DNA from: a bacterium
GTDB taxonomy: Bacteria; Bacillota_I; Bacilli_A; RF39; UBA660
DNA length: 64,000 nucleotides
Direction of reading: 5' to 3'
NCBI GenBank assembly: GCA_030524925.1
Contig: JAUNFS010000001.1
Location: forward strand, 3,963 to 67,962
How positions within the stretch are numbered: position 1 is the stretch's first letter; every line of letters starts with the position of its first letter. The translations under genes were made by a program, and so were the position numbers. Positions 1 to 64,000 of the stretch are shown piece by piece. The notes beneath the pieces are model-generated. The model saw only the letters and a list, made by a program, of their open reading frames with translations. It was not told where the DNA came from and searched no databases.

Positions 1-226
1 CTTTGTTTTTGTAGATTTCTACTGTGGGAATGCTCATTACACCATGGCTTTGAGCTAGTTCCGTGTGAGTGTCAGTATCTACTTTGATAATTTTAATGCC
101 TTCTAATTCGGTAAGCTCCATACCAAGCATTTTGCATGGACCACACCAGTTCGCAAAAAAGTCAACGATAGTTAAGTCGTTTGTTAAAACATCATTTAAT
201 TCTTGATTACTTAGATATTCAATCAT
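1..226 (-). CDS. trxA: thioredoxin, N-terminal part only (C-terminus lies beyond the left window edge)
   Basis: Not in ORF track because it runs off the window. Hand translation of the reverse strand from ATG at 224-226 gives MIEYLSNQELNDVLTNDLTIVDFFANWCGPCKMLG...MSIPTVEIYKNK, with the canonical WCGPC redox motif. Confidence 0.85.
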   Translation of the reverse strand, partial: MIEYLSNQELNDVLTNDLTIVDFFANWCGPCKMLGMELTELEGIKIIKVDTDTHTELAQSHGVMSIPTVEIYKNK

Positions 227-947
227 TTTGGTTTTCCTTTCTATAATCATTAATAATATCACTTGCACCTGTGAATGTTAGTTTTTTGTTATTAACAAGT
301 TTTTCGGCACTTTCAGGGGTAATTATATTATATTTTAGTAATACTCTTAAGCTTTCAGCGTTAGCTTCGGTTTTGTCTTTTTCTTTTTCGTAGTTGATAC
401 AAATTGTATATACTTCATTTACACCGTTATAAGTGTCCTTGATGTAGCTTGATAATACTGGAGTTTTAGTTAGTAGTGTATCTGCATATGAACTTTTATT
501 TACTAGTTCTGAGGTACTACTGATGGTGCTTAGTAAGAATACTATAATAAATGATACGACTACGCCTTCTAGGACTCCGCAGATTAGACCACCAATGCGA
601 CTTGGAATGCCTAGGATAAGACCGCTATTTAAAAGTCTTCCGACAACACCAGTTACCTTGGCAATTATGCCTAAGATGGTACTAATAATTGCTAGAGTTA
701 CTGCATAACTTAGTCCTTCTATAACTAGAATATTAAATGTTTGTACACCACTAAATTTTCCAAATAAGCTTAAGAATGGTATATAGTCATAAAATAAATT
801 AGATATAGGATTTTTTAAGTAAAATGCTAGTATGATGACAATAATTGTCCCAACAAATGTTACTATACTATTAATTATTCCTTTTTTAAAACCAATTAGA
901 GCAGATAGTAATAAGACTCCAATGATTATATAATCTATTATGTTCAT
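219..947 (-). CDS. CvpA-family integral membrane protein
   Basis: 242-aa ORF. The N-terminal half has several hydrophobic helices and the typical CvpA start (MNIIDYIIIGVLLLSALIGFKKG), followed by a soluble C-terminal tail. Family call by recognition only. Confidence 0.55.
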   Translation of the reverse strand: MNIIDYIIIGVLLLSALIGFKKGIINSIVTFVGTIIVIILAFYLKNPISNLFYDYIPFLSLFGKFSGVQTFNILVIEGLSYAVTLAIISTILGIIAKVTGVVGRLLNSGLILGIPSRIGGLICGVLEGVVVSFIIVFLLSTISSTSELVNKSSYADTLLTKTPVLSSYIKDTYNGVNEVYTICINYEKEKDKTEANAESLRVLLKYNIITPESAEKLVNNKKLTFTGASDIINDYRKENQND

Positions 948-1041
948 TTAATCACATCCTATTAGAATTATATTATAAATGCTCAAAAAAATAAAGATTT
1001 ATTTATTCTTTTATGGTATTATTTTGTTAGGTGATTTGTGC

Positions 1042-1971
1042 ATGACTATTGTTTTTAAAGTTAGTGATAATATAAAAAATGAGATGATTAAGTATTATAG
1101 TGGTAAAAAAAGAAGTAAGACTCCACCTTATGCGATATTTCAAGCTGATGAGGCAGATACAATTATTACTTTGTATGAGTCAGGTAAAGCGATGTTTCAG
1201 GGAATGAGTGCAGACATTGATGCTAATATGTGGAAGGATTTAGAGAGGTCTTGGAATCACAGAGATATTGATTTGGAGCTTTCTAAGAAGGAAGAAAAGA
1301 AAAAGGAAGAAAAAGATACGAGATTTATAAATGCAGCTACGGTTGGTTCTGATGAGGTTGGTACAGGAGATTATTTTGGACCAATTGTAGTTACAGCTTC
1401 TTACGTTAGCAGAGATATGATGAAACTTTTAACTGATTTAGGCGTTAGGGATTCTAAAAAACTTACAGATGATAAGATTTTAAAGATTGGCCCTACTTTA
1501 ATTAAGGAAATACCACATGTTACTTATATTCTTAATAATGAAACTTATAATAAGTATGATCATAACATGAATAAGGTTAAAGCTATTTTACATAATAAAG
1601 TTCTTTGTGAGATTTTAAGTAAACCAAATATTAGTTATGATTATATTGTTGTTGACCAATTTTGTTATCCGAAGAATTATTTTGGCTATTTAAGTGGTGC
1701 TAAGGAAGTTTGTAAGCAGATTACTTTTACGACTAAGGCTGAAGATAAGTGTTTAAGTGTTGCGGCTTCTTCTATTATTAGTAGATATATTTTTCTTAAA
1801 GAATTTGATAAGCTTGGTGAAAGTGTTAATACATTTCTTAAGAAAGGTGCTGGCAAAGAGGTTGATGAGATTGGAGCAATGATTGTAAGAAAATATGGTT
1901 TTGATAAGCTTAAAAGCATTGCTAAATTGAATTTTAAAAATACTGAAAAGATAAAGGAACTTTTAAAGTAA
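1042..1971 (+). CDS. rnhC: ribonuclease HIII
   Basis: ORF 979..1971 trimmed to ATG 1042 (MTIVFKVSDN...). It has an N-terminal TBP-like domain and a GSDEVGTGDYFGP catalytic motif typical of RNase HIII. Confidence 0.8.
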   Translation: MTIVFKVSDNIKNEMIKYYSGKKRSKTPPYAIFQADEADTIITLYESGKAMFQGMSADIDANMWKDLERSWNHRDIDLELSKKEEKKKEEKDTRFINAATVGSDEVGTGDYFGPIVVTASYVSRDMMKLLTDLGVRDSKKLTDDKILKIGPTLIKEIPHVTYILNNETYNKYDHNMNKVKAILHNKVLCEILSKPNISYDYIVVDQFCYPKNYFGYLSGAKEVCKQITFTTKAEDKCLSVAASSIISRYIFLKEFDKLGESVNTFLKKGAGKEVDEIGAMIVRKYGFDKLKSIAKLNFKNTEKIKELLK

Positions 1972-2006
1972 TTTCTTTCTAACATGAATAAATTAAGCAA
2001 AATAAT

Positions 2007-2030
2007 AGCGAGTAATTAAACTCGCTTTTT
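2007..2030 (+). terminator. rho-independent terminator after rnhC
   Basis: Perfect 7-bp stem AGCGAGT / ACTCGCT (2007-2013, 2020-2026), loop AATTAA, followed by TTTT. Confidence 0.5.
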
Positions 2031-2925
2031 AGATGTGATTACTAATAAAGGTTTTAAGTAAACTATACTGAGGAATATTGGCACTTTTAAATTTATAGTC
2101 TAACTCAGCTAGTTCTAGCAAAATATTTTCTAGTTCTTCTTTTGTATATTTAATGCTTTTTTCTTTGGCTAGTTTCATACGGTATGGATGAACTGCTAGA
2201 ATTCTTGCTATTTCATCTGGGGTTTTATTCATGGCTTTAGCAAAATAGATTAGACGGTAAGATGATGCAAGAAGAGCAACAAATGGTATACAGTCATTTT
2301 TTGAAACTTCAAAGTCATTAAGGAGTTTGGGAATAGCTCCATAATTTTTATTTGTAATAGCATCAGCTAAAGCGTATGATTCATCGCTTACTAATTTAGC
2401 TCCATAATCCTCTACTTCACTTTCAGTTATATTTTTAGTGATATTACTTATTTTATCTATTTCATTTAATACTAAATCATAGTTGTTTAGGTTGTATTCA
2501 AAAAGCAAGTTTAGAGCTCCGTAAGAAATTTTAATATTTTGACTTTTAGCATAGTTATTTGCTTTCATGTTTAGTTCGTTTGGTTTAAGTTCACTTATTT
2601 CAATTACATGACCATTTTTATTTATTAATTTATAAATTACGCTTCTTTTATCTATACTATCGGTAATTAAAATTAGTTTGGTTTTATCATTTGGATGCTC
2701 TAGATAGCTTTCTATTTTTTTGCTTTCGGCGCTAATTTTAAAATTTCTAACGATTACTATTTTGTCTTCGTCAAGTAGTGATATGTAGTTGCATTCTTCT
2801 ATAACTTCATTAATATTTGAGTCACTGTAATTGATTTTGGTGATATTAGTAGCGTTTTTGGTTATTTTATTTAGTTCATCGTTTAGTAGTCTTTCTGAGA
2901 AACTAGATATTAGATAGATATTCAT
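2029..2925 (-). CDS. holA: DNA polymerase III delta subunit
   Basis: 298-aa ORF. The pattern (MNIYLISSFS..., DKIVIVRNF, helical C-terminal domain ending LELAELDYKFKS) matches HolA of Bacillota. Recognition only. Confidence 0.7.
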   Translation of the reverse strand: MNIYLISSFSERLLNDELNKITKNATNITKINYSDSNINEVIEECNYISLLDEDKIVIVRNFKISAESKKIESYLEHPNDKTKLILITDSIDKRSVIYKLINKNGHVIEISELKPNELNMKANNYAKSQNIKISYGALNLLFEYNLNNYDLVLNEIDKISNITKNITESEVEDYGAKLVSDESYALADAITNKNYGAIPKLLNDFEVSKNDCIPFVALLASSYRLIYFAKAMNKTPDEIARILAVHPYRMKLAKEKSIKYTKEELENILLELAELDYKFKSANIPQYSLLKTFISNHI

Positions 2926-2928
2926 AAG

Positions 2929-3450
2929 CTAGTCCTTTACGATACCAATTTTAGAAAATGGGTAAAGAACAATATTGGTTTTACCTAGGATTTGGTCTTT
3001 TTTGATTGGACCGATGATTCTACTATCTTGAGATAAAATACGGTTATCACCCATTACAAAGTATTCGTCATCTTTTAGTTTTACTTCATCAAAGTCAGTT
3101 GTTTCAGATAGAGAGTATTTATCTTCTACTTCTTTTTCGTTAATGTATAATTTACCATCTATGTAGCTGACGCTTTCTCCAGGAAAAGCAATAACTCTTT
3201 TGATGATTGGTTTTTTATCAGTTTTTACTACGACAATGTCAAAACGTTTTAGGCCGTGAACTTTATAACCTATTTTATTTAATATCATAATATCGCCATC
3301 TTCAAGGGTTGTAAACATACTTGGACCGTTTACTTTAATTGGAGTAGCGATAAATGTTCTAATAATAATTACCGCTAAAATGATGATTAGATATGGAATA
3401 TAGTCTGATATTACTTCTCTACTTGGGATTATTTTTTTCTCTTTTTTCAT
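2929..3450 (-). CDS. lepB: signal peptidase I
   Basis: 173 aa with an N-terminal TM anchor, GPSM catalytic Ser box, KRVIAFPGE Lys box and GDNRxxSxDSR box. Confidence 0.85.
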   Translation of the reverse strand: MKKEKKIIPSREVISDYIPYLIIILAVIIIRTFIATPIKVNGPSMFTTLEDGDIMILNKIGYKVHGLKRFDIVVVKTDKKPIIKRVIAFPGESVSYIDGKLYINEKEVEDKYSLSETTDFDEVKLKDDEYFVMGDNRILSQDSRIIGPIKKDQILGKTNIVLYPFSKIGIVKD

Positions 3451-3501
3451 CGTTAGTCACCTAGTTAATTATATCAAAGAATATGGATTCTATAAAGGGG
3501 G

Positions 3502-4572
3502 TTATAATGTTTTTAAACTATTTTCTTTTGACTTTGCTGCTGTGATACTTGTAATTGTGTCATTTAATAGTTCGTTTTTACTGGTTAGTGGTCCAGTTAT
3601 TTTTAGGTTTAAATAAGTATCAATATCGTAAGGATATGATGAAATAGTAAGGCCTTCACATTCGCTTGTAAGTCTTAAGAAAGTTCTTAAAAATTTTTCG
3701 GTTAAATTGGTTTGAATTTTTTCTTGCTCGTTATTTAGAGTTTCTTCAGCTTCAACGTTTAAATTTTTGTATTTCACTTTTTTATCAATGGCAATTTTTT
3801 TGGCATTCCAGCGTTCTATTAATATGCTTGATATTTTAATTTTTGTAATTCCAAGAGTATTTATGAAAGCTAAGATGATACTGGCCGCTACGGTAAAACT
3901 TGCGGTGGTATCTTCTAGATGTGCTTCACTTTCATTTTTAAAACCACTGTTAACTTTATATAATAATCTATTAATTTTCTTGGTGTATGGTGTTTTTTCT
4001 TGCTCACGATTTTGAATAGCATAGATGTATAAAGTGTTGTCTGACATGCCGAATTTTATTTCAGGAAAATAATATATCCCTTCATCACTATTTAGAGAGC
4101 TTACTAGTTTGTAAGGGGTTTCATTACACTCTTTATCTTTAACTATACTTGACTTTAAGTAACTATTAAATATTGGAATAAATGCGTTTATTTTATTTTT
4201 TGATAGGTCTGAATTTAAAAATTTGATTCTTCTTTCTAGAAAACTAATTGGGTCATCAAAATCATCAGTTGTAGCATTTGCGAATAGATAAGCAAGGAGG
4301 CACTTTATTTTATCTGAACTTGTACCTTCAAATACTGATAGGTCATAAAAGTTTAGAGCACTTTCTACGTAAGACAGAAGGAATGAGTCAAATTTCGTTT
4401 TTTCTTTAATATTTAGATTCGGTATTAATATTCCCTCTTTAGGAGCACTAGTGGTTACTTGTTTTCCGTCAATCGTAGTTGTGAATATAATGTTGTACGT
4501 AAAAAAGGCTTCTATGGTTCCCAGAGATGCTTCTTTAATAAAGCTATTATAAAATATATTTAATATGTTCAT
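3502..4572 (-). CDS. hypothetical protein (356 aa, soluble, no recognisable motif)
   Basis: Long uninterrupted ORF in the same orientation as its neighbours. I recognise no motif. Confidence 0.5.
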   Translation of the reverse strand: MNILNIFYNSFIKEASLGTIEAFFTYNIIFTTTIDGKQVTTSAPKEGILIPNLNIKEKTKFDSFLLSYVESALNFYDLSVFEGTSSDKIKCLLAYLFANATTDDFDDPISFLERRIKFLNSDLSKNKINAFIPIFNSYLKSSIVKDKECNETPYKLVSSLNSDEGIYYFPEIKFGMSDNTLYIYAIQNREQEKTPYTKKINRLLYKVNSGFKNESEAHLEDTTASFTVAASIILAFINTLGITKIKISSILIERWNAKKIAIDKKVKYKNLNVEAEETLNNEQEKIQTNLTEKFLRTFLRLTSECEGLTISSYPYDIDTYLNLKITGPLTSKNELLNDTITSITAAKSKENSLKTL

Positions 4573-4600
4573 GTTTTTTCCTCTAGTTAATTATAACAAA

Positions 4601-4630
4601 ATAAAAAAATTCTATAAAGTGCTTATAGAA
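4601..4630 (-). terminator. rho-independent terminator after dnaJ
   Basis: Perfect 8-bp stem TTCTATAA / TTATAGAA (4610-4617, 4623-4630), loop AGTGC. An A7 run on the plus strand gives a U-run on the minus transcript. The stem overlaps the dnaJ stop codon. Confidence 0.5.
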
Positions 4631-5753
4631 ATTTTTTCATTTTTTTAAAGGCTTCGCTGTTATCTAGAGTAGTTTCTGATAATTCATTAAATAAATTCTT
4701 TTGGTTTTTATCTAACTTCGTAGGAATGATAATGTTAGTTATAACATACATATCACCTTGTTTACCAATCTTTTCATCATCTACTCCGGCACCTTTAACT
4801 TTAATTTTTTCGTTGTTTTGAGTTCCAGCTGGAATGTCTATGGTTATTTTACCATTAATTGATGGTATTTCTTTTTCGCATCCTAAAACTGCTTCTGTTA
4901 TTGTAAGAGGACAAATTAGATATATGTCTTTGCCATCTCTTTTAAATAGTTCGTGTTCTTTAACAGAGAATTCTATATAAATATCACCGTTTGGTCCACC
5001 ATTAATACCACTTGAGGCTTTGCCGGTCATACGCATTTGGTCACCAGTTTCAATACCTCTTGGAACGCGCATGGTTATGGTTTTTTCACGGCGAATTACG
5101 CCTTTGCCTTTACATTCAGAGCAGTTGTTATCAAATGTTTCCCCGCTTCCGTGACAAGTAGGACAAACAGTTTCAGTTTGAATTACGCCAAATAATGATC
5201 TTTGAGATGTTACTACTCTTCCCTTTCCGTTACATTTTGGGCAGGTGTGAGATCCTATACCACCTTTTCCTTGACAGGAACTGCACTGCTCGTTAACCAT
5301 TATTTTAAAGGTTTTTTCACAGCCGAATACGGCTTCTTCAAATGTTAGGGTTAGTTTTACTAGAGCATCATCACCTTTTACGGCTGTTTTTCTTGCTCCA
5401 CCGGTTCTTCTACTACGACCACCACCCATTAGGTTTTCAAATATATCACTTAGGTCTATATCGCCAAAATCAAAGCCTGAAAAGCCACCAAACCCACCTT
5501 GGAAGTCTCCAAAACCACCACTGCCAGTGCCATCAAAAGCACTACTGCCAAATCGATCATATTGGCTTCTTTTTGCTGGATCACTTAGAACAGAATAAGC
5601 CTCGCCAATTTCTTTAAATTTTTCAGCGGCATCTTCGGTTTTGTTAACGTCTGGATGGTATTTTTTTGCTAATTTACGAAATGCACTTTTAATTTCATCA
5701 TCAGTGGCAGTTTTAGGAACGCCTAATACTTCATAATAATCTTTTTTTGCCAT
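4623..5753 (-). CDS. dnaJ: molecular chaperone DnaJ
   Basis: J domain with HPD (KKYHPDVNK), G/F-rich linker and four CxxCxGxG zinc-finger repeats. Confidence 0.95.
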
Positions 5754-7540
5754 TAACTATCACTTTCCTCATTAAATTCATCTATTAGATCACTAAAGAA
5801 TGATATTGCATTATCGTAAACATCTTCTTTAGTCATATCAATACCAATATTTTTTAGTAGTTCTACTGGGTAATTGGTGTCACCACTTTTTAAGAATTTG
5901 ATATATTTTTGTTGCATATCATCTTCGTTTTTAATAATTTTTGTTGCAACGGTAATTGCTGCTACTACGCCAGTAGCGTATTTATATAGGTAAAATGGAT
6001 AAAAATAGTGTTCTCTTCTAATCCATGAGTAAGAGCTTAAATCGTCTAGTTCTACTTCTTTGCCATAGTATTTTTCTTTAATTTCTTTAATTGTATTGGT
6101 TAGAAATTCTTCACCGATGATTTCATTTTTGTCTAACATCTCATACGCTTTGTTTTCTAGTTCACCTTCTAAGCAAGCATCAAATAAGTTGTTTTGAATT
6201 AGTTCAATCATATTATAAATCGCTATTAATTTTAGTTTTTTGTTACGGCTATTTTCTTTGATAAAATAAGATAGGATTAATTCATTAGTTAGTGATGCTA
6301 CTTCGGCTACGAAGATGTCATTATCATAGTTATGTTTGTCATTGTTTTTTTGACTTAGATAATAATGAACTGCATGACCAAGTTCATGGGCAATGGTACT
6401 TACATCACTAAATTTACCAAAGAAGTTTAGTAAGATAACGGGATGTCCATTATAGCATGATGTACAGTAGCCACCACTTGATTTACCTTTATATGAGCAG
6501 TAATCAAGCCATTTTTCGTTAAAGGCTTTACTAATAACATCTGCATATTCTTTTCCATAGATTTTTGTGCTTTCAGTAACTAGATACTGAGCATCTTCAA
6601 CTGAGAAACTCATTTCATCAGTTAGAATTTGGGCAGATAAATCGTAACTTGCTAATTTTTCTAAACCTAAACTGGTTTTAATTAAGCGCAAGTATTTTTG
6701 ATAGATGTTTAATCTTTTATGAACGACATTATAAAGACTAGTTACTACATCTTTTGGGATATTTGATGAGTCTAATTCAGCTTCAAGCGACGAATTAAAT
6801 TTACGAATATTTGCCATAATACTTTCGTTTTTCATACTACTAATTAAGTTTTCTGCAAAAATATTTTTGAATTTTTTGTTTGTGGTTGTTAGCATCTCGT
6901 AAGCTTTTTTTCTAGTATTACGGTCTTTGCTTTGCATGATAATGCGATAAGAACTATTAGTTATTTTGGTAGTCGTGCCATTATCATTTATTATTCCATA
7001 GTCTAATACTGAGTTTAACAAAGTGTTATTTACGTTTCTAAATGCACTATTGGTGCTAGTTAGTTTAGTAATTAGTTCTTCTTCAGTGGCTGATAAGGTA
7101 TGGTCTTTAGTTCTTAACATATTTTCTATGTAAAAACGGTATTTGCTAAGTTTTTGCGTGTTTAACATTTTTTTGATTTTATCAGTTTCCGTCTTGATTA
7201 TTTCAGGTTCAATAAAACTAGAAAGAGATATAAAATCAGTATATGTTTTATGAATTTTGCTTAGCATTAAAGCATTTTCACTGTTTTCTAGATCTTCATC
7301 ATGTTTTAAGTTAGCATAAACATATAATTTTGCTAATCTAGCGTCATAGGCAAAGTATTCTTCTAAAGTTTGATATAACATGTTTGCAGATTTAGTTACT
7401 TTGCCTTTATATTCTTTAATTTTTGAGTATTCTGTTTTAATTTTTAAGTAATCTTTTCCCCAGTCTTTTGCTGTTTTATAATAGCTTGTTAAGTCCCATT
7501 TATAGTCTTTTTCTACTTCGTTACGATTATTATATTCCAC
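5753..7540 (-). CDS. pepF: oligoendopeptidase F (M3B metallopeptidase)
   Basis: ORF of about 600 aa with the HELGHAVH zinc motif. The track start is TTG 7552; GTG at 7538-7540 lies 5 nt after GGAGG and is the more likely start. Its stop TAA shares one base with the dnaJ ATG (TAATG). Confidence 0.85.
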
Positions 7541-7550
7541 TTTTACCTCC

Positions 7551-7578
7551 AAGAAAAGTTCTAGATACTTTCTAGAAC
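7551..7578 (-). terminator. terminator-like hairpin between dnaK and pepF
   Basis: Perfect 8-bp stem GTTCTAGA / TCTAGAAC (7558-7565, 7571-7578), loop TACTT, followed on the minus strand by UUUUCUU. It overlaps the pepF RBS region, so it may act as an attenuator rather than a full stop. Confidence 0.4.
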
Positions 7579-7581
7579 CTT

Positions 7582-9917
<2,336 letters not shown>

Positions 9918-9920
9918 AAA

Positions 9921-10910
9921 TTACCTTTCTATGTAGTTTTTTAAATAGTTTAGTAAGGTTACTACTTTATCGTACTCCATTCGTTTTGGTCCAATAATAG
10001 CAATAGTTCCTTCTTCACCATCAATGTTATAACTAGTTTTGATGACCGTTACATTAGGATCAAATTTATTTTCTTCTCCAATATAAATATTTACTTCTTT
10101 TTCGTCTGTTTCAATCTTTTTGATTAAATCCATGTTTTCTAGTTTACCAATCATATTCTTGATTTTGTCAGGACTATCATATTCAGGTTGTTTTAAGATA
10201 TTGGTTTTCCCTTGGAAGAAAATATCACTATTTTTAACGGTAAAATCATTAAATGCATCATAGAAGAAATTCATGACACTTTCGTAGGCTTTGATTTGCT
10301 TAGCAATAATAGGCTTTATTTCATATTCAAGTTTACTACTTATTTCAGTTAGTTTGGTTCCAGTTAGTTTTTTATTTATTAAATCACAGGCTTTAATCAT
10401 TTCATCTACACTAATATTTTCAGGGATGATGCTTTGTTTATTTTCTACGTGACCAGTGTTAGTAACAACTACGGCAACTATTTTTTTATCATCTATTGGG
10501 ACTATTGATACTTGTTTTAGGGTATTGTTATCGCTTTCTTTTCCTAAGACAATACTTGTATAGTTAGTTATATCACTAATTATTTCCATACATTTTACTA
10601 TTGCATCACTGATTACTAAATCTTTATTATTTAATATTGTTTGAAGTTTTAATACTTCATCTCCTGTTAATTCTTTAGGTTTCATTAAATTATCTACATA
10701 ATATTTGTATCCTGCTTCGCTAGGGATTCTACCACTAGAGATATGCGTCTTTTCTAAAAATCCTAAGGTTTCTAGAAATGCCATATCATTTCTGATTGTT
10801 GCACTGGAACATTTTAGTTTCTTTACTAATGATTTAGATCCTACTGGCTTAACTGTTTTAATATAAGTTTCAACTATTAATCTTAATAGTTCGTTTTGTC
10901 TATTATTCAA
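9921..10910 (-). CDS. hrcA: heat-inducible transcription repressor HrcA
   Basis: 329 aa with an N-terminal winged helix (RQNELLRLIVETYIKTVKPVGSKSL). TTG start at 10908-10910, 7 nt after AAAGGAGG. CIRCE elements lie immediately upstream. Confidence 0.9.
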   Translation of the reverse strand: MNNRQNELLRLIVETYIKTVKPVGSKSLVKKLKCSSATIRNDMAFLETLGFLEKTHISSGRIPSEAGYKYYVDNLMKPKELTGDEVLKLQTILNNKDLVISDAIVKCMEIISDITNYTSIVLGKESDNNTLKQVSIVPIDDKKIVAVVVTNTGHVENKQSIIPENISVDEMIKACDLINKKLTGTKLTEISSKLEYEIKPIIAKQIKAYESVMNFFYDAFNDFTVKNSDIFFQGKTNILKQPEYDSPDKIKNMIGKLENMDLIKKIETDEKEVNIYIGEENKFDPNVTVIKTSYNIDGEEGTIAIIGPKRMEYDKVVTLLNYLKNYIER

Positions 10911-10923
10911 GTTCTAGCCTCCT

Positions 10924-10950
10924 TTAGCACTCTTTCTTTTCAAATGCTAA
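10924..10950 (-). promoter_or_regulatory. CIRCE operator (proximal, overlaps RBS)
   Basis: Minus strand reads TTAGCATTT-N9-GAGTGCTAA, against the consensus TTAGCACTC-N9-GAGTGCTAA. The right arm is perfect and the left arm has 2 mismatches. Confidence 0.7.
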
Positions 10951-10954
10951 TATC

Positions 10955-10983
10955 ATTATAATATTATGCGTAGCACTTGTCAA
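10955..10983 (-). promoter_or_regulatory. sigma-A type promoter of the hrcA operon
   Basis: Minus strand reads TTGACA (10978-10983), 17-nt spacer, TATAAT (10955-10960). Both hexamers match the consensus. Confidence 0.65.
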
Positions 10984-10997
10984 TATATGAGTGCTAA
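10970..10997 (-). promoter_or_regulatory. CIRCE-like operator (distal, spans the -35 box)
   Basis: Minus strand reads TTAGCACTC-N10-AAGTGCTAC. The left arm is perfect, the right arm has 2 mismatches and the spacer is 10 rather than 9 nt. The TTGACA -35 box lies inside the spacer. Confidence 0.55.
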
Positions 10998-11042
10998 TTT
11001 TTAGATTTTTTTGTAAATTAAAAAAGATAACTTACTAGTTAC

Positions 11043-11396
11043 CTATTTCTTTAAGTATATTAAAATTATAGCAGCTGCTATACCACTTAGGATAGTGCCT
11101 AGCAGGATGCAAATGTTTACTACATGGCCGTTGTTGTTAGATTGGTTCTTTTCTAGCACTTTGATCCTGCCTTGCTCTTTAGCTACTTTTTCTCTTTCTA
11201 GGGTTTCACTGCGCTTTTTATTTATTATTTCGTTATATTTTCTTACGATGTTTTGGTCTTCTGGCGTGCTACTATTTTTTACTTCTTCTACGTAGCCATC
11301 TAAAACATTTTGCTCATCATATGTAATTGTGCCGTTTGCAAATTTTTCTAAATAGTTATTTATAATCTGCCTTACTTCATCACTAACCAAATTCAT
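11043..11396 (-). CDS. hypothetical tail-anchored membrane protein
   Basis: 117 aa with a charged helical N-terminus and a single C-terminal TM (VVNICILLGTILSGIAAAIILIYL). Confidence 0.5.
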   Translation of the reverse strand: MNLVSDEVRQIINNYLEKFANGTITYDEQNVLDGYVEEVKNSSTPEDQNIVRKYNEIINKKRSETLEREKVAKEQGRIKVLEKNQSNNNGHVVNICILLGTILSGIAAAIILIYLKK

Positions 11397-11407
11397 AAGC
11401 CACCTAC

Positions 11408-11944
11408 CTATACACTCATTAATTCGTTTTCTTTTTCTTTTACTTTGTCGTCAACTATTTTATTATATTTTGTAATAAGTTCTTGAATTTTATCATTCAA
11501 TCTATTTTGTTCATCTTCAGGCATTTCAGCTTTTTTAATTTCATTACGAGCATCTTCTCTAGCGTTTCTTAGAGCTACTTTAGCATCCTCACCCATACCT
11601 TTTACTTGTTTAACATATTCTTTTCTTCTTTCTTCGTTTAATTCAGGAATTGTTAAAATTACCATTTCACCATTATTTGTTGGAGTAATTCCTAGATTAG
11701 CTTCATGGATAGCTTTTTCTATTTCTTTAACTAAAGTTTTATCAAATGGTTTAATAAACAGTTGTCTTGCTTCTGGTACGGTAATGTTAGCAACTTGATT
11801 TAGAGGAGTTGATGTTCCATAATATTCTACATTTATACCATTAAGCATTGCTGGGTTCGCTCTACCTGCTCTTACGTTTGTAAATCTTGCTTCCATATTT
11901 TCTATGGCTTTTTGCATTTTTATTTCTGCGTTTTCTATATACAT
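11408..11944 (-). CDS. frr: ribosome recycling factor
   Basis: 178 aa. FTNVRAGRANPAMLNGINVEYYG and ITVPEARQLFIKPFDK are typical RRF segments. Confidence 0.92.
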   Translation of the reverse strand: MYIENAEIKMQKAIENMEARFTNVRAGRANPAMLNGINVEYYGTSTPLNQVANITVPEARQLFIKPFDKTLVKEIEKAIHEANLGITPTNNGEMVILTIPELNEERRKEYVKQVKGMGEDAKVALRNAREDARNEIKKAEMPEDEQNRLNDKIQELITKYNKIVDDKVKEKENELMSV

Positions 11945-11978
11945 ATTTTTCTCTCCTTATTAATAATATTATACCTAA

Positions 11979-12575
11979 TTATACGATAAAAGCAAGAACT
12001 CCCAGTAAAATACCTAATAAAATTGTGCTTTCAATAATTACTAAAGTTTTGATGTGACCATCAGTATCTATTTTTTTAATTCTAAGTGGTTTTTTACCAT
12101 TAGTAATTGGTTTACGGGAATTAATGATGTCATGATATTTTTTAGTAACGGTATTTTCAGTACCATGGCTTTCTAAATAGATTATATATTCATCTAGGGC
12201 TTCTTGGGTTTTAGTTATCTTGTTATAATCAAGAGATTTTTCCATAAGGGAAATCGCTTTTTCTATGAAGGCATCTATTTGTTTACTCTCAGTTTCGCTT
12301 AGTTTTTCACCACTTGAAAGTCTTTGATATAATTTTAAAAATTCTTCTACGGTTATAATCTGCTCTTGAAAACTTATTTTATTAAGTCTAGCTTTTAAAG
12401 CATTTTTTAAACGAGTTAATTCTTCACTAGAAACGGCATTTGGATAAGCGTTTTCATAACAATCCAAGTCATCTAGATAATCTATTAAGAATTTGTCATC
12501 ATCAACTTTAGAAATGCCTTCTAATATTTCATCTAAGTTTACAATTTTTCCTAATCTTATTTGTGGTTCTAACAT
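11979..12575 (-). CDS. hypothetical tail-anchored membrane protein
   Basis: 198 aa with a helical acidic N-terminal region and a C-terminal TM (LVIIESTILLGILLGVLAFIV). Confidence 0.5.
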   Translation of the reverse strand: MLEPQIRLGKIVNLDEILEGISKVDDDKFLIDYLDDLDCYENAYPNAVSSEELTRLKNALKARLNKISFQEQIITVEEFLKLYQRLSSGEKLSETESKQIDAFIEKAISLMEKSLDYNKITKTQEALDEYIIYLESHGTENTVTKKYHDIINSRKPITNGKKPLRIKKIDTDGHIKTLVIIESTILLGILLGVLAFIV

Positions 12576-12621
12576 ATTTTCCCCTACCTTACTTTAATTA
12601 TTATACTACATATTTTATTAG

Positions 12622-12645
12622 AAAAAAAGCAGTATATTTACTGCC
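12622..12645 (-). terminator. candidate rho-independent terminator
   Basis: 6-bp stem GCAGTA / TACTGC (12629-12634, 12639-12644), loop TATT. An A7 run on the plus strand gives a U-run on the minus transcript. It lies about 200 nt downstream of the ysxE-like stop. Confidence 0.4.
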
Positions 12646-12849
12646 TAGACACTATTTTGTTATTTCCATAATATATACTAGGTGAATGTTATGCAAATGA
12701 ATAATAATGGATTTAATAATTTTTTTAAAGGGTTTTGGTCTTTCATCTGGTTTTTAATTTTATGTACCCTAATTTTTTATCAATTAATAATTACTTTTTT
12801 CTTTCCTCTTAGATGGAATATTTGTATTTTGTTGATAGAGATATTTTTG

Positions 12850-13719
12850 TTATTCTTTCTTCTCTACCGAATAATATGGCCGCATTAATTTTTCAGTTTC
12901 GTCTATGTAATCTAACATTTTACTGATATTTACGGAGTTAGACATTTCATCTTTGGTAAATGGTGTAAATTTAGGTATAGATATAGTAATAAAAAAGAGT
13001 TTTTTTTCTTCTTCTAAAAGGGAGAAGTTTTTTAAATAGGTTTCAAAGAAGGTGCCATAGTTATATTTGCCAAAGTCATTATGATAAAGATTTATTAAAT
13101 CTAAAATAGGTGTATCAACCGTATAATTATCCCAGCTTATAAATTTATTATCTATATAGTGGTCTATTGATAAGTTGTTATGACAGTAGACCACTCTTTC
13201 TTTATCTTTTGATGAGGTAAGATTATACCAACTTTCTATTTCGTCTTTGACAAATTTAATTAGTGATGTTAAACGAGTTCTGTTTGCTAGAAGAAGGTTT
13301 GCTGAAGGTGTTAGAACATTTTTAGGCTCGTATTCGTTATAGTAACTTTCTAGGGTATTTTCTAGATAGTCTATGTTATTTAAAAGATTTTCATAGATTT
13401 CCTTTACTTTATCAACTGAGATGTCTTTAAAGTATGCAGTTTTAGTGTGAAGTGATCCAAGGAGTTTAGCCATATCAGTACATTTTTGTTCTACAGGAGA
13501 GTTTACTTCCTTTAGTCTTTCGTAAACGTAGGAGTCATCTATTTCATCAATTAATTTTGGGTAAGAATCAAAATTTCTTGAGTTTAAATATGTATAAAGA
13601 TTTTTAATATCTTTGTTTTTGGGCTTTAAAATATAACTTCCTTCTTTGGTATCTATTATTTTAGATTTGCCAGCAATGGTTATTTTGTTCGGATTAAAGA
13701 TTTCATTAATTTTCTTCAT
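12850..13719 (-). CDS. CotS/YsxE-like spore-coat kinase-fold protein
   Basis: 289 aa with a phosphotransferase-like C-terminal half (VVYCHNNLSIDHYI...ISWDNYTVDTPILDL). It overlaps and follows a SpoVID-like gene, as ysxE does in B. subtilis. The expected HxD catalytic loop reads HNN. Confidence 0.5.
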   Translation of the reverse strand: MKKINEIFNPNKITIAGKSKIIDTKEGSYILKPKNKDIKNLYTYLNSRNFDSYPKLIDEIDDSYVYERLKEVNSPVEQKCTDMAKLLGSLHTKTAYFKDISVDKVKEIYENLLNNIDYLENTLESYYNEYEPKNVLTPSANLLLANRTRLTSLIKFVKDEIESWYNLTSSKDKERVVYCHNNLSIDHYIDNKFISWDNYTVDTPILDLINLYHNDFGKYNYGTFFETYLKNFSLLEEEKKLFFITISIPKFTPFTKDEMSNSVNISKMLDYIDETEKLMRPYYSVEKKE

Positions 13720-14431
13720 ATTCAGGAATAATTAGTTTCATATTGATTTCTAGGGTTTCAAATGAGTTGTATTTTTTTAGTTCTAGTAAATTGATTTTAT
13801 ATTTAGTTAATATTCCTTCTAGAGTATCATTTGGCATAACTGTATGTACGTGATATTTAATGTAAGTTTCTTCAGAGTTAATACTATTTAAAATAGTAGT
13901 TTGATTGGTTAGTGCTTCACTAGGTTCTGGAGTTTCTTCTTCTTTTATTTCATTTGGTGCAGTAGTTTCGTCAGTTATTTGCGGAAACTCCATTTTAGTT
14001 GCTTCTTGAATGTCTTTAAATCTTGGGGACTCTTCGCTTAAATCAACTACTTCAGCATCATTAGTTTTTAAGAATTCGTCTAGACTAGTTTCGTCGGCAA
14101 ATTCAATTAAGCCTTGTTCAGCAGTAATGATGTACTCAATATGGACATGTAGTTCGTCCCCGTTTTGTAGTTCATAAGAAAAATCCGTAATTTCAAGGTT
14201 GATGGTATCTAGGTTAATGTTACTTCTTAATTCATGAGTAAATGGCACTTTAAAGCTAAAGTCTTCTTTGTTGATGCTTACTTCATGAACTCTATAGTCA
14301 CCAGAGATAATAAAATCTCCTTCTAGTTTTTCACCATTTATGTCATAGTCATGTTCAATAGAGATACTGGTTATTTCAAAGATGTTTTCTTTAAAGAGAA
14401 AGTCTCTTTCTATTACAAAAGCTTCATTCAT
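13706..14431 (-). CDS. SpoVID-like protein with C-terminal LysM domain
   Basis: 241 aa. It has an N-terminal SPOCS-like region (FEITSISIEHDYDINGEKLEGDFIISGDYRVHE), an acidic linker and a C-terminal LysM (YHVHTVMPNDTLEGILTKYKINLLELKKYN). Confidence 0.55.
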   Translation of the reverse strand: MNEAFVIERDFLFKENIFEITSISIEHDYDINGEKLEGDFIISGDYRVHEVSINKEDFSFKVPFTHELRSNINLDTINLEITDFSYELQNGDELHVHIEYIITAEQGLIEFADETSLDEFLKTNDAEVVDLSEESPRFKDIQEATKMEFPQITDETTAPNEIKEEETPEPSEALTNQTTILNSINSEETYIKYHVHTVMPNDTLEGILTKYKINLLELKKYNSFETLEINMKLIIPEYEEN

Positions 14432-14481
14432 ATATTATCAGTCCTTTCAACTAAATATATGAATAAAAAAAAGAAATAATA

Positions 14482-16737
14482 CTATTTTTTCTTAAAGAAT
14501 AGTTTGATTATTTCTTCATAGTTTTCTATATAAATTAAATTAATTTCTTTTAAGATAAAGCTAGGCAGTGACTCGGTGTCTTCTTCATTTTGTTTTGGTA
14601 GGTAGACTGTTTTAATATTTTGGTTATAAGCTGTTATTAGTTTTTCTTTTAATTTTGAGATTTTTAACACGTTTCCATATAAATCTATGTTACCTAAAAA
14701 GGCGATGTTTTCAGAGATTTTAATGTTGTTTGTTAAACTTAAGATGCTAGTTAGAATACCAGTGCTGCCACTTGTGCCATCTAGTTTGATATTAGTGCCA
14801 GTAAAGTTGATGTGCAGACCTTTCTTTTTAAAGTCTATTAGATTTTTAGTTTCTAAATATGCTAGACTCAGATAAATAGCATCTTTTAGTTTATCACCGA
14901 TATTGCCAGTTATAGAAAGAGAGTTTTCAGTTTTGTAAGCACTTTCTACTTGAAGTAAGGTTCCTCCATAAGGTGTTACTCCGATGATGTTAACCTCGCC
15001 TATTTCATTTTGCTTTAAGTAGGTTTGATTTAAGTGCGGTCCAAAAATTGTTTTTAAATTTACTGGAGTTTTAGGCTTGTTGATTATCTTAAATCTAATT
15101 ATTTTATCTAGTTTTCTTTCAAGTTCTCTTACACCAAACTCTAAAGTGTAATATTTAATTACATCTAGAATCATATCTTCTTTGATGGTTACTTTTGTAT
15201 GATATTTTTGATTAATATTAGGTATAAGATAGTTTAAAGCAATGTCTTTTTTCTCAAAGATGGTATAGCTTGGCAGATTAATAAGTTCAAGACGGTCTTT
15301 TAGAATTGGTGAAATAAGACTCGCATCATTGGCGGTTAAAATAAATAGACAGTTAGATAAATTGACCGGTTCTTCTACGTAGTTATCTATGAATTCTTTA
15401 TTTTGTTTAGTATCTAAAATATCTAATAGTGTGCTTGCTGGATCGCCTTTATAGTCTTTTAATAGTTTATCTACTTCATCTAGTAAAATTACCGGATTAT
15501 TTGAGCCGCATTTAATAAGTGAAGCAATTATTTTACCAGGTGCTGCACCTAGATATGTACGGCGGTGGCCAGTTAGCTCTGATGAGTCATTTAAACCTCC
15601 TAAGCTAATTTTAGCAAAGTCTCTTTTTAAGGATGCTGCAATACTTTTAGCGATGGTTGTTTTACCAATTCCAGGAGCACCAACTAAGCAGATAATGGGG
15701 TTTTCTAGACTAGGATTTAAAGCTTTTAGGCTGCCAAATTCACAAATTCTCTCTTTAATTTCTTCTAGCCCGTAGTGACTTTCATTTAGAACTTTTAAGA
15801 TGGCTTTTGAGTCAGTTTCTTCTTCTTTTGAACGAGCAAATGGAATAGATAAAAGGGTTTCTATGTAGTTTCTAATCATTGATATTTCAGGACTATTTAC
15901 GGGAGTGTATTCATATTTTTGAAGTTCAAATAAGAGTTTTGTTTTGATTTTACTAGGAGCATTTAGTTCTGATACTTTTCTTCTTAAATTAATGATTTCT
16001 TCTTCTTTACTACTAGATAAGCCTAGTTCAGCATTTAGTTTGGCAATTTTTTGTTTGATAATAAATTCTTTTTGCTCTTTAGCAAATTCTTCTTTAATCT
16101 CGTAATCTATTTTAGCACTTAATTTAAGCATTTCTAGTTCTACATTTAGTTCTTTAATTAAAGTTTTAGCTCTTGCGTTTGCATCAAATTCATTCATGTA
16201 GTAAATTCTTTTTTCTTTAGGAAATTTTAAAAATGATACTACTAGATCAGTTAAGTCATCTATAGATGCCGTACTTATTTTATTTAAGATACTATTATCC
16301 ATTTCCGGATTAAGTTTAATATACGTGTTTAAAATTGCAATCAATTTCTTTTTTAGAGCTGCCGTTTCTATATCTTCAGCAACCTCAATATAAAGCATTT
16401 TAGCATTTGCTAAGAGGATACTTTTATCTTTTTGATAGTTTAAATATTTATTAACTTTAACACGGTTTAATCCTTTTAAGACGACACGATAATTATTATT
16501 TGGCAAGACTATTTTAGAGTTAATATAAGCAAGAATACCTACTTTAGGTAAGTCAGTGATAGTTGGAGATTCTTCTAAAGTGTTTTCAGGGAGAATAACT
16601 AATACTTTATTATTAAATTCAAGGGAACTTAAATCAATTATCTTTTTTGATAAGTTATTGTTTAACTCTATACGGACTTCTTGGGTTGGTAATAGGGTTA
16701 GTTTTTTTAATAAAAGTACGGGTATATTTTCCTTCAT
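14482..16737 (-). CDS. lon: ATP-dependent Lon protease
   Basis: 751 aa with an N-terminal LON domain, AAA+ Walker A GAPGIGKTT and a C-terminal protease domain carrying a divergent Ser box (KLDGTSGSTGI) and Lys box (KLKEKL). Confidence 0.85.
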   Translation of the reverse strand: MKENIPVLLLKKLTLLPTQEVRIELNNNLSKKIIDLSSLEFNNKVLVILPENTLEESPTITDLPKVGILAYINSKIVLPNNNYRVVLKGLNRVKVNKYLNYQKDKSILLANAKMLYIEVAEDIETAALKKKLIAILNTYIKLNPEMDNSILNKISTASIDDLTDLVVSFLKFPKEKRIYYMNEFDANARAKTLIKELNVELEMLKLSAKIDYEIKEEFAKEQKEFIIKQKIAKLNAELGLSSSKEEEIINLRRKVSELNAPSKIKTKLLFELQKYEYTPVNSPEISMIRNYIETLLSIPFARSKEEETDSKAILKVLNESHYGLEEIKERICEFGSLKALNPSLENPIICLVGAPGIGKTTIAKSIAASLKRDFAKISLGGLNDSSELTGHRRTYLGAAPGKIIASLIKCGSNNPVILLDEVDKLLKDYKGDPASTLLDILDTKQNKEFIDNYVEEPVNLSNCLFILTANDASLISPILKDRLELINLPSYTIFEKKDIALNYLIPNINQKYHTKVTIKEDMILDVIKYYTLEFGVRELERKLDKIIRFKIINKPKTPVNLKTIFGPHLNQTYLKQNEIGEVNIIGVTPYGGTLLQVESAYKTENSLSITGNIGDKLKDAIYLSLAYLETKNLIDFKKKGLHINFTGTNIKLDGTSGSTGILTSILSLTNNIKISENIAFLGNIDLYGNVLKISKLKEKLITAYNQNIKTVYLPKQNEEDTESLPSFILKEINLIYIENYEEIIKLFFKKK

Positions 16738-16811
16738 ATTAACCTCCCAAACATTTGTGACTTATTATATATTTTTATATTTTGTTTGTAAACCTTTTAA
16801 GTAAATTATTT

Positions 16812-16837
16812 AAAAAAAACCACAGTTTTGTGGTTTT
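16812..16837 (-). terminator. rho-independent terminator after efp
   Basis: Stem AAAACCACA / TGTGGTTTT (16816-16824, 16829-16837), loop GTTT, flanked by an A-run on the plus strand. It overlaps the efp stop. Confidence 0.6.
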
Positions 16838-17396
16838 ATGCTCTAGATGAATATTTGCCGTCTTTTGTAGTTACTAAGATTTTTTCGCCAACACCAATGA
16901 ACATAGGAACTTTTACAGTATAACCTGTTTCAATAGTTGCGTCTTTCATAGCGTTATTAGTAGTGTTACCTTTAACAGCATCTGTTGTATCTATTACTTC
17001 ATAGTCTACCTTTTCTGGTAGGGTTATTCCTAAAATTTCACCTTCGTACATAGAAACTTCTATTTCTAAGTTTTCTTTTAAGAAATTCACATCATTACCA
17101 AGGGTACTTGCAGGAATTTCTAATTGACTATAATCTTCATTATTCATAAAAATATAGTTTGTTCCATCATTATATAGATATTGCATGTGTAGTTTGTCTA
17201 CATGAGCTTTTTCTAATTTTAAAGTGGTATTAAATGTTTGTTCAACGATAGAACCAGTTTTTAAATTTTTATATTTAATTCTAACAAAAGCTGGGCCTTT
17301 GCCTGGTTTTACATGTTGAAACTCAATTATCATACATAAATTACCATCTAAAATGACAGTCATACCATTTTTTATGTCATTTATATTTACGTTCAT
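16836..17396 (-). CDS. efp: elongation factor P
   Basis: 186 aa with the loop HVKPGKGPAFVRIKYKNLKTG, length and three-domain pattern typical of EF-P. Confidence 0.95.
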   Translation of the reverse strand: MNVNINDIKNGMTVILDGNLCMIIEFQHVKPGKGPAFVRIKYKNLKTGSIVEQTFNTTLKLEKAHVDKLHMQYLYNDGTNYIFMNNEDYSQLEIPASTLGNDVNFLKENLEIEVSMYEGEILGITLPEKVDYEVIDTTDAVKGNTTNNAMKDATIETGYTVKVPMFIGVGEKILVTTKDGKYSSRA

Positions 17397-17414
17397 ACTA
17401 TTTTACTCCTCTTA

Positions 17415-17582
17415 TTATTTTTTTTCTTTAAATACTTGGACTTTTCCGCAAGTTTTGCAGAACTTTTTGATTTCTAGTTTATCTGGAGTATTAGCTTTGT
17501 TTTTTTCTGTAGGGCGAATAAAAGAACCACATACAGAACATTTTAACTCAACAGGATTACGATTTTCGTTTTTCTTTGCCAT
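17415..17582 (-). CDS. rpmG: 50S ribosomal protein L33 (zinc-ribbon type)
   Basis: Absent from the ORF track (55 aa). Hand translation: MAKKNENRNPVELKCSVCGSFIRPTEKNKANTPDKLEIKKFCKTCGKVQVFKEKK. GGAGGAAAG RBS upstream; two CxxC pairs. Confidence 0.85.
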   Translation of the reverse strand: MAKKNENRNPVELKCSVCGSFIRPTEKNKANTPDKLEIKKFCKTCGKVQVFKEKK

Positions 17583-17611
17583 AAATACTTTCCTCCTTTT
17601 TGCTCGTTAGT

Positions 17612-17641
17612 ATTATAACATATTATTAAAGTTATTAGCAA
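17612..17641 (-). promoter_or_regulatory. candidate promoter of rpmG-efp
   Basis: Minus strand reads TTGCTA (17636-17641), 18-nt spacer, TATAAT (17612-17617). Confidence 0.35.
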
Positions 17642-17649
17642 TAATAAAT

Positions 17650-17844
17650 TTAATATAAATGCCAAACGTATCTAACTTTTTCTACTACATTATAGTCTTT
17701 ACAATATACTTTGGTTTCAGCTGAAGTTGCATCAAAGTTATGGCAAACTTTTTCTTCAGGCATATTTTCTATTCTATAAAGGGTTATGCCTCCTAAAACT
17801 GCTAAAGCAATAAGTATAAAACATGGTATTATTGATCTTTCCAT
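17650..17844 (-). CDS. small membrane-anchored hypothetical protein
   Basis: 64 aa with an N-terminal TM (IIPCFILIALAVLGGITLY) and a Cys-containing tail. It has the same orientation as flanking genes. Confidence 0.35.
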   Translation of the reverse strand: MERSIIPCFILIALAVLGGITLYRIENMPEEKVCHNFDATSAETKVYCKDYNVVEKVRYVWHLY

Positions 17845-17874
17845 TACATCTATCCTCCATTAATACTATATCAC

Positions 17875-19785
17875 TTATTTAAGGTATTTTTCAATCACTA
17901 ATTTACTTGCCCTTTTCATTATTTTTTGATTTATGGGATAACGGTAATTACTTACATTGTTTTGATATCTTATATTTGGACTTACTAGGACTAATGATAT
18001 TTTAGGATTTTCATAAGGAAGGTATGCAGCAAAAGTAACCCCAATGGTTTTGATTAACTTATTATTTTCAAGATATAAAAAGCTTTCACTAGTTCCAGTT
18101 TTGCCAGCTGATGGATAGTTATTCCAAATATAGCCGTAGCCAGTTCCAGTTTTAGTAACAGCATGAAAGCCTTTACGTATTTCTTCTAAGTCTTCTTGAT
18201 TGATTGGTACAGTGTTTAAAAGTTTACTTTCTTTTTTGTACATTGGTGATCCATCAGTGTTTAGAGCTTCATTAAAGATATTTAAAGCGTATCTATTTCC
18301 TGTTGCGATAGTATTAATGTAGCTTACTAGAGATATTGGCGTATAAGCATCATACTGACCAATTGAGATGTTTAGTAGCTGATCATCAGTGATAGTCATT
18401 CCTTTATAGCCGGTTTCTTCATTTGATAAGTCTATTTCACTTTTGGTTCCAAGACCATAAAGTTTTAACATATTGCGGTAAGTGTCAAAGTGACTTTGGT
18501 TTGCATTTAATGACATATTGCGGTAGTAGTTTTTGCCTGTCAGTTTGATTGCTATAAGATACTGATAATAGTTACTACTCATTCTTAAGGCTTCTATGGG
18601 ATCTAGCAAGCCAAGTGATTTCCAAGAACATTTATCTTTGGTGGTATTTAATTTAACGCAGCTATCAACTACTCTATTTTTGGGAAGCAAATCATATTTA
18701 TAACCAACTGAGATAGTAGCACCTTTAACGACACTACCTACTACATAGGAATCTAATATGGCATTATAGTTATAGTTAATGAAATCCTGGTTTGCAGTAA
18801 TTTTTTTGCCAACTAAGGAGATTATTCCACCAGTATTTGGGTCAGACACGATAAGATAAGATGTGTCATAATATTTGGTGTTGGGAGCATTTTTGGCTTT
18901 TAGCATTTCTTCTTCTAGAATAGTTTCAAGTTCTTTTTGAAGTTCTATATCTATATTTAAGACAATGTCATTACCTTTAATTGCTGGAGTTTTTTGTGTT
19001 AAAAAGTTATTTTCTACTTGATATGTAGCTTTAGTTCCTCTTAAGTAGTCATCATAAATAAGTTCTAGATTATTAATACCTACTCGGTCATTTAACTTAT
19101 AACCCTTATCTAAATAATATTCTTTTAGCTCAGCAGGAAGGCCATTAGATGAAACACTACCAAAAATGTCTTTTAAAGTGTTTTCATAAGGATAATGTCT
19201 TTCCCAGGTTATTTCAGTATGAATGCCTTTAAGATTTTCTTTGGTAATGCTCGCATATTCTTCATCAGTTAGTTTCTTTTTGATAATTTTATTTTCGTAG
19301 CTGTAGCCGTTTTTCATTAAATAATATATTGTACAGACCTTTGAATCTATTTCTTTTAGATTTTCTTTTGTTATAAGAGATAGCTTGTATTCTTCATATT
19401 CTTTTTTTGATAGTTTTCTTTCGTTATATTTGGTTTTAATATCTTCAGGAATTTGATTATTGATTTTTTGTTCGTTAAAGGTTAGATAATATTTTTTTAA
19501 ACTTGCATCTGTAACATTTTCTTTGATATCAATTAAAGTAGATAGTTTTTTGGCTATTTCATTAATTTCACTGTTAGTTAGAGATAACTCATTAAATACA
19601 AGACTTTTAATACCAATATTATCTACTAGAATGTGACCATTTCTATCTAGAATTCTACCTCTTGGAGCAGTTAAGCCTTCAATTACCGTTTCACTTTGAT
19701 AGGCATGAGTTTTACCTTGCAAGGATATAACTCTAAATAAGACAATACTAAAAATAAGAATTAGGTATACAATATATTTTTTCAT
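17875..19785 (-). CDS. class B penicillin-binding protein (PBP2-type transpeptidase)
   Basis: 636 aa with an N-terminal TM and the SxxK (SVVK), SxN (SSN) and KTG (KTGT) motifs in the right order. Confidence 0.8.
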   Translation of the reverse strand: MKKYIVYLILIFSIVLFRVISLQGKTHAYQSETVIEGLTAPRGRILDRNGHILVDNIGIKSLVFNELSLTNSEINEIAKKLSTLIDIKENVTDASLKKYYLTFNEQKINNQIPEDIKTKYNERKLSKKEYEEYKLSLITKENLKEIDSKVCTIYYLMKNGYSYENKIIKKKLTDEEYASITKENLKGIHTEITWERHYPYENTLKDIFGSVSSNGLPAELKEYYLDKGYKLNDRVGINNLELIYDDYLRGTKATYQVENNFLTQKTPAIKGNDIVLNIDIELQKELETILEEEMLKAKNAPNTKYYDTSYLIVSDPNTGGIISLVGKKITANQDFINYNYNAILDSYVVGSVVKGATISVGYKYDLLPKNRVVDSCVKLNTTKDKCSWKSLGLLDPIEALRMSSNYYQYLIAIKLTGKNYYRNMSLNANQSHFDTYRNMLKLYGLGTKSEIDLSNEETGYKGMTITDDQLLNISIGQYDAYTPISLVSYINTIATGNRYALNIFNEALNTDGSPMYKKESKLLNTVPINQEDLEEIRKGFHAVTKTGTGYGYIWNNYPSAGKTGTSESFLYLENNKLIKTIGVTFAAYLPYENPKISLVLVSPNIRYQNNVSNYRYPINQKIMKRASKLVIEKYLK

Positions 19786-19840
19786 ACCACTATTATGTGC
19801 ATATTTTCACTTTTTAACATATAATATATTGGTGAATTTA

Positions 19841-20092
19841 ATGAATAATATAATTAAAGCATATATTAGAAGTATGTCTATGGATGATGTTAGAAGCTTT
19901 GCAGATAGAAAAGGAATTGTTTTAACTGACGATGAGCTTGCTTATGCGTTTAGCTATATTAAAAATAATGGCGAAGAAATGATTGATAAGCCTAATTCTT
20001 TTGATTTAAGTGATCATAAAAGTGCATTTTCTAATGAAAACTACGAGAAGATTAATAAGTTATTAAAAGAGTATATAAGATATTTAAAATAG
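19841..20092 (+). CDS. DUF2624 (YqfT-like) small protein
   Basis: Track ORF 19829..20092 trimmed to ATG 19841, which is 5 nt after GGTGA. It is adjacent to nfo, as yqfT is in B. subtilis. Weak similarity by recognition. Confidence 0.45.
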   Translation: MNNIIKAYIRSMSMDDVRSFADRKGIVLTDDELAYAFSYIKNNGEEMIDKPNSFDLSDHKSAFSNENYEKINKLLKEYIRYLK

Positions 20093-20950
20093 TTCTTTTA
20101 AGTTCGGATTAAAGGTTTGGTCTTTTAACATTTGAATTTCTTCTTTGTAAGGAGCTTTTTCATTAATGTATGGTGTTTCTAGGATTTTAGGAACATCTTT
20201 TAATTTTGGATTGTTTAAAACAGCTAATAAAGAGGAAAATCCGATATTGCCAAAGCCGATATTTTCATGACGATCTTTATGAGAACCAACTGGGTTTTTA
20301 CTGTCGTTTAAGTGAACACAGTGAATTTTTTGAATGCCAATTATTTTATCAAAGGCTTCTAAATATTTATCAAAGTGAGAAATATCTACTCCTGAATCAC
20401 TTAAGTGGCAAGTATCTAAGCAAACACCAATTTTATCATTTAGATTAATATTTTTAATGATTGTATTTAGTTCATCTAAATTGATACCAATTTCTGTGCC
20501 TTTACCAGCCATGGTTTCTAGAAGAATACAAATGTTATCCTCTGCTTTTAGAATGGCATTTAGAGCATCTATAATATTATTAATAGCAATGTGTCTTGGA
20601 ATAGATACAGCTGAGCCTGGGTGCAGTACGATGTATTTTACGCCTAAAGTAAGACATCTTTCTATTTCTTTACGAAGAAACTGTTTACTAAATTCATATT
20701 TAGTTTCATCTAAGTTATTTGCTAAATTAATAATGTATGGAGCATGGCAAATTATACTAGATGGAGATATATTGTTTTCTTCCATTAGTTTTTTTGCTTC
20801 TTCTAAGTATTTTAAATTTATTTCTTTTCTAATAGTGTTATGAGGGGCTCCAGTATAGAACATAAATGCGTTTGCTCTATAACTGATTGTTTCTTTTACA
20901 CTACCTAATATTTGTTCATTTGAAAATGAAACATGACTACCTAAGATCAT
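20084..20950 (-). CDS. nfo: endonuclease IV
   Basis: 288 aa with a TIM-barrel Nfo pattern (ILGSHVS, HAPYIINLA, VLHPGS, LETMAGKG, CLDTCH, HLNDS). Confidence 0.92.
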   Translation of the reverse strand: MILGSHVSFSNEQILGSVKETISYRANAFMFYTGAPHNTIRKEINLKYLEEAKKLMEENNISPSSIICHAPYIINLANNLDETKYEFSKQFLRKEIERCLTLGVKYIVLHPGSAVSIPRHIAINNIIDALNAILKAEDNICILLETMAGKGTEIGINLDELNTIIKNINLNDKIGVCLDTCHLSDSGVDISHFDKYLEAFDKIIGIQKIHCVHLNDSKNPVGSHKDRHENIGFGNIGFSSLLAVLNNPKLKDVPKILETPYINEKAPYKEEIQMLKDQTFNPNLKELF

Positions 20951-20995
20951 TTTTTATCACCAGTTAAATTATATCTTAATCCAAATTTTATAGCA

Positions 20996-21020
20996 AGAAA
21001 AAAATCCTTTAACAGGATTT
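20996..21020 (-). terminator. rho-independent terminator after pilin-like gene
   Basis: 7-bp stem AAATCCT / AGGATTT (21002-21008, 21014-21020), loop TTAAC. An A-run on the plus strand gives a U-run on the minus transcript. Confidence 0.55.
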
Positions 21021-21021
21021 A

Positions 21022-21528
21022 TTAAGACTGACCTTGGTTATCTTGAGCAGCTTGTGTTACATTACATGTACTTGCGCTCATAGGACATGTAGCAGAAACT
21101 CCGCCGTTTCCTTCACCAATTGATTCACCTAAATTAGCATAAGTACCATTTTTTACATGATAACTCTTATCGGTTAGTGTAACATAATATGAAGCTTCTC
21201 TTTTATTATCTAATTTAACAACTACGTATCCAGAATAGCTTCCACTATTTTTTAAGCCAATGTCTGCTAGTGGGTAACAATAACATAAAATATTGCCGCT
21301 TTCGTCCTTAATTTGATGTCCTGACGAAATTGTATCTAATAAGTCTTCTGATGAATAAGTACTTTGAGCATTGCCTAAAGCTTTTTCTGCATAGATTTTA
21401 AATGATCCTTTCTTAGCATTATTCATACTTTCTACTACTGCTGGGATAGCAATAATCATAATGATAGCAAGTACAACGATAACTGCAAGAAGTTCTACTA
21501 AGGTAAAACCTTTTTTATTTAGTCTCAT
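21022..21528 (-). CDS. prepilin-type N-terminal cleavage/methylation domain protein (type IV pilin or pseudopilin-like)
   Basis: Track ORF trimmed to M19 (MRLNKKGFTLVELLAVIVVLAIIMIIAIPA). It has a class III signal peptide with G-1, F+1 and E+5, and C-terminal Cys residues. Confidence 0.7.
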   Translation of the reverse strand: MRLNKKGFTLVELLAVIVVLAIIMIIAIPAVVESMNNAKKGSFKIYAEKALGNAQSTYSSEDLLDTISSGHQIKDESGNILCYCYPLADIGLKNSGSYSGYVVVKLDNKREASYYVTLTDKSYHVKNGTYANLGESIGEGNGGVSATCPMSASTCNVTQAAQDNQGQS

Positions 21529-21592
21529 AATAAGTTCCCTACTTTCTAAAATAATTATAATCAAAATAGAGATTAAAGTCAATTATTTTTTA

Positions 21593-21814
21593 TTATTTAA
21601 TTATCTTAAAAATAGTGTTTACGGTGTCTAGTGTATCTAGAAAAGAGTTAGTTTTATTAATCTTTTCACTACGTTTATTTTCTTTAAAAGCTTTAGTAAA
21701 TTCTTTATAGTATTCAGGGTTTCTTGTTAGATATGTGTACCAGTATGAGTGATTAATTAGGTACTGATATTCTTTTGGGTCTTTTTTGATTTTTGATAGC
21801 ATTCCATAGTTCAT
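21593..21814 (-). CDS. YlbE-like small protein
   Basis: 73 aa. The segment YQYLINHSYWYTYLTRNPEYYKEF resembles the YlbE family. It follows a YlbD-like gene, as in B. subtilis. Confidence 0.45.
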   Translation of the reverse strand: MNYGMLSKIKKDPKEYQYLINHSYWYTYLTRNPEYYKEFTKAFKENKRSEKINKTNSFLDTLDTVNTIFKIIK

Positions 21815-21815
21815 A

Positions 21816-22163
21816 CTAATCTCCGAAGAATTTGTTTAATGGCCTTGGAGTTTTAGGAATGATTTTAGGTGCTTCGGTAACGGGTTTGTTTGTTAGTTCC
21901 TGAATTACATTGATAGCTTTTTGAGCATTATTAATATATTTTTGAACACTATCCATATTGATATTTTTTACGAGGCTAGTTAGTTCACTTAGACTTGATG
22001 CCCTGCTTTCATCTTCTTCATACTTGTTCCAAGCTGCTTCATCTTCACCATATAAGTCATATATTTCATATAGTTCTTGCCAAGAGGTTTCTTTGTTTTT
22101 GACTTTGTTTATGAGATTTGGTCTTGTTTTAACAAACTCTTTAAAATTTTCTTTTTTATCCAT
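21816..22163 (-). CDS. YlbD-like putative coat protein
   Basis: 115 aa. FKEFVKTRPNLINKVKNKETSWQELYEIYDLYGEDEAAWNKY resembles the YlbD family. Confidence 0.45.
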   Translation of the reverse strand: MDKKENFKEFVKTRPNLINKVKNKETSWQELYEIYDLYGEDEAAWNKYEEDESRASSLSELTSLVKNINMDSVQKYINNAQKAINVIQELTNKPVTEAPKIIPKTPRPLNKFFGD

Positions 22164-22167
22164 TTAA

Positions 22168-22206
22168 AAACCACCTATAATATTTTATTCTCATGGGTGG
22201 TTTTAT
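22168..22206 (-). terminator. long hairpin between parC and ylbD-like gene
   Basis: AAAACCACCTAT pairs with ATGGGTGGTTTT (12 bp including one G-U) around a loop of about 14 nt. Only a short U-run follows on the minus strand, directly before the ylbD-like ATG. Confidence 0.4.
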
Positions 22207-22209
22207 AGA

Positions 22210-24711
22210 CTAAAGTTTAAAGTCTTCTAAAAAATCATCAATTGTTAGTTCTTGAATCTTTTCTTCTTTTAGTGGTTCTTCTTTAATGTCTTCATCAGTT
22301 ATTAATTTTAATTCTTTAACTTTGAAGACGTCATTTATTTGAGTTTTTAAGATGACTGAACCAGTAGATTCTTTATCCATTATTGGAATATCACTATTTT
22401 TAATATAGTAGATGTCTTCTTTTGATTTAATACCAATGATATCTTTGGTAGTTGTAACAAATGAATTAATTATTTCATAATTTGTTGATTTTACTTTCTT
22501 TATTAGAGTTGACCCTCTTTTTGCTCTTGATAGAACATTTAGGTCTTTAATTTTTAGTCTCTTAGCAGTTTTTTGATTAGTAAATAAGTCAATATACTCA
22601 TCGTTATCATCATAAGTAATGCCACTTATTACTTCGTCATCTTTAAGGTTAATTCCTTTAACACCAGCTGATTTTGGGCCAGTAATTGGTACTTCGTTTG
22701 CACTATAATTTAGGTAGTAACCGGTTTTTGTAACGATTAAGATGTTTGGTTTAGTTACTAAAACATTTTTGACTAAGTCATCTTCTTTTAGTTTAATTGC
22801 GGTATAAGCTTTTGAGTATCTACTTACAATAAAGTCATTTAAGTTAGTTCTCTTAATCATACCGTTTTTAGTGAAAATTGTTATTTCAGGATTTTTAATG
22901 TTTTCATTTATTATGAAAGCATTTACTACTTTATCATCAGGATTAACTGTTACAAAGTTACTGATATGCTTTCCTTGATCTTTCCATTTACATGATGGTA
23001 TTTCATGAATTGGTAAGTATAAGTAGTTTCCTAGAGATGTTAAAATACATAACTTATTTAGTGTTGTTGTTTGTTTATAACATATTACATAGTCTCCTGG
23101 CTTTAAGGCTGTTTCACCATCAGCTGAGTTATGAGATTTAATTGGTACACGTTTTAAGTATCCGTTATTTGTTAAGATAATTATTACGTCTTCTTTAGTT
23201 ATTAAGTCTGTTTGGTCTATTTTAATTTCTTTTACGACTTCACTTATTTCTGTTTTTCTTGGAGTACCATATTCTTTTTTCATGCGACGTAAGTCATCTT
23301 TGATAACACTTTTTAGTTTGTTTTCATCATTTAAAATCGCGGTTAATTCTTCTATAATATGACGTAAGCTTTCTAGTTTTTCGTTTAGAACAGTGATATC
23401 AGTATTTGTTAGGCGATATAGTTGTAACATAACGATAGCGGTTGCTTGTTCTTCAGTAAAATCAAATGATTTAACTAGGTTGGCGATTGCGTCGGGTTTA
23501 TTCTTACTACCTCTAATAACTTTAATTACTTCATCTAATATACTAATTGCTTTGACTAAACCTTCAGTAATATGCATTTCTTTTCTAGCAAATGCTAAGT
23601 CAAAGTTGGTTCTTTTTAGAATTACTTCTCTTTGATGATCAATGTAAGCATCAATTATAGGAATGATACCCAAAAGTCTTGGTCTTCTTTTATCAATACA
23701 TACCATGTTATAGTTGTATGTTGTTTGAAGTTCAGTATTTTTTAGTAAATAATTTAGAACTAATTGTTTGTCAGCACCTTGCTTTAAATCTATAACAATA
23801 CGAATATTTGAGTCTTTATCTGATTCGTCACGTACTTCGGCAATGCCGTCTAATTTTTTTTCAAAGCGAATGTCATCTATTTTTTTTACAAGTAAGGCTT
23901 TATTTACTTCAAAAGGTATTTCAGAGATAACGATTTGATCTTTGCCTTTATTCTTTTGAAATTCAGTTTTTGAAGTTACGATAAGTTTGCCTCTTCCGGT
24001 TTTAAAAGCACTTTTGATACCGTCTAAGCCTTCAATAATTCCACCAGTTGGAAAGTCAGGCCCTTTTAATATTTCAAATATTGAGTCTTCATGACAGTTT
24101 GGACTATCTATTCTTTTGATTACTGCATCGCATACTTCTATTAAGTTATGCGGAGGAATATTAGTTGCATAACCAGCTGAGATACCACTTGTTCCGTTTA
24201 CTAGTAAGTTAGGAAACTTAGCTGGTAAAACTGTTGGTTCTAATAAAGTATCTGAATAATTTGGAGCCATCATAACAGTATCTTTATCAATATCTTTTAA
24301 TAGTTCTTCACTGATTTTAGCAAGTCTACACTCAGTATAACGATAAGCTGCGGGACCATCGCCGTCAATAGAACCGTTATTGCCATCTACTTCTACTAGT
24401 ATGTGGTTTTGTTTCCAACTTTGACTCATACGAATTAATGCATCATATACTGAAGAATCACCATGAGGATGATATTTACCTAAAACATTACCAACAGCGT
24501 TAGCACATTTTTTAAATTGTTTGTCATAAGTATTTTTATCTCTATACATAGCATAGATAATTCTTCTTTGTACTGGTTTAAGACCATCTCTTACATCAGG
24601 GATTGCACGGTCTTGAATTATATATTTAGAATAACGAGCAAAGCGTTCACCCATTATTTCTTCTAGACTATAGTCGTGAATTCTTTTTAATACTTCTTCC
24701 ACTCTTATCAC
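22210..24711 (-). CDS. parC: DNA topoisomerase IV subunit A
   Basis: 833 aa. The N-terminus ERFARYSKYIIQDRAIPDVRDGLKPVQRRIIYAMY and GNNGSIDGDGPAAYRYTE are ParC-like rather than GyrA-like. GTG start. Confidence 0.8.
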   Translation of the reverse strand: MIRVEEVLKRIHDYSLEEIMGERFARYSKYIIQDRAIPDVRDGLKPVQRRIIYAMYRDKNTYDKQFKKCANAVGNVLGKYHPHGDSSVYDALIRMSQSWKQNHILVEVDGNNGSIDGDGPAAYRYTECRLAKISEELLKDIDKDTVMMAPNYSDTLLEPTVLPAKFPNLLVNGTSGISAGYATNIPPHNLIEVCDAVIKRIDSPNCHEDSIFEILKGPDFPTGGIIEGLDGIKSAFKTGRGKLIVTSKTEFQKNKGKDQIVISEIPFEVNKALLVKKIDDIRFEKKLDGIAEVRDESDKDSNIRIVIDLKQGADKQLVLNYLLKNTELQTTYNYNMVCIDKRRPRLLGIIPIIDAYIDHQREVILKRTNFDLAFARKEMHITEGLVKAISILDEVIKVIRGSKNKPDAIANLVKSFDFTEEQATAIVMLQLYRLTNTDITVLNEKLESLRHIIEELTAILNDENKLKSVIKDDLRRMKKEYGTPRKTEISEVVKEIKIDQTDLITKEDVIIILTNNGYLKRVPIKSHNSADGETALKPGDYVICYKQTTTLNKLCILTSLGNYLYLPIHEIPSCKWKDQGKHISNFVTVNPDDKVVNAFIINENIKNPEITIFTKNGMIKRTNLNDFIVSRYSKAYTAIKLKEDDLVKNVLVTKPNILIVTKTGYYLNYSANEVPITGPKSAGVKGINLKDDEVISGITYDDNDEYIDLFTNQKTAKRLKIKDLNVLSRAKRGSTLIKKVKSTNYEIINSFVTTTKDIIGIKSKEDIYYIKNSDIPIMDKESTGSVILKTQINDVFKVKELKLITDEDIKEEPLKEEKIQELTIDDFLEDFKL

Positions 24712-24764
24712 CTTTAAAATTATAACATAGATTTTTTTTATTTCCTAGAAATTTAAAGGAAAAA

Positions 24765-24788
24765 TAAAAAAAAGCACTTGATGTGCTT
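24765..24788 (-). terminator. rho-independent terminator after rpmA
   Basis: 6-bp stem AAGCAC / GTGCTT (24772-24777, 24783-24788), loop TTGAT. An A-run on the plus strand gives a U-run on the minus transcript. Confidence 0.55.
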
Positions 24789-24791
24789 AGA

Positions 24792-25076
24792 TTATTTAGC
24801 ATAAACGCTAACTTTTTTCTTACTTTTTCCTAGTCTTTCATATTTTACTACGCCATCAATTAAGGCAAATAAAGTATGATCTTTTCCCATACCAACATTT
24901 ACGCCAGGATAAATTCTTGTTCCTCTTTGACGATAAATTATGTTTCCAGCTTTAGCCATTTGACCATCAGCTAATTTAGCGCCTAATCTACGACCTTCTG
25001 AGTCACGACCATTTTGAGTTGAACCTTGAGCTTTAACATGAGCAAAACGTTGAATATTAAGTTTTATAAATAACAT
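24792..25076 (-). CDS. rpmA: 50S ribosomal protein L27 (with cleavable N-terminal extension)
   Basis: 94 aa with [17 protein letters not shown] and a Bacillota-type propeptide [12 protein letters not shown]. Confidence 0.95.
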
Positions 25077-25078
25077 AA

Positions 25079-25387
25079 TTATTCCTCACTCTCAATCTTT
25101 ATATTTTTAGGGTAGTCTTTTGATAAACTTATTAGTAATTCCTTTAGGTTATTAAATAATTTTATTACTAGTTCGTTATTATCTAATATTTCTACTACCA
25201 TTTCTTTTCCATCGTCCTTATAAGAAATGCTTTCTTTAGAGATTGTCATCATATCATTTACACTAGTTGCTATTATAGATGAACAACTTGCACAAACAAT
25301 ATCTTTTCCATAATCAGCAAAGTTTGCATGACCTTTTAAAGTAATGGATTTTTCTTTTATTAATACTTTAATCATCTTAACCAACAA
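25079..25387 (-). CDS. prp: ribosomal-processing cysteine protease Prp
   Basis: 102 aa between rplU and rpmA, with the [19 protein letters not shown] His/Cys dyad region. Confidence 0.8.
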
Positions 25388-25676
25388 TTTTCTTAACGAT
25401 TAGTTTAGTATATGGTTGTCTATGACCTTTTTTAAGACGATATTTCTTTTTAGGTCTGTATTTGAAAACAACTACTTTTTTAGCACGACCATGTTTAACT
25501 ACTTCACAAATAACTTTAGCACCAGATACAGTTGGAGTACCAACTTTCTCGCCTACTGAAAGTACTTCGTCAAACTCTACTTCTTTGCCAGCTTCTGTTT
25601 CTAATTTTTCTACAAAGATTTCGTCGCCTTCTGAAACATAATATTGTTTTCCACCAGTAACAAATATAGCTTTCAT
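25377..25676 (-). CDS. rplU: 50S ribosomal protein L21
   Basis: 99 aa: [18 protein letters not shown]...[21 protein letters not shown]. Confidence 0.95.
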
Positions 25677-25807
25677 TAATTCTTTCCTCCCATCTTTTAG
25701 GACACGCCTTGAAGGTGTACATAAAGTAACTTTTTACCTTTTTAGAGCGGTTTATAAAATTAATTTACAAACATATTGATAATATCAAATATTTGTAGTT
25801 GTGTCAA
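25677..25807 (-). promoter_or_regulatory. rplU promoter plus leader of about 95 nt (possible L21-leader type element)
   Basis: Minus strand reads TTGACA (25802-25807), 17-nt spacer, TATTAT (25779-25784). The leader contains a small hairpin (ACGCC / GGTGT) before the GGGAGGAAAG RBS. Assignment to the known Bacillota L21 leader family is untested. Confidence 0.4.
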
Positions 25808-25822
25808 TTAGTTTAGGCTTTT

Positions 25823-26560
25823 TTAGGGTTTAAATCGTCTTTTTAAGACATTTTTTTCACTTTCATTATTAATAAAATTAAAATAATTCTTATAAAGAGA
25901 CTTTAAATCTTTAACATACTTTATCTTATTTGGTCTGATATCGTATAAATATCTTTCTAAAAGAAAGTAATTATAGGTATAGTCTATATTAATTAAGTTT
26001 TTATATGTTTCATAGAACATAAACATAGTTACTAGGATTAAATTTAAAGTTATAGTGTTTTTGATAAAGAAAATAAAGATAAATATTAAACTGATAAAAT
26101 ATGTACATATAATAGTTTTGCGGTAAGGAAGCTTAGTTTCTAGGATGCTTTGCATGATTTTAGAGCCATCTAATGGGATAATTGGTAGTAAGTTAAATAC
26201 TATTATAATAGTATTATAAGTTTTAAAAATATTATATGATATATCATTTACAATACCATTTAAGTATAAAATGTGAAAGATAGGTGCCAGGATTAACTGA
26301 AAAATTATCCCCGCTATGCTTATTAAAAATAGTTTATAGCTAGGAATATTATTTTTAATATTAGAGTTTATAAGACTACCAAACGGTAATATAAGAATGC
26401 TTTCTATTTGATAGTTAAATCTTTTAATTAGGAGAATGTGACCTAGGTCATGAATTAAGAGAATAATAAAAATTATTAAAAAGTAATTAAAATAACCACA
26501 CAAAAGAACACTAAAAGTTATAATGTATGTTAATGGACTTATTTTAAATGTAGTCTTCAT
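25823..26560 (-). CDS. SpoIVFB-like site-2 (M50) intramembrane metalloprotease, HDxxH variant
   Basis: 245 aa, polytopic. It has LIHDLGH where HExxH is expected, an NLLPIIPLDGSKI second zinc-ligand motif and FLLERY as in B. subtilis SpoIVFB. Its position upstream of rplU matches B. subtilis. Confidence 0.7.
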   Translation of the reverse strand: MKTTFKISPLTYIITFSVLLCGYFNYFLIIFIILLIHDLGHILLIKRFNYQIESILILPFGSLINSNIKNNIPSYKLFLISIAGIIFQLILAPIFHILYLNGIVNDISYNIFKTYNTIIIVFNLLPIIPLDGSKIMQSILETKLPYRKTIICTYFISLIFIFIFFIKNTITLNLILVTMFMFYETYKNLINIDYTYNYFLLERYLYDIRPNKIKYVKDLKSLYKNYFNFINNESEKNVLKRRFKP

Positions 26561-27071
26561 AGTTTAAAAAGTTTCCATCTTTACTAAATAATACGTATAG
26601 TTTATTGTCTTTAGGATTAGCAATTATATCACTAGTTTCTACGTAATCATAGAGTTTTACGTTAATATCAGTTACGTTAGAATACCAGTAGTCGATTCCA
26701 TCCATCCCTTGAATTATAATTGTATCGCCATAGTCTTCTTTTTCACCGACAAATACAACGATACCGCTTTTATATGGGTAGATAGCACTATTTGTTTTTA
26801 GGGCCGCTCCATCTTTATAAGAATTTGCTTCACTATACTCTATAACGCCTTTAGAAACGTTTATTTGCTTAGCTTCGGGTAAAACTTTTCCAAAGTATTT
26901 ATTATATAAATTAGTAAATTTACTATAATTTAGATTTTTATCATAGCAGTATTTTTTATAGATTAAGAGATTTTTATTACTGGAGTTTACAAAGATAGAA
27001 ACTGCTAAAAATAGAATAATACTTAAAAGAATTCTTATTGTTAAAGATTTTAGATACTTTTTATTTTTCAC
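26544..27071 (-). CDS. SpoIVFA-like membrane protein with degenerate LytM/M23 domain
   Basis: 175 aa with an N-terminal TM and a C-terminal beta-rich region (SGIVVFVGEKEDYGDTIIIQGMDGIDYWYSNV) lacking obvious metal ligands. Synteny supports the call. Confidence 0.5.
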   Translation of the reverse strand: MKNKKYLKSLTIRILLSIILFLAVSIFVNSSNKNLLIYKKYCYDKNLNYSKFTNLYNKYFGKVLPEAKQINVSKGVIEYSEANSYKDGAALKTNSAIYPYKSGIVVFVGEKEDYGDTIIIQGMDGIDYWYSNVTDINVKLYDYVETSDIIANPKDNKLYVLFSKDGNFLNYEDYI

Positions 27072-27083
27072 CCTATCACCTAA

Positions 27084-27461
27084 TCAATTATACGAACTTT
27101 TCATTATTTTAAGTACTAGATAATTTAATAATATATTGATTAGGAGATTATTTATAAGTATGGTTATAATACTTTGGTCAAATTTGTTATAGATACTATA
27201 TAAAATGATACCAAATAAAAAGTAGTAGATGATGCTTAGCATTAAATTTATCCATAGGTTACTACTTAACTTAGCGCTTATTTTTTTATGTAAGAAGTAT
27301 AGTAAAATAATTATAATAGTGATAAATGGAACTCCGTTTAGGATAATATCTAATATTAGAGTTAGATAGATTTTTTTGTCGTTTAGATTAAATATTTCTA
27401 AGACAATTATAGAGGTATAGGTATTTAGTAAATTTATCATTAAAGTATCTAGGATAATCAT
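27084..27461 (-). CDS. mreD: rod shape-determining protein MreD (short)
   Basis: 125 aa, multi-TM, with a 4-nt overlap with the mreC-like gene upstream. Confidence 0.5.
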   Translation of the reverse strand: MIILDTLMINLLNTYTSIIVLEIFNLNDKKIYLTLILDIILNGVPFITIIIILLYFLHKKISAKLSSNLWINLMLSIIYYFLFGIILYSIYNKFDQSIITILINNLLINILLNYLVLKIMKSSYN

Positions 27462-28072
27462 TTTTCAATTACTCCTACGTAGTCTAAGCTATCAGTACTT
27501 ACTGGTTTTACAATAATAATGTTATCTAAGTCTTCGTATAAGATATTTACTACTTTGCCAATATAAGTCATGTGAACTGAATAGACTTTATCGTTTATTT
27601 TAATATCATTATAGTTACTTACCTCTTTAATTATTAGATTGTTTTGCTCGTTTTTCCCTGTTATTTTACCTTCAGAGTTACTAATTTTTACCATAATGCC
27701 AGTATCATCTAAGTATTTTACTTCGCAAGTGTTATACATACTTTTACTTACGATACCAATTAGACCATCTTTTGTTACGACTTCACTATTTATTTTGTAT
27801 GTACCATTAACAATCATTTTATCAAACCCATAATTATTTTTATAAATATTAGTAATTGTGTATGATTCATTTAAGACGATGTTATTTTTAAAGTCTAGAA
27901 GCTTACTATATTCGTCTGTTAAGTCAGATACTTCTTTTTGTAAAATTTCTATTTCGGGATTTGTTTCCTTTTTTAGAAATAACTTTGAAAAATTATTAAA
28001 GATATTTAAAATTTGCATGCGAAATAGAACTACTAAAATAATAGTTAAGTATACTATATATTTACGCTTCAT
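27458..28072 (-). CDS. mreC: rod shape-determining protein MreC (short)
   Basis: 204 aa with an N-terminal TM, a coiled coil and beta domains containing DGLIGIVSK. Position is upstream of mreD. Confidence 0.6.
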   Translation of the reverse strand: MKRKYIVYLTIILVVLFRMQILNIFNNFSKLFLKKETNPEIEILQKEVSDLTDEYSKLLDFKNNIVLNESYTITNIYKNNYGFDKMIVNGTYKINSEVVTKDGLIGIVSKSMYNTCEVKYLDDTGIMVKISNSEGKITGKNEQNNLIIKEVSNYNDIKINDKVYSVHMTYIGKVVNILYEDLDNIIIVKPVSTDSLDYVGVIEK

Positions 28073-28742
28073 TTTTTAGCTCCTCTTCATAAAAACTGTA
28101 ATACTCTTTGCCATTAGTAATTAGGTGATCTAGTAAAGAAATACCTAACATTTTGCCACTTTGAGCAAGCATTCTTGTAAGTGAGATGTCAGCTTCTGAT
28201 GGAGTTAAGATGCCAGATGGGTGATTGTGCATGATGATAATAGCATCAGCATTTTCGCGAAGTGCATAATTATAGATTTCTTTAGGACTTGCTAGAGTTT
28301 CATTCTTAGTTCCTTCATACATTATTTGATAGCTTATTAATCTTTTTTTATTATCTAGTAAAATAACAAGTAGTTTTTCATTTGTTCCTAGGATTAGATG
28401 AGCAAAATATTTATTGATTATTTTGGCATTTGTTAAAACTATGCTTTCGTTATAGGTTTTATTAGATACTCTTTTACCTAGTTCAATTGCTGCTAGAATA
28501 GTTACGGCTTTTACTTTACCTACTCCATTTATTTTGGTTAGCTCGCCGACTGTCATATTATCTAAATCTTCTATATTTTTTAGTTTAGAGAGAATGTTAC
28601 TACTTATAATTTTGACATTATTATCTTTACCTCCAGTTCTTAAAAGAATAGCTAGAAGTTCTTCGTTACTAATATTTTTGGCTCCATATTTAATTAGTCT
28701 TTCTCTTGGTTTTTCAATGTCTGGTAACTCTTTGATTTTCAT
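28062..28742 (-). CDS. radC: RadC-family JAB-domain protein
   Basis: 226 aa with an HhH N-terminus (LTKINGVGKVKA) and the JAMM motif HNHPSG. Confidence 0.85.
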   Translation of the reverse strand: MKIKELPDIEKPRERLIKYGAKNISNEELLAILLRTGGKDNNVKIISSNILSKLKNIEDLDNMTVGELTKINGVGKVKAVTILAAIELGKRVSNKTYNESIVLTNAKIINKYFAHLILGTNEKLLVILLDNKKRLISYQIMYEGTKNETLASPKEIYNYALRENADAIIIMHNHPSGILTPSEADISLTRMLAQSGKMLGISLLDHLITNGKEYYSFYEEELKNEA

Positions 28743-29179
28743 ATTTCTTTCTCCTTATAGGATGACATAATTATTTTATTTAAACTTACTAAAACTGTAT
28801 CATTACCTTTACTAATACCACTTTCATAATCATTTAGAGCTTTGATAAGATTTTCATCTTCTATGGTAATTTCTTTTTTATAGAAGGCTATTTTTTGCGA
28901 GTTTAAGTAATTTTCCATTTTTGTTATACTTTTAGTATCAGTAAGCATACTGTAATAAACTCTGTAAGCATCATCATCTTCTATGATTACCGCAGGACTA
29001 TATTTACTTTTGAATTCTTTAGCAGTTTCTATATCGTTAAAGACACCGAGCTGAAAGGCAGTTACATTTACTTTATCTTTTAAGATGTCATCAATGGTAA
29101 AATTTGCTTTACTAAAGATTATGAGGCCAAAAGCAGTACCGATTATTAAAGATAATAAGTATGGAATATATTTTTTCAT
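28739..29179 (-). CDS. membrane-anchored SPOR-like domain protein
   Basis: 146 aa with an N-terminal TM. AFQLGVFNDIETAKEFKSKY...YRVYYSMLTD resembles a SPOR repeat. Confidence 0.4.
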   Translation of the reverse strand: MKKYIPYLLSLIIGTAFGLIIFSKANFTIDDILKDKVNVTAFQLGVFNDIETAKEFKSKYSPAVIIEDDDAYRVYYSMLTDTKSITKMENYLNSQKIAFYKKEITIEDENLIKALNDYESGISKGNDTVLVSLNKIIMSSYKEKEI

Positions 29180-29282
29180 TTAATCACCATATTTATATTA
29201 CAATTTTAATGGTAAGAATCTTGTCTAATTATGTCCCTATATAATTATTATTGTAAGAAATATATCTATTTCCTTTTTATGA

Positions 29283-29309
29283 GCAAAAAAAAATCACATA
29301 ACGTGATTT
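29283..29309 (-). terminator. rho-independent terminator downstream of proS and a small ORF
   Basis: Perfect 7-bp stem AAATCAC / GTGATTT (29291-29297, 29303-29309), loop ATAAC. An A8 run on the plus strand gives a U-run on the minus transcript. Confidence 0.55.
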
Positions 29310-29412
29310 ATTGCATAACTGCTTGGAATAACATAATACCAAACCAAAAGCCGACAACAATTGTGATACCACAGATTCCAATTGCAAGTAATGTTTTACT
29401 TTTTTTATTCAT
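29308..29412 (-). CDS. possible 34-aa membrane peptide
   Basis: Not in track. Hand translation: MNKKSKTLLAIGICGITIVVGFWFGIMLFQAVMQ. Its stop lies inside the terminator stem. No clear RBS. Confidence 0.3.
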   Translation of the reverse strand: MNKKSKTLLAIGICGITIVVGFWFGIMLFQAVMQ

Positions 29413-29446
29413 ATCATTCACCTAGAATAATATTATCATATTTATT

Positions 29447-31156
29447 TTATTTTTTAAAGTCTAAATTTTCATTTATATATTTAATTGTATAGTCTAAGAT
29501 TTGTTCTTTGTTTATATCTAGGCTTTCACTAGAATTTCTTAGTTTGAACTCTACTAGGTTATCTTTAATTTTTTTACCTATAGTTATTCTAATTGGAATA
29601 CCAATAAGGTCTAAGTCGTTAAATTTAATGCCTGGTCTTTCATCACGGTCATCTAAAATAACATCTATATTATTTTTAGTAAATTCTTCGTATAAGTTAT
29701 TTGCAAAAGTAACGCTTTCTTCGTCGTTAGTATTTAGTAGAGCAATAGCTACTTTAAATGGAGCAATATTAAGTGGCCAAATGATGCCTTTTTCATCGTT
29801 ATTTTGTTCAATGTAAGAAGCTAAAATTCTTCCTGGGCCAATTCCATAAGAACCCATAACTACTGGATGGGATGTGTTATTTTCATCTAAATAAGTTAAA
29901 CCTAATTTTTCTGAGTATTTTGTTCCTAGTTTGAAGGTGTTACCTATTTCAATGCCTTTTTTAAAGTAAAGTTTGCCACCACAGGCAGGACAAGTATCTC
30001 CTTCTTCTACATTTACGATATCAGCAGCTAAGTCATATTTAAAGTCTTCTACATTGACATTTATATAGTGGTACCCTTCTTGATTTGCACCTACTACGAA
30101 GTTAGTCATGCTTAGGACTTCTTCATCTATAATGATTTTAGCGCCTTCTAAATTTACTGGACCAGTAAAACCGGGAACTGCATTTGATTTACTAATTAAT
30201 TCATCATCTGCAAAGTTAATTTCTTTACATTTTAATAGTTTAGTTACTTTTACTTCGTTTAAATTACGGTCCCCTCTAACAAAGAAAATAACTAACTCAT
30301 TATCAATGTTCATAAGCAAGGCTTTGACAGTTTTCTTAATATCAATGTTTAAGAATTTAGTTACTTCTTCTATTGTTTGCATGTGAGGTGTTTCTACTAG
30401 TTCTTTTGCTAGTTTTTCTTCTTTAACACTTTTTTCAGGTACATGTTTTGACACTTCTATGTTTGATGAGTAAGAGCATGAATCACATAATACAACTGTA
30501 TCTTCACCAATGTCAGTGATAGCTTGGAATTCTTCAGATAATGAACCACCCATAATTCCAGTGTCTGCTCTTACTATGGCGTAGTTTAAACCGATACGGT
30601 CAAAAATCTTTTTGTAAGCGTCAAACATTTTGTGATATGAAACATCTAGGCCTTCTTCGTCTTTATCAAAAGAATATGCGTCTTTCATTGTAAATTCTCT
30701 TACTCTAATTAAGCCATATCTTGGTCTTGGTTCATCACGATATTTTGCTGCTTGCTGATAGATTGTAAATGGTAAGTCTTTGTAACTTCTTACCATACTT
30801 TTAGCGGCGATAGCAAATAGTTCTTCATGAGTTGGACCTAGAACATAAGGCTTACTATATCTATCTTTTAAGTGAAACATAGAGTCTCCTAGGGCTTCTA
30901 CTCTTCCACAAATTTCATAGTAGTCTTCAGGAATTAATGACGGCATTAAAAGTTCTTCTGCTCCAGCTTTGTCCATTTCTTCTTTGATTATATTTTTAAT
31001 ATTGTTAAATACACGAAGACCTAGAGGCATAAACATATAGATTCCTGAACCTACTTTTTTGATCATACCTGATCTTACTAGTAAATTACCGCTTGTACTA
31101 TCTTCGTCTTTGGCATTTTCTCTTAATGTGTAGAAAAAACTATTTTTTAATTTCAT
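29447..31156 (-). CDS. proS: prolyl-tRNA synthetase, bacterial type with INS editing domain
   Basis: 569 aa with class II motifs and the typical start MKLKNSFFYTLRE...LLVRSGMIKKVGSGIY. Confidence 0.95.
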   Translation of the reverse strand: MKLKNSFFYTLRENAKDEDSTSGNLLVRSGMIKKVGSGIYMFMPLGLRVFNNIKNIIKEEMDKAGAEELLMPSLIPEDYYEICGRVEALGDSMFHLKDRYSKPYVLGPTHEELFAIAAKSMVRSYKDLPFTIYQQAAKYRDEPRPRYGLIRVREFTMKDAYSFDKDEEGLDVSYHKMFDAYKKIFDRIGLNYAIVRADTGIMGGSLSEEFQAITDIGEDTVVLCDSCSYSSNIEVSKHVPEKSVKEEKLAKELVETPHMQTIEEVTKFLNIDIKKTVKALLMNIDNELVIFFVRGDRNLNEVKVTKLLKCKEINFADDELISKSNAVPGFTGPVNLEGAKIIIDEEVLSMTNFVVGANQEGYHYINVNVEDFKYDLAADIVNVEEGDTCPACGGKLYFKKGIEIGNTFKLGTKYSEKLGLTYLDENNTSHPVVMGSYGIGPGRILASYIEQNNDEKGIIWPLNIAPFKVAIALLNTNDEESVTFANNLYEEFTKNNIDVILDDRDERPGIKFNDLDLIGIPIRITIGKKIKDNLVEFKLRNSSESLDINKEQILDYTIKYINENLDFKK

Positions 31157-31364
31157 TTTGATTCCTCCTATTAAAAAAAGAATGATACTAAAGGAGTGCT
31201 AGATAAGCACGGTACCATCCTTATTTTGTCTTAATTTTGATAACGGAATTATCCGAGAATGCTCTAGTTAAGAGTAGGATTTATTATCTTTATCTACCTA
31301 TATTACAGCAGCATAGGCTCTCTTTAAGATTAGTTTTAATAAATATGGCTCTTTAGCAATTTCT
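31157..31364 (-). promoter_or_regulatory. T-box leader (probable Pro specifier CCU)
   Basis: Minus strand contains an AGAGAG box, the T-box sequence AAGGATGGTACCGTGC (plus strand 31207-31222) and a terminator-like helix before a U-run. The candidate specifier CCT followed by A lies at plus 31275-31278. Confidence 0.8.
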
Positions 31365-31370
31365 ATCGTT

Positions 31371-31399
31371 ATTTTAATTGATTTTTCTTAATTAGTCAA
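31371..31399 (-). promoter_or_regulatory. promoter of the proS T-box leader
   Basis: Minus strand reads TTGACT (31394-31399), 17-nt spacer, TAAAAT (31371-31376). Confidence 0.5.
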
Positions 31400-31406
31400 T
31401 AGTTTG

Positions 31407-33932
31407 TTATTTTAATAATTCGGCTAATTTTTCTTGTTCTTCTTTTAGTTTTTGTCTATCTAATTCAACAATATTACTTGGTGCTTTACTTACGTAGTTT
31501 TCGTTTGCAAGAAGCTTTTCTCTTCTAGAGATTGATGCTTTTAAGGATTCAATAGCGTCTTCTTTAGCTTTTTTCTCTTCTTCTGTTTCTTGTTTTTCAA
31601 AGTAGATTGTTGCTCTTGTATTTTTAGATATTACTTTGTAGGTTTTAATATCTAGTGGTTTATCTATAATATTGTCTGTTAGTTTTAATAAACGGGTAAT
31701 TAAGTTGTTGTCATCTTCAGTTTCAAAGAGAATTTTAAAGTCCTTGGTGATATTATTTTCTGCTTTGATGTTTCTAAAGTTTTTAACGAACTCTATTTGA
31801 TCGTCTACTATTTCAGTTTCTGTTTCGTAATTGTTTTTCTTGCTTACTTTAGGATACTCAGAAATCATGATTGATTCAGCGTCTTTAACCGGTAACATTT
31901 GATAAATTTCTTCAGTTACGTAAGGCATAAATGGGTGTAATACTTTTAAGATATTAGTTAGAATATAGCATAGAACTGATTTTGTAGTTTCTTCTTTAAT
32001 AGTTAATTTAGCAATTTCTATATAGTAGTCACAGAAGTAGTTCCAAACGAAATTATAAATTAGGGCTCCAGCATTATTGAATGCATATTTGTCCATATTC
32101 TTTTTAATGTTTTCTAAAGTACTATTAAATTTTGTGATTATCCATTTATCTTCATTTTTTAAGTTTTCTAATTTTATTTCTTTTAAATCTTCAATATTTG
32201 TTAAGACGAAGCGAGATGCGTTCCAAACTTTATTTATAAAGTTCCAGATTGATTTTATTTTATCTTCATCAAAACGCATATCTGTGCCAGCTGCTACATC
32301 AGTTATTAAATAGTATCTTAGGGCATCAGCACCATATAGTTTGATCATATCAAATGGGTCAATACCATTTCCTAGAGATTTACTAAATTTTCTTCCTTGT
32401 TTATCACGAATTAGTCCATGGATTAGGCAGTGCTCAAAAGGTCTTACACCAAGAAGTTCTTCACCTTGGAATGTCATACGGTTTACCCAAAATGGAATGA
32501 TGTCATAGCCAGTTACTAGAACGTTATTTGGATAATATCTTTTTAAATCAGGAGTTTCTTCTGGCCAGCCTAGGGTTGCAAATGGCCATAGGGCTGATGA
32601 GAACCAAGTATCTAATACATCGTCATCTTGACGCCATCCTTCTTCTTTTGGGGCTTCAAAACCAACGTAAACTTCATCGCCTTTATACCAAGCTGGAATG
32701 CGATGTCCCCACCAAAGCTGCCTAGAAATACACCAGTCGTATGTAATTTCCATCCAGTGGTTCATAGTTTTTTCGTATCTTGATGGAACAAAATGAACTT
32801 TAGTTTTACTATCTTTTTGATTTTCTAGAACTTTATCAGCTAGTGGTCTCATTTTTACAAACCACTGCTTTTTGATCATTGGTTCAACCATAACACCAGT
32901 ACGCTCAGAGTGTCCTACTTCGTGAACAATTGGCTCGGTTTTAATAAGAATTCCTTGTTTTTCTAGTTCAGCAACTACACTTGTACGGCATTCTTCTCTA
33001 GTTAATCCTTCATACTTACCACAGTTTGAGTTCATTGTTGCGTCATCGTTCATGATAATTACTCTTGGTAAGTTATGCCTTAATCCAACTTCAAAGTCGT
33101 TAGGGTCAGATGCTGGAGTTATTTTTACGGCTCCACTACCTTTAGTCATGTCCGCATGTTCATCGGCAATGATTGGAATTAGTTTATTTACTAGAGGTAA
33201 TACAACATTTTTACCAATATATTTTTGATATCTTTCGTCTTTTTCATTTACTGCTACGGCAGTATCACCAAAGATAGTTTCTGGTCTTGTGGTTGCTACA
33301 ACAATGTATTCATCACTATCTTCTAATTGATATTTTAAGTGATAATAAGCACTTTTTACTTCTTCATATTTAACTTCTTCGTTAGATAAAGCGGTTTGAG
33401 CTGCTGGGTCCCAGTTAATTAGTTTTTCACCACGGTAGATTAAGCCTTTTTCATAGAATTTTACAAATACTTCTTTAACGGCTCTTTCAATAGTACTATC
33501 TAGAGTAAATCTTTCTTTAGTATAGTCTAGAGAAATTCCAAGTTTAGCCCACTGCTCTCTAATGATTTTAGCATGCTCTTCAGTCCATTTCCAGCATTCA
33601 TCTAAGAAAGCTTCACGGCCAATTAGGTGTTTTTCTTTGCCTTGTTTTTTTAGTCTATCTACAACTTTTGCTTCAGTAGCAATAGCCGCATGGTCCATTC
33701 CTGGAAGCCATAAACAGTCATAGCCTTCCATTCTTTTATATCTAATGATAGCATCTTGAAGTGATACATCTAAAGCGTGTCCTAGGTGCAAAACTCCAGT
33801 AACATTTGGTGGTGGTAAAACTATACAAAATGGTTTTTTATTTAAATCACCACTTTTAAAATAGCCTTTTTCTAGCCAATATGAGTATTTATTTTGTTCA
33901 ACTTCTTCATGATTATATTTTGTGTTTAACAT
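31407..33932 (-). CDS. valS: valyl-tRNA synthetase
   Basis: 841 aa with the HIGH variant (PPNVTGVLHLGHAL), KMSKS variant (KFSKSLGN) and a C-terminal coiled coil. Confidence 0.97.
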   Translation of the reverse strand: MLNTKYNHEEVEQNKYSYWLEKGYFKSGDLNKKPFCIVLPPPNVTGVLHLGHALDVSLQDAIIRYKRMEGYDCLWLPGMDHAAIATEAKVVDRLKKQGKEKHLIGREAFLDECWKWTEEHAKIIREQWAKLGISLDYTKERFTLDSTIERAVKEVFVKFYEKGLIYRGEKLINWDPAAQTALSNEEVKYEEVKSAYYHLKYQLEDSDEYIVVATTRPETIFGDTAVAVNEKDERYQKYIGKNVVLPLVNKLIPIIADEHADMTKGSGAVKITPASDPNDFEVGLRHNLPRVIIMNDDATMNSNCGKYEGLTREECRTSVVAELEKQGILIKTEPIVHEVGHSERTGVMVEPMIKKQWFVKMRPLADKVLENQKDSKTKVHFVPSRYEKTMNHWMEITYDWCISRQLWWGHRIPAWYKGDEVYVGFEAPKEEGWRQDDDVLDTWFSSALWPFATLGWPEETPDLKRYYPNNVLVTGYDIIPFWVNRMTFQGEELLGVRPFEHCLIHGLIRDKQGRKFSKSLGNGIDPFDMIKLYGADALRYYLITDVAAGTDMRFDEDKIKSIWNFINKVWNASRFVLTNIEDLKEIKLENLKNEDKWIITKFNSTLENIKKNMDKYAFNNAGALIYNFVWNYFCDYYIEIAKLTIKEETTKSVLCYILTNILKVLHPFMPYVTEEIYQMLPVKDAESIMISEYPKVSKKNNYETETEIVDDQIEFVKNFRNIKAENNITKDFKILFETEDDNNLITRLLKLTDNIIDKPLDIKTYKVISKNTRATIYFEKQETEEEKKAKEDAIESLKASISRREKLLANENYVSKAPSNIVELDRQKLKEEQEKLAELLK

Positions 33933-34645
33933 ATGTTAAGCCTCTTTTCTATATATTTTTTTATTTTATTAAAATAATCTTGATAAAAATCTTTATTATC
34001 TAAATTGTCATAGATTTTGTCTAAATATTTAAAGTCATAAATTAATTTTAGAGAATAATCATAATTAATATCATAGACAAATGCCAGTAAGTGTAAGACT
34101 CGGTCAGCATAAGAATGAATATCTTTATTTTTGATAGTAACTTCTTTATTAAATTGTTTTAATACTTTGGGATTGATGATATGTGATTTATCATCGTCGT
34201 ATAGAAAGTGCTGTGATAGTGAATATAAAATATCTATTTTGTCGGCATCTCTAATAATTAAGCAGTATTTATTATTTTTTAGTTTATTAGGTAGTTCTCT
34301 TTTGTTATGATAATATATAGCATCGTATAAGTTTTGTTTATCACTTTCTAGTACGGAATATTCTTTATAGTAATCATTTTTATTTAGTAAATAAACTCCG
34401 TAGTAACCGTGGTCAAAGCCGTTATTGATAAACGAATGAATGGTAGTCCATTCGTAGAATCTTGCTATGTCGTGAAGTAAACCAATTTGAGTTGCTAGTT
34501 TAGTACTATGATAGTCTAAGCCGATGTTTTCTGCAATTCTTTTTGATAAGACTGCTACTCTTTTTGAGTGATAATACTTACGAATTATTGCTTCTTCTTT
34601 TACATCATAATTATTAAATACAAATTCTTCAAATTCCCTATACAT
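33926..34645 (-). CDS. HD-domain phosphohydrolase
   Basis: 239 aa with H...HD (YHSKRVA...GLLHDIARF) and a later DADKID. Its stop overlaps the valS start by 7 nt. Confidence 0.7.
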   Translation of the reverse strand: MYREFEEFVFNNYDVKEEAIIRKYYHSKRVAVLSKRIAENIGLDYHSTKLATQIGLLHDIARFYEWTTIHSFINNGFDHGYYGVYLLNKNDYYKEYSVLESDKQNLYDAIYYHNKRELPNKLKNNKYCLIIRDADKIDILYSLSQHFLYDDDKSHIINPKVLKQFNKEVTIKNKDIHSYADRVLHLLAFVYDINYDYSLKLIYDFKYLDKIYDNLDNKDFYQDYFNKIKKYIEKRLNIC

Positions 34646-34858
34646 TTTATTCTCCTTTAAAAAAATAGTTATAAATGTAAGGGCGTTGTTAACGCGGTAC
34701 CACCTTACTTTTATAACTATAGTTACTCTCTAAATATTTAACGCATATTAACGATTTTTCTCCACTGCAACCTTCTTATTTTTTTATTATTAACTTTCAC
34801 CAGACGTTAACTCTCTATAAATAAAATTAAATAATACTCCTCAGTTTCTCTGAAAACT
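34646..34858 (-). promoter_or_regulatory. T-box leader (probable Val specifier GUU)
   Basis: Minus strand has an AGAGAG box, GGTGAAAG distal-loop motif and the T-box sequence AAGTAAGGTGGTACCGCGTT (plus 34691-34707). A 17/18-bp terminator stem (plus 34665-34682 with 34703-34720) is followed by U7. Candidate specifier is GTT in GAAGGTTGCA. Confidence 0.8.
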
Positions 34859-34864
34859 AGATTT

Positions 34865-34893
34865 ATTATATATTATTTTATTTAAAATTGCAA
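34865..34893 (-). promoter_or_regulatory. promoter of the Val T-box leader
   Basis: Minus strand reads TTGCAA (34888-34893), 17-nt spacer, TATAAT (34865-34870). Confidence 0.55.
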
Positions 34894-34901
34894 GATGGTG
34901 C

Positions 34902-34929
34902 TTGTCTCTTTTAATAAATATGATATAAT
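34902..34929 (+). promoter_or_regulatory. candidate divergent promoter of the secretion-ATPase gene
   Basis: TTGTCT (34902-34907), 16-nt spacer, TATAAT (34924-34929). AAAGGTGGTGG RBS precedes ATG 34957. Confidence 0.35.
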
Positions 34930-34956
34930 TATTATAGAATAAAAGGTGGTGGAAAG

Positions 34957-36300
34957 ATGACGGACTCTACTAATAATGAACAAACTTTTTTAGACGAGCA
35001 ACAACTTTCTGCCCCTAATAACGATTTAGTTAGTTTTAATTATGAAGAAATTCCAATTACCGATATTGTTAACTCTATTATTTTAGATGGTATTAAAAGA
35101 AAAGCATCAGATATTCACTTTGATCCTTATGAAAAAGGGCTTAAAATCAGAATGAGAATTGATGGTTCTTTAATGGATTATAGTCATGTGCCTTTATATA
35201 TTCAAAAGAATATGATTACAAGAATTAAGATTATTGCAGGAATGAATATTACTGAGTCTAGAGTTCCTCAGGATGGTGCGATTAAGAATAAACTTGAAAA
35301 TGTTACAGTAGACTTACGTGTTTCTTCCCTACCTACTAATCTTGGCGAGAAGATAGTTATTCGTATTTTGGATTATTCAATGAGTAGTGCTGGTATTGAA
35401 GAGTTAGATTTTAATAAGGAAAATTATAATAAAGTTTTAAAGATGATAAGTGTTCCAAATGGAATTATCTTAGTTACTGGTGCTACTGGTACAGGTAAAT
35501 CTACAACTGTTTATTCAATATTACAAAGATTAAATACTGAAGATAGAAATATAATTACCGTAGAAGACCCAATAGAAATGAATATTGAAGGAGTTAATCA
35601 AGTTCAAGTAATTTCGGAAATTGGTTTAACATTTGCAAACGTTTTAAGAAGTATTTTAAGACAAGACCCCGACATTATTATGATTGGTGAAATTCGTGAT
35701 GATGAGACTGCAAGAATTGCCGTTAGAGCTTCTATTACTGGTCACTTAGTTTTATCTACAATCCATACAAATAACTCATTAAATACGATTGAGCGTTTAA
35801 CAGATATGTCAGTAGAAAGATATTTGCTTGGAGCAGCGCTTACTGGAATTATTTCTCAAAAACTTGCTAGAAGACTTTGCAAACACTGCCGAACTAGTAG
35901 ACAAACAACCGATTATGAGAAAAAAGTTTTTAAAGATGCTTTGAATATAGAAGTTAATGAAATTTATGAGCCAAAAGGATGTGAACATTGTCATCAAGGT
36001 TATGCTGGCAGAATTGCAATTCATGAAGTGCTTTTAATTAATCAAGCAATTAGAGATGCGATTGTTAGTAATGCTTCTAAACCGGAGCTTAGAAAGTTAG
36101 TTTATAAGTCAGGAACTATTACGATGTTACAAGACGGGCTTTCAAAGGTTGTTACTGGAGAAACTACATTTGAAGAAATACTTAAGTTAATTGATTTAGA
36201 AGATGATTTAGGTACTGATACTAATTTAGGTCTTCAAGAAACAATAAAGGATTCTTTAACAAATAATAAAGCTAGAGACTATGAGGTTTTAGACTTGTAG
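34957..36300 (+). CDS. GspE/PilB/ComGA-family secretion ATPase
   Basis: 447 aa with Walker A GATGTGKST, Asp box, His box TGHLVLSTIHTN and a tetracysteine motif (CKHC...CEHC). Confidence 0.85.
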   Translation: MTDSTNNEQTFLDEQQLSAPNNDLVSFNYEEIPITDIVNSIILDGIKRKASDIHFDPYEKGLKIRMRIDGSLMDYSHVPLYIQKNMITRIKIIAGMNITESRVPQDGAIKNKLENVTVDLRVSSLPTNLGEKIVIRILDYSMSSAGIEELDFNKENYNKVLKMISVPNGIILVTGATGTGKSTTVYSILQRLNTEDRNIITVEDPIEMNIEGVNQVQVISEIGLTFANVLRSILRQDPDIIMIGEIRDDETARIAVRASITGHLVLSTIHTNNSLNTIERLTDMSVERYLLGAALTGIISQKLARRLCKHCRTSRQTTDYEKKVFKDALNIEVNEIYEPKGCEHCHQGYAGRIAIHEVLLINQAIRDAIVSNASKPELRKLVYKSGTITMLQDGLSKVVTGETTFEEILKLIDLEDDLGTDTNLGLQETIKDSLTNNKARDYEVLDL

Positions 36301-36314
36301 TCCTTTTTATTTGC

Positions 36315-36350
36315 ATAAAAAAATTACGTAAATGTTTACGTAACTTATTT
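36315..36350. terminator. bidirectional terminator between convergent genes
   Basis: Inverted repeat TTACGTAAA / TTTACGTAA (36324-36332, 36335-36343), flanked by an A-run upstream and a T-rich stretch downstream. Confidence 0.5.
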
Positions 36351-37040
36351 TAGTTTTGAATAATATTCTTTAAAAATATCTGAAAGTTCTTTTTGCTCTT
36401 CTTCAGTCATTGGATCAAAAGGATTGTTTTCTACTCTTTTTTGATAACTTTCTAATGATTCTTGCACGCCAATTACTTTACCATCTTTAACAAATACAAC
36501 AGTTGGTAAATAAATTCTTTTAATTGTTTCATCATTTAAACCGTCATATGCTGGAAGATAATCTTTTAAGATATCTACTAATTTTAGATAGTTTTCATTA
36601 CCCTGTTTTTCAGTTTTGATTTTGCCTTTTTTAGTTAAAGTAAGAGTGTTACGATCGTCCTTGATATTTAGATAGTAAATCTTATCTACTTTGCTTTCTA
36701 ATGCAGAAGAAACAAGCACTGGTACAAGGTTACGACACCAAGGACATTCTGGAAAGCCAAAATAGATAATACCAGTTCCTTTTTCTAAAATTTCAAATAT
36801 CTCATTATAATTTGAGTATAGCATTGGATTATAACTTTTGATGTCTAATGTTTGATATGTTTGATTATAACCTGTATCTTTACCATTTAGACTTTCATAT
36901 TCTTCTTTAAATTTTAAAGAGTCATTTGTAATGGTGTATTCAGTTTTATCTTCACTATTGTTTTTATAGATTAAATATCCAATTACACCGATTACGACAA
37001 TAATTACAACCCCAATTATTGCTTTAATTTTATTATTCAT
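36345..37040 (-). CDS. membrane-anchored thioredoxin-fold protein (CPWC)
   Basis: 231 aa with an N-terminal TM. IIYFGFPECPWCRNLVP is a CxxC motif in thioredoxin-fold context. Confidence 0.6.
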   Translation of the reverse strand: MNNKIKAIIGVVIIVVIGVIGYLIYKNNSEDKTEYTITNDSLKFKEEYESLNGKDTGYNQTYQTLDIKSYNPMLYSNYNEIFEILEKGTGIIYFGFPECPWCRNLVPVLVSSALESKVDKIYYLNIKDDRNTLTLTKKGKIKTEKQGNENYLKLVDILKDYLPAYDGLNDETIKRIYLPTVVFVKDGKVIGVQESLESYQKRVENNPFDPMTEEEQKELSDIFKEYYSKLK

Positions 37041-37067
37041 ATTTACTCCTAGATTTTACTATTAAAT

Positions 37068-37937
37068 TTATTTTATTTGATTCATTACTTCTTCGGCAAA
37101 GTTGTCACTTCTATGTTCCATACCTTCACCAACTTCGTATCTAACCATTTTTAAAACTTCGCCACCAGCGTTTTTAACGTAAGTTTTTACATCAATATCG
37201 CCATCTTTAATAAATGGTTCATCTAATAAACAAATTTCTTTGAAGAATTTCTTTAGACGTCCTTCAACCATTTTTTCAGCAATGTCAGCAGGTTTTCCTT
37301 CATTGATTGCTTGTTCAGTAAATACTTTTCTTTCTCTTTCAATTCTTTCAGCGTCAATATCTTCTTCTTTTAAGAATTCCGGTTTCATAGCAGCAGCTTG
37401 CATAGCTACGTCTTTTGCAACTTCACTATTAGCACCTTCTAAAACAGTTAATACAGCAATTTTGCCACCCATGTGCAAATATGTACCAAAGTTTTGACTA
37501 TCAGTTTTAGTAACAACTTCAATTCTTCTTAAAGATAATTTTTCACCAATTTTTGAAGTCTTAGCAATAATTAATTCACTAACAGTTCCTTCACTAACTG
37601 GTAAATTTAATGCATCTTCTAATGTAGTTACATCAGAATTCAAAATAGCATTTCCGATTTCATCAATCATATCTGTAAATTCAGCATTTTTACTTACAAA
37701 GTCTGTTTCAGAATTTACTTCTAATATTACAGCTTTATTAGCATTTGTATAAATATTAGCAAGTCCCTCTGCTGCTATTCTACTTTCTTTTTTAGCAGCC
37801 TTTGCTATGCCTTTTTCTCTTAAGTAATCAATAGCTTTTTCTAAATCTCCATTAGTTTCAGTTAAAGCTTTTTTGCAGTCCATCATGCCTGCTCCAGTTT
37901 TACTTCTTAATTCAGCTACGCTTTTAGCATCTATCAT
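37068..37937 (-). CDS. tsf: elongation factor Ts
   Basis: 289 aa with an N-terminal UBA-like segment, [19 protein letters not shown]. Confidence 0.95.
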
Positions 37938-37955
37938 AATTATTCCTCCTATTTA

Positions 37956-38888
37956 TTATTTTAATGCTTGTAATAGTTCATCTTTTTTCATTGATGAATA
38001 ACCTTTAATTCCTCTTTTTTTAGCAACTTGTTTTAATTCTGCTAGAGTCTTTAAAGTTAAATCTTCATCTTCAATGCTTTTTTCTTCTTTGATTGCTTCT
38101 TTAGTTTTTTCGTCTTCTAAGCTTTCAACAAATACTTCTTTTACAGTTTTTGCTGGTTTTTCGCTCTTTTTAGTTTTGTCTTCTTCAGTAACATAGTCAA
38201 TTAATTCTAAGCCACGAGATTCACAAATAGCGTTTGTTAAAACTCCTAAAACAACTTTAACACTTCTTACAGCATCATCATTACCAGGAATTACAAAGTC
38301 AACATCATCTGGATCACAGTTTGTATCAACTAGACCAAATACTGGAATATTTAGTTTTCTTGCTTCACGAATTGCATTGATTTCCTTTTTAGGATCTACA
38401 ATAATTAAAGCATCTGGTAATTTTTCCATATTACGAATGCCACATAATACTTTATTTAATTTTTCGTATTCTTTTCTTAATCCGATAACTTCTTTCTTAG
38501 GTAATACTTCAAAAAGTCCATCGTTTTCCATTTTTTCAATTTCTTCTAAACGTTTAATTCTCTTACGAATTGTACGGAAGTTTGTTAATGTTCCACCTAA
38601 CCATCTTTCAATTACGTAGAATGAATTACTTCTTTCTGCTTCTTCTTTAGCAGCTTCGTTAGCTTGTTTTTTAGTACCAACAAATAAGAAATTACCTCCG
38701 TTATCTGCAATTTTTTTAATTTCTGCATAAGCACTTTCAATACATGCAGCAGTTTTTTCAAGATCAATAATATAAATATCATCTCTTGATGTAAAGATGT
38801 ATTCCTTCATTTTAGGATTCCATCTTTTTGTTTGATGTCCGAAATGAACACCTGCTTCTAATAAATAACTCATAGAAACAACAGCCAT
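37956..38888 (-). CDS. rpsB: 30S ribosomal protein S2 with C-terminal Rho_N/SAP-like extension
   Basis: Track ORF trimmed to ATG 38886-38888 ([27 protein letters not shown]), preceded by an AAAGGAAAG RBS. The C-terminal 70 aa or so are an acidic linker plus [31 protein letters not shown]. Confidence 0.95.
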
Positions 38889-39002
38889 TATAATCACTTT
38901 CCTTTCGTTAATTACCCATAAGTATCTTCTTAAATCACCAACCACTGGCCACTAGGTAATTTAATCCACTTATGTACATATTGGTTTTTTAAAACCAAGA
39001 AT

Positions 39003-39031
39003 ATATTATCAAAAAATATGATTTAGTGCAA
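39003..39031 (-). promoter_or_regulatory. candidate rpsB promoter
   Basis: Minus strand reads TTGCAC (39026-39031), 17-nt spacer, TAATAT (39003-39008). This leaves a leader of about 105 nt. Confidence 0.35.
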
Positions 39032-39045
39032 GGGTTTATGCATAT

Positions 39046-39627
39046 TTAAGCAATTATATTGTTGTTTTCATCAAAGGGAACTTCAAGACATTTACGGCTT
39101 GCTAGATAATCGCACATGTGAACAAAACTCTGATATTTATTTTTAGGAGTTTCTAAAACTACATTACCGTTAAAATCAGTGTTGTATGGTCCCATGTGGG
39201 TTTTAATTACGTCACTAATGAATTTGGCATCTACTAAGTTTAATTTAAAGGTTTGATAGTTATCTAAAATAAAATTAGCCATTAAAATTGGATGGTCTAC
39301 CCTAGTATATTTTTCTTCAGTTAAGCCTCGTTTTAAGCCATCATGAACAAGTAAGCTAAGTAATAACATATCTTTTTCTCTTGGAGAGTATTTACTACCT
39401 ATTAAGGGATTGTTTAGTAGTTCTAAACCTATTTTGGTAGCGGCTTTGCTGTGTCTTAAAAGACCTCCATCACCAATGGCATATTTTGGATGATACTTAC
39501 CAGTGCTTGATGCCGCTTCATGAAAGAAATAATCTGGTAACTTGTCTACAATTAACTTTAGGCTTTCTTTTAAATTGGCATTTTTAATATAATTTATTTC
39601 TACACTAAATATTTCTACTTTATTCAT
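39046..39627 (-). CDS. HD-domain hydrolase, third gene of the methyltransferase-nuclease operon
   Basis: 193 aa with SSTGKYHP...LRHS...LLVHDGLKRG...HMCDYL (H, HD and D ligands). AAGGAA RBS; 18-nt gap from the upstream gene. Confidence 0.65.
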   Translation of the reverse strand: MNKVEIFSVEINYIKNANLKESLKLIVDKLPDYFFHEAASSTGKYHPKYAIGDGGLLRHSKAATKIGLELLNNPLIGSKYSPREKDMLLLSLLVHDGLKRGLTEEKYTRVDHPILMANFILDNYQTFKLNLVDAKFISDVIKTHMGPYNTDFNGNVVLETPKNKYQSFVHMCDYLASRKCLEVPFDENNNIIA

Positions 39628-39645
39628 TTAAATTCCTTCTTTATA

Positions 39646-40335
39646 TTATGCTAGTTCTAATTCTTTATCAGGCGATTTTGTAACACTTTTAATTGCGTTA
39701 TAATCTTTAAGATCTATAAGCGTTTCTGGTGTTAATTTATTAAATGCTCTACTTTTTTCTCTTAAAATATCTCTTACTTCTTCTTTAGTTTTATTAACTG
39801 CTATTATTTTAAATCCATATTTAAATACTAAGGTTGATAAAGATATTGACTGAGTACTTCTAACTGTATGGCCATCTTTAAACCAAGCTATTTTCTCTTC
39901 TAAGAATTCACCGATAGCTTTATTTTGACCAAAGCAAATAAATAATAAATTACTAGCATCTTGCCATACTGCTAATGCTAAAAATACTTTTTCATCTTTA
40001 AATGCATCTGCTTTTTCAAATGTTGTATCATTGAAAGTTGCTTGCCACGATTTAGCCATAAAGCTTGCTGATTTTACTTCTAAATAATAGTCTTCACCAT
40101 TTGAAGATAATTTACAATCAAACCCGTGTTTTTCTACATTTACTTCATTAAAACCTAAAGTATAGCCAGCAATAGAGTCTCTTAACTCATTAATAAATGT
40201 ATCTGTATCATCTTTTTGATATTTGCGCTGAACAGCTTCTACTTGTTTTAATACTTCGTGGCCTTCAAACATAAAATTTTTATTTATAGGGTTAAATGTT
40301 CCTTTTGAAAATAGTGATAAATCTTTATTATCCAT
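39646..40335 (-). CDS. putative type II restriction endonuclease (PD-ExK)
   Basis: 229 aa, 13 nt downstream of the methyltransferase. It has a candidate PD-(D/E)xK core, GFDC ... YLEVKSA. No other recognisable family. Confidence 0.45.
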   Translation of the reverse strand: MDNKDLSLFSKGTFNPINKNFMFEGHEVLKQVEAVQRKYQKDDTDTFINELRDSIAGYTLGFNEVNVEKHGFDCKLSSNGEDYYLEVKSASFMAKSWQATFNDTTFEKADAFKDEKVFLALAVWQDASNLLFICFGQNKAIGEFLEEKIAWFKDGHTVRSTQSISLSTLVFKYGFKIIAVNKTKEEVRDILREKSRAFNKLTPETLIDLKDYNAIKSVTKSPDKELELA

Positions 40336-40348
40336 GTTACTTCACTCC

Positions 40349-41539
40349 TTATTTCATATCGCATTTAATAAAATCTATTTCTTTTTTATTCCTTTTTAAA
40401 TATTTTTTTAATCTAAATAATAGAATTTCATCTACTGATGGTGGTATATTAAATTCTTCACAAATTTTGTATACTTTACTTTTGGGATTAACCTTTTCAT
40501 CTAACTGAATTAATACGTATTTAAGTTTTTTGTTGTCTTCAGCGTTAACTTCGTAGATAGCTTGGGCAAGAGAACCTGAGCCAGCAAAGTAATCTAAAAC
40601 TATATCATCTTTCTTAGTGGATATTCTAATTAAAAACTTTAACATGTCAACTGGCTTTGGGGTGTCAAAAATATTGCTAATTCCTAATTTTTTTAAGTCG
40701 TTGGTCCCTTGTCTAGAATAAAATTTTAGCATAGAAGGAACATTATCTTCTGATTCAGTCAAATAGTGTTTACTATATGGTCTGCCATCTTTAAAACATA
40801 GTCGGTTTTGTTTTGCTAAATCTATAAATTTTTTATCGCTGGACCATCCTCTAGTTGGTAATGGTTCTAATTCTAGATCAATTTCAGGAATAGAAACTTT
40901 TCTTGGTTTTCCGGGAGTAGATAAGTCTACCGGGAAATAAATATTGCCTTTTTCATCCACATTAGAATAGTTTTTTAACCAAGTTATGTTGTAATTATAA
41001 CAATAATTCTTAATTATGTCTTTTAATTTTTTGTTAGCAGCTTCTAGGCCTTCTTTATTTAAAATTTTTTTAATTTCACGATGAAGATTATCTATCATTT
41101 TCTTTTGTTCAGGAATTTCTAAACGGTTAATTACAAATTTGTGAAGCTTTTTTTTATTTTTAGCAAAACATAAGATATATTCATGAACTGTGTTAATATG
41201 TTTGGCATTACTACGCTGAGATTGCTGGGTTATAAATGTTCCAACAAAATTTTCTTTACCAAATACATTATCACAGATTATTTTTAAGTTAGCATACTCA
41301 TTATCATCAATACTAATAAATATTACGCCATCATTTTTTAAGAATTTACTTGATGCACTGATTCTTTTTTTGATGTAATCTTTCCAATCCTTACTAGATA
41401 TTTTATCATTATAACTTTTACTTTCATTGGTATTATATGGAGGGTCTATGTAAATCATTTTGATTTTGCCAATATATTTTTTGAAGCTTTGGCTATTCAT
41501 GATTTTTAAATTGTCTCCTATATATATTTCGTTTGTCAT
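40349..41539 (-). CDS. beta-class N6-adenine or N4-cytosine DNA methyltransferase
   Basis: 396 aa. Motif IV IYIDPPYNT near the N-terminus and motif I DYFAGSGSLAQA near the C-terminus give the beta-class permutation. Confidence 0.85.
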   Translation of the reverse strand: MTNEIYIGDNLKIMNSQSFKKYIGKIKMIYIDPPYNTNESKSYNDKISSKDWKDYIKKRISASSKFLKNDGVIFISIDDNEYANLKIICDNVFGKENFVGTFITQQSQRSNAKHINTVHEYILCFAKNKKKLHKFVINRLEIPEQKKMIDNLHREIKKILNKEGLEAANKKLKDIIKNYCYNYNITWLKNYSNVDEKGNIYFPVDLSTPGKPRKVSIPEIDLELEPLPTRGWSSDKKFIDLAKQNRLCFKDGRPYSKHYLTESEDNVPSMLKFYSRQGTNDLKKLGISNIFDTPKPVDMLKFLIRISTKKDDIVLDYFAGSGSLAQAIYEVNAEDNKKLKYVLIQLDEKVNPKSKVYKICEEFNIPPSVDEILLFRLKKYLKRNKKEIDFIKCDMK

Positions 41540-41583
41540 AATATACCTCTTTTGTTATTTTATCATTTGTCTTTGTTTTGGTA

Positions 41584-41606
41584 AAGAAAAAACACCGAAG
41601 TGTTTC
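41584..41606 (-). terminator. rho-independent terminator after HdeD-like gene
   Basis: Stem AAACAC / GTGTTT (41590-41595, 41600-41605), loop CGAA. An A-run on the plus strand gives a U-run on the minus transcript. Confidence 0.55.
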
Positions 41607-42158
41607 TTATTTTGATAGAAGCTTAACTATATTATTTAAGTTCTTTTTAAATATAATTGTGTTTATGATATTAGATATTGCATATAGCACTAGTGTAATA
41701 CCAAAGTAAATAGTAATAGCCATAGCTCCTAAATGAGGATAAAAGACAATAAATAAACCACATAATATTGATATTATAGAGCAAATTAGTGGATAGATTC
41801 CTTCTTTATAACCTGATTCTATTAGTAAAATGCAAATTCTAAAGTCAAGGAAAGATTTAGTTATCATCACAATGCCAGTAACTATTGGAAATAGACTTTT
41901 TACAATATCAGGATTAAGTAACATAACTATACCAAGTAAGATTTCTAGAATCCCGAGAGTAATGAAGCCACTAAAGACTATGCTTGTTTCTCTTTCAAAT
42001 AGAAAATATAAGCCGCCAATGATTAGAACTACTGCTAAAAAGCAAGTTACCATTTCAAATGATGTTTCTGGTTTAAGGATAAATATAATTCCAATTATTA
42101 GCATTACTATAGATAATCCAATAGTTTCATATAATAATTTATTTAGTTTTTTTAGCAT
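41607..42158 (-). CDS. HdeD/DUF308-like membrane protein
   Basis: 183 aa with six predicted TM helices in repeated pairs carrying GxxxIxxG-like patterns. Confidence 0.5.
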   Translation of the reverse strand: MLKKLNKLLYETIGLSIVMLIIGIIFILKPETSFEMVTCFLAVVLIIGGLYFLFERETSIVFSGFITLGILEILLGIVMLLNPDIVKSLFPIVTGIVMITKSFLDFRICILLIESGYKEGIYPLICSIISILCGLFIVFYPHLGAMAITIYFGITLVLYAISNIINTIIFKKNLNNIVKLLSK

Positions 42159-42231
42159 TTTAATGCTCCTTTCTATTTATAATTTTATATTATATTAATT
42201 AGAAAGTAAACTACGTTTTTTTAGTTTTTGT

Positions 42232-43968
42232 TTAGATACTCTTACCGTTTACATATAATTTATAGCCATTTAAATCTATGTTACTGTTAGTTGTATCTTC
42301 GTTATCTAATGATGTTATGTATGTGTCCTTTGTAAGTTTAATTTTAGATGTTTTATCAAGTTTTAATATTACGTTTTCAGCAGTGTTTTCATTATTGATT
42401 GCTCCTTCAATTACAGAGTTTTTTGTAGCATTAATAGTTATAGAACTTATACTATCTAAGACTGTGTCGCCTGACACTGTCTGATTTTTTAAATTTAGGG
42501 TTATGTCTGCACCATTACTGCCACTTGTACCCCATGAGCTTCCTTCTGCTCTTAGAAAACATCCTGTTTTATCATTATTTTTAAAAGTAGTATTTTCTAG
42601 GGTAATTGAAGCTTTAGTGTTTGTTAAATAAAAGGTATCACCTTTATTAGTCGTTATTTTGCTATCAGTACTTGAAAAGTTAGATTCACCAGTAGATGCA
42701 TCACCACTCATTGACTGATAAATAAAAATATTTTTATAGGTTTTAGATAAACCATTTAACTGATTATTTGTGTCACTTAGTTCAACGTTATTTAATGTAA
42801 CACTATTTTTTCCTTCTATTACTACGCCTTCACTAGCAGTAGATATTAGTTTAGCATCAGAAACTGTAATACTCGCTGTACTATAGATACTTGGTGAGCC
42901 TTTTCCCGTAGTTTTATATGTACCACCCTTAATTATAAGTGTACCACCACCTCTATCGCTTCTAATTGCTGCTGATGAAGTTCCTGCTGTATTTACTGTT
43001 AAATTATTTCCGTAAAGTGTACCGCCACCTGTAACCATGACACCTCCTGAATTATCTTTGGATGTGGTGATTTTAGAATTATTTATGGTGATACTTGTGC
43101 CATCGGTTTGACTATTATTAGTTGTGACACTTCCACCATAGCTAAAAACTCCGTTTGCACCAGTGGCATCGGTTTTAATTTCTGAGTTATTTATTAGAAC
43201 ATTTGCGCCATCTTTGGCAAGGACTGCTGAATTATTACCATAAAAACTGGTATTATCTCCACCGTCGGAATCACCGGTTTTAGTAACAGTAATAGACTCA
43301 GCACTAACACTAACATCGCCACTAATTAGCATGGCATTTTCATCACTTTGTGAGCTTGTAAATGTTTCATTAGTAAAATCTTTATTTTCAGTTATTTCAT
43401 TTTTTGAGGAATAAGTTATATTTGTATTTGTGCTAGGCATACCTTGGTTATTACTTTTGCTACTAAATTGTGCGTTTAAGAATGTTATAAAGATAGTTAG
43501 GATGATACTAGAAAGAACATAGATAATTATTTTATCGCTATTTATAAATGTGTTTGCTATACTTGCTTTATTAAATTTAGATAAAATTAAATAAAATACT
43601 GTAAGGGATAATCCTAAAGCACATACTCTAGTAACTAGATAATATCTCCAAGATATTTGGTTATTGTTTTCCTGCATATCGTTCATGTCTTCTCCGGGAG
43701 TCGGAGCGTTGTTATCTTCCCCGTCAGGTTTTGCTGGAGGAGTATTTACTCCATTGCCATTTTCATTTTGTCCGCTTTCGTTTTCATTCGGTTTATCTGG
43801 AATTTCGCCACCTGTTTGATTATCGTTTGGGGTTTCTACATTTGGCATATTCCCATTCATTGCTCCTTGATTATTAGTCTCTTTTGATGATAGAGTCATA
43901 TAAACAATACCACTTGTAAATAGAACTATTAAAATAATAGAAATTAAATTTTTAAGCCATCTTTGCAT
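42232..43968 (-). CDS. membrane-anchored surface protein with parallel beta-helix-like repeats
   Basis: 578 aa. Order is a TM helix, an N/G/P/E-rich low-complexity segment, two further hydrophobic helices, then about 400 aa of degenerate NNSxI/T..G..G repeats typical of right-handed beta-helix surface proteins. Confidence 0.5.
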   Translation of the reverse strand: MQRWLKNLISIILIVLFTSGIVYMTLSSKETNNQGAMNGNMPNVETPNDNQTGGEIPDKPNENESGQNENGNGVNTPPAKPDGEDNNAPTPGEDMNDMQENNNQISWRYYLVTRVCALGLSLTVFYLILSKFNKASIANTFINSDKIIIYVLSSIILTIFITFLNAQFSSKSNNQGMPSTNTNITYSSKNEITENKDFTNETFTSSQSDENAMLISGDVSVSAESITVTKTGDSDGGDNTSFYGNNSAVLAKDGANVLINNSEIKTDATGANGVFSYGGSVTTNNSQTDGTSITINNSKITTSKDNSGGVMVTGGGTLYGNNLTVNTAGTSSAAIRSDRGGGTLIIKGGTYKTTGKGSPSIYSTASITVSDAKLISTASEGVVIEGKNSVTLNNVELSDTNNQLNGLSKTYKNIFIYQSMSGDASTGESNFSSTDSKITTNKGDTFYLTNTKASITLENTTFKNNDKTGCFLRAEGSSWGTSGSNGADITLNLKNQTVSGDTVLDSISSITINATKNSVIEGAINNENTAENVILKLDKTSKIKLTKDTYITSLDNEDTTNSNIDLNGYKLYVNGKSI

Positions 43969-44065
43969 TTTTTTCTCCTTTCTGATTACAATATTAGTTT
44001 TTAAAAATGAAAAATAAGTGAAAATTATTTAAATTTTATGTGAAATTATCTACTTATATTATTAG

Positions 44066-44093
44066 TAAAACCCCTTACATTATGTAAGAGGCT
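44066..44093 (-). terminator. terminator closing the 48.3-44.1 kb operon
   Basis: Stem CCCCTTACA / TGTAAGAGG (44071-44079, 44083-44091; 8 of 9 positions pair, one internal mismatch), loop TTA. An A4 run on the plus strand gives a U-run on the minus transcript. Confidence 0.45.
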
Positions 44094-44104
44094 TTAAATG
44101 TTTT

Positions 44105-44300
44105 TTTTAAATTTTTAATGATCTTCGTGATATTATCAATTATTCCATTATATCCATAACAGATTATTTTATTATTTTTAACTATTACAGCACCTACTCC
44201 CTAATTTACAAGAAGAATATTTATGGGCAATATCGTGTGCAATATTCATCGCAGATTCATCACTACCGTCATATAATACATTTAACTCACTTAATTCTTT
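44105..44300 (-). pseudogene. dCMP/cytidine deaminase (ComEB-like) N-terminal remnant, frameshifted and truncated
   Basis: Hand translation of the minus strand gives ...DGSDESAMNIAHDIAHKYSSCKL. After a frame change near 44203-44215 it continues GVGAVIVKNNKIICYGYNG. The HAE and PCxxC zinc motifs that should follow are absent. Confidence 0.5.
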
Positions 44301-44305
44301 AATTA

Positions 44306-45580
44306 CTATTTTCTCCTTAGTATCACAATAAATCTATTGCTTAAATTTTTATTGTAAGCGCTAAAATCAAAGTCGCCAAACACATCAACTACTTCGTAAT
44401 ATTCACTTACTAGATTTTTAATTTCATCAAGAGTATAAAATCTGACGAATTCATCATCAAAATAAAATTGTTTGTTTTCATTATCTTTTATAAAATATAA
44501 ATATTGAGAATTTTGGATATTGTTAATAATGTATTTGTTTACAATTAATTCTATCTCAATGCCATTATTGATATTATTTCTTTTGTATACTCTTCTATTA
44601 TTTAATCTAGGAATATTTTTTGAATCCAATACCATTATAGCACCCTCATGTTGATGATTATAATTAGATTTGATAAAGCTAACAAAATCTTTGTCTTGAG
44701 AAAGATAATTATATGTAGTCCACATACATATTGACATATCATATTTTCTTTCTGGTAAAGAGATGTTTCTAACATCCATAACATGATAGTTTGCGTTTTT
44801 ATGACTATGAATTTTTTTGGCATTAGTTATTTGTTCTTCTGAAATATCAATTCCTGTCACTTGATATCCGGCATTTGCTAGCAAATAATCATGACGACCT
44901 ACTCCACAACAGCAGTCAAGTATTTTCCCGTTTTCTGGTAAGCCATATTTTTTATATATTTCTGATAAAAAATTTGTTTCTAAAGATGTATCGTTAGCAA
45001 TTGCATACATGTAATACTTTGATAAATCGTTATATAATAATTTATTTTTTGCGTGTTCAGTAAAACTTATATTCCTAAATTTAGATAAATCTCCTTGTAA
45101 ATTTATAGGTAAATATATAATATTGCCATTTTGAATAATTGTATCCTGTTCATGATTAAAATATAGAATCCAATCATATTTTGAAGAAATAGAATTTAGA
45201 TATTCGTCTTTAGAATTATATTTACTGATGTCATCTTTAGAAATTATAGTATCAAATATATCCATAATACCAAATTTTTGCATATCGCTTAGTAATCTGC
45301 TTTTCTTTGACAATGATAGTACATTTATTTTATAAAAACTGCTTAATTTTTTAGCAAAATCTATATTCTCATTAATTGGATTTAGATAATTTCTATATAA
45401 TTCTTCTGCCTCTTCATAATCAAGATTGTATTTTTTACATATTATTTTTTTTGACAATCCGCTATTATAATCTTTTTCTACTTCTTCTTTTGATTCTGTT
45501 AATTGTTTTAATGCTTTTATCCATGCACTTTTTGCGTCGACAAATATGTCATGAAAATCAAAAAATATTTTTAAGTTCAT
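44306..45580 (-). CDS. class I SAM-dependent methyltransferase fused to an uncharacterised N-terminal domain (weakly HAD-like)
   Basis: 424 aa. The C-terminal half has motif I ILDCCCGVGRH, motif II VTGIDISEEQI and HVMDVRN. The N-terminal 200 aa or so start IFFDFHDIFVD, which is not a canonical DxDxT. The ATGA overlaps the radical SAM stop. Confidence 0.7.
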   Translation of the reverse strand: MNLKIFFDFHDIFVDAKSAWIKALKQLTESKEEVEKDYNSGLSKKIICKKYNLDYEEAEELYRNYLNPINENIDFAKKLSSFYKINVLSLSKKSRLLSDMQKFGIMDIFDTIISKDDISKYNSKDEYLNSISSKYDWILYFNHEQDTIIQNGNIIYLPINLQGDLSKFRNISFTEHAKNKLLYNDLSKYYMYAIANDTSLETNFLSEIYKKYGLPENGKILDCCCGVGRHDYLLANAGYQVTGIDISEEQITNAKKIHSHKNANYHVMDVRNISLPERKYDMSICMWTTYNYLSQDKDFVSFIKSNYNHQHEGAIMVLDSKNIPRLNNRRVYKRNNINNGIEIELIVNKYIINNIQNSQYLYFIKDNENKQFYFDDEFVRFYTLDEIKNLVSEYYEVVDVFGDFDFSAYNKNLSNRFIVILRRK

Positions 45581-46653
45581 TTTTCACCCTCCATTATTTT
45601 TTCTGAGTAAGTATTTTCTCTAATTTTAGCTTTAACATTAAGATTTAATATATGTTTGATATATGATTTTTGTTCATCATTTAATAGACCATCAATTAAT
45701 AAAGTTCCTTCTTTTAACTCCCAATTGGAGTTTATCCCAATTTTACTTAGTCTAGATTCTAAATCTACTGGTTCCTTGCAAGTAATATTATGACATAATT
45801 CATAGTTTTTACATAATTTTGAGCAACTATTCTTAGAGTAATGCAAATTGTAATCTGGAAACTTAAAAATATAACTCAAGGCACAAGATGTGTGATCAAA
45901 TATTTGGTAGTTCTTATTTTCAAGTTTTAATTGTTCAAATATTGCATCTGTGGTGGTGCTTTTTTGTTTGTGTGAATCTCCAATTTTACCAGTATATGTA
46001 TAATCTCTTTCTTCTAATCTATCTTTTATAAAATCGTTTACTCTAATGCCTTGGAAAATTGTTGCTACACAATATTTTTTCGCGTAATCAATTATTTTTC
46101 TAATTGTGCATTCATCATCGTTTACTCCTGGGATAATTGGTCTAAATTGGTGTAATAAATACACATGTTTGCATTTTGAAATATGTTTCATTGTTTTTTC
46201 TTGAATATTTTTATTAATTGGTTGTATTTTTAGCGGAATACCATTATAAGTTACAATAATGACAATTCTAATATTGCTATACTCATCTAATTTTTTTGCA
46301 TCTTCTTCTGTTAATAATCCTTTAGTAGTTATAGTAACAATATTTTTAAGATTTAGTTCTTCCATTATATCTAACAGTTTAAATGTACTATTTTTAACTT
46401 CTTGTGATATAAATGGATCTGTTCTATTGTTTAAAGAAATAATTGTTTTATCTTTTACAAAATATTTATCTTTGATCATATTATCTACCAAAGTTTCTTC
46501 TTCTATAACTTTTATCGGCCTCATTGGTACAATTTTGATTGGAGCCAAAAAACAATATCCACAGTTTATTGTACATCCTATATATGAATTAATTGAGTAA
46601 TATGATTTTAAATATTCTCTTGTTAACTTTTTTAAATCAATTTCTTCTTTCAT
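45577..46653 (-). CDS. radical SAM enzyme, SplB/COG1533-like core with C-terminal Cys cluster
   Basis: 358 aa with a CxxxCxxC box in SYIGCTINCGYCFLAP, followed by NNRTDPF and TITTKG segments as in the photolyase-like rSAM family. C-terminal CSKLCKNYELCHNITC. The start ATG directly abuts the upstream TAA. Confidence 0.8.
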   Translation of the reverse strand: MKEEIDLKKLTREYLKSYYSINSYIGCTINCGYCFLAPIKIVPMRPIKVIEEETLVDNMIKDKYFVKDKTIISLNNRTDPFISQEVKNSTFKLLDIMEELNLKNIVTITTKGLLTEEDAKKLDEYSNIRIVIIVTYNGIPLKIQPINKNIQEKTMKHISKCKHVYLLHQFRPIIPGVNDDECTIRKIIDYAKKYCVATIFQGIRVNDFIKDRLEERDYTYTGKIGDSHKQKSTTTDAIFEQLKLENKNYQIFDHTSCALSYIFKFPDYNLHYSKNSCSKLCKNYELCHNITCKEPVDLESRLSKIGINSNWELKEGTLLIDGLLNDEQKSYIKHILNLNVKAKIRENTYSEKIMEGEK

Positions 46654-47691
46654 TTATTTTCCTCCTAATCTGTCAAACGATAAAATATCATAATCTTTAA
46701 TCTTTAAATTATTATATAAACTTAAAATTCTAACAATGCTAATGCCTAAATTATAGCATTGTGGAGCGCCAGAATCAATTAAGTCTTCAAGAGTTTGCAA
46801 TTCTCCGTAATTATCTTTTTTCCCCTGCAAATTTATTTTTTTTATATATTCATCATGATTGCATATTTCACTCACTCCATGAATTATTGTTACCCTGTTG
46901 TATTTTACTTTAAATTCATCAGCTTTGTTATTTTCAAGCGTACCACAATAACTATTTGTTGAGTTAGAATAATTACTAATTATATAAAAAGTTCCATCTT
47001 TTGGAATAATTTTATTATAAACGCCCTCATCAACAAAACTACATTTTATCTTACTATCTGTTATAATTTTTAGGATTCTTAAGGCTAACTTTATAGCACT
47101 ATTTTTATCTAAATAATTACTGAAGATAGAAAGCATTTCAAACTCAGGTTTATATTTGCTGGTAAGATATTCATTCCTGTAGCAGTTTCCTATACAATAT
47201 ATTTTATTAAAACCACAGCAAGAATACATTCTTAAAAATACATCCATAGTTTTTCTAAGATATAATTTGACATTCTTTTTTGAATATAAAGTACTAAACG
47301 ATTCAGATTTTGATGATATTTCCCCATCAGTTAAAATTGGTAAAGCAACCTCTAAGTAACCTAATTTATGGAGATATTTTCTTATCTCATATTTAATATC
47401 ACTATATTTTATTATGTTTGTCTTATTAATCGTTAATTTATAATTTTTTTGATTTTTACTAATTATTTTTAAATTTTTAAGTAAATAAGAATTATATATT
47501 GGTTTATATTTACCATTGTTATTTTTGTCTTTTGTAACTGAGCAAGATACTATATCACCGATATTTAAATTAGTTATAAAATAATCAATGTTATCCTTTA
47601 TAACGACCTGGGTTATTTTATAATTTTCAATTAGTAAGAATAGTACATTTGTCTTTGATTTTATATTTGTGATTTTTCCACATATTTTCAT
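46654..47691 (-). CDS. truncated LysRS-like class IIb aminoacyl-tRNA synthetase paralog
   Basis: 345 aa. It has an N-terminal OB-fold pattern (ICGKITNIKSKTNVLFLLIENYKITQVVI...IGDIVSCSV), motif 1 IRKYLHKLGYLEVALPIL, motif 2 CYRNEYLTSKYKPEFEMLSIF and motif 3-like LGISIVRIL. GGAG RBS. Confidence 0.7.
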   Translation of the reverse strand: MKICGKITNIKSKTNVLFLLIENYKITQVVIKDNIDYFITNLNIGDIVSCSVTKDKNNNGKYKPIYNSYLLKNLKIISKNQKNYKLTINKTNIIKYSDIKYEIRKYLHKLGYLEVALPILTDGEISSKSESFSTLYSKKNVKLYLRKTMDVFLRMYSCCGFNKIYCIGNCYRNEYLTSKYKPEFEMLSIFSNYLDKNSAIKLALRILKIITDSKIKCSFVDEGVYNKIIPKDGTFYIISNYSNSTNSYCGTLENNKADEFKVKYNRVTIIHGVSEICNHDEYIKKINLQGKKDNYGELQTLEDLIDSGAPQCYNLGISIVRILSLYNNLKIKDYDILSFDRLGGK

Positions 47692-47716
47692 TTTTTACTC
47701 CAATTCATTTATTTTT

Positions 47717-48262
47717 TTAAAAATCTTTTATTATATTTTTTCCGGATGTTTCTTGTGCAAATAATTCAAGAATATAGTTAGTTAAATTTAATAGACAGTT
47801 AAAGTCATGTGCAAATTTATTAATTAATTGTTTTAAAACATCATACGCGTAATCAAATTCAATTTTAGTAATTTCTTTTTTTTGAAGAGCATCAAATAGT
47901 TCATCTTCATCAAGTACTGTAAAATCTCTCGCTGGTGTAATAACCAAATCTAAATATAAGTCGTCTTGATACGGTATAGAACAGTTACCATCAGCAAATT
48001 TTGAGACATCAAAATACCACTGTATAATATTAAGCTTATTATCAAACATGATAGTTAATAGGTAAGATTTTTCATTAGGATAAAATTCAAACCAAACGTA
48101 GTCTTTATTTTTTATACATAGTTTTGATTTTTCGCTTTCAACAAAAGAAGGAATTATGTTCGAACCAAATTTTATATAATAAACTGTTCCTTTGATATTT
48201 TTATAATTAAGACTTTTTTTTAAAAAATTTGCTTCTTTTATCTTTGAAAATTTTCTTTTCAT
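47717..48262 (-). CDS. DUF402-family protein (nucleoside di/triphosphatase or FomD-like hydrolase family)
   Basis: 181 aa. WYFDVSKF...YQDDLYLDLVITPARDFTVLDEDELFDALQKKEI matches the DUF402 core pattern. First gene of the operon. Confidence 0.6.
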   Translation of the reverse strand: MKRKFSKIKEANFLKKSLNYKNIKGTVYYIKFGSNIIPSFVESEKSKLCIKNKDYVWFEFYPNEKSYLLTIMFDNKLNIIQWYFDVSKFADGNCSIPYQDDLYLDLVITPARDFTVLDEDELFDALQKKEITKIEFDYAYDVLKQLINKFAHDFNCLLNLTNYILELFAQETSGKNIIKDF

Positions 48263-48313
48263 GTTTGGAACTCCAATTTCTAATTAAATTTTTTGTTTTT
48301 GACTTTTTTATAT

Positions 48314-48370
48314 ATTGTATTATAAAGTTAAATAAAAATACAACCTTCATTTAGAAAAAATTTGGGTTGT
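48314..48370 (-). promoter_or_regulatory. thrS terminator-like hairpin overlapping a candidate promoter of the DUF402 operon
   Basis: Stem ACAACC / GGTTGT (48340-48345, 48365-48370) with a 19-nt loop, then a U-rich run on the minus strand. Minus strand also reads TTGTAT (48338-48343), 18-nt spacer, TACAAT (48314-48319). Confidence 0.3.
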
Positions 48371-48408
48371 CTATATTTTTTCTTTAATTATTTTAAAATT
48401 GTATTAAG

Positions 48409-50154
48409 TTAAATATTGTATTTTTTATTTTTAATGCATTCTTCTACTTTATTAACAAAGTCTTCAATGCTTAGATTTTTAGTTTCAGTTTTGCCGTATT
48501 CACGATAGCTTACTGTTTGGGTATTAACTTCATTATCACCAATAATTAGTGTTAGTGGAATTTTCTTAGTTTGACTTTCACGCATTTTGTATCCTAATTT
48601 TTCGCTTCTGTCGTCTAGTTTTGCTCTAATATTATTGTTAGTTAATTCTTCTAATATTTTGTTACTATATTCTAAATGATATTCATTATTAACTGGAATA
48701 ATATTAACTTGTACAGGAGACAACCAAAGTGGGAATGCTCCAGCATAATGCTCAATTAAAATTCCTATAAATCTTTCTATTGAACCATAAATTACGCGAT
48801 GAAGCATTACAGGTCTTTTTTTGCTTCCGTCTGAATCAATGTATGTTAGATCAAATCTTTCAGGTAAATTCATGTCCAATTGAATGGTTCCACATTGCCA
48901 TACTCTTCCTAGAGAATCTTTAATATGAAAATCAAGTTTAGGGCCATAAAAAGCTCCATCTCCAGGATTTATTTTACAACTGTGTCCTGCTTTGTGACAA
49001 GCGTCTTCTAAAGCCTTTTCTGATTTATTCCATACGTCGATACTTCCAATAAATTTTTCCTCTGGCCTTGTAGACAATTCGATATCATATGTCAAATTAA
49101 AAATTGAATACATTCTATCAATAAAACTGATTAATCTAATTACTTCTTCTTCAATTTGATCTTCTCTCATAAATATGTGAGCGTCATCTTGAGTAAATGT
49201 TCTTACTCTGAAAAGTCCATTTAGGGCACCGCTTGCTTCATGTCTATGAACTTGTCCAAGTTCGCCTATTCTTAGTGGTAAATCTTTGTATGAGTGTAAT
49301 GAGTTTTTATAAACTAGCATTCCACCTGGGCAATTCATTGGTTTAATAGCAAATATCTTTTCATCTATTTCACTTGTATACATATTCTCCCTATAGTTAA
49401 ACCAATGGCCGGATAGTTCCCATAGTTCTTTATTTAGCATTATTGGAGTTTTAATAAATTCATAACCTTCTTTAGTGTGTTCTTCATACCAAAAGTTTTC
49501 AAGATTATTTCTTAATATCATTCCATTATTTAGGAAAAATGGAAATCCTGGGCCATATTCACTCATCATAAATAAATCTAATTCTTTTCCTAGTTTTTTA
49601 TGATCTCTTTTTTTGGCTTCTTCTAAGAAATTTAAATGTTCGTCTAAAGCTTCTTGAGTATCAAAGCATACACCATAAATTCTTTGAAGCATTTTGTTTT
49701 TAGCGTCGCCTTTCCAGTATGCCCCACTAACTTTTAATAGTTTAAAGTATTTTAATTCTTTAGTTGTTTCAACGTGTGGTCCACGACAAAGATCAGTAAA
49801 GTCTCCTTGAGTATACATTGAGATGATTGTATTGTTTTCATCCATACGACTAATTAAATCAATTTTATAAGGATCATCTTTAAATTTTTCTAAAGCTTCT
49901 TCCTTAGTGATTTCTTCACGAACAATTCTTTTACCATCTTTGCTAACTTTTTTCATTTCTTTTTCAATTTTAGGTAAATCTTCATTTGTTAGTGTAACAT
50001 CTCCTAGGTCAATATCATAATAGAAACCATCATCTATTACTGGACCTACCCAAAATTTAGCATTTGGATATAAATGTTTTACTGATTGCGCTAAAAGGTG
50101 TGCACAACTATGGTTTAATATGCTTAATTTTGCATCTTCTTTAATGTTTATCAT
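48409..50154 (-). CDS. thrS: threonyl-tRNA synthetase lacking the N-terminal TGS domain
   Basis: Track ORF trimmed to ATG 50152-50154 (MINIKEDAKLSILNHSCAHLLAQ), which follows AAGGAGGAA. The upstream 14 codons overlap the T-box terminator. Class II motifs and the editing-domain HxxxH are present. Confidence 0.95.
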   Translation of the reverse strand: MINIKEDAKLSILNHSCAHLLAQSVKHLYPNAKFWVGPVIDDGFYYDIDLGDVTLTNEDLPKIEKEMKKVSKDGKRIVREEITKEEALEKFKDDPYKIDLISRMDENNTIISMYTQGDFTDLCRGPHVETTKELKYFKLLKVSGAYWKGDAKNKMLQRIYGVCFDTQEALDEHLNFLEEAKKRDHKKLGKELDLFMMSEYGPGFPFFLNNGMILRNNLENFWYEEHTKEGYEFIKTPIMLNKELWELSGHWFNYRENMYTSEIDEKIFAIKPMNCPGGMLVYKNSLHSYKDLPLRIGELGQVHRHEASGALNGLFRVRTFTQDDAHIFMREDQIEEEVIRLISFIDRMYSIFNLTYDIELSTRPEEKFIGSIDVWNKSEKALEDACHKAGHSCKINPGDGAFYGPKLDFHIKDSLGRVWQCGTIQLDMNLPERFDLTYIDSDGSKKRPVMLHRVIYGSIERFIGILIEHYAGAFPLWLSPVQVNIIPVNNEYHLEYSNKILEELTNNNIRAKLDDRSEKLGYKMRESQTKKIPLTLIIGDNEVNTQTVSYREYGKTETKNLSIEDFVNKVEECIKNKKYNI

Positions 50155-50381
50155 ATTCTTTTCCTCCTTAAAATAAAAACTCCTTGCATTACGCAAGGAG
50201 TGCTAAAACACGGTACCATCCCTATTTTTACTTAATTATGATAACGGCTTATGCCGGGGTTCTTTTTCAAGACCAGTTCATAGGTAGTAAAAATATTTGT
50301 TCTTAAGTTATCTTTCACCGTCATAACCTCGCTTAAATAAGAATTAAAATACTTCCATGTCCTAATCAAAACATTTAAAAC
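50155..50381 (-). promoter_or_regulatory. T-box leader (probable Thr specifier ACU)
   Basis: Minus strand has the GGTGAAAG distal-loop motif and the T-box sequence AAATAGGGATGGTACCGTGT (plus 50208-50223). Terminator stem is CTCCTTGC / GCAAGGAG (50180-50187, 50193-50200) plus a U-run. Candidate specifier ACT followed by A is at plus 50285-50288. Confidence 0.8.
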
Positions 50382-50387
50382 AATAGT

Positions 50388-50416
50388 ATTTTATCAAAAG
50401 TTAATAGATTTTTCAA
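50388..50416 (-). promoter_or_regulatory. promoter of the thrS T-box leader
   Basis: Minus strand reads TTGAAA (50411-50416), 17-nt spacer, TAAAAT (50388-50393). Confidence 0.5.
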
Positions 50417-50433
50417 GTACCATTCTATAGTTT

Positions 50434-51138
50434 TTAATTATTTTTTTCTTCTATAATGCTGGTATCTATGATATAACTATCTGTATTGTTTTTATCCATA
50501 TAAACAGGAAATTCAGTGATATTTTTTTCACTAATAATATTTTCAGGGTTTTCCCATAAATTTTTGCTTTTTAATAAATATTCTTTAGTGTTATTAGGAT
50601 CTATCCATCTACAATAAATATTATATGGGTGCTTGCCGTTTACACTGTAGTGAGCATTTATTTTTGTTTCAATATAATCTGCAGTTATTAAATTACCATT
50701 TGCTTTTAAATAATTAATTTGTTTTTGTTTTTTTGATTTTATAACTATCCCACTACCACCAATGCCAGCAAATACAGCACCTAAACCAAGGAAAATATAA
50801 GCTAGACTAGATTCTGCTTTAGCATGGATTTTTTGGGGATTATTTTGATCATAGTAGATTTTCAACTGCTTGCCTTCATAAAAGGTTGATGAGTAGTAGC
50901 TTAAAGCTGTTTCGTATTCTTGACCATCTACAATGTATGATACTCTTACATCTGGCATATCTTCTTTACGCGATGATTCATCATATTTATAGTTGATACT
51001 TGAAATTACCCCAGTGGTTTCTACTTTATTTTTAATTGTAAATGGCATTATAAGAACTCCAAGACCAATAATAAGGAATACTACTCCAATAAAAGTAAAT
51101 AATTTCCACAAGAATTTTTCGGTTTTTTCCTCTTTCAC
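50434..51138 (-). CDS. DUF3592-like membrane protein
   Basis: 234 aa with a TM helix, a beta-rich domain (VRVSYIVDGQEYET...GKQLKIYYDQNNPQKI), a second TM and a second soluble domain. Confidence 0.5.
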   Translation of the reverse strand: MKEEKTEKFLWKLFTFIGVVFLIIGLGVLIMPFTIKNKVETTGVISSINYKYDESSRKEDMPDVRVSYIVDGQEYETALSYYSSTFYEGKQLKIYYDQNNPQKIHAKAESSLAYIFLGLGAVFAGIGGSGIVIKSKKQKQINYLKANGNLITADYIETKINAHYSVNGKHPYNIYCRWIDPNNTKEYLLKSKNLWENPENIISEKNITEFPVYMDKNNTDSYIIDTSIIEEKNN

Positions 51139-51179
51139 ATTTTACCTCTTTTCTATCTTTTTTAATTATATCATTAATA

Positions 51180-51764
51180 TTACATAGTATGAAAGCCTTT
51201 TTTTAATTCGTTTATGATATTATCTTTTAAAACAAAGTTTATAGCAATTAATAAAATTAAAGCAATGCTACCCATTACGGCTAAGCCCCAGTTGTCTTCT
51301 TGATGATAAAATGATAAACCAATAATAGAACTAAAGATAGAAAGTAAGATTAAAAATAAAAATGGAAATATATTTTGTTTTTGTCTTTCTAAATCTGTAA
51401 AAAATAGAATTGCAGTAACGATAAGACCACTAAAAATTAAGATGGATACAGCTTCTATAGCCCATCCCGGCACTAAAAAAATGTCTATGATAGTTAATAG
51501 TAAGCCTGTTAGAGTTATTAGCTTAACAAACTGACTAATTCTATTGTATTCAACTAAGTCTCTTGAAATAACTAAGTCCCATAGCATATAAATTGCCATT
51601 ATGACAACTAGGCTCCAAGCTTTACCACCAGTTACAATATTTAGTATAGGACAAATAATTACAGCAGATAGTAATGGCCACTTAATAAAATTAATTAGTT
51701 TTTGATGTTTAACTTTTTCAGGGGCTACTTCAGGGTAGGTTATTTTAATTTTCATAAAGAGCAC
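51180..51764 (-). CDS. polytopic membrane protein, partner of the upstream acyltransferase-like gene
   Basis: 194 aa with about 5 TM helices. It overlaps the upstream gene end by 11-20 nt depending on the start (ATG at 51753-51755 is possible). Confidence 0.4.
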   Translation of the reverse strand: MLFMKIKITYPEVAPEKVKHQKLINFIKWPLLSAVIICPILNIVTGGKAWSLVVIMAIYMLWDLVISRDLVEYNRISQFVKLITLTGLLLTIIDIFLVPGWAIEAVSILIFSGLIVTAILFFTDLERQKQNIFPFLFLILLSIFSSIIGLSFYHQEDNWGLAVMGSIALILLIAINFVLKDNIINELKKGFHTM

Positions 51765-53226
51765 TCCCTTCTACTACTACGTCTATTTTTTCTTGTTTTA
51801 ATAATTCATATATCTTTTCTTCAAAGGTTGGATCAGCAGTCATTTTGCTAATTGAAAAAGTAGTAATATTATTGACGGTTACTACGGAGCAGCCTGCACG
51901 ATTGGTGATAGCAGTACCCAGGATGAAGTCCATACTTTCTATTTCGCCGGCGATTTCTTTAGGCAAATTTATAACACCTAAATTAGATAACGTATTAGAA
52001 AAGATTTTATCGCCTAGAAATCCATAAACTATTTTAGCAATGGGAGCTTTGATAGAAAGTGGAACATATTTTAGCATGTTTGTTAATTTTTTGGTTTGCG
52101 TAACCATCTTGCTCATTTCTTCTTTAGAGGCTTTATCATTTAACTGTTTGGTTATTTCACCTATTATGTTCTCTACTTTAGTTATCTCGTCTATAGATAA
52201 TCTAATACCACAATACATTGAAAAATTTCTAAGAGTTTTTGATGGATAATATTTACGCATATTAACAGGTACTTGAATGCTTATTTCTCCAGTTAATTTA
52301 TCTGTTGCACTTTTGCCAGCAATAAACATAAGTGCTAGTAAGTATGATGTGATGGTTGCTTGATACTTTTTAGAAGTTCTTTTTAAATCATTTGAATTCA
52401 TTTTAAAGTGAATTATTTTGCACGGTTTAATTTTAGAGAGTTTACCATCCATTTGAAGAGCCATTTTGTCAACAAATCCGGAAGCTTCAGCCGAATTTGG
52501 GACATTTTTAAATGCATTTTCGTATTCTTCTTTTGCTGGTTCTTCATTGATATCTAATATTAAATTATTTTGAGACATATTAGTTCCTAATAGTTTTAAA
52601 TATTCAGCTGTTAGCGATTTTAAGAATTCCATTCCTCCTGCGCCATCTGTAAGTACATGAAAAAACTCAATACTTATTCTATTTTTATAATATTTAACCC
52701 TAAATGATTGAGACCCGCTTACTGATACTTTAATTAGCTGGGATGGAACGTCATTTTCTTCTTCTACGCTGAATCTTCGTTTTGTAGTGTCTAAATAATG
52801 CCAAAAGAAGCCTTTTTTTAGAGTTGTGGCAAACGTTGGAAATCTTTTAATGCTAAAGTTTAATGCCATTTGAAGAATTTCTGGAACTATATTATTTTTT
52901 AGATATGCGGATAATCTAAAAATAGCCATTCGGTCATGAGCCATGGATAGTGGATAGATTTTAGCAGCATCATCTAAAGGAAACCATAATACAGGGGGTC
53001 TTGCGTAAAAGCCACCTAGGTTTTTGATATCTAAATATAATAATGCAGTTTGTAAGTCTATACCTTTTTTATGATAGTATAGTATTGCTTTTTCAAAATC
53101 TGTTTTTAGGGCTTGCTTAATTTCTTTGTTTAGCAAACAGTGCTCGGAAAATGATGCAAAGAAATCTTTTAATAAAGTTTGTTCTTCTTCATTTAATATA
53201 TTTATATAATTATTAAATTCTTCCAT
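51745..53226 (-). CDS. HxxxD-motif acyltransferase (condensation / alcohol acetyltransferase-like)
   Basis: 493 aa. FFHVLTDGAGGMEF contains the HxxxDG catalytic motif of the condensation/WS-DGAT/AATase superfamily. Confidence 0.6.
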   Translation of the reverse strand: MEEFNNYINILNEEEQTLLKDFFASFSEHCLLNKEIKQALKTDFEKAILYYHKKGIDLQTALLYLDIKNLGGFYARPPVLWFPLDDAAKIYPLSMAHDRMAIFRLSAYLKNNIVPEILQMALNFSIKRFPTFATTLKKGFFWHYLDTTKRRFSVEEENDVPSQLIKVSVSGSQSFRVKYYKNRISIEFFHVLTDGAGGMEFLKSLTAEYLKLLGTNMSQNNLILDINEEPAKEEYENAFKNVPNSAEASGFVDKMALQMDGKLSKIKPCKIIHFKMNSNDLKRTSKKYQATITSYLLALMFIAGKSATDKLTGEISIQVPVNMRKYYPSKTLRNFSMYCGIRLSIDEITKVENIIGEITKQLNDKASKEEMSKMVTQTKKLTNMLKYVPLSIKAPIAKIVYGFLGDKIFSNTLSNLGVINLPKEIAGEIESMDFILGTAITNRAGCSVVTVNNITTFSISKMTADPTFEEKIYELLKQEKIDVVVEGSALYEN

Positions 53227-53264
53227 AATATCACCACTAGTTATATTTTATCATATTTTGTCAT

Positions 53265-53288
53265 TAAAAAAGAAGCCAATTGCTTCTT
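53265..53288 (-). terminator. rho-independent terminator
   Basis: 7-bp stem AAGAAGC / GCTTCTT (53270-53276, 53282-53288), loop CAATT. An A-run on the plus strand gives a U-run on the minus transcript. Confidence 0.55.
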
Positions 53289-53324
53289 AGCGTATATCTA
53301 ATCTTTCTGCATTTCTCTTTGAAT

Positions 53325-53663
53325 TCATAACATTAATACATTTACAACATAGTTGATTTCTTCTTCTTTTAGAGCATGCCCTTTTTTTATATTATGAATT
53401 TTTTCTAAACATCCTCTACAACAACAGCCGGTGGCATGCTGAGCAATAAAAACTGGATGTACCTGTCTCATTGGGGTTTGTTTACCGTCATTATTGGGAT
53501 TTGCTGGAGCAAGTCTTTTTGTTATCAAGTCTTTGGCATCTGATTTTATTTTATCAAGGCCTTTTTCTTTTACATAATCTTTCATATTTTTGTTTAAATG
53601 AAATGAACCTCTAAATTTACTTTTAGATAAAGAGTTTAACAAACTATCAATATTATTTTTCAA
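53325..53663 (-). CDS. DUF4186-like protein
   Basis: 112 aa. HPVFIAQHATGCCCRGCLEKIH matches the conserved Cys-rich core I associate with DUF4186. Confidence 0.5.
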   Translation of the reverse strand: MKNNIDSLLNSLSKSKFRGSFHLNKNMKDYVKEKGLDKIKSDAKDLITKRLAPANPNNDGKQTPMRQVHPVFIAQHATGCCCRGCLEKIHNIKKGHALKEEEINYVVNVLML

Positions 53664-54138
53664 GGCTATCTTCCTTTACTATGGGGTTATACTGGCAGTT
53701 GATAATTTTCTCTAAATCTTTTAATTCTACTTCAACCTGATATCCAATTTTTCCACCACTAAAGATTATTGCATTATAGTTTTTAGCTGAAATATCTATT
53801 ATTACTTTAAATGGTTTCTTTAAGCCGATTGGTGAGCATCCTCCGTGGACATAACCAGTTAATGGTAGTAATTCTTTTTGAGGAATCATTTCAATACTTT
53901 TTTCGTTAACACTTTGGGCACATTTCTTTAAGTCTAGTTCTTTTTCTACAGGTATCATAAATACATAGTTTTGCTTGGACTTTGCAACAGTTACTAAAGT
54001 TTTAAATACCTTATTTGCATCTTCATTTAAGACTCTTGCAACTTCAATACCGCTAAGGGCATTTGTATCTCCATAATAATATTCATTGTATTTTATTTTC
54101 TTTTGGTCTAATATTCTCATGACATTGGTTTTTTCCAT
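53653..54138 (-). CDS. ybaK: Cys-tRNA(Pro)/Cys-tRNA(Cys) deacylase YbaK
   Basis: 161 aa with MRILDQKKIKYNEYYY..., KTLV and a GGCSPIG pocket motif. Confidence 0.8.
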   Translation of the reverse strand: MEKTNVMRILDQKKIKYNEYYYGDTNALSGIEVARVLNEDANKVFKTLVTVAKSKQNYVFMIPVEKELDLKKCAQSVNEKSIEMIPQKELLPLTGYVHGGCSPIGLKKPFKVIIDISAKNYNAIIFSGGKIGYQVEVELKDLEKIINCQYNPIVKEDSLEK

Positions 54139-54175
54139 AAAGTCTCCACTATTTAAATATGTTATATTTTTTTGT

Positions 54176-54742
54176 CTAAATATTTTTCATTTCGTTTTCA
54201 ATATATTCTTCGCTCATTTCTATGGCTTTGATGCATTTTTCAAATAGTTCAGTTAGATCCCAGCCTAACATTTCACAGCCTTTTTTAATAACATCTCTTG
54301 AACAGCCTCTTGCGAAGGTTTTATCTTTAAATTTCTTTTTTAGGGTTGCTACTTCCATTCCTTGGGCATTATGAGATGGTCTCATGTTAATAAGAGATGC
54401 AATAATGCCTGTTAGTTCGTCACTTGCGTATAGTACTTTTTCCATAAAATGGACTGGTTCTACATCAGTACAGAGATTATAGCCATGACTACATATTGCA
54501 TGAACTAGTTCGTCACTTGCGTCAATTTCTTTTAAGAGTTCTACGCATTTATAGCAGTGCTCCTCTGGGTACATTTCATAATCTACGTCATGTAAAAGAC
54601 CGACTATTCCCCAAAAGTCTTCGTCGTAGCCATTTTCTTTAGCAATATATCGCATAATACTTTCAACCATTAGTCCATGTCTAATGTGATATTCTTCTTT
54701 ATTATATTTTTTTAATAATTCAAATGCTTTTTGTCTATTCAT
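54176..54742 (-). CDS. HD-domain hydrolase
   Basis: 188 aa with HIRHGLMVE...VGLLHDVDYE...SHGY. Confidence 0.7.
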   Translation of the reverse strand: MNRQKAFELLKKYNKEEYHIRHGLMVESIMRYIAKENGYDEDFWGIVGLLHDVDYEMYPEEHCYKCVELLKEIDASDELVHAICSHGYNLCTDVEPVHFMEKVLYASDELTGIIASLINMRPSHNAQGMEVATLKKKFKDKTFARGCSRDVIKKGCEMLGWDLTELFEKCIKAIEMSEEYIENEMKNI

Positions 54743-54765
54743 AATACTCCTTTACTTTTACTAGT

Positions 54766-55254
54766 TTATAGTTCAACAATTTTTATTGGATTTCCATGTT
54801 CCTTTATAATACTTAATAAATCACTTACTTTTAGCCATACAGTTGCTGTGTTATCATTTGGAGGTATCCCTATTATATCCTTTTTATCTAGAAACTCTTT
54901 ATCTAAACAGAATGTCACTTTCAAATCATTATCGTTTAACAAACCAAAGGGATTCACGTTACCAAAAGTTAGATTTAAAATTGCTTTTAATTCATCTTCT
55001 TTGGCGAAGCTTAGTGCTCTTGTTTCATACTTGCTTCTAAATTCTTTTAAATCAACTCTTTTATTACCTTTTATTGTAATTAGATAATAGTTTTGCTTTT
55101 TGTCATCCCTGACAAGCAAATTTTTTGTATCATATCCTGGATATAAACTCTCTGTATTAGAAACTTCTTCAAACTTAAAAACTGCCTTATGCTCATTTAT
55201 TTCACAGTCAATACCCTTATTTTTGATAAAATCATACACTTCTTGTTTATTCAT
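54766..55254 (-). CDS. YbaK/ProX-like aminoacyl-tRNA trans-editing domain protein
   Basis: 162 aa with KNLLVRDDKKQNYYLITIKGNKRVDLKEF and FGNVNPFGL, typical of prolyl-tRNA synthetase-associated domain proteins. Confidence 0.7.
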   Translation of the reverse strand: MNKQEVYDFIKNKGIDCEINEHKAVFKFEEVSNTESLYPGYDTKNLLVRDDKKQNYYLITIKGNKRVDLKEFRSKYETRALSFAKEDELKAILNLTFGNVNPFGLLNDNDLKVTFCLDKEFLDKKDIIGIPPNDNTATVWLKVSDLLSIIKEHGNPIKIVEL

Positions 55255-55339
55255 AGATCTTTTTCCTTTCTAAATAAGTTTATGTTTCTTCTGTATTTTA
55301 TCATAACTGATAAAATTTATGCAACCAAAAAAAAGAAGC

Positions 55340-56479
55340 CTAAGCTCCTATTAAAATTTTGTTTAAATTTCTTTTATATAAATCCCAAATATTGGCTTTT
55401 TTAACATCTTCTTTAACGGTTATTGGTATCTCTTTTTTTACACTCCCATCAATGGTTATTTCTAGTTTACCAATAATGTCTCCTACTTTTATTGGGGCTT
55501 TGATTTTATCTACGTTTATGTTAAATCCATATTTTTTGTTATCACTAATGCTTTCTAGATTAGTAGCGTCTTCGGTTAGTTTAATTTCAACTGTTTCTTT
55601 TTTTCCGTTTTTAATTTCTACGCTTCCTAGATCTTGGTCTTTAGGCATAACCACTTTTATTTTGTAATTAGCAAATCCGTAGTTTAGTAATTTGATTGTA
55701 TCACTACTTCTTTTTTCAGTTGTTGGCTCACTCATAACAACACTTATTAGTCTCATATTATTTCTCTTGGCAGTAGCAGTTAGACAGTAACCAGCATTTT
55801 TGGTAAATCCAGTTTTAAGTCCGTCTAGGCCATTATAATATTTAATAAGTTTATTAGTGTTAACCATCCATGTAGATGAGCCGTCTGGTTTATTTAAGAA
55901 CTCTTCATAGATGCTTGAGTAGTTTAATATTTCTTCGTGTTTTAATAATTCTCTTGCCATGATAGCCATGTCTTTAGCAGTGGTTAAGTGTCCTTCGGTG
56001 TCTAGTCCGTGAACATTTTTAAAGGTAGTGTTGGTACAGCCAAGAGATGCAGCTTTTTCATTCATAAGATTTACAAAACTTTCAGTGCTTCCAGCTGTAT
56101 ATTCTGCCATAGCTACAGCAGCATCATTAGCTGATGCGATAGCAATTGCTTTTAGTAATTCTTTTACTTTAAGCTCTGACCCGGCTTCTAAGAAAACTTG
56201 ACTTCCACCCATGCTTGCGGCATTAGTACTGATATTTACTTTATCTTCTAGGGTGTAATCGTTTTTTTCAAGACTTTCCATAATTAAAAGCATTGTCATA
56301 ATTTTAGTCATAGATGCGGGAGCTAATTTTTCATCACTATTTTTTTCACTTAATATTTCACCAGTTGAGGCTTCTATTAAAATGCTAGACTTTGCAGTAA
56401 GATCTAGTTCTTCAGCTTTTACGGTTACTGGAATTATTAATATTAAGAGCAATATAATTATTTTTTTCAACTTTATCAC
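55340..56479 (-). CDS. dacA: D-alanyl-D-alanine carboxypeptidase (PBP5 class)
   Basis: 379 aa with a signal peptide and the SxxK (SMTK), SxN (SAND) and KTG (LKTGFT) motifs, plus a C-terminal beta domain. Confidence 0.85.
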   Translation of the reverse strand: MIKLKKIIILLLILIIPVTVKAEELDLTAKSSILIEASTGEILSEKNSDEKLAPASMTKIMTMLLIMESLEKNDYTLEDKVNISTNAASMGGSQVFLEAGSELKVKELLKAIAIASANDAAVAMAEYTAGSTESFVNLMNEKAASLGCTNTTFKNVHGLDTEGHLTTAKDMAIMARELLKHEEILNYSSIYEEFLNKPDGSSTWMVNTNKLIKYYNGLDGLKTGFTKNAGYCLTATAKRNNMRLISVVMSEPTTEKRSSDTIKLLNYGFANYKIKVVMPKDQDLGSVEIKNGKKETVEIKLTEDATNLESISDNKKYGFNINVDKIKAPIKVGDIIGKLEITIDGSVKKEIPITVKEDVKKANIWDLYKRNLNKILIGA

Positions 56480-56521
56480 CTAATAAAAAGTATTCAAAGA
56501 TAAAAGAAAAAAGACTACTTG

Positions 56522-57346
56522 TTATTTATTTTCGTAGTCTTCTAGAAAACTTTTATGAATTCCATTAGTGGTTGTTCCTAATACGCAGTTTAAATTGACA
56601 TTATCTAATGCTTTAAAAATATTATAGTCAATATCTTTATTAACTTTTCTTAGGTTTTTAATTAGTTCTTTCATTTCTCTTCGTTTGCTAATTTTTTCTT
56701 GAGCATCTTTGGCAGTAAATGAACAAGCACAGTTTAGAAATACTAGTTCATTATAAGTTTTCCAAGAGATGATATCGCTTTCTTTAATTAAGTATAGAGG
56801 TCTTATTAGTTCTAAGCCTTCATAGTTATCACTTTTTAGTTTTGGCATCATAGTTTTGATTTCTGATCCATAAAACATTGATAAAAGCGTGGTTTCAATA
56901 ACATCATCAAAGTGGTGTCCTAAAGCAATTTTATTGCAACCCAGTTCTTTAGCTTTATTATAAAGATGGCCACGACGCATTCTGGCACAGAAATAACATG
57001 GATTTTTAAAGATACCGCTGTCTATAACTTTGAAGATATCACTTGAAAATATCTCTAAATCTATGTTTAGTTTTTGAGCATTTTCTTTTATTTTATTGAT
57101 ATTTTCTTCACTGTAACCTGGGTTCATACAGACATATTTTGCTTTAAAGGGGATATCTCCATGTTTGTTTAGTTCTTCTACGCATTTTGCTAGTAAAAAA
57201 GAATCTTTTCCACCACTTATGCATACCATGATGTTATCATTTGGTTTTATTAACTCGTATTCTTTAACTGCTTTAACAAATTTGGCCCAAATTTCTTTGC
57301 GATATTTTTTTATTATTGATCTTTCTACTTCTTGATACTTCTCCAT
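56522..57346 (-). CDS. ttcA: PP-loop ATPase, TtcA-like tRNA 2-thiocytidine synthase
   Basis: 274 aa with the SGGKDS PP-loop, CYFCARMRRG and a later CxC. Confidence 0.75.
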   Translation of the reverse strand: MEKYQEVERSIIKKYRKEIWAKFVKAVKEYELIKPNDNIMVCISGGKDSFLLAKCVEELNKHGDIPFKAKYVCMNPGYSEENINKIKENAQKLNIDLEIFSSDIFKVIDSGIFKNPCYFCARMRRGHLYNKAKELGCNKIALGHHFDDVIETTLLSMFYGSEIKTMMPKLKSDNYEGLELIRPLYLIKESDIISWKTYNELVFLNCACSFTAKDAQEKISKRREMKELIKNLRKVNKDIDYNIFKALDNVNLNCVLGTTTNGIHKSFLEDYENK

Positions 57347-57408
57347 AAATTCACCTAACTAAATTTCTATAGATGATAATAACATAAATTAGTATAAAAA
57401 AAAAGAAC

Positions 57409-57945
57409 TTAGTGAGCATAAGTTCCGTGTAATTTAGCAAGTTCATCATCGGTTAATGGGTCAATTGTCCATTTATTATTATTTTTTGTAAGAGTAAAGT
57501 CAATTGTGTAAGTAACTCGGTCACTACTGTTTGTATACTGTTTGATTTTGTATTCTAAACCTTTTTTAACACTGTAAACGCCATCTTCATTAAATTCATT
57601 TGGATTAGCTGCTATATAACTGCTGGCATCATTTTCGGCTTTGTAATAATCATATACTTCTATTTCAGCTTTAACTGTTGCTTTATCGCCATCTATTGTT
57701 TCATCTTTAATTTTGTATTTTAAATCACTATATTGTTTTTCGTAAACTTTGCGATAATCTTCTTTGTAGTCAGCGTCAATACTTAAGGTATTTAAAAAGT
57801 CATCTAGTTCACTTTTAACGTCACTTGCATTCATTTGGTATTTGTTTAGTAAGTTTTCTACTCTACTTTTTGGTGAGCTTCCAAGAGCACAACCAGTTAA
57901 ACCGATTAATAATAACAGTACAATTATTAGTCTCTTTCTTTTCAT
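57409..57945 (-). CDS. lipoprotein
   Basis: 178 aa with the lipobox LIGLTGC after a basic, hydrophobic signal peptide. Confidence 0.6.
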   Translation of the reverse strand: MKRKRLIIVLLLLIGLTGCALGSSPKSRVENLLNKYQMNASDVKSELDDFLNTLSIDADYKEDYRKVYEKQYSDLKYKIKDETIDGDKATVKAEIEVYDYYKAENDASSYIAANPNEFNEDGVYSVKKGLEYKIKQYTNSSDRVTYTIDFTLTKNNNKWTIDPLTDDELAKLHGTYAH

Positions 57946-57993
57946 TTTTTCCTCTTTTCTGCTATTATTATGAGATTATATTTACTTTTTATA

Positions 57994-58019
57994 CAAAAAA
58001 ATCAATCTTTAGTGATTGA
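57994..58019 (-). terminator. rho-independent terminator of the three-gene helical operon
   Basis: 6-bp stem TCAATC / GATTGA (58002-58007, 58014-58019). An A7 run on the plus strand gives a U-run on the minus transcript. Confidence 0.55.
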
Positions 58020-58775
58020 CTATTTATTTGAATCTTTTTCCTTTTGTAATACTTTCGTTGTTGCACTGTTTTTTGCTATGTATTTTTGATGAGATTCATC
58101 TAATAGCATTTTAACGTTATTATTTTTTTCAGCACCCGAAAGAAGTGTTGTAAGCATCACTTTAACATCAAGGGGAATATCATCAAAACTTTGATAGTTA
58201 TCAGGCAACTTTCCATTTGGAAGATAATAGTTAATTATTTCAATAGCTTGTTCAAACTGTTTTGTAAATCCTTGAGGAATTTTTAAATTGTCCTTCACAT
58301 TTTTTTGAGCACGAATGTTAATTGCTTCTAAATAATTAGCTGCTCTAGATGATAATGTATTTACACAATCCATTACACTTTGAAGGTCATCTTTATCAGA
58401 TAGCTCGTTACTTTTTATTTTACTAAGAGTTAATTTCATTAATACATAAACAACTGTGGCTGGTACAACAATTGATGAGCCAAAGATAATAACTGTTACA
58501 AGTGCGAGAATAGCACCAATCAAATTAATTAAATCTAAAATGTTAAAAATTTTTAACTTTTGTGCAGCGATATTGGCAATATATTTTCTGCTATCTTCAA
58601 TTAAAACTGCACATCTAGTAGCTTCGTTATATAAATCGTATGGATCATTTTCATCTTTGTCTTTATCAAGATATAAAGCATTTTGAATTTCATCTAGTAT
58701 TTTAGATGCCTCAGTTAAATTTTTTTGCGCTAGTTCCAAATTGGTTTTTTTAGTATTTTCTTTTTGTTTTGTCAT
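58020..58775 (-). CDS. hypothetical helical protein with central TM hairpin
   Basis: 251 aa with two adjacent hydrophobic helices (IFNILDLINLIGAILALVTVIIFG, SSIVVPATVVYVLMKLTL) between charged helical regions. The ATGA overlaps the upstream stop. Confidence 0.5.
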   Translation of the reverse strand: MTKQKENTKKTNLELAQKNLTEASKILDEIQNALYLDKDKDENDPYDLYNEATRCAVLIEDSRKYIANIAAQKLKIFNILDLINLIGAILALVTVIIFGSSIVVPATVVYVLMKLTLSKIKSNELSDKDDLQSVMDCVNTLSSRAANYLEAINIRAQKNVKDNLKIPQGFTKQFEQAIEIINYYLPNGKLPDNYQSFDDIPLDVKVMLTTLLSGAEKNNNVKMLLDESHQKYIAKNSATTKVLQKEKDSNK

Positions 58776-59404
58776 GTTAAATTTCCCCTAAATTTTTTAT
58801 TTTCTTTTTGATATTTTTGTTTTTTTATTGCAAGTAATTCATTTAATGGCATAGTTTTTTCTGCATCTGATTCTGCTAAAAGAAGCGCTACTATATCTGC
58901 TATATTTTCATTTACTTGAACATCTTGCCCGTTTACAATTTGACTGACTGTATCTACTGCTGTGCGGAAACGGTCATCCTCTTGTTCTTCTAAGTACATA
59001 TTTTCTAGGCCTTTGACTTTTTTGATTCTTTCATAAGTGACATTTAAACGATTTTCTACGATGTTTAATTTTGCAATACCGGTTTTACTAATGCGTTTTA
59101 GCCTGCTTCCGCCTTCTTTTTCTTTTAGAGCTAATTTTTCAGAAGCTTTACCTAGTAGTTTGCTTGTTACGTTACTAAGTTTGGTTAGCTTTTCAAGTTC
59201 TATTTGATAGTACTGCATTACATCAGCAAGTTCACACAAACCATCTAATATATCTAAAAGCTCTCCTCGTAAATCTAATAAGTCTTTAAGTTCTTGATTT
59301 CTTTTTGTATAAAGGCTTTCAGTTATTTGATCTAATTTGTTAGTTACATCATCCAAATAAGCTAGGTATATTATATATACTTGTTCAGTCATTATCTTTG
59401 CCAT
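58772..59404 (-). CDS. hypothetical coiled-coil protein
   Basis: 210 aa, heptad-like and charged. Its C-terminal module resembles that of the 251-aa protein. TAATG overlap with the upstream gene. Confidence 0.5.
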   Translation of the reverse strand: MAKIMTEQVYIIYLAYLDDVTNKLDQITESLYTKRNQELKDLLDLRGELLDILDGLCELADVMQYYQIELEKLTKLSNVTSKLLGKASEKLALKEKEGGSRLKRISKTGIAKLNIVENRLNVTYERIKKVKGLENMYLEEQEDDRFRTAVDTVSQIVNGQDVQVNENIADIVALLLAESDAEKTMPLNELLAIKKQKYQKENKKFRGNLT

Positions 59405-59892
59405 TAAATTGTCTCCTTTAATCTTTTCTTTAAATTAGTTTCTATTAGTGTTCTAAAAATAGCATAGGCTTCTTCAAAGGAAGAACACCCTAGATGGTAA
59501 TCATTTTCAATTAGTTGTAGTAAACCTTGTTTGTACTCGTCTTTAATACTTTCAGAAAAGTCACCATTTAACATTTTAAGGTAAAGTTCAACAATTGGTG
59601 CATTTGCTTGTTTTGAAACTTTAATATTTTTTCTTCTACGTTTTTCTGCATCTATAAGCATTTTTATTCTATTAAAAAATCTTTCTATTTCAAGGGTGTC
59701 GTCACTAACTTTAGGCTTTATAGAAAATCTCTTCTTTTTAATTACAAAGTTCTTTTTTTCTTCGGCAAATATGTCTTTAGCAATAGTAAATCTTAAAATC
59801 AAACCATAAAAATCTTCATCAGATAATAATGGCAAATTATCAATGTTAAATTCTTCTTCTAGTTTTGTAAGTTTTGGATTTTTTTTGGACAT
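59404..59892 (-). CDS. hypothetical helical protein
   Basis: 162 aa, basic and helical. AAGGGAAG RBS. Confidence 0.5.
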   Translation of the reverse strand: MSKKNPKLTKLEEEFNIDNLPLLSDEDFYGLILRFTIAKDIFAEEKKNFVIKKKRFSIKPKVSDDTLEIERFFNRIKMLIDAEKRRRKNIKVSKQANAPIVELYLKMLNGDFSESIKDEYKQGLLQLIENDYHLGCSSFEEAYAIFRTLIETNLKKRLKETI

Positions 59893-59929
59893 ATTATCAC
59901 TTCCCTTTTTAATTGCTTTTAGGTCTTGT

Positions 59930-59957
59930 ATTATACAACAAAACTTTTATATTGTAA
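59930..59957 (-). promoter_or_regulatory. promoter of the three-gene helical operon
   Basis: Minus strand reads TTACAA (59952-59957), 16-nt spacer, TATAAT (59930-59935). Confidence 0.4.
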
Positions 59958-59977
59958 ATAAAAAGACCCTTAGGTCT
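59957..59977 (-). terminator. weak terminator after the ABC exporter pair
   Basis: 5-bp stem AGACC / GGTCT (59964-59968, 59973-59977), loop CTTA, then UUUUAUUU on the minus strand. It overlaps the TAG stop. Confidence 0.35.
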
Positions 59978-61760
59978 AATTGGTTTCACTAAACTGTGAG
60001 TTGTATAGTTCAGCATAAAAGCCATTTTCTTTAAGTAGTTCCTTGTGTGTGCCCTGCTCAATAATATTGCCATCTTTCATTACAAGAATTAAATCAGCGT
60101 TTTTAATTGTTGATAGACGGTGGGCGATTATAAATGATGTTCTTCCTTTGGTAAGTTTATCCATGGCTTTTTGAACTAGTTCTTCAGTTCTGGTGTCTAC
60201 ATTACTGGTTGCTTCATCCAAAATTAAGAATGGTGCGTTTTTAATCATACCCCTAGCAATTGTAAGAAGCTGTCTTTGTCCAGCTGAGATGCTTTCGCTT
60301 TCAGTAATTTCATAATCTAGTCCATTAGGTAAACTTTTGACAAAGTGGTCAGTTCCAACTATTTTTAAAGCGTTCCAGATTTCTTCATCAGATATTCCGT
60401 GGTTGTTATATTTAATGTTGTCTCTAATAGTGCCATTAAATAGCCATGTATCTTGAAGAATCATAATAAATAAGTCATGAATGTTTTCTCTTTTTAAATC
60501 GTTAATGTTAACGCCATCTATCGTAATTTTTCCATCAGTTATTTCGTAGAATTTCATTAATAAGTTAACAATAGTTGTTTTACCAGCACCTGTTGGACCA
60601 ACAATGGCTATTTTTTCACCGGGTTTTACTTTGGCATTAAAGTCTTTAATAATAGTTTTATTTTTGTCATAGCCAAATTTAACGTGCTCAAAAGTGATGT
60701 TACCTTTAACTTCTTTTGGTTCTAATTTTTTAGTTTTATCACTTTCATTAGTCATTTCTTTTTCTTCTAAGAAGTCAAATACTCTTTTTGAAGCAGCCGC
60801 TACGGACTGAAGTCCATTTAAGCTTTGGGCTATTTGTGATAATGGGTTAGAAAATAGTCTTACATACATAAAGAATGCAACAATTACCCCGAATTCTATC
60901 TTGTTATTCATGGTAAGAAGAGCACCGACGATGCAGACTGATACATAACCAAAGTTGCCAATAAAGCCCATGATTGATGGCATTAAGCCGCCAAGAAATT
61001 GACTTTTAAAGTTACAAGTATAAACCTTATCATTTAATTTATTAAATTTTTCTAGAGCATCTTGTTCACCGTTGTAAGCTTTTACTAGAGTTTGTGATGA
61101 ATATATTTCTTCAATGTGGCCGTTTAGTTTACCAAGTTCTTCTTGACGCATAGTAAAATATTTTTGACTCTTTTTTAATATTATTGCCATAAATACTAAC
61201 CCGATAAGTGATGAGAAAATTGATGTTAGGGCCATGATCCAATTGGTTTTAAACATCATAAATAAACAACCAATTAATAGTGTGATAGAGCCAACTAATA
61301 ATCCTAAACTGTTATTTAGGTTTCCACTTACAGTGTCTACATCGTTTGTCACAACTGATAAGATGTCTCCACTTGCATGATTGTCAAAGAATTTAAGTGG
61401 TAGTTTATTTATTTTATTGGATATTTTACTACGAAGTTCTTTGGCAAATTTTAAGCAGGCATCTACCATTAAATATTTTTCAAAGAAGTCAAAGACAGCA
61501 CTTACAACATAAATAATTATTAAAACGGTCATGATGTGAGTTATTTTTTCTAAGTCAATAGTTCCAGTTAGTCCTTTGGTTATAGTGTTAGTAAGTTCTT
61601 CTAGTTTTTTAGGACTAATTATTGCTAGGATGCTACTAATAGTAGAAAAAATCAAAGAAAGAATAATTGTGACTTTGTATTTATTTAATTCTTTTGATAG
61701 TCTATTAATTTCTTTTCCAAAGTCTGTTTTAGTGTCATTAATAACAGGTTTATTATGCAT
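59976..61760 (-). CDS. ABC exporter, fused permease and ATPase (heterodimer partner B)
   Basis: 594 aa with 6 TM helices plus an NBD: Walker A GPTGAGKTT, signature LSAGQRQ, Walker B FLILDEA. Confidence 0.9.
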   Translation of the reverse strand: MHNKPVINDTKTDFGKEINRLSKELNKYKVTIILSLIFSTISSILAIISPKKLEELTNTITKGLTGTIDLEKITHIMTVLIIIYVVSAVFDFFEKYLMVDACLKFAKELRSKISNKINKLPLKFFDNHASGDILSVVTNDVDTVSGNLNNSLGLLVGSITLLIGCLFMMFKTNWIMALTSIFSSLIGLVFMAIILKKSQKYFTMRQEELGKLNGHIEEIYSSQTLVKAYNGEQDALEKFNKLNDKVYTCNFKSQFLGGLMPSIMGFIGNFGYVSVCIVGALLTMNNKIEFGVIVAFFMYVRLFSNPLSQIAQSLNGLQSVAAASKRVFDFLEEKEMTNESDKTKKLEPKEVKGNITFEHVKFGYDKNKTIIKDFNAKVKPGEKIAIVGPTGAGKTTIVNLLMKFYEITDGKITIDGVNINDLKRENIHDLFIMILQDTWLFNGTIRDNIKYNNHGISDEEIWNALKIVGTDHFVKSLPNGLDYEITESESISAGQRQLLTIARGMIKNAPFLILDEATSNVDTRTEELVQKAMDKLTKGRTSFIIAHRLSTIKNADLILVMKDGNIIEQGTHKELLKENGFYAELYNSQFSETN

Positions 61761-63510
61761 TTTCTAATTCCTCCTTTGAAAGCTGTGAGTAAGCAATTTC
61801 TTTATATACTTTACATTTTTTTAGTAGTTCTTTGTGAGTTCCTTTGCCTACACATTTACCATTATCTAGAACAACAATTAAGTCAGCATCTTTAATAGTT
61901 CCTATTCTTTGTGCTACAATCATGGTTGTTATGCCTTGCATTTTTTCTTTAAGACCTTTTCTTAATTTGTAGTCAGTCTTATAGTCTAAGGCACTAAATG
62001 AATCGTCAAAGATTAAGATTTCAGGAGTTTTTGCTAGGGCTCTAGCAATAGATATTCTTTGTTTTTGACCACCGGATACGTTAGTTCCACCTGATGCTAT
62101 ATGAGATTTATAACCTTTTTCCATTTTACTAATAAATTCATCAGCTTCGGCGATTTTAGCTGCATTTAAAATATTTTCTTTAGTGATTTTTTTGCCACTA
62201 TCGCCATAATTGATGTTGTTTTCAATAGTGTCGTTAAAGATAATTGCTTTTTGAGGAACATAGCCGATTTTCTCATGTAGAGTTTTTAGAGAGTAATCTT
62301 TAACGTTAATGCCATCTATTAGAATTTCACCTTTAGTAGCATCATAGAATCTAGGTACTAGATTTATTAAAGTACTTTTCCCTGAACCAGTTGATCCTAT
62401 AAATGCAATAGTTTTTCCTTTATCTATTTTAAATGATACATTTTCTAAGATGTATTCTTCACTATCAGGATATTTAAAGCTGACATTTTTAAACTCTACT
62501 ACGCCTTTAATATCATTATGAGTATCTATTTTTCCATCTTTAATAGATGGTTTTACTTCTAAGACTTCATTAATACGAGTTGCTGATACGCCTGCCCTTG
62601 GATAGAAGATAAAGATGAATGCTAGCATTAAAAATGATGAGATTACTTGCATTGCATAGGCTGAGAATACTACCATATTACTGAAGATTGTAAGTTTATC
62701 AAGCATGTTTGCTGAGTTTATTAAATAAGCGCCAATTATATAAATTGATAATGATACGCCATGCATTACTAAATATATTCCTGGGTTTAGAATTCCCATT
62801 GTTTTTTGGTTAAACATTTGAAGTTTAGTTAAATTAGTGTTACCCCTATTAAATTTTCTTTCACTATAACTTTCGGCATTAAATGCTCTTATTACTCTAA
62901 TACCTTTAAGCTGTTCATTAGTTAGTTCATTAATATCATCTATTAATTTTTGAACTTTTTTAAATTTAGGAAATACTAGTATTAGTAAAATTCCAATAAT
63001 AATTAGAAGTACTACAACACCAATACCAGTTGCTAGACTCCACCATTTGCCTTTATTTAGGATTTTAAGTATTGCCCAAACAGCAGTTATTGGAGCTTTA
63101 ATAATCATTTGTAAGCCGATAGCTAAAAACATTTCTACGTTAGTAATGTCATTAGTTGTTCTAGTAATAAGACTACTTGCTTTAAATTTTTTCATTTCAT
63201 CTAAACTAAAGTCTTCAACCTTTTTAAATAGTTTTTCTCTAGTAATTTTTGAAAATGATGCTGAAATATAAGCTGCAAAATAGCCTACGACTACGGCACC
63301 TAAAAGTGAACCACCAGCACAAAGAAGCATCTTACCACCATTTATTAAGATGTCTTTCATCGCACTGCCCGGAGTTTGTACTAGCATGGTTATTTTAGAC
63401 ATGTAATCGGGAATTTTTAAGTCCAGCCATACTTCTAAGACAACAAATGCTACACATAGTAACATTGCAAAATATTCTTTTGTTTTAAAGTTTTTAAATA
63501 GTTTTAACAA
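61753..63510 (-). CDS. ABC exporter, fused permease and ATPase (heterodimer partner A)
   Basis: 585 aa with Walker A GSTGSGKST, signature VSGGQKQR and Walker B ILIFDDS. TTG start; 8-nt overlap with the downstream partner. Confidence 0.9.
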   Translation of the reverse strand: MLKLFKNFKTKEYFAMLLCVAFVVLEVWLDLKIPDYMSKITMLVQTPGSAMKDILINGGKMLLCAGGSLLGAVVVGYFAAYISASFSKITREKLFKKVEDFSLDEMKKFKASSLITRTTNDITNVEMFLAIGLQMIIKAPITAVWAILKILNKGKWWSLATGIGVVVLLIIIGILLILVFPKFKKVQKLIDDINELTNEQLKGIRVIRAFNAESYSERKFNRGNTNLTKLQMFNQKTMGILNPGIYLVMHGVSLSIYIIGAYLINSANMLDKLTIFSNMVVFSAYAMQVISSFLMLAFIFIFYPRAGVSATRINEVLEVKPSIKDGKIDTHNDIKGVVEFKNVSFKYPDSEEYILENVSFKIDKGKTIAFIGSTGSGKSTLINLVPRFYDATKGEILIDGINVKDYSLKTLHEKIGYVPQKAIIFNDTIENNINYGDSGKKITKENILNAAKIAEADEFISKMEKGYKSHIASGGTNVSGGQKQRISIARALAKTPEILIFDDSFSALDYKTDYKLRKGLKEKMQGITTMIVAQRIGTIKDADLIVVLDNGKCVGKGTHKELLKKCKVYKEIAYSQLSKEELENA

Positions 63511-63589
63511 TTTATCACGTCCTTTTTTTATTTTTTTGTTAACTATATTTTAACATATTAGTATATGTGAAGGGTGAAAAAAAGATGTT

Positions 63590-63892
63590 TTATTTGCAAA
63601 AAACAACTTCCTTATTTTCATATTTTAAACAAGTATTTTCATCTAATGGTTCTTTAGTTATTGGATCTACTTGAATATCTATTAACTCTTTATTATAAAG
63701 ATCTTTTAAGGTTATTTCGTCCTTACATTCTTCTTTTAAATAACACTCTTTAGCTACTTCTTTAATTTTATTATAAAGTGCTGTGTAGGCTTTTTCGTGG
63801 TGATTTTTGATGTTTTTGTTAATTCCTAGGATTATAAATATTCCAAAAATACCTAGTAATATATAAATTAAATAATTATTTTTTTTCACCAT
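63590..63892 (-). CDS. small membrane-anchored hypothetical protein
   Basis: 100 aa with an N-terminal TM (YLIYILLGIFGIFIILGI) and four Cys in the soluble part. Confidence 0.4.
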   Translation of the reverse strand: MVKKNNYLIYILLGIFGIFIILGINKNIKNHHEKAYTALYNKIKEVAKECYLKEECKDEITLKDLYNKELIDIQVDPITKEPLDENTCLKYENKEVVFCK

Positions 63893-64000
63893 AATAATTC
63901 TTTATAAACTCCTCTTTATATTCTAATATATTATCATTTTTAATAGCTTCTCTTAATTCTTTTGTTAAGTTGATTAAATAATGAATGTTATGAATTGATA
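63876..64000 (-). CDS. 3' end of an unidentified gene (N-terminus beyond the right window edge)
   Basis: Hand translation of the minus strand is open from the window edge: ...SIHNIHYLINLTKELREAIKNDNILEYKEEFIKNYYGEKK, stop TAA at 63876-63878. It overlaps the next ATG by 17 nt. Confidence 0.3.
   Translation of the reverse strand, partial: SIHNIHYLINLTKELREAIKNDNILEYKEEFIKNYYGEKK

Follow-up and report, generated by a model that had tools for sequence, protein, structure and literature searches.

The 64,000-nucleotide stretch of DNA that we analysed (the window) carries on its minus strand, at 44306-48262, a cassette of four intact, translationally coupled genes, which form a functional, selected unit given their coupled junctions, common terminator and low core-gene pN/pS. 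They encode a DUF402-family protein, an aminoacyl-tRNA synthetase (aaRS) paralogue, a radical SAM (rSAM) enzyme and a HAD-like/methyltransferase fusion (Table 1), and related loci show that the cassette is a rare, horizontally mobile, accessory element of gut Bacillota and not a housekeeping operon. As a tentative proposal from gene content, the cassette could make a modified amino-acid-nucleotide conjugate (an aminoacyl-adenylate mimic) that serves as an antimetabolite in conflicts between microbes.

Table 1. Features of the cassette and its surroundings in the window
Feature	Position	Strand	Remarks
rpsB	37956-38945		flank of the accessory stretch, the other flank being thrS
Intrinsic terminator	44066..44096	-	closes the transcription unit; -16 kcal/mol hairpin followed by a U-run (UUUU)
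CDA/dCMP-type zinc deaminase remnant	44105..44303	-	inactivated; from tblastn and alignment with L123
Atypical HAD-like (~1-160) and class I SAM methyltransferase (~200-420) fusion	44306..45580	-	HAD_2, Methyltransf_25
Divergent radical SAM enzyme, 358 aa	45577..46653	-	predicted auxiliary Fe-S site; most conserved component of the cassette
Class IIb LysRS-derived aaRS paralogue, 345 aa	46654..47691	-	small OB domain and shortened catalytic core
DUF402-family protein, 181 aa	47717..48262	-	first cassette gene in this lineage
thrS-cassette intergenic region	48263..48408	-	RBS before the DUF402 gene; weak hairpin and U-run at 48340-48370
thrS, housekeeping threonyl-tRNA synthetase without TGS domain	48409..50196	-	likely true start ATG 50154
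T-box terminator hairpin	50179-50201	-	-14.4 kcal/mol, z = -2.9
thrS T-box leader	50193..50378	-	RF00230, 70.4 bits, E = 3.3e-14; below the Rfam gathering score of 93

The open reading frames and junctions agree with a preliminary description of the locus, which had listed four same-strand genes almost without gaps between rpsB and thrS: a 25-nt gap with GGAG separates the DUF402 gene from the paralogue gene, the TAA of the latter is followed at once by the ATG of the rSAM gene, and an ATGA overlap leads into the fusion gene. The same gene order was found in an independent sample (L123, a sister strain). The downstream terminator proposed before was clearly recovered (z = -6.2, none of 200 shuffled sequences being equally stable) and is kept in L123, where one stem pair has changed in a compensatory way from C-G to U-A. 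The upstream hairpin proposed in the same description (-8.3 kcal/mol) is no better than shuffled sequence (z = -1.2), and the gap between thrS and the cassette contains no minus-strand promoter match of at least 9/12. The AT-richness of the block, earlier judged by eye, holds upon computation (GC 0.243, compared with 0.296 elsewhere in the window; second lowest among 299 windows of the same size); GC3 differs only slightly.

The first gene matches Pfam DUF402, as was described before (1e-10, 42 bits, cutoff 23.9), and reaches only 16 bits with the FomD equivalog (cutoff 320); the protein is probably a nucleotide phosphohydrolase. In L001/L043 the cassette begins with an orthologue of 68% identity, a GNAT-DUF402 fusion is present in L005, and a NUDIX gene takes the position of DUF402 in L024. 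The DUF402 gene is under weaker constraint (pN/pS 0.40 versus L123) than the core genes encoding the paralogue (0.10), the rSAM enzyme (0.08) and the HAD-like/methyltransferase fusion (0.08).

The second protein is a LysRS-like class IIb enzyme, in line with the earlier assignment (tRNA-synt_2, 1.3e-24, 87 bits; the OB-fold match is weak), and the best solved fold for its AF2 model (pLDDT 88.5) is LysRS (TM 0.75-0.79). Like class II LysRS it has an N-terminal OB domain, motifs 2 and 3 of the class II enzymes and an acid at the site that binds the alpha-amine of the substrate, but it is much shorter (LysRS has ~500 aa), is without the segment that LysRS has inserted between these two motifs, and has Ser (S188) in place of the epsilon-amine Glu and HG in place of AN. 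The scores with the equivalogs of LysRS (69.6 bits, cutoff 427.6) and EpmA/GenX (56 and 37 bits, cutoffs 264 and 286.9) are 5- to 8-fold under the cutoffs. The paralogue family comprises ~36 clusters, and a gap sets it apart from true LysRS. Within it R172 and E174 of motif 2, R321 of motif 3 and D150 (the alpha-amine acid position) are invariant, which argues for an active enzyme, presumably an amino-acid adenylating ligase. All paralogues contain the OB domain of the anticodon-binding type, and the pocket differs between the two cassette types (types A and B, see below).

The third protein scores just below the cutoff of Radical_SAM (26.7 bits) and contains CX3CX2C. The cysteines of this motif (C27/C31/C34) are invariant, as are an NNRTDPF motif and C257, C277, C281 and C287. 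While the rSAM assignment stands, the likeness to SplB/COG1533 that had been proposed with it is only distant: the PA0069 family gave 22 bits (cutoff 360), and spore photoproduct lyase (SPL), the nearest solved fold to the AF2 model (pLDDT 92.6), reached a TM of only 0.50. CX3CX2C is shared with SPL and the COG1533 proteins PA0069 and Rv2578c; the cassette enzyme differs in its four extra invariant cysteines, its distinct C-terminal domain and the absence of any link to DNA repair genes. No solved structure was found to match by sequence. The superfamily (883 representatives at E<=1e-3) includes fusions with nucleoside 2-deoxyribosyltransferase, with TIR, and with TCAD9 and a kinase.

The fourth protein is a methyltransferase (Methyltransf_25, residues 220-301, 54 bits) with an N-terminal extension, as seen before; the extension, then an unknown domain, turned out to be HAD-like (HAD_2, residues 5-121, 24.7 bits, cutoff 23.8) and occurs without the methyltransferase in L005, L007, L028 and type B loci. 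Motif I reads D-x-H throughout (W20, S89 and D99 are invariant too), and since this form is non-canonical, phosphatase activity of the domain is uncertain.

Downstream of these genes, the decayed dCMP-deaminase-like fragment of the preliminary description could be defined by two deletions relative to L123, which has an intact 150-aa deaminase: one of 14 nt that shifts the frame and one of ~304 nt that takes out the CAE...PCxxC core (CYGDCAEKRA...SPCxSCC in intact orthologues). With the L001 deaminase as tblastn query the identity is 81% over 32 aa, after which the frame changes. The full cassette of the closest relatives also has a second rSAM gene, which the window lacks. The window copy is a reduced version, without the second rSAM gene and with the deaminase recently deleted; if it has a product at all, this may be different from the one that the full cassette makes.

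Co-occurrence in other genomes, on which the earlier proposal depended, was clear: the genes for the paralogue, the rSAM enzyme and the HAD-like protein (with or without methyltransferase) are adjacent in 14 lineages (type A, 40-98% identity). A variant, L027, has these three core genes in permuted order. Fuller type A versions add the second rSAM gene, the zinc deaminase (CDA/dCMP-type, intact in about half of the lineages) and a nucleotide pyrophosphatase, the DUF402 or NUDIX gene that heads several cassettes. A sister cassette (type B) has a matching parts list, with about 30% identity between the rSAM enzymes, and in related genomes the two types take up the same position behind rel, as alternative islands would. 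True members are rare: three species genomes by the scan with the paralogue and one more by that with the rSAM enzyme, among ~185,000, and only 2 of ~30 relatives with a 70-86% identical ThrRS. Signs of mobility include, besides the low GC of the block in the window, a minimal four-gene module between serine recombinases with GC-rich flanks in L019 and L020, both without any aaRS, and recombinases in L005, L007 and L027.

Among all cassettes the accessory genes encode DUF402, NUDIX, CDA/dCMP-type deaminase, thymidylate-kinase-like, NDK, thymidylate synthase and HD proteins. Several variants also carry peptidase or acetyltransferase genes, absent from the window itself: an S66 peptidase in L027, whose nearest relatives are MccF-like (B. 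anthracis BA_5613 at 2e-82, E. coli MccF at 5e-30, compared with 1e-12 to 1e-19 for murein LD-carboxypeptidases), an S51 peptidase, last in every full-length type B cassette and adjoining L028, and GNATs in L027, L005 and L037. We found no exporter, regulator or precursor peptide gene in any cassette. None of the components could be assigned to a housekeeping function that has been characterised, every one being far under the cutoffs of the NCBIfam equivalogs; no PADLOC system matched, and no description was found in the searchable literature, in keeping with the earlier statement that no characterised pathway has this combination.

Another finding was the association with aaRS genes. In 9 of the 14 type A lineages thrS adjoins the cassette, on either side, and no other neighbour is conserved; a class I LysRS gene (lysK) adjoins all five type B loci with enough flank, and in L039 it stands beside a canonical greA-lysS (class II), so that it is an extra copy there. 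The thrS gene of the window itself is the usual housekeeping orthologue, preceded by a T-box, and not a dedicated resistant paralogue: its product is 77-86% identical to, and interleaved in an NJ tree with, the ThrRS of relatives that lack the cassette. The window has three aaRS genes (thrS, valS and proS) within 21 kb, and some aaRS adjacency could therefore be background.

Each functional step of the antimetabolite proposal is deduced from neighbouring genes. The aaRS paralogue would activate an alpha-amino acid with ATP and attach it to a nucleotide; the amino acid would not be lysine in type A, where the epsilon-amine site is lost, and could be lysine in type B. A nucleotide is suggested as substrate by the nucleotide enzymes among the accessory genes and by the deoxyribosyltransferase and TIR fusions of the rSAM superfamily. 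The rSAM enzyme(s) and methyltransferase would remodel this (pyrimidine) nucleotide and the HAD-like domain and DUF402 or NUDIX protein would set its phosphorylation state, while the deaminase, S51/S66 peptidases, GNATs and linked synthetase might protect the producer. The model advanced before, an adenylating aaRS paralogue combined with radical and methyl chemistry and nucleotide-processing helpers, fits in general terms. For so compact a cluster there is a precedent in thmABC for 4'-thiothymidine, which unites an rSAM enzyme, a kinase and an NTPase that confers self-resistance (PMC12691670).

The inferred product class resembles that of microcin C, agrocin 84 and albomycin, in which an amino acid is joined to a modified, methylated or decorated nucleotide. 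The S51 peptidase MccG, the S66 peptidase MccF and the GNAT MccE detoxify microcin C aminoacyl-nucleotides (PMC9239234), and all three classes are present among the cassette variants. A resistant aaRS copy lies inside the clusters of the aaRS inhibitors agrocin 84 (AgnB2, PMC5059758) and albomycin (AbmK, PMC9032320), and the cassettes too have a full-length aaRS beside them. Albomycin biosynthesis also unites radical SAM enzymes, a methyltransferase and a nucleoside kinase, and carriage on mobile elements is common to these Trojan horse inhibitors and the cassette. There are differences, however: the cassette ligase is a LysRS-derived class II paralogue, a ThiF/MccB-type adenylyltransferase and a precursor peptide gene were not seen, a siderophore or peptide carrier and an exporter are missing, the rSAM enzyme was unrelated to AbmM/AbmJ in the searches run, and the hosts are uncultured gut Bacillota. 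Several observations count against an antimetabolite: the absence of an exporter is unusual for a secreted antibiotic, thrS in the window is ordinary and S66, S51 and GNAT genes are absent there, the OB domain of the paralogue suggests nucleic-acid binding, the HAD-like domain has the D-x-H motif, the window is rich in aaRS genes, and the distant rSAM relatives in defence islands would suit an anti-phage role equally.

We consider such an anti-phage role rather unlikely. In it, a viperin-like, intracellular modified nucleotide would poison phage replication or transcription, with the rSAM enzyme converting an NTP or dNTP, the kinase, NUDIX, DUF402, HAD and deaminase proteins controlling the pool or protecting the host, and the aaRS paralogue adding an amino acid or acting as sensor or effector. 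Full-length plasmid homologues of the rSAM enzyme (26-29% identical) do occur in a three-gene set together with genes for a DEDDh 3'-5' exonuclease and a small P-loop ATPase, which in Agrobacterium vitis lies between anti-phage dGTPase, GIY-YIG nuclease, WYL and TIR genes. In addition, Selenomonas has a thymidylate-kinase-like partner with matches to PADLOC PDC-M51B and to VakA, a viperin-associated kinase, the second rSAM enzyme of type B matches PDC-M51A weakly, and the TIR and TCAD9-kinase fusions, the lack of an exporter, the patchy, mobile distribution and the shared slot after rel agree with defence. The combination of an rSAM enzyme with a nucleotide kinase, phosphatase or NTPase is common to the cassette and to prokaryotic viperins, the PADLOC candidate PDC-M51, Ophion and thmABC. 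These systems have neither an aaRS paralogue nor a HAD-like partner, though, and none of their models matches the core rSAM enzyme; viperin matches only the second rSAM enzyme of relatives (16.7 bits, cutoff 180). Moreover, the core rSAM enzyme, paralogue and DUF402 protein have no PADLOC match (the fusion has one, mad2, only by way of its generic methyltransferase domain), the window neighbourhood is no defence island, and phage and IMG/VR contigs yielded no member that could be a counter-defence relative. The link with thrS and class I lysK is left unexplained, as is the set of S51, S66 and GNAT enzymes, which is indicative of an aminoacyl-carboxamide bond.

Compared with modification of tRNA or EF-P, on which the preliminary description had not decided, the evidence leans towards a conflict or secondary-metabolite role. 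If the target were tRNA, which seems improbable, the OB domain would dock on the anticodon loop of tRNA-Thr (type A) or tRNA-Lys (type B), an amino acid would be added to a nucleoside and elaborated by the rSAM enzyme and methyltransferase, and the adjoining synthetase would be a variant that accepts the modified tRNA. The OB domain retained in all paralogues and the persistent link with thrS or lysK would fit, and there is precedent in GluQRS, a GluRS paralogue that aminoacylates queuosine in tRNA-Asp, and in the radical SAM enzymes and methyltransferases common in tRNA modification. Yet no tRNA gene lies beside any cassette, the cassette is by far too rare and scattered for a role in translation, the recombinase-flanked copies lack any aaRS, and NUDIX, DUF402, the deaminase, thymidylate kinase and S51/S66 peptidases are small-molecule enzymes.

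A synthetase gene next to the cassette could also guard translation, by the ThrRS editing domain or by the naturally more discriminating class I LysRS, against a non-proteinogenic threonine or lysine analogue made by the cassette, of which the paralogue would form a dipeptide or acyl-adenylate pro-form. Genes for translation quality control are a mark of clusters that make amino-acid antimetabolites, for instance that of the deacylase BesG in the case of beta-ethynylserine, which ThrRS mischarges (PMC13149037); the type member of S51 is an aspartyl dipeptidase, and rSAM enzymes and methyltransferases can remodel amino acids. This reading is nevertheless quite improbable, with accessory genes dominated by nucleotide enzymes (DUF402, NUDIX, deaminase, kinases, NDK) and no PLP enzyme, aminotransferase or other amino-acid-pathway gene in any cassette. 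Very improbable is a protein modification of the EpmA/EpmB type, as on EF-P, suggested by the weak EpmA/GenX matches and by the fact that EpmB, the partner of EpmA, is also a radical SAM enzyme: the equivalog scores are far too low, EpmA (GenX/PoxA) has no OB domain, and it pairs with a KamA-type aminomutase, whereas none was found with the paralogue and the rSAM enzyme has no KamA/EpmB-type match. Chance adjacency of unrelated genes, to which we assign the same very low probability, is excluded by the co-conservation across 14 lineages and in two cassette types.

The preliminary description had proposed that four genes beside thrS form a coupled operon for an undescribed nucleotide- or aminoacyl-modifying system. 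These encode a DUF402 protein, a paralogue of a class IIb aminoacyl-tRNA synthetase (aaRS), a radical SAM protein (rSAM) and a fusion of a HAD-like domain with a methyltransferase (HAD-MT), and are referred to here as the cassette. The junctions that it listed (a 25-nt gap with GGAG, a TAA abutting the next ATG and an ATGA overlap) are all seen in the sequence, and the block is indeed AT-rich (GC 0.243 at 44066-48343 against 0.296 for the remaining window), with the second lowest GC among 299 windows of equal size. The terminator claimed downstream is strong (-16 kcal/mol, z = -6.2); the hairpin claimed upstream turned out to be weak (z = -1.2). The four proteins do not resolve into separate housekeeping functions, an outcome that would have refuted the preliminary description: every NCBIfam equivalog score is far under its cutoff, and none of them is recognisable as a housekeeping enzyme.

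Coordinates of the window features discussed in the text
Feature	Position	Strand	Length	Remarks
T-box leader of thrS	50193-50378	-		70.4 bits, E = 3e-14, Rfam gathering score 93
Terminator of thrS	50179-50201			overlaps listed TTG start at 50196
thrS	48409-50196	-		followed by the four cassette ORFs on the same strand
Upstream hairpin	48340-48370			weak
DUF402 protein	47717-48262	-	181 aa	Pfam 42.1 bits, cutoff 23.9
Class IIb aaRS paralogue	46654-47691	-	345 aa	tRNA-synt_2 87 bits; weak OB fold, residues 2-62
Radical SAM protein	45577-46653	-	358 aa	Radical_SAM 26.7 bits, cutoff 29.5
HAD-MT fusion	44306-45580	-	424 aa	HAD_2, residues 5-121; class I SAM methyltransferase, residues 220-301
Downstream terminator	44066-44096			strong
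Secreted or membrane-anchored protein	42232-43968	-	578 aa	directly downstream of the cassette
N6/N4 DNA methylase	40349-41539	-		
Methylase with two small downstream ORFs	39046-41539	-	229 and 193 aa (small ORFs)	
Ribosomal protein S2	37956-38945	-	329 aa	Rho_N-like domain, residues 295-328, E = 1.3e-9
tsf	37068-37937	-		after ribosomal protein S2 gene
T-box leader of HD-ValRS-ProRS operon	34676-34859	-	 	109.5 bits; whole operon 29447-34859
HD-domain protein	33926-34645	-		first gene of the T-box operon
ValRS	31407-33932	-		T-box operon
ProRS	29447-31156	-		T-box operon

The aaRS paralogue is LysRS-like and class IIb, as had been claimed: it has a tRNA-synt_2 domain, and the best solved matches to its predicted structure (pLDDT 88.5) are class II LysRS (TM 0.75-0.79). 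It is not a bona fide class II LysRS, since it scores 69.6 bits against TIGR00499 (cutoff 427.6) in a match that covers just residues 85-268 (a full LysRS has ~490 aa), where a true LysRS from the Lachnospiraceae MAG L039 reaches 670.8 bits. In 25 family members R172-N-E174 of motif 2 and R321 of motif 3, which correspond to the ATP-binding arginines of the class II motifs fRxE and GxGxGxxR, are invariant; so is D150, the acid at the alpha-amine position, and this conservation argues for a live amino-acid adenylating enzyme. In an alignment with LysRS, the position of E278 of LysU is taken by an invariant S188 and that of Y280 by F190, and the equivalent of E428 (E275) is retained; the roles of these residues (E278 and E428 as ligands of the epsilon-amine of lysine, and Tyr280) we take to be those seen in LysU structures. 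Ser188 stands in place of the epsilon-amine Glu in the cassettes like that of the window (type A) and in two further loci (L027 and L028), so that the amino acid of type A is probably not lysine. The paralogues of the sister cassette (type B) retain both acidic residues, and the amino acid may there be lysine. All paralogues have HG at the position of AN in LysRS. Similarity to EpmA/GenX is low as well (37.3 bits against TIGR00462, cutoff 286.9, and 56 bits against NF006828, cutoff 264); unlike EpmA, which has no OB domain and has a KamA-type EpmB as partner, the paralogue has an OB domain, and the adjacent rSAM gave no aminomutase match. The family consists of ~36 clusters with 40-98% identity and is sharply set apart from true LysRS, the next relatives at ~27%. 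It was found in only 3 of ~185,000 species representatives, and not on viral contigs.

The rSAM has an invariant C27-x3-C31-x2-C34 and its top fold matches are all radical SAM proteins, with a Pfam score slightly below the cutoff. Of the claimed likeness to SplB/COG1533, a weak resemblance to the spore photoproduct lyase fold (TM 0.50, E = 3e-5; pLDDT of the predicted structure 92.6) and the extra cysteines stand, but the family-level sequence scores are far too low (PA0069, 22.4 bits with a cutoff of 360; Rv2578c, 12 bits with a cutoff of 430). Four further invariant cysteines beyond CX3CX2C (C257, C277, C281 and C287) suggest a second Fe-S cluster. Sequence searches with this protein and with the second rSAM of fuller cassettes against solved structures gave nothing useful, and none of the solved structures closely resembles the rSAM by sequence or fold. 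It is the most conserved part of the cassette and the one with the widest reach (84 clusters).

The fourth protein was rightly described as a class I SAM methyltransferase, but its N-terminal domain is not of an unknown kind: the HAD_2 match, with a score barely over the cutoff, makes it HAD-like. The motifs of HAD phosphatases (DxDx(T/V), whose second Asp is the general acid/base, and an acidic motif IV) are not found; motif I is an invariant D8-x-H10, and FNHE of type A corresponds to GNDxDED in type B. A D-x-H motif I is atypical for phosphatases, and the chemistry of this HAD-like fold is uncertain. The DUF402 protein scores 16 bits against the equivalog of FomD, a CMP-conjugate hydrolase (cutoff 320).

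The genes are conserved together: neighbourhood look-ups and a tblastn map showed that the genes for the aaRS paralogue, rSAM and HAD(-MT) adjoin in 14 lineages. The closest relatives (L001/L043, 81% identity) have the order rel, DUF402, x289, aaRS paralogue, rSAM, HAD-MT, deaminase and thrS, in which x289, missing from the lineage of the window, encodes another radical SAM protein whose matches to NirJ/SPASM- and viperin-type proteins are weak. Other cassettes vary around this theme. The deaminase is missing in L003 and L023 among others, and L011 retains a remnant only; the HAD domain occurs without methyltransferase in L005 and L007; a NUDIX gene replaces DUF402 in L024 and a GNAT domain is fused to DUF402 in L005; L022 and L012 are decayed copies. 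A minimal set of aaRS paralogue, rSAM, HAD-MT and deaminase lies between serine recombinase genes with GC-rich flanks in L019/L020, indicating that the cassette is mobile. A phage origin was rejected, as there were no relatives in IMG/VR (the lone viral match was 23% identical over a fragment) and none in GenBank phages. On plasmids no cassette was found by DNA or by the protein sequence of the aaRS paralogue, which matched only true lysS genes.

A contig of a sister strain from another sample (L123), with an rSAM that is 99% identical to that of the window, bears out the deaminase remnant that had been claimed. Its order is thrS, DUF402, aaRS paralogue, rSAM, HAD-MT and an intact 150-aa deaminase, and the genes downstream of the cassette are the same in both. 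Relative to L123, the window has lost 14 nt, which shifts the frame, and a further ~304 nt that include the catalytic core; the loss of the deaminase is recent. The intact orthologues contain CYGDCAEKRA...SPCxSCC plus additional Cys pairs; with 69.7 bits against the ComEB/dCMP equivalog (cutoff 219) and the zinc motif CAE...PCxxC present, they score as distant ComEB/dCMP-type deaminases. The low pN/pS between the two strains (aaRS paralogue 0.10, rSAM 0.08 and HAD-MT 0.08; DUF402 0.40) indicates purifying selection on the core genes, and the stem of the terminator shows a compensatory pair change. The window thus holds a reduced cassette, without the second rSAM and with the deaminase deleted, which makes it the poorer type example; the L001/L043 version is better to study.

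Another finding was the association with synthetase genes. In 9 of the 14 lineages, among them a MAG labelled Oscillospiraceae, the type A cassette has thrS as its immediate neighbour on one side or the other. A scan with the ThrRS of the window gave 80 loci, among which ~30 relatives have a 70-86% identical ThrRS, and within these the cassette is found only in two Hadza MAGs. We rejected thrS of the window as a cassette-borne resistant paralogue, because the ThrRS of cassette-less genomes is equally similar (77-86%) and interleaves with that of cassette-bearing genomes in a rough NJ tree, and because the gene has its own T-box; it is therefore an ordinary housekeeping gene. The terminator of thrS extends over the listed TTG, which makes ATG 50154 the more likely start. 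Within the clade no synteny around thrS was found among cassette-less relatives that would set the borders of insertion, and since nothing else is syntenic there, the persistent adjacency is notable. Some of the adjacency between cassettes and aaRS genes could nevertheless be background, given that thrS, valS and proS lie within 21 kb in the window. The ThrRSs linked to four other cassettes (L008, L012, L022 and L023) are unusually divergent (42-52% identity to that of the window, with ThrRSs of other phyla in the same scan at 53-60%) and form long, deep branches in the rough NJ tree, that of L008 has no detectable tRNA_SAD domain, and they could be second, specialised copies.

In type B a class I LysRS gene follows the S51 peptidase gene at each of the four Bacilli loci whose flank was long enough, and this LysRS is bona fide (415 bits, cutoff 147.55). 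In L039 (3352-7142) a class II and a class I LysRS lie side by side in the order greA, lysS (class II, 671 bits), lysK (class I, 392 bits, fused at its C-terminus to a Trbp111/MetG-C-type tRNA-binding domain) and cassette; here the class I LysRS is an extra copy linked to the cassette. At L028, 5 kb separate the cassette from a true class II lysS. Type B consists of an aaRS paralogue (386 aa), a B12-type radical SAM protein (419 aa), an SPL-like rSAM (342 aa), a HAD protein (183 aa), a methyltransferase (305 aa) and a Peptidase_S51 (219 aa), so with the same partners in both, types A and B have one common parts list. In related gut Bacilli each of them is found directly after the same rel gene (~70% identical). 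A conserved 'frame' formed with an AMP-binding gene downstream of thrS/lysK was dropped, those genes being just ~24% identical, and rel is the only orthologous anchor.

The same partners are retained by rSAM relatives at 30-58% identity. L027 encodes rSAM, HAD-MT, a 444-aa aaRS paralogue, Peptidase_S66, NUDIX, GNAT, a further protein of 129 aa, GNAT, NUDIX/HD and a recombinase, and L028 an aaRS paralogue, rSAM and HAD, next to which an S51 peptidase is encoded. The place of the paralogue is taken in Selenomonas by a thymidylate-kinase-like gene that matches PDC-M51B and VakA (viperin-associated kinase) of PADLOC. The module of Selenomonas and relatives (L025, L026, L033 and L034; x193, x199, the thymidylate-kinase-like gene, rSAM and a 320-aa methyltransferase) directly follows an HSP70-like gene and a gene for a 1099-aa HerA-like protein, and has the look of a distinct candidate defence system that employs the same rSAM. 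Full-length rSAM homologues with 26-29% identity occur on annotated plasmids of Streptomyces, Nostoc, Agrobacterium and Roseibium (L124-L127), where a DEDDh 3'-5' exonuclease and a small P-loop ATPase (~195 aa) complete a trio, often or sometimes accompanied by thymidylate synthase, NDK or HD genes. In Agrobacterium vitis this trio is part of a defence island, flanked by an anti-phage dGTPase gene and by WYL/TIR genes; its rSAM and ATPase are absent from PADLOC v2. A profile search of 1.84 billion representatives gave 883 rSAM relatives at E<=1e-3 and 160 at E<=1e-30, with members fused to TIR, nucleoside 2-deoxyribosyltransferase, TCAD9 plus kinase, or GT2 domains. The common theme of this superfamily is nucleotides and biological conflict. 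Whatever the product of the cassette, this defines a radical SAM superfamily of ~900 clusters, tied to nucleotide metabolism and conflict systems, that is missing from current defence-system and family catalogues.

The enzyme combination has no characterised counterpart, in line with the preliminary description, which knew of no such pathway. Literature on aaRS-like, radical SAM, nucleoside-antibiotic, self-resistance, MccF and conflict-system topics gave analogies only; in PADLOC v2 the DUF402, aaRS-like and rSAM proteins have no match, the methyltransferase domain gives generic mad2 only, and the matches to PDC-M51A/B and VakA concern accessory genes of relatives only. With no PADLOC core, equivalog, close structure or literature match, we rate the cassette as an undescribed variant among nucleotide-based antimetabolite/conflict cassettes. 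In microcin C, the aminoacyl-nucleotide has been found to be detoxified by S66 (MccF), S51 (MccG) and GNAT (MccE) enzymes (PMC9239234), and exactly these classes are found among variants of the cassette (L027, type B, L028, L005 and L037), the S66 peptidase of L027 being closest to MccF-like proteins. Microcin C clusters encode MccB, a ThiF-like adenylyltransferase, and the precursor peptide MccA; no cassette gene scanned has a ThiF-like domain. Agrocin 84 and albomycin clusters are described as having a linked full-length synthetase (PMC5059758, PMC9032320), and thmABC (4'-thiothymidine), with a radical SAM protein, a nucleoside kinase and an NTPase as resistance gene (PMC12691670), shows by way of precedent that a nucleoside-antibiotic cluster can be very compact.

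Judged by the neighbouring genes, the data fit best with a cassette that makes a modified aminoacyl-nucleotide mimicking an aminoacyl-adenylate, because of the adenylating paralogue, the rSAM and methyl chemistry, the nucleotide enzymes, the detoxifier classes and the linked synthetase. The paralogue would act together with radical SAM and methyl chemistry, and accessory enzymes would trim nucleotide phosphates or deaminate cytosine. Against a classical secreted antibiotic speaks that there is no exporter or regulator, that the window has no S51, S66 or GNAT genes and that its thrS is a housekeeping gene. A serious rival is an intracellular anti-phage role, for which the presence of rSAM relatives in defence islands argues. 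A role directed at tRNA stays in play through the OB domain and the synthetase link; it is made less likely by how rare and mobile the cassette is, by accessory enzymes that act on small molecules and by the fact that no tRNA gene is linked to the cassettes (none in the 64-kb window and none adjoining any of 18 cassette loci). Genetic code expansion of the pyrrolysine type was rejected, as no tRNA gene is near any cassette.

A more specific, and in our opinion rather unlikely, version of the aminoacyl-adenylate mimic is that the cassettes are a family of modular gut-bacterial pathways for mimics matched by a linked insensitive synthetase, and that their route has no relation to those of microcin C, albomycin or agrocin. 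The choice of amino acid would lie with the paralogue, and the nucleotide would be rendered non-hydrolysable by radical SAM, HAD and methyltransferase enzymes; in type A the linked insensitive ThrRS would match the target synthetase, and in type B the class I LysRS would substitute for the sensitive class II enzyme. If true, this would be a natural 'programmable' set of aaRS inhibitors with their resistance genes. If the general reading of an aminoacyl-nucleotide holds, a compact transferable pathway is present in common, uncultured human and animal gut Bacillota, with a product of a new chemical class (translation inhibitors or antiviral nucleotides) and undescribed chemistry by an aaRS paralogue, a new radical SAM family and a D-x-H HAD-like domain. 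Four to six genes form a defined minimal set for heterologous expression, with candidate resistance genes, and the finding also suggests a testable reason for the retention of class I LysRS in some Bacillota.

Several other features of the window deserve mention. The 578-aa protein encoded directly downstream of the cassette, kept in the sister strain, has an N-terminal region of low complexity, rich in Asn, Gly and Pro, and a right-handed beta-helix domain. For the N6/N4 methylase at 39046-41539 no evident restriction partner was seen; the enzyme may represent an orphan or a novel RM module of the accessory stretch. The C-terminal Rho_N-like extension on ribosomal protein S2 is uncommon, and so, for a T-box-controlled aaRS operon, is the HD protein that opens the HD-ValRS-ProRS operon unusual.
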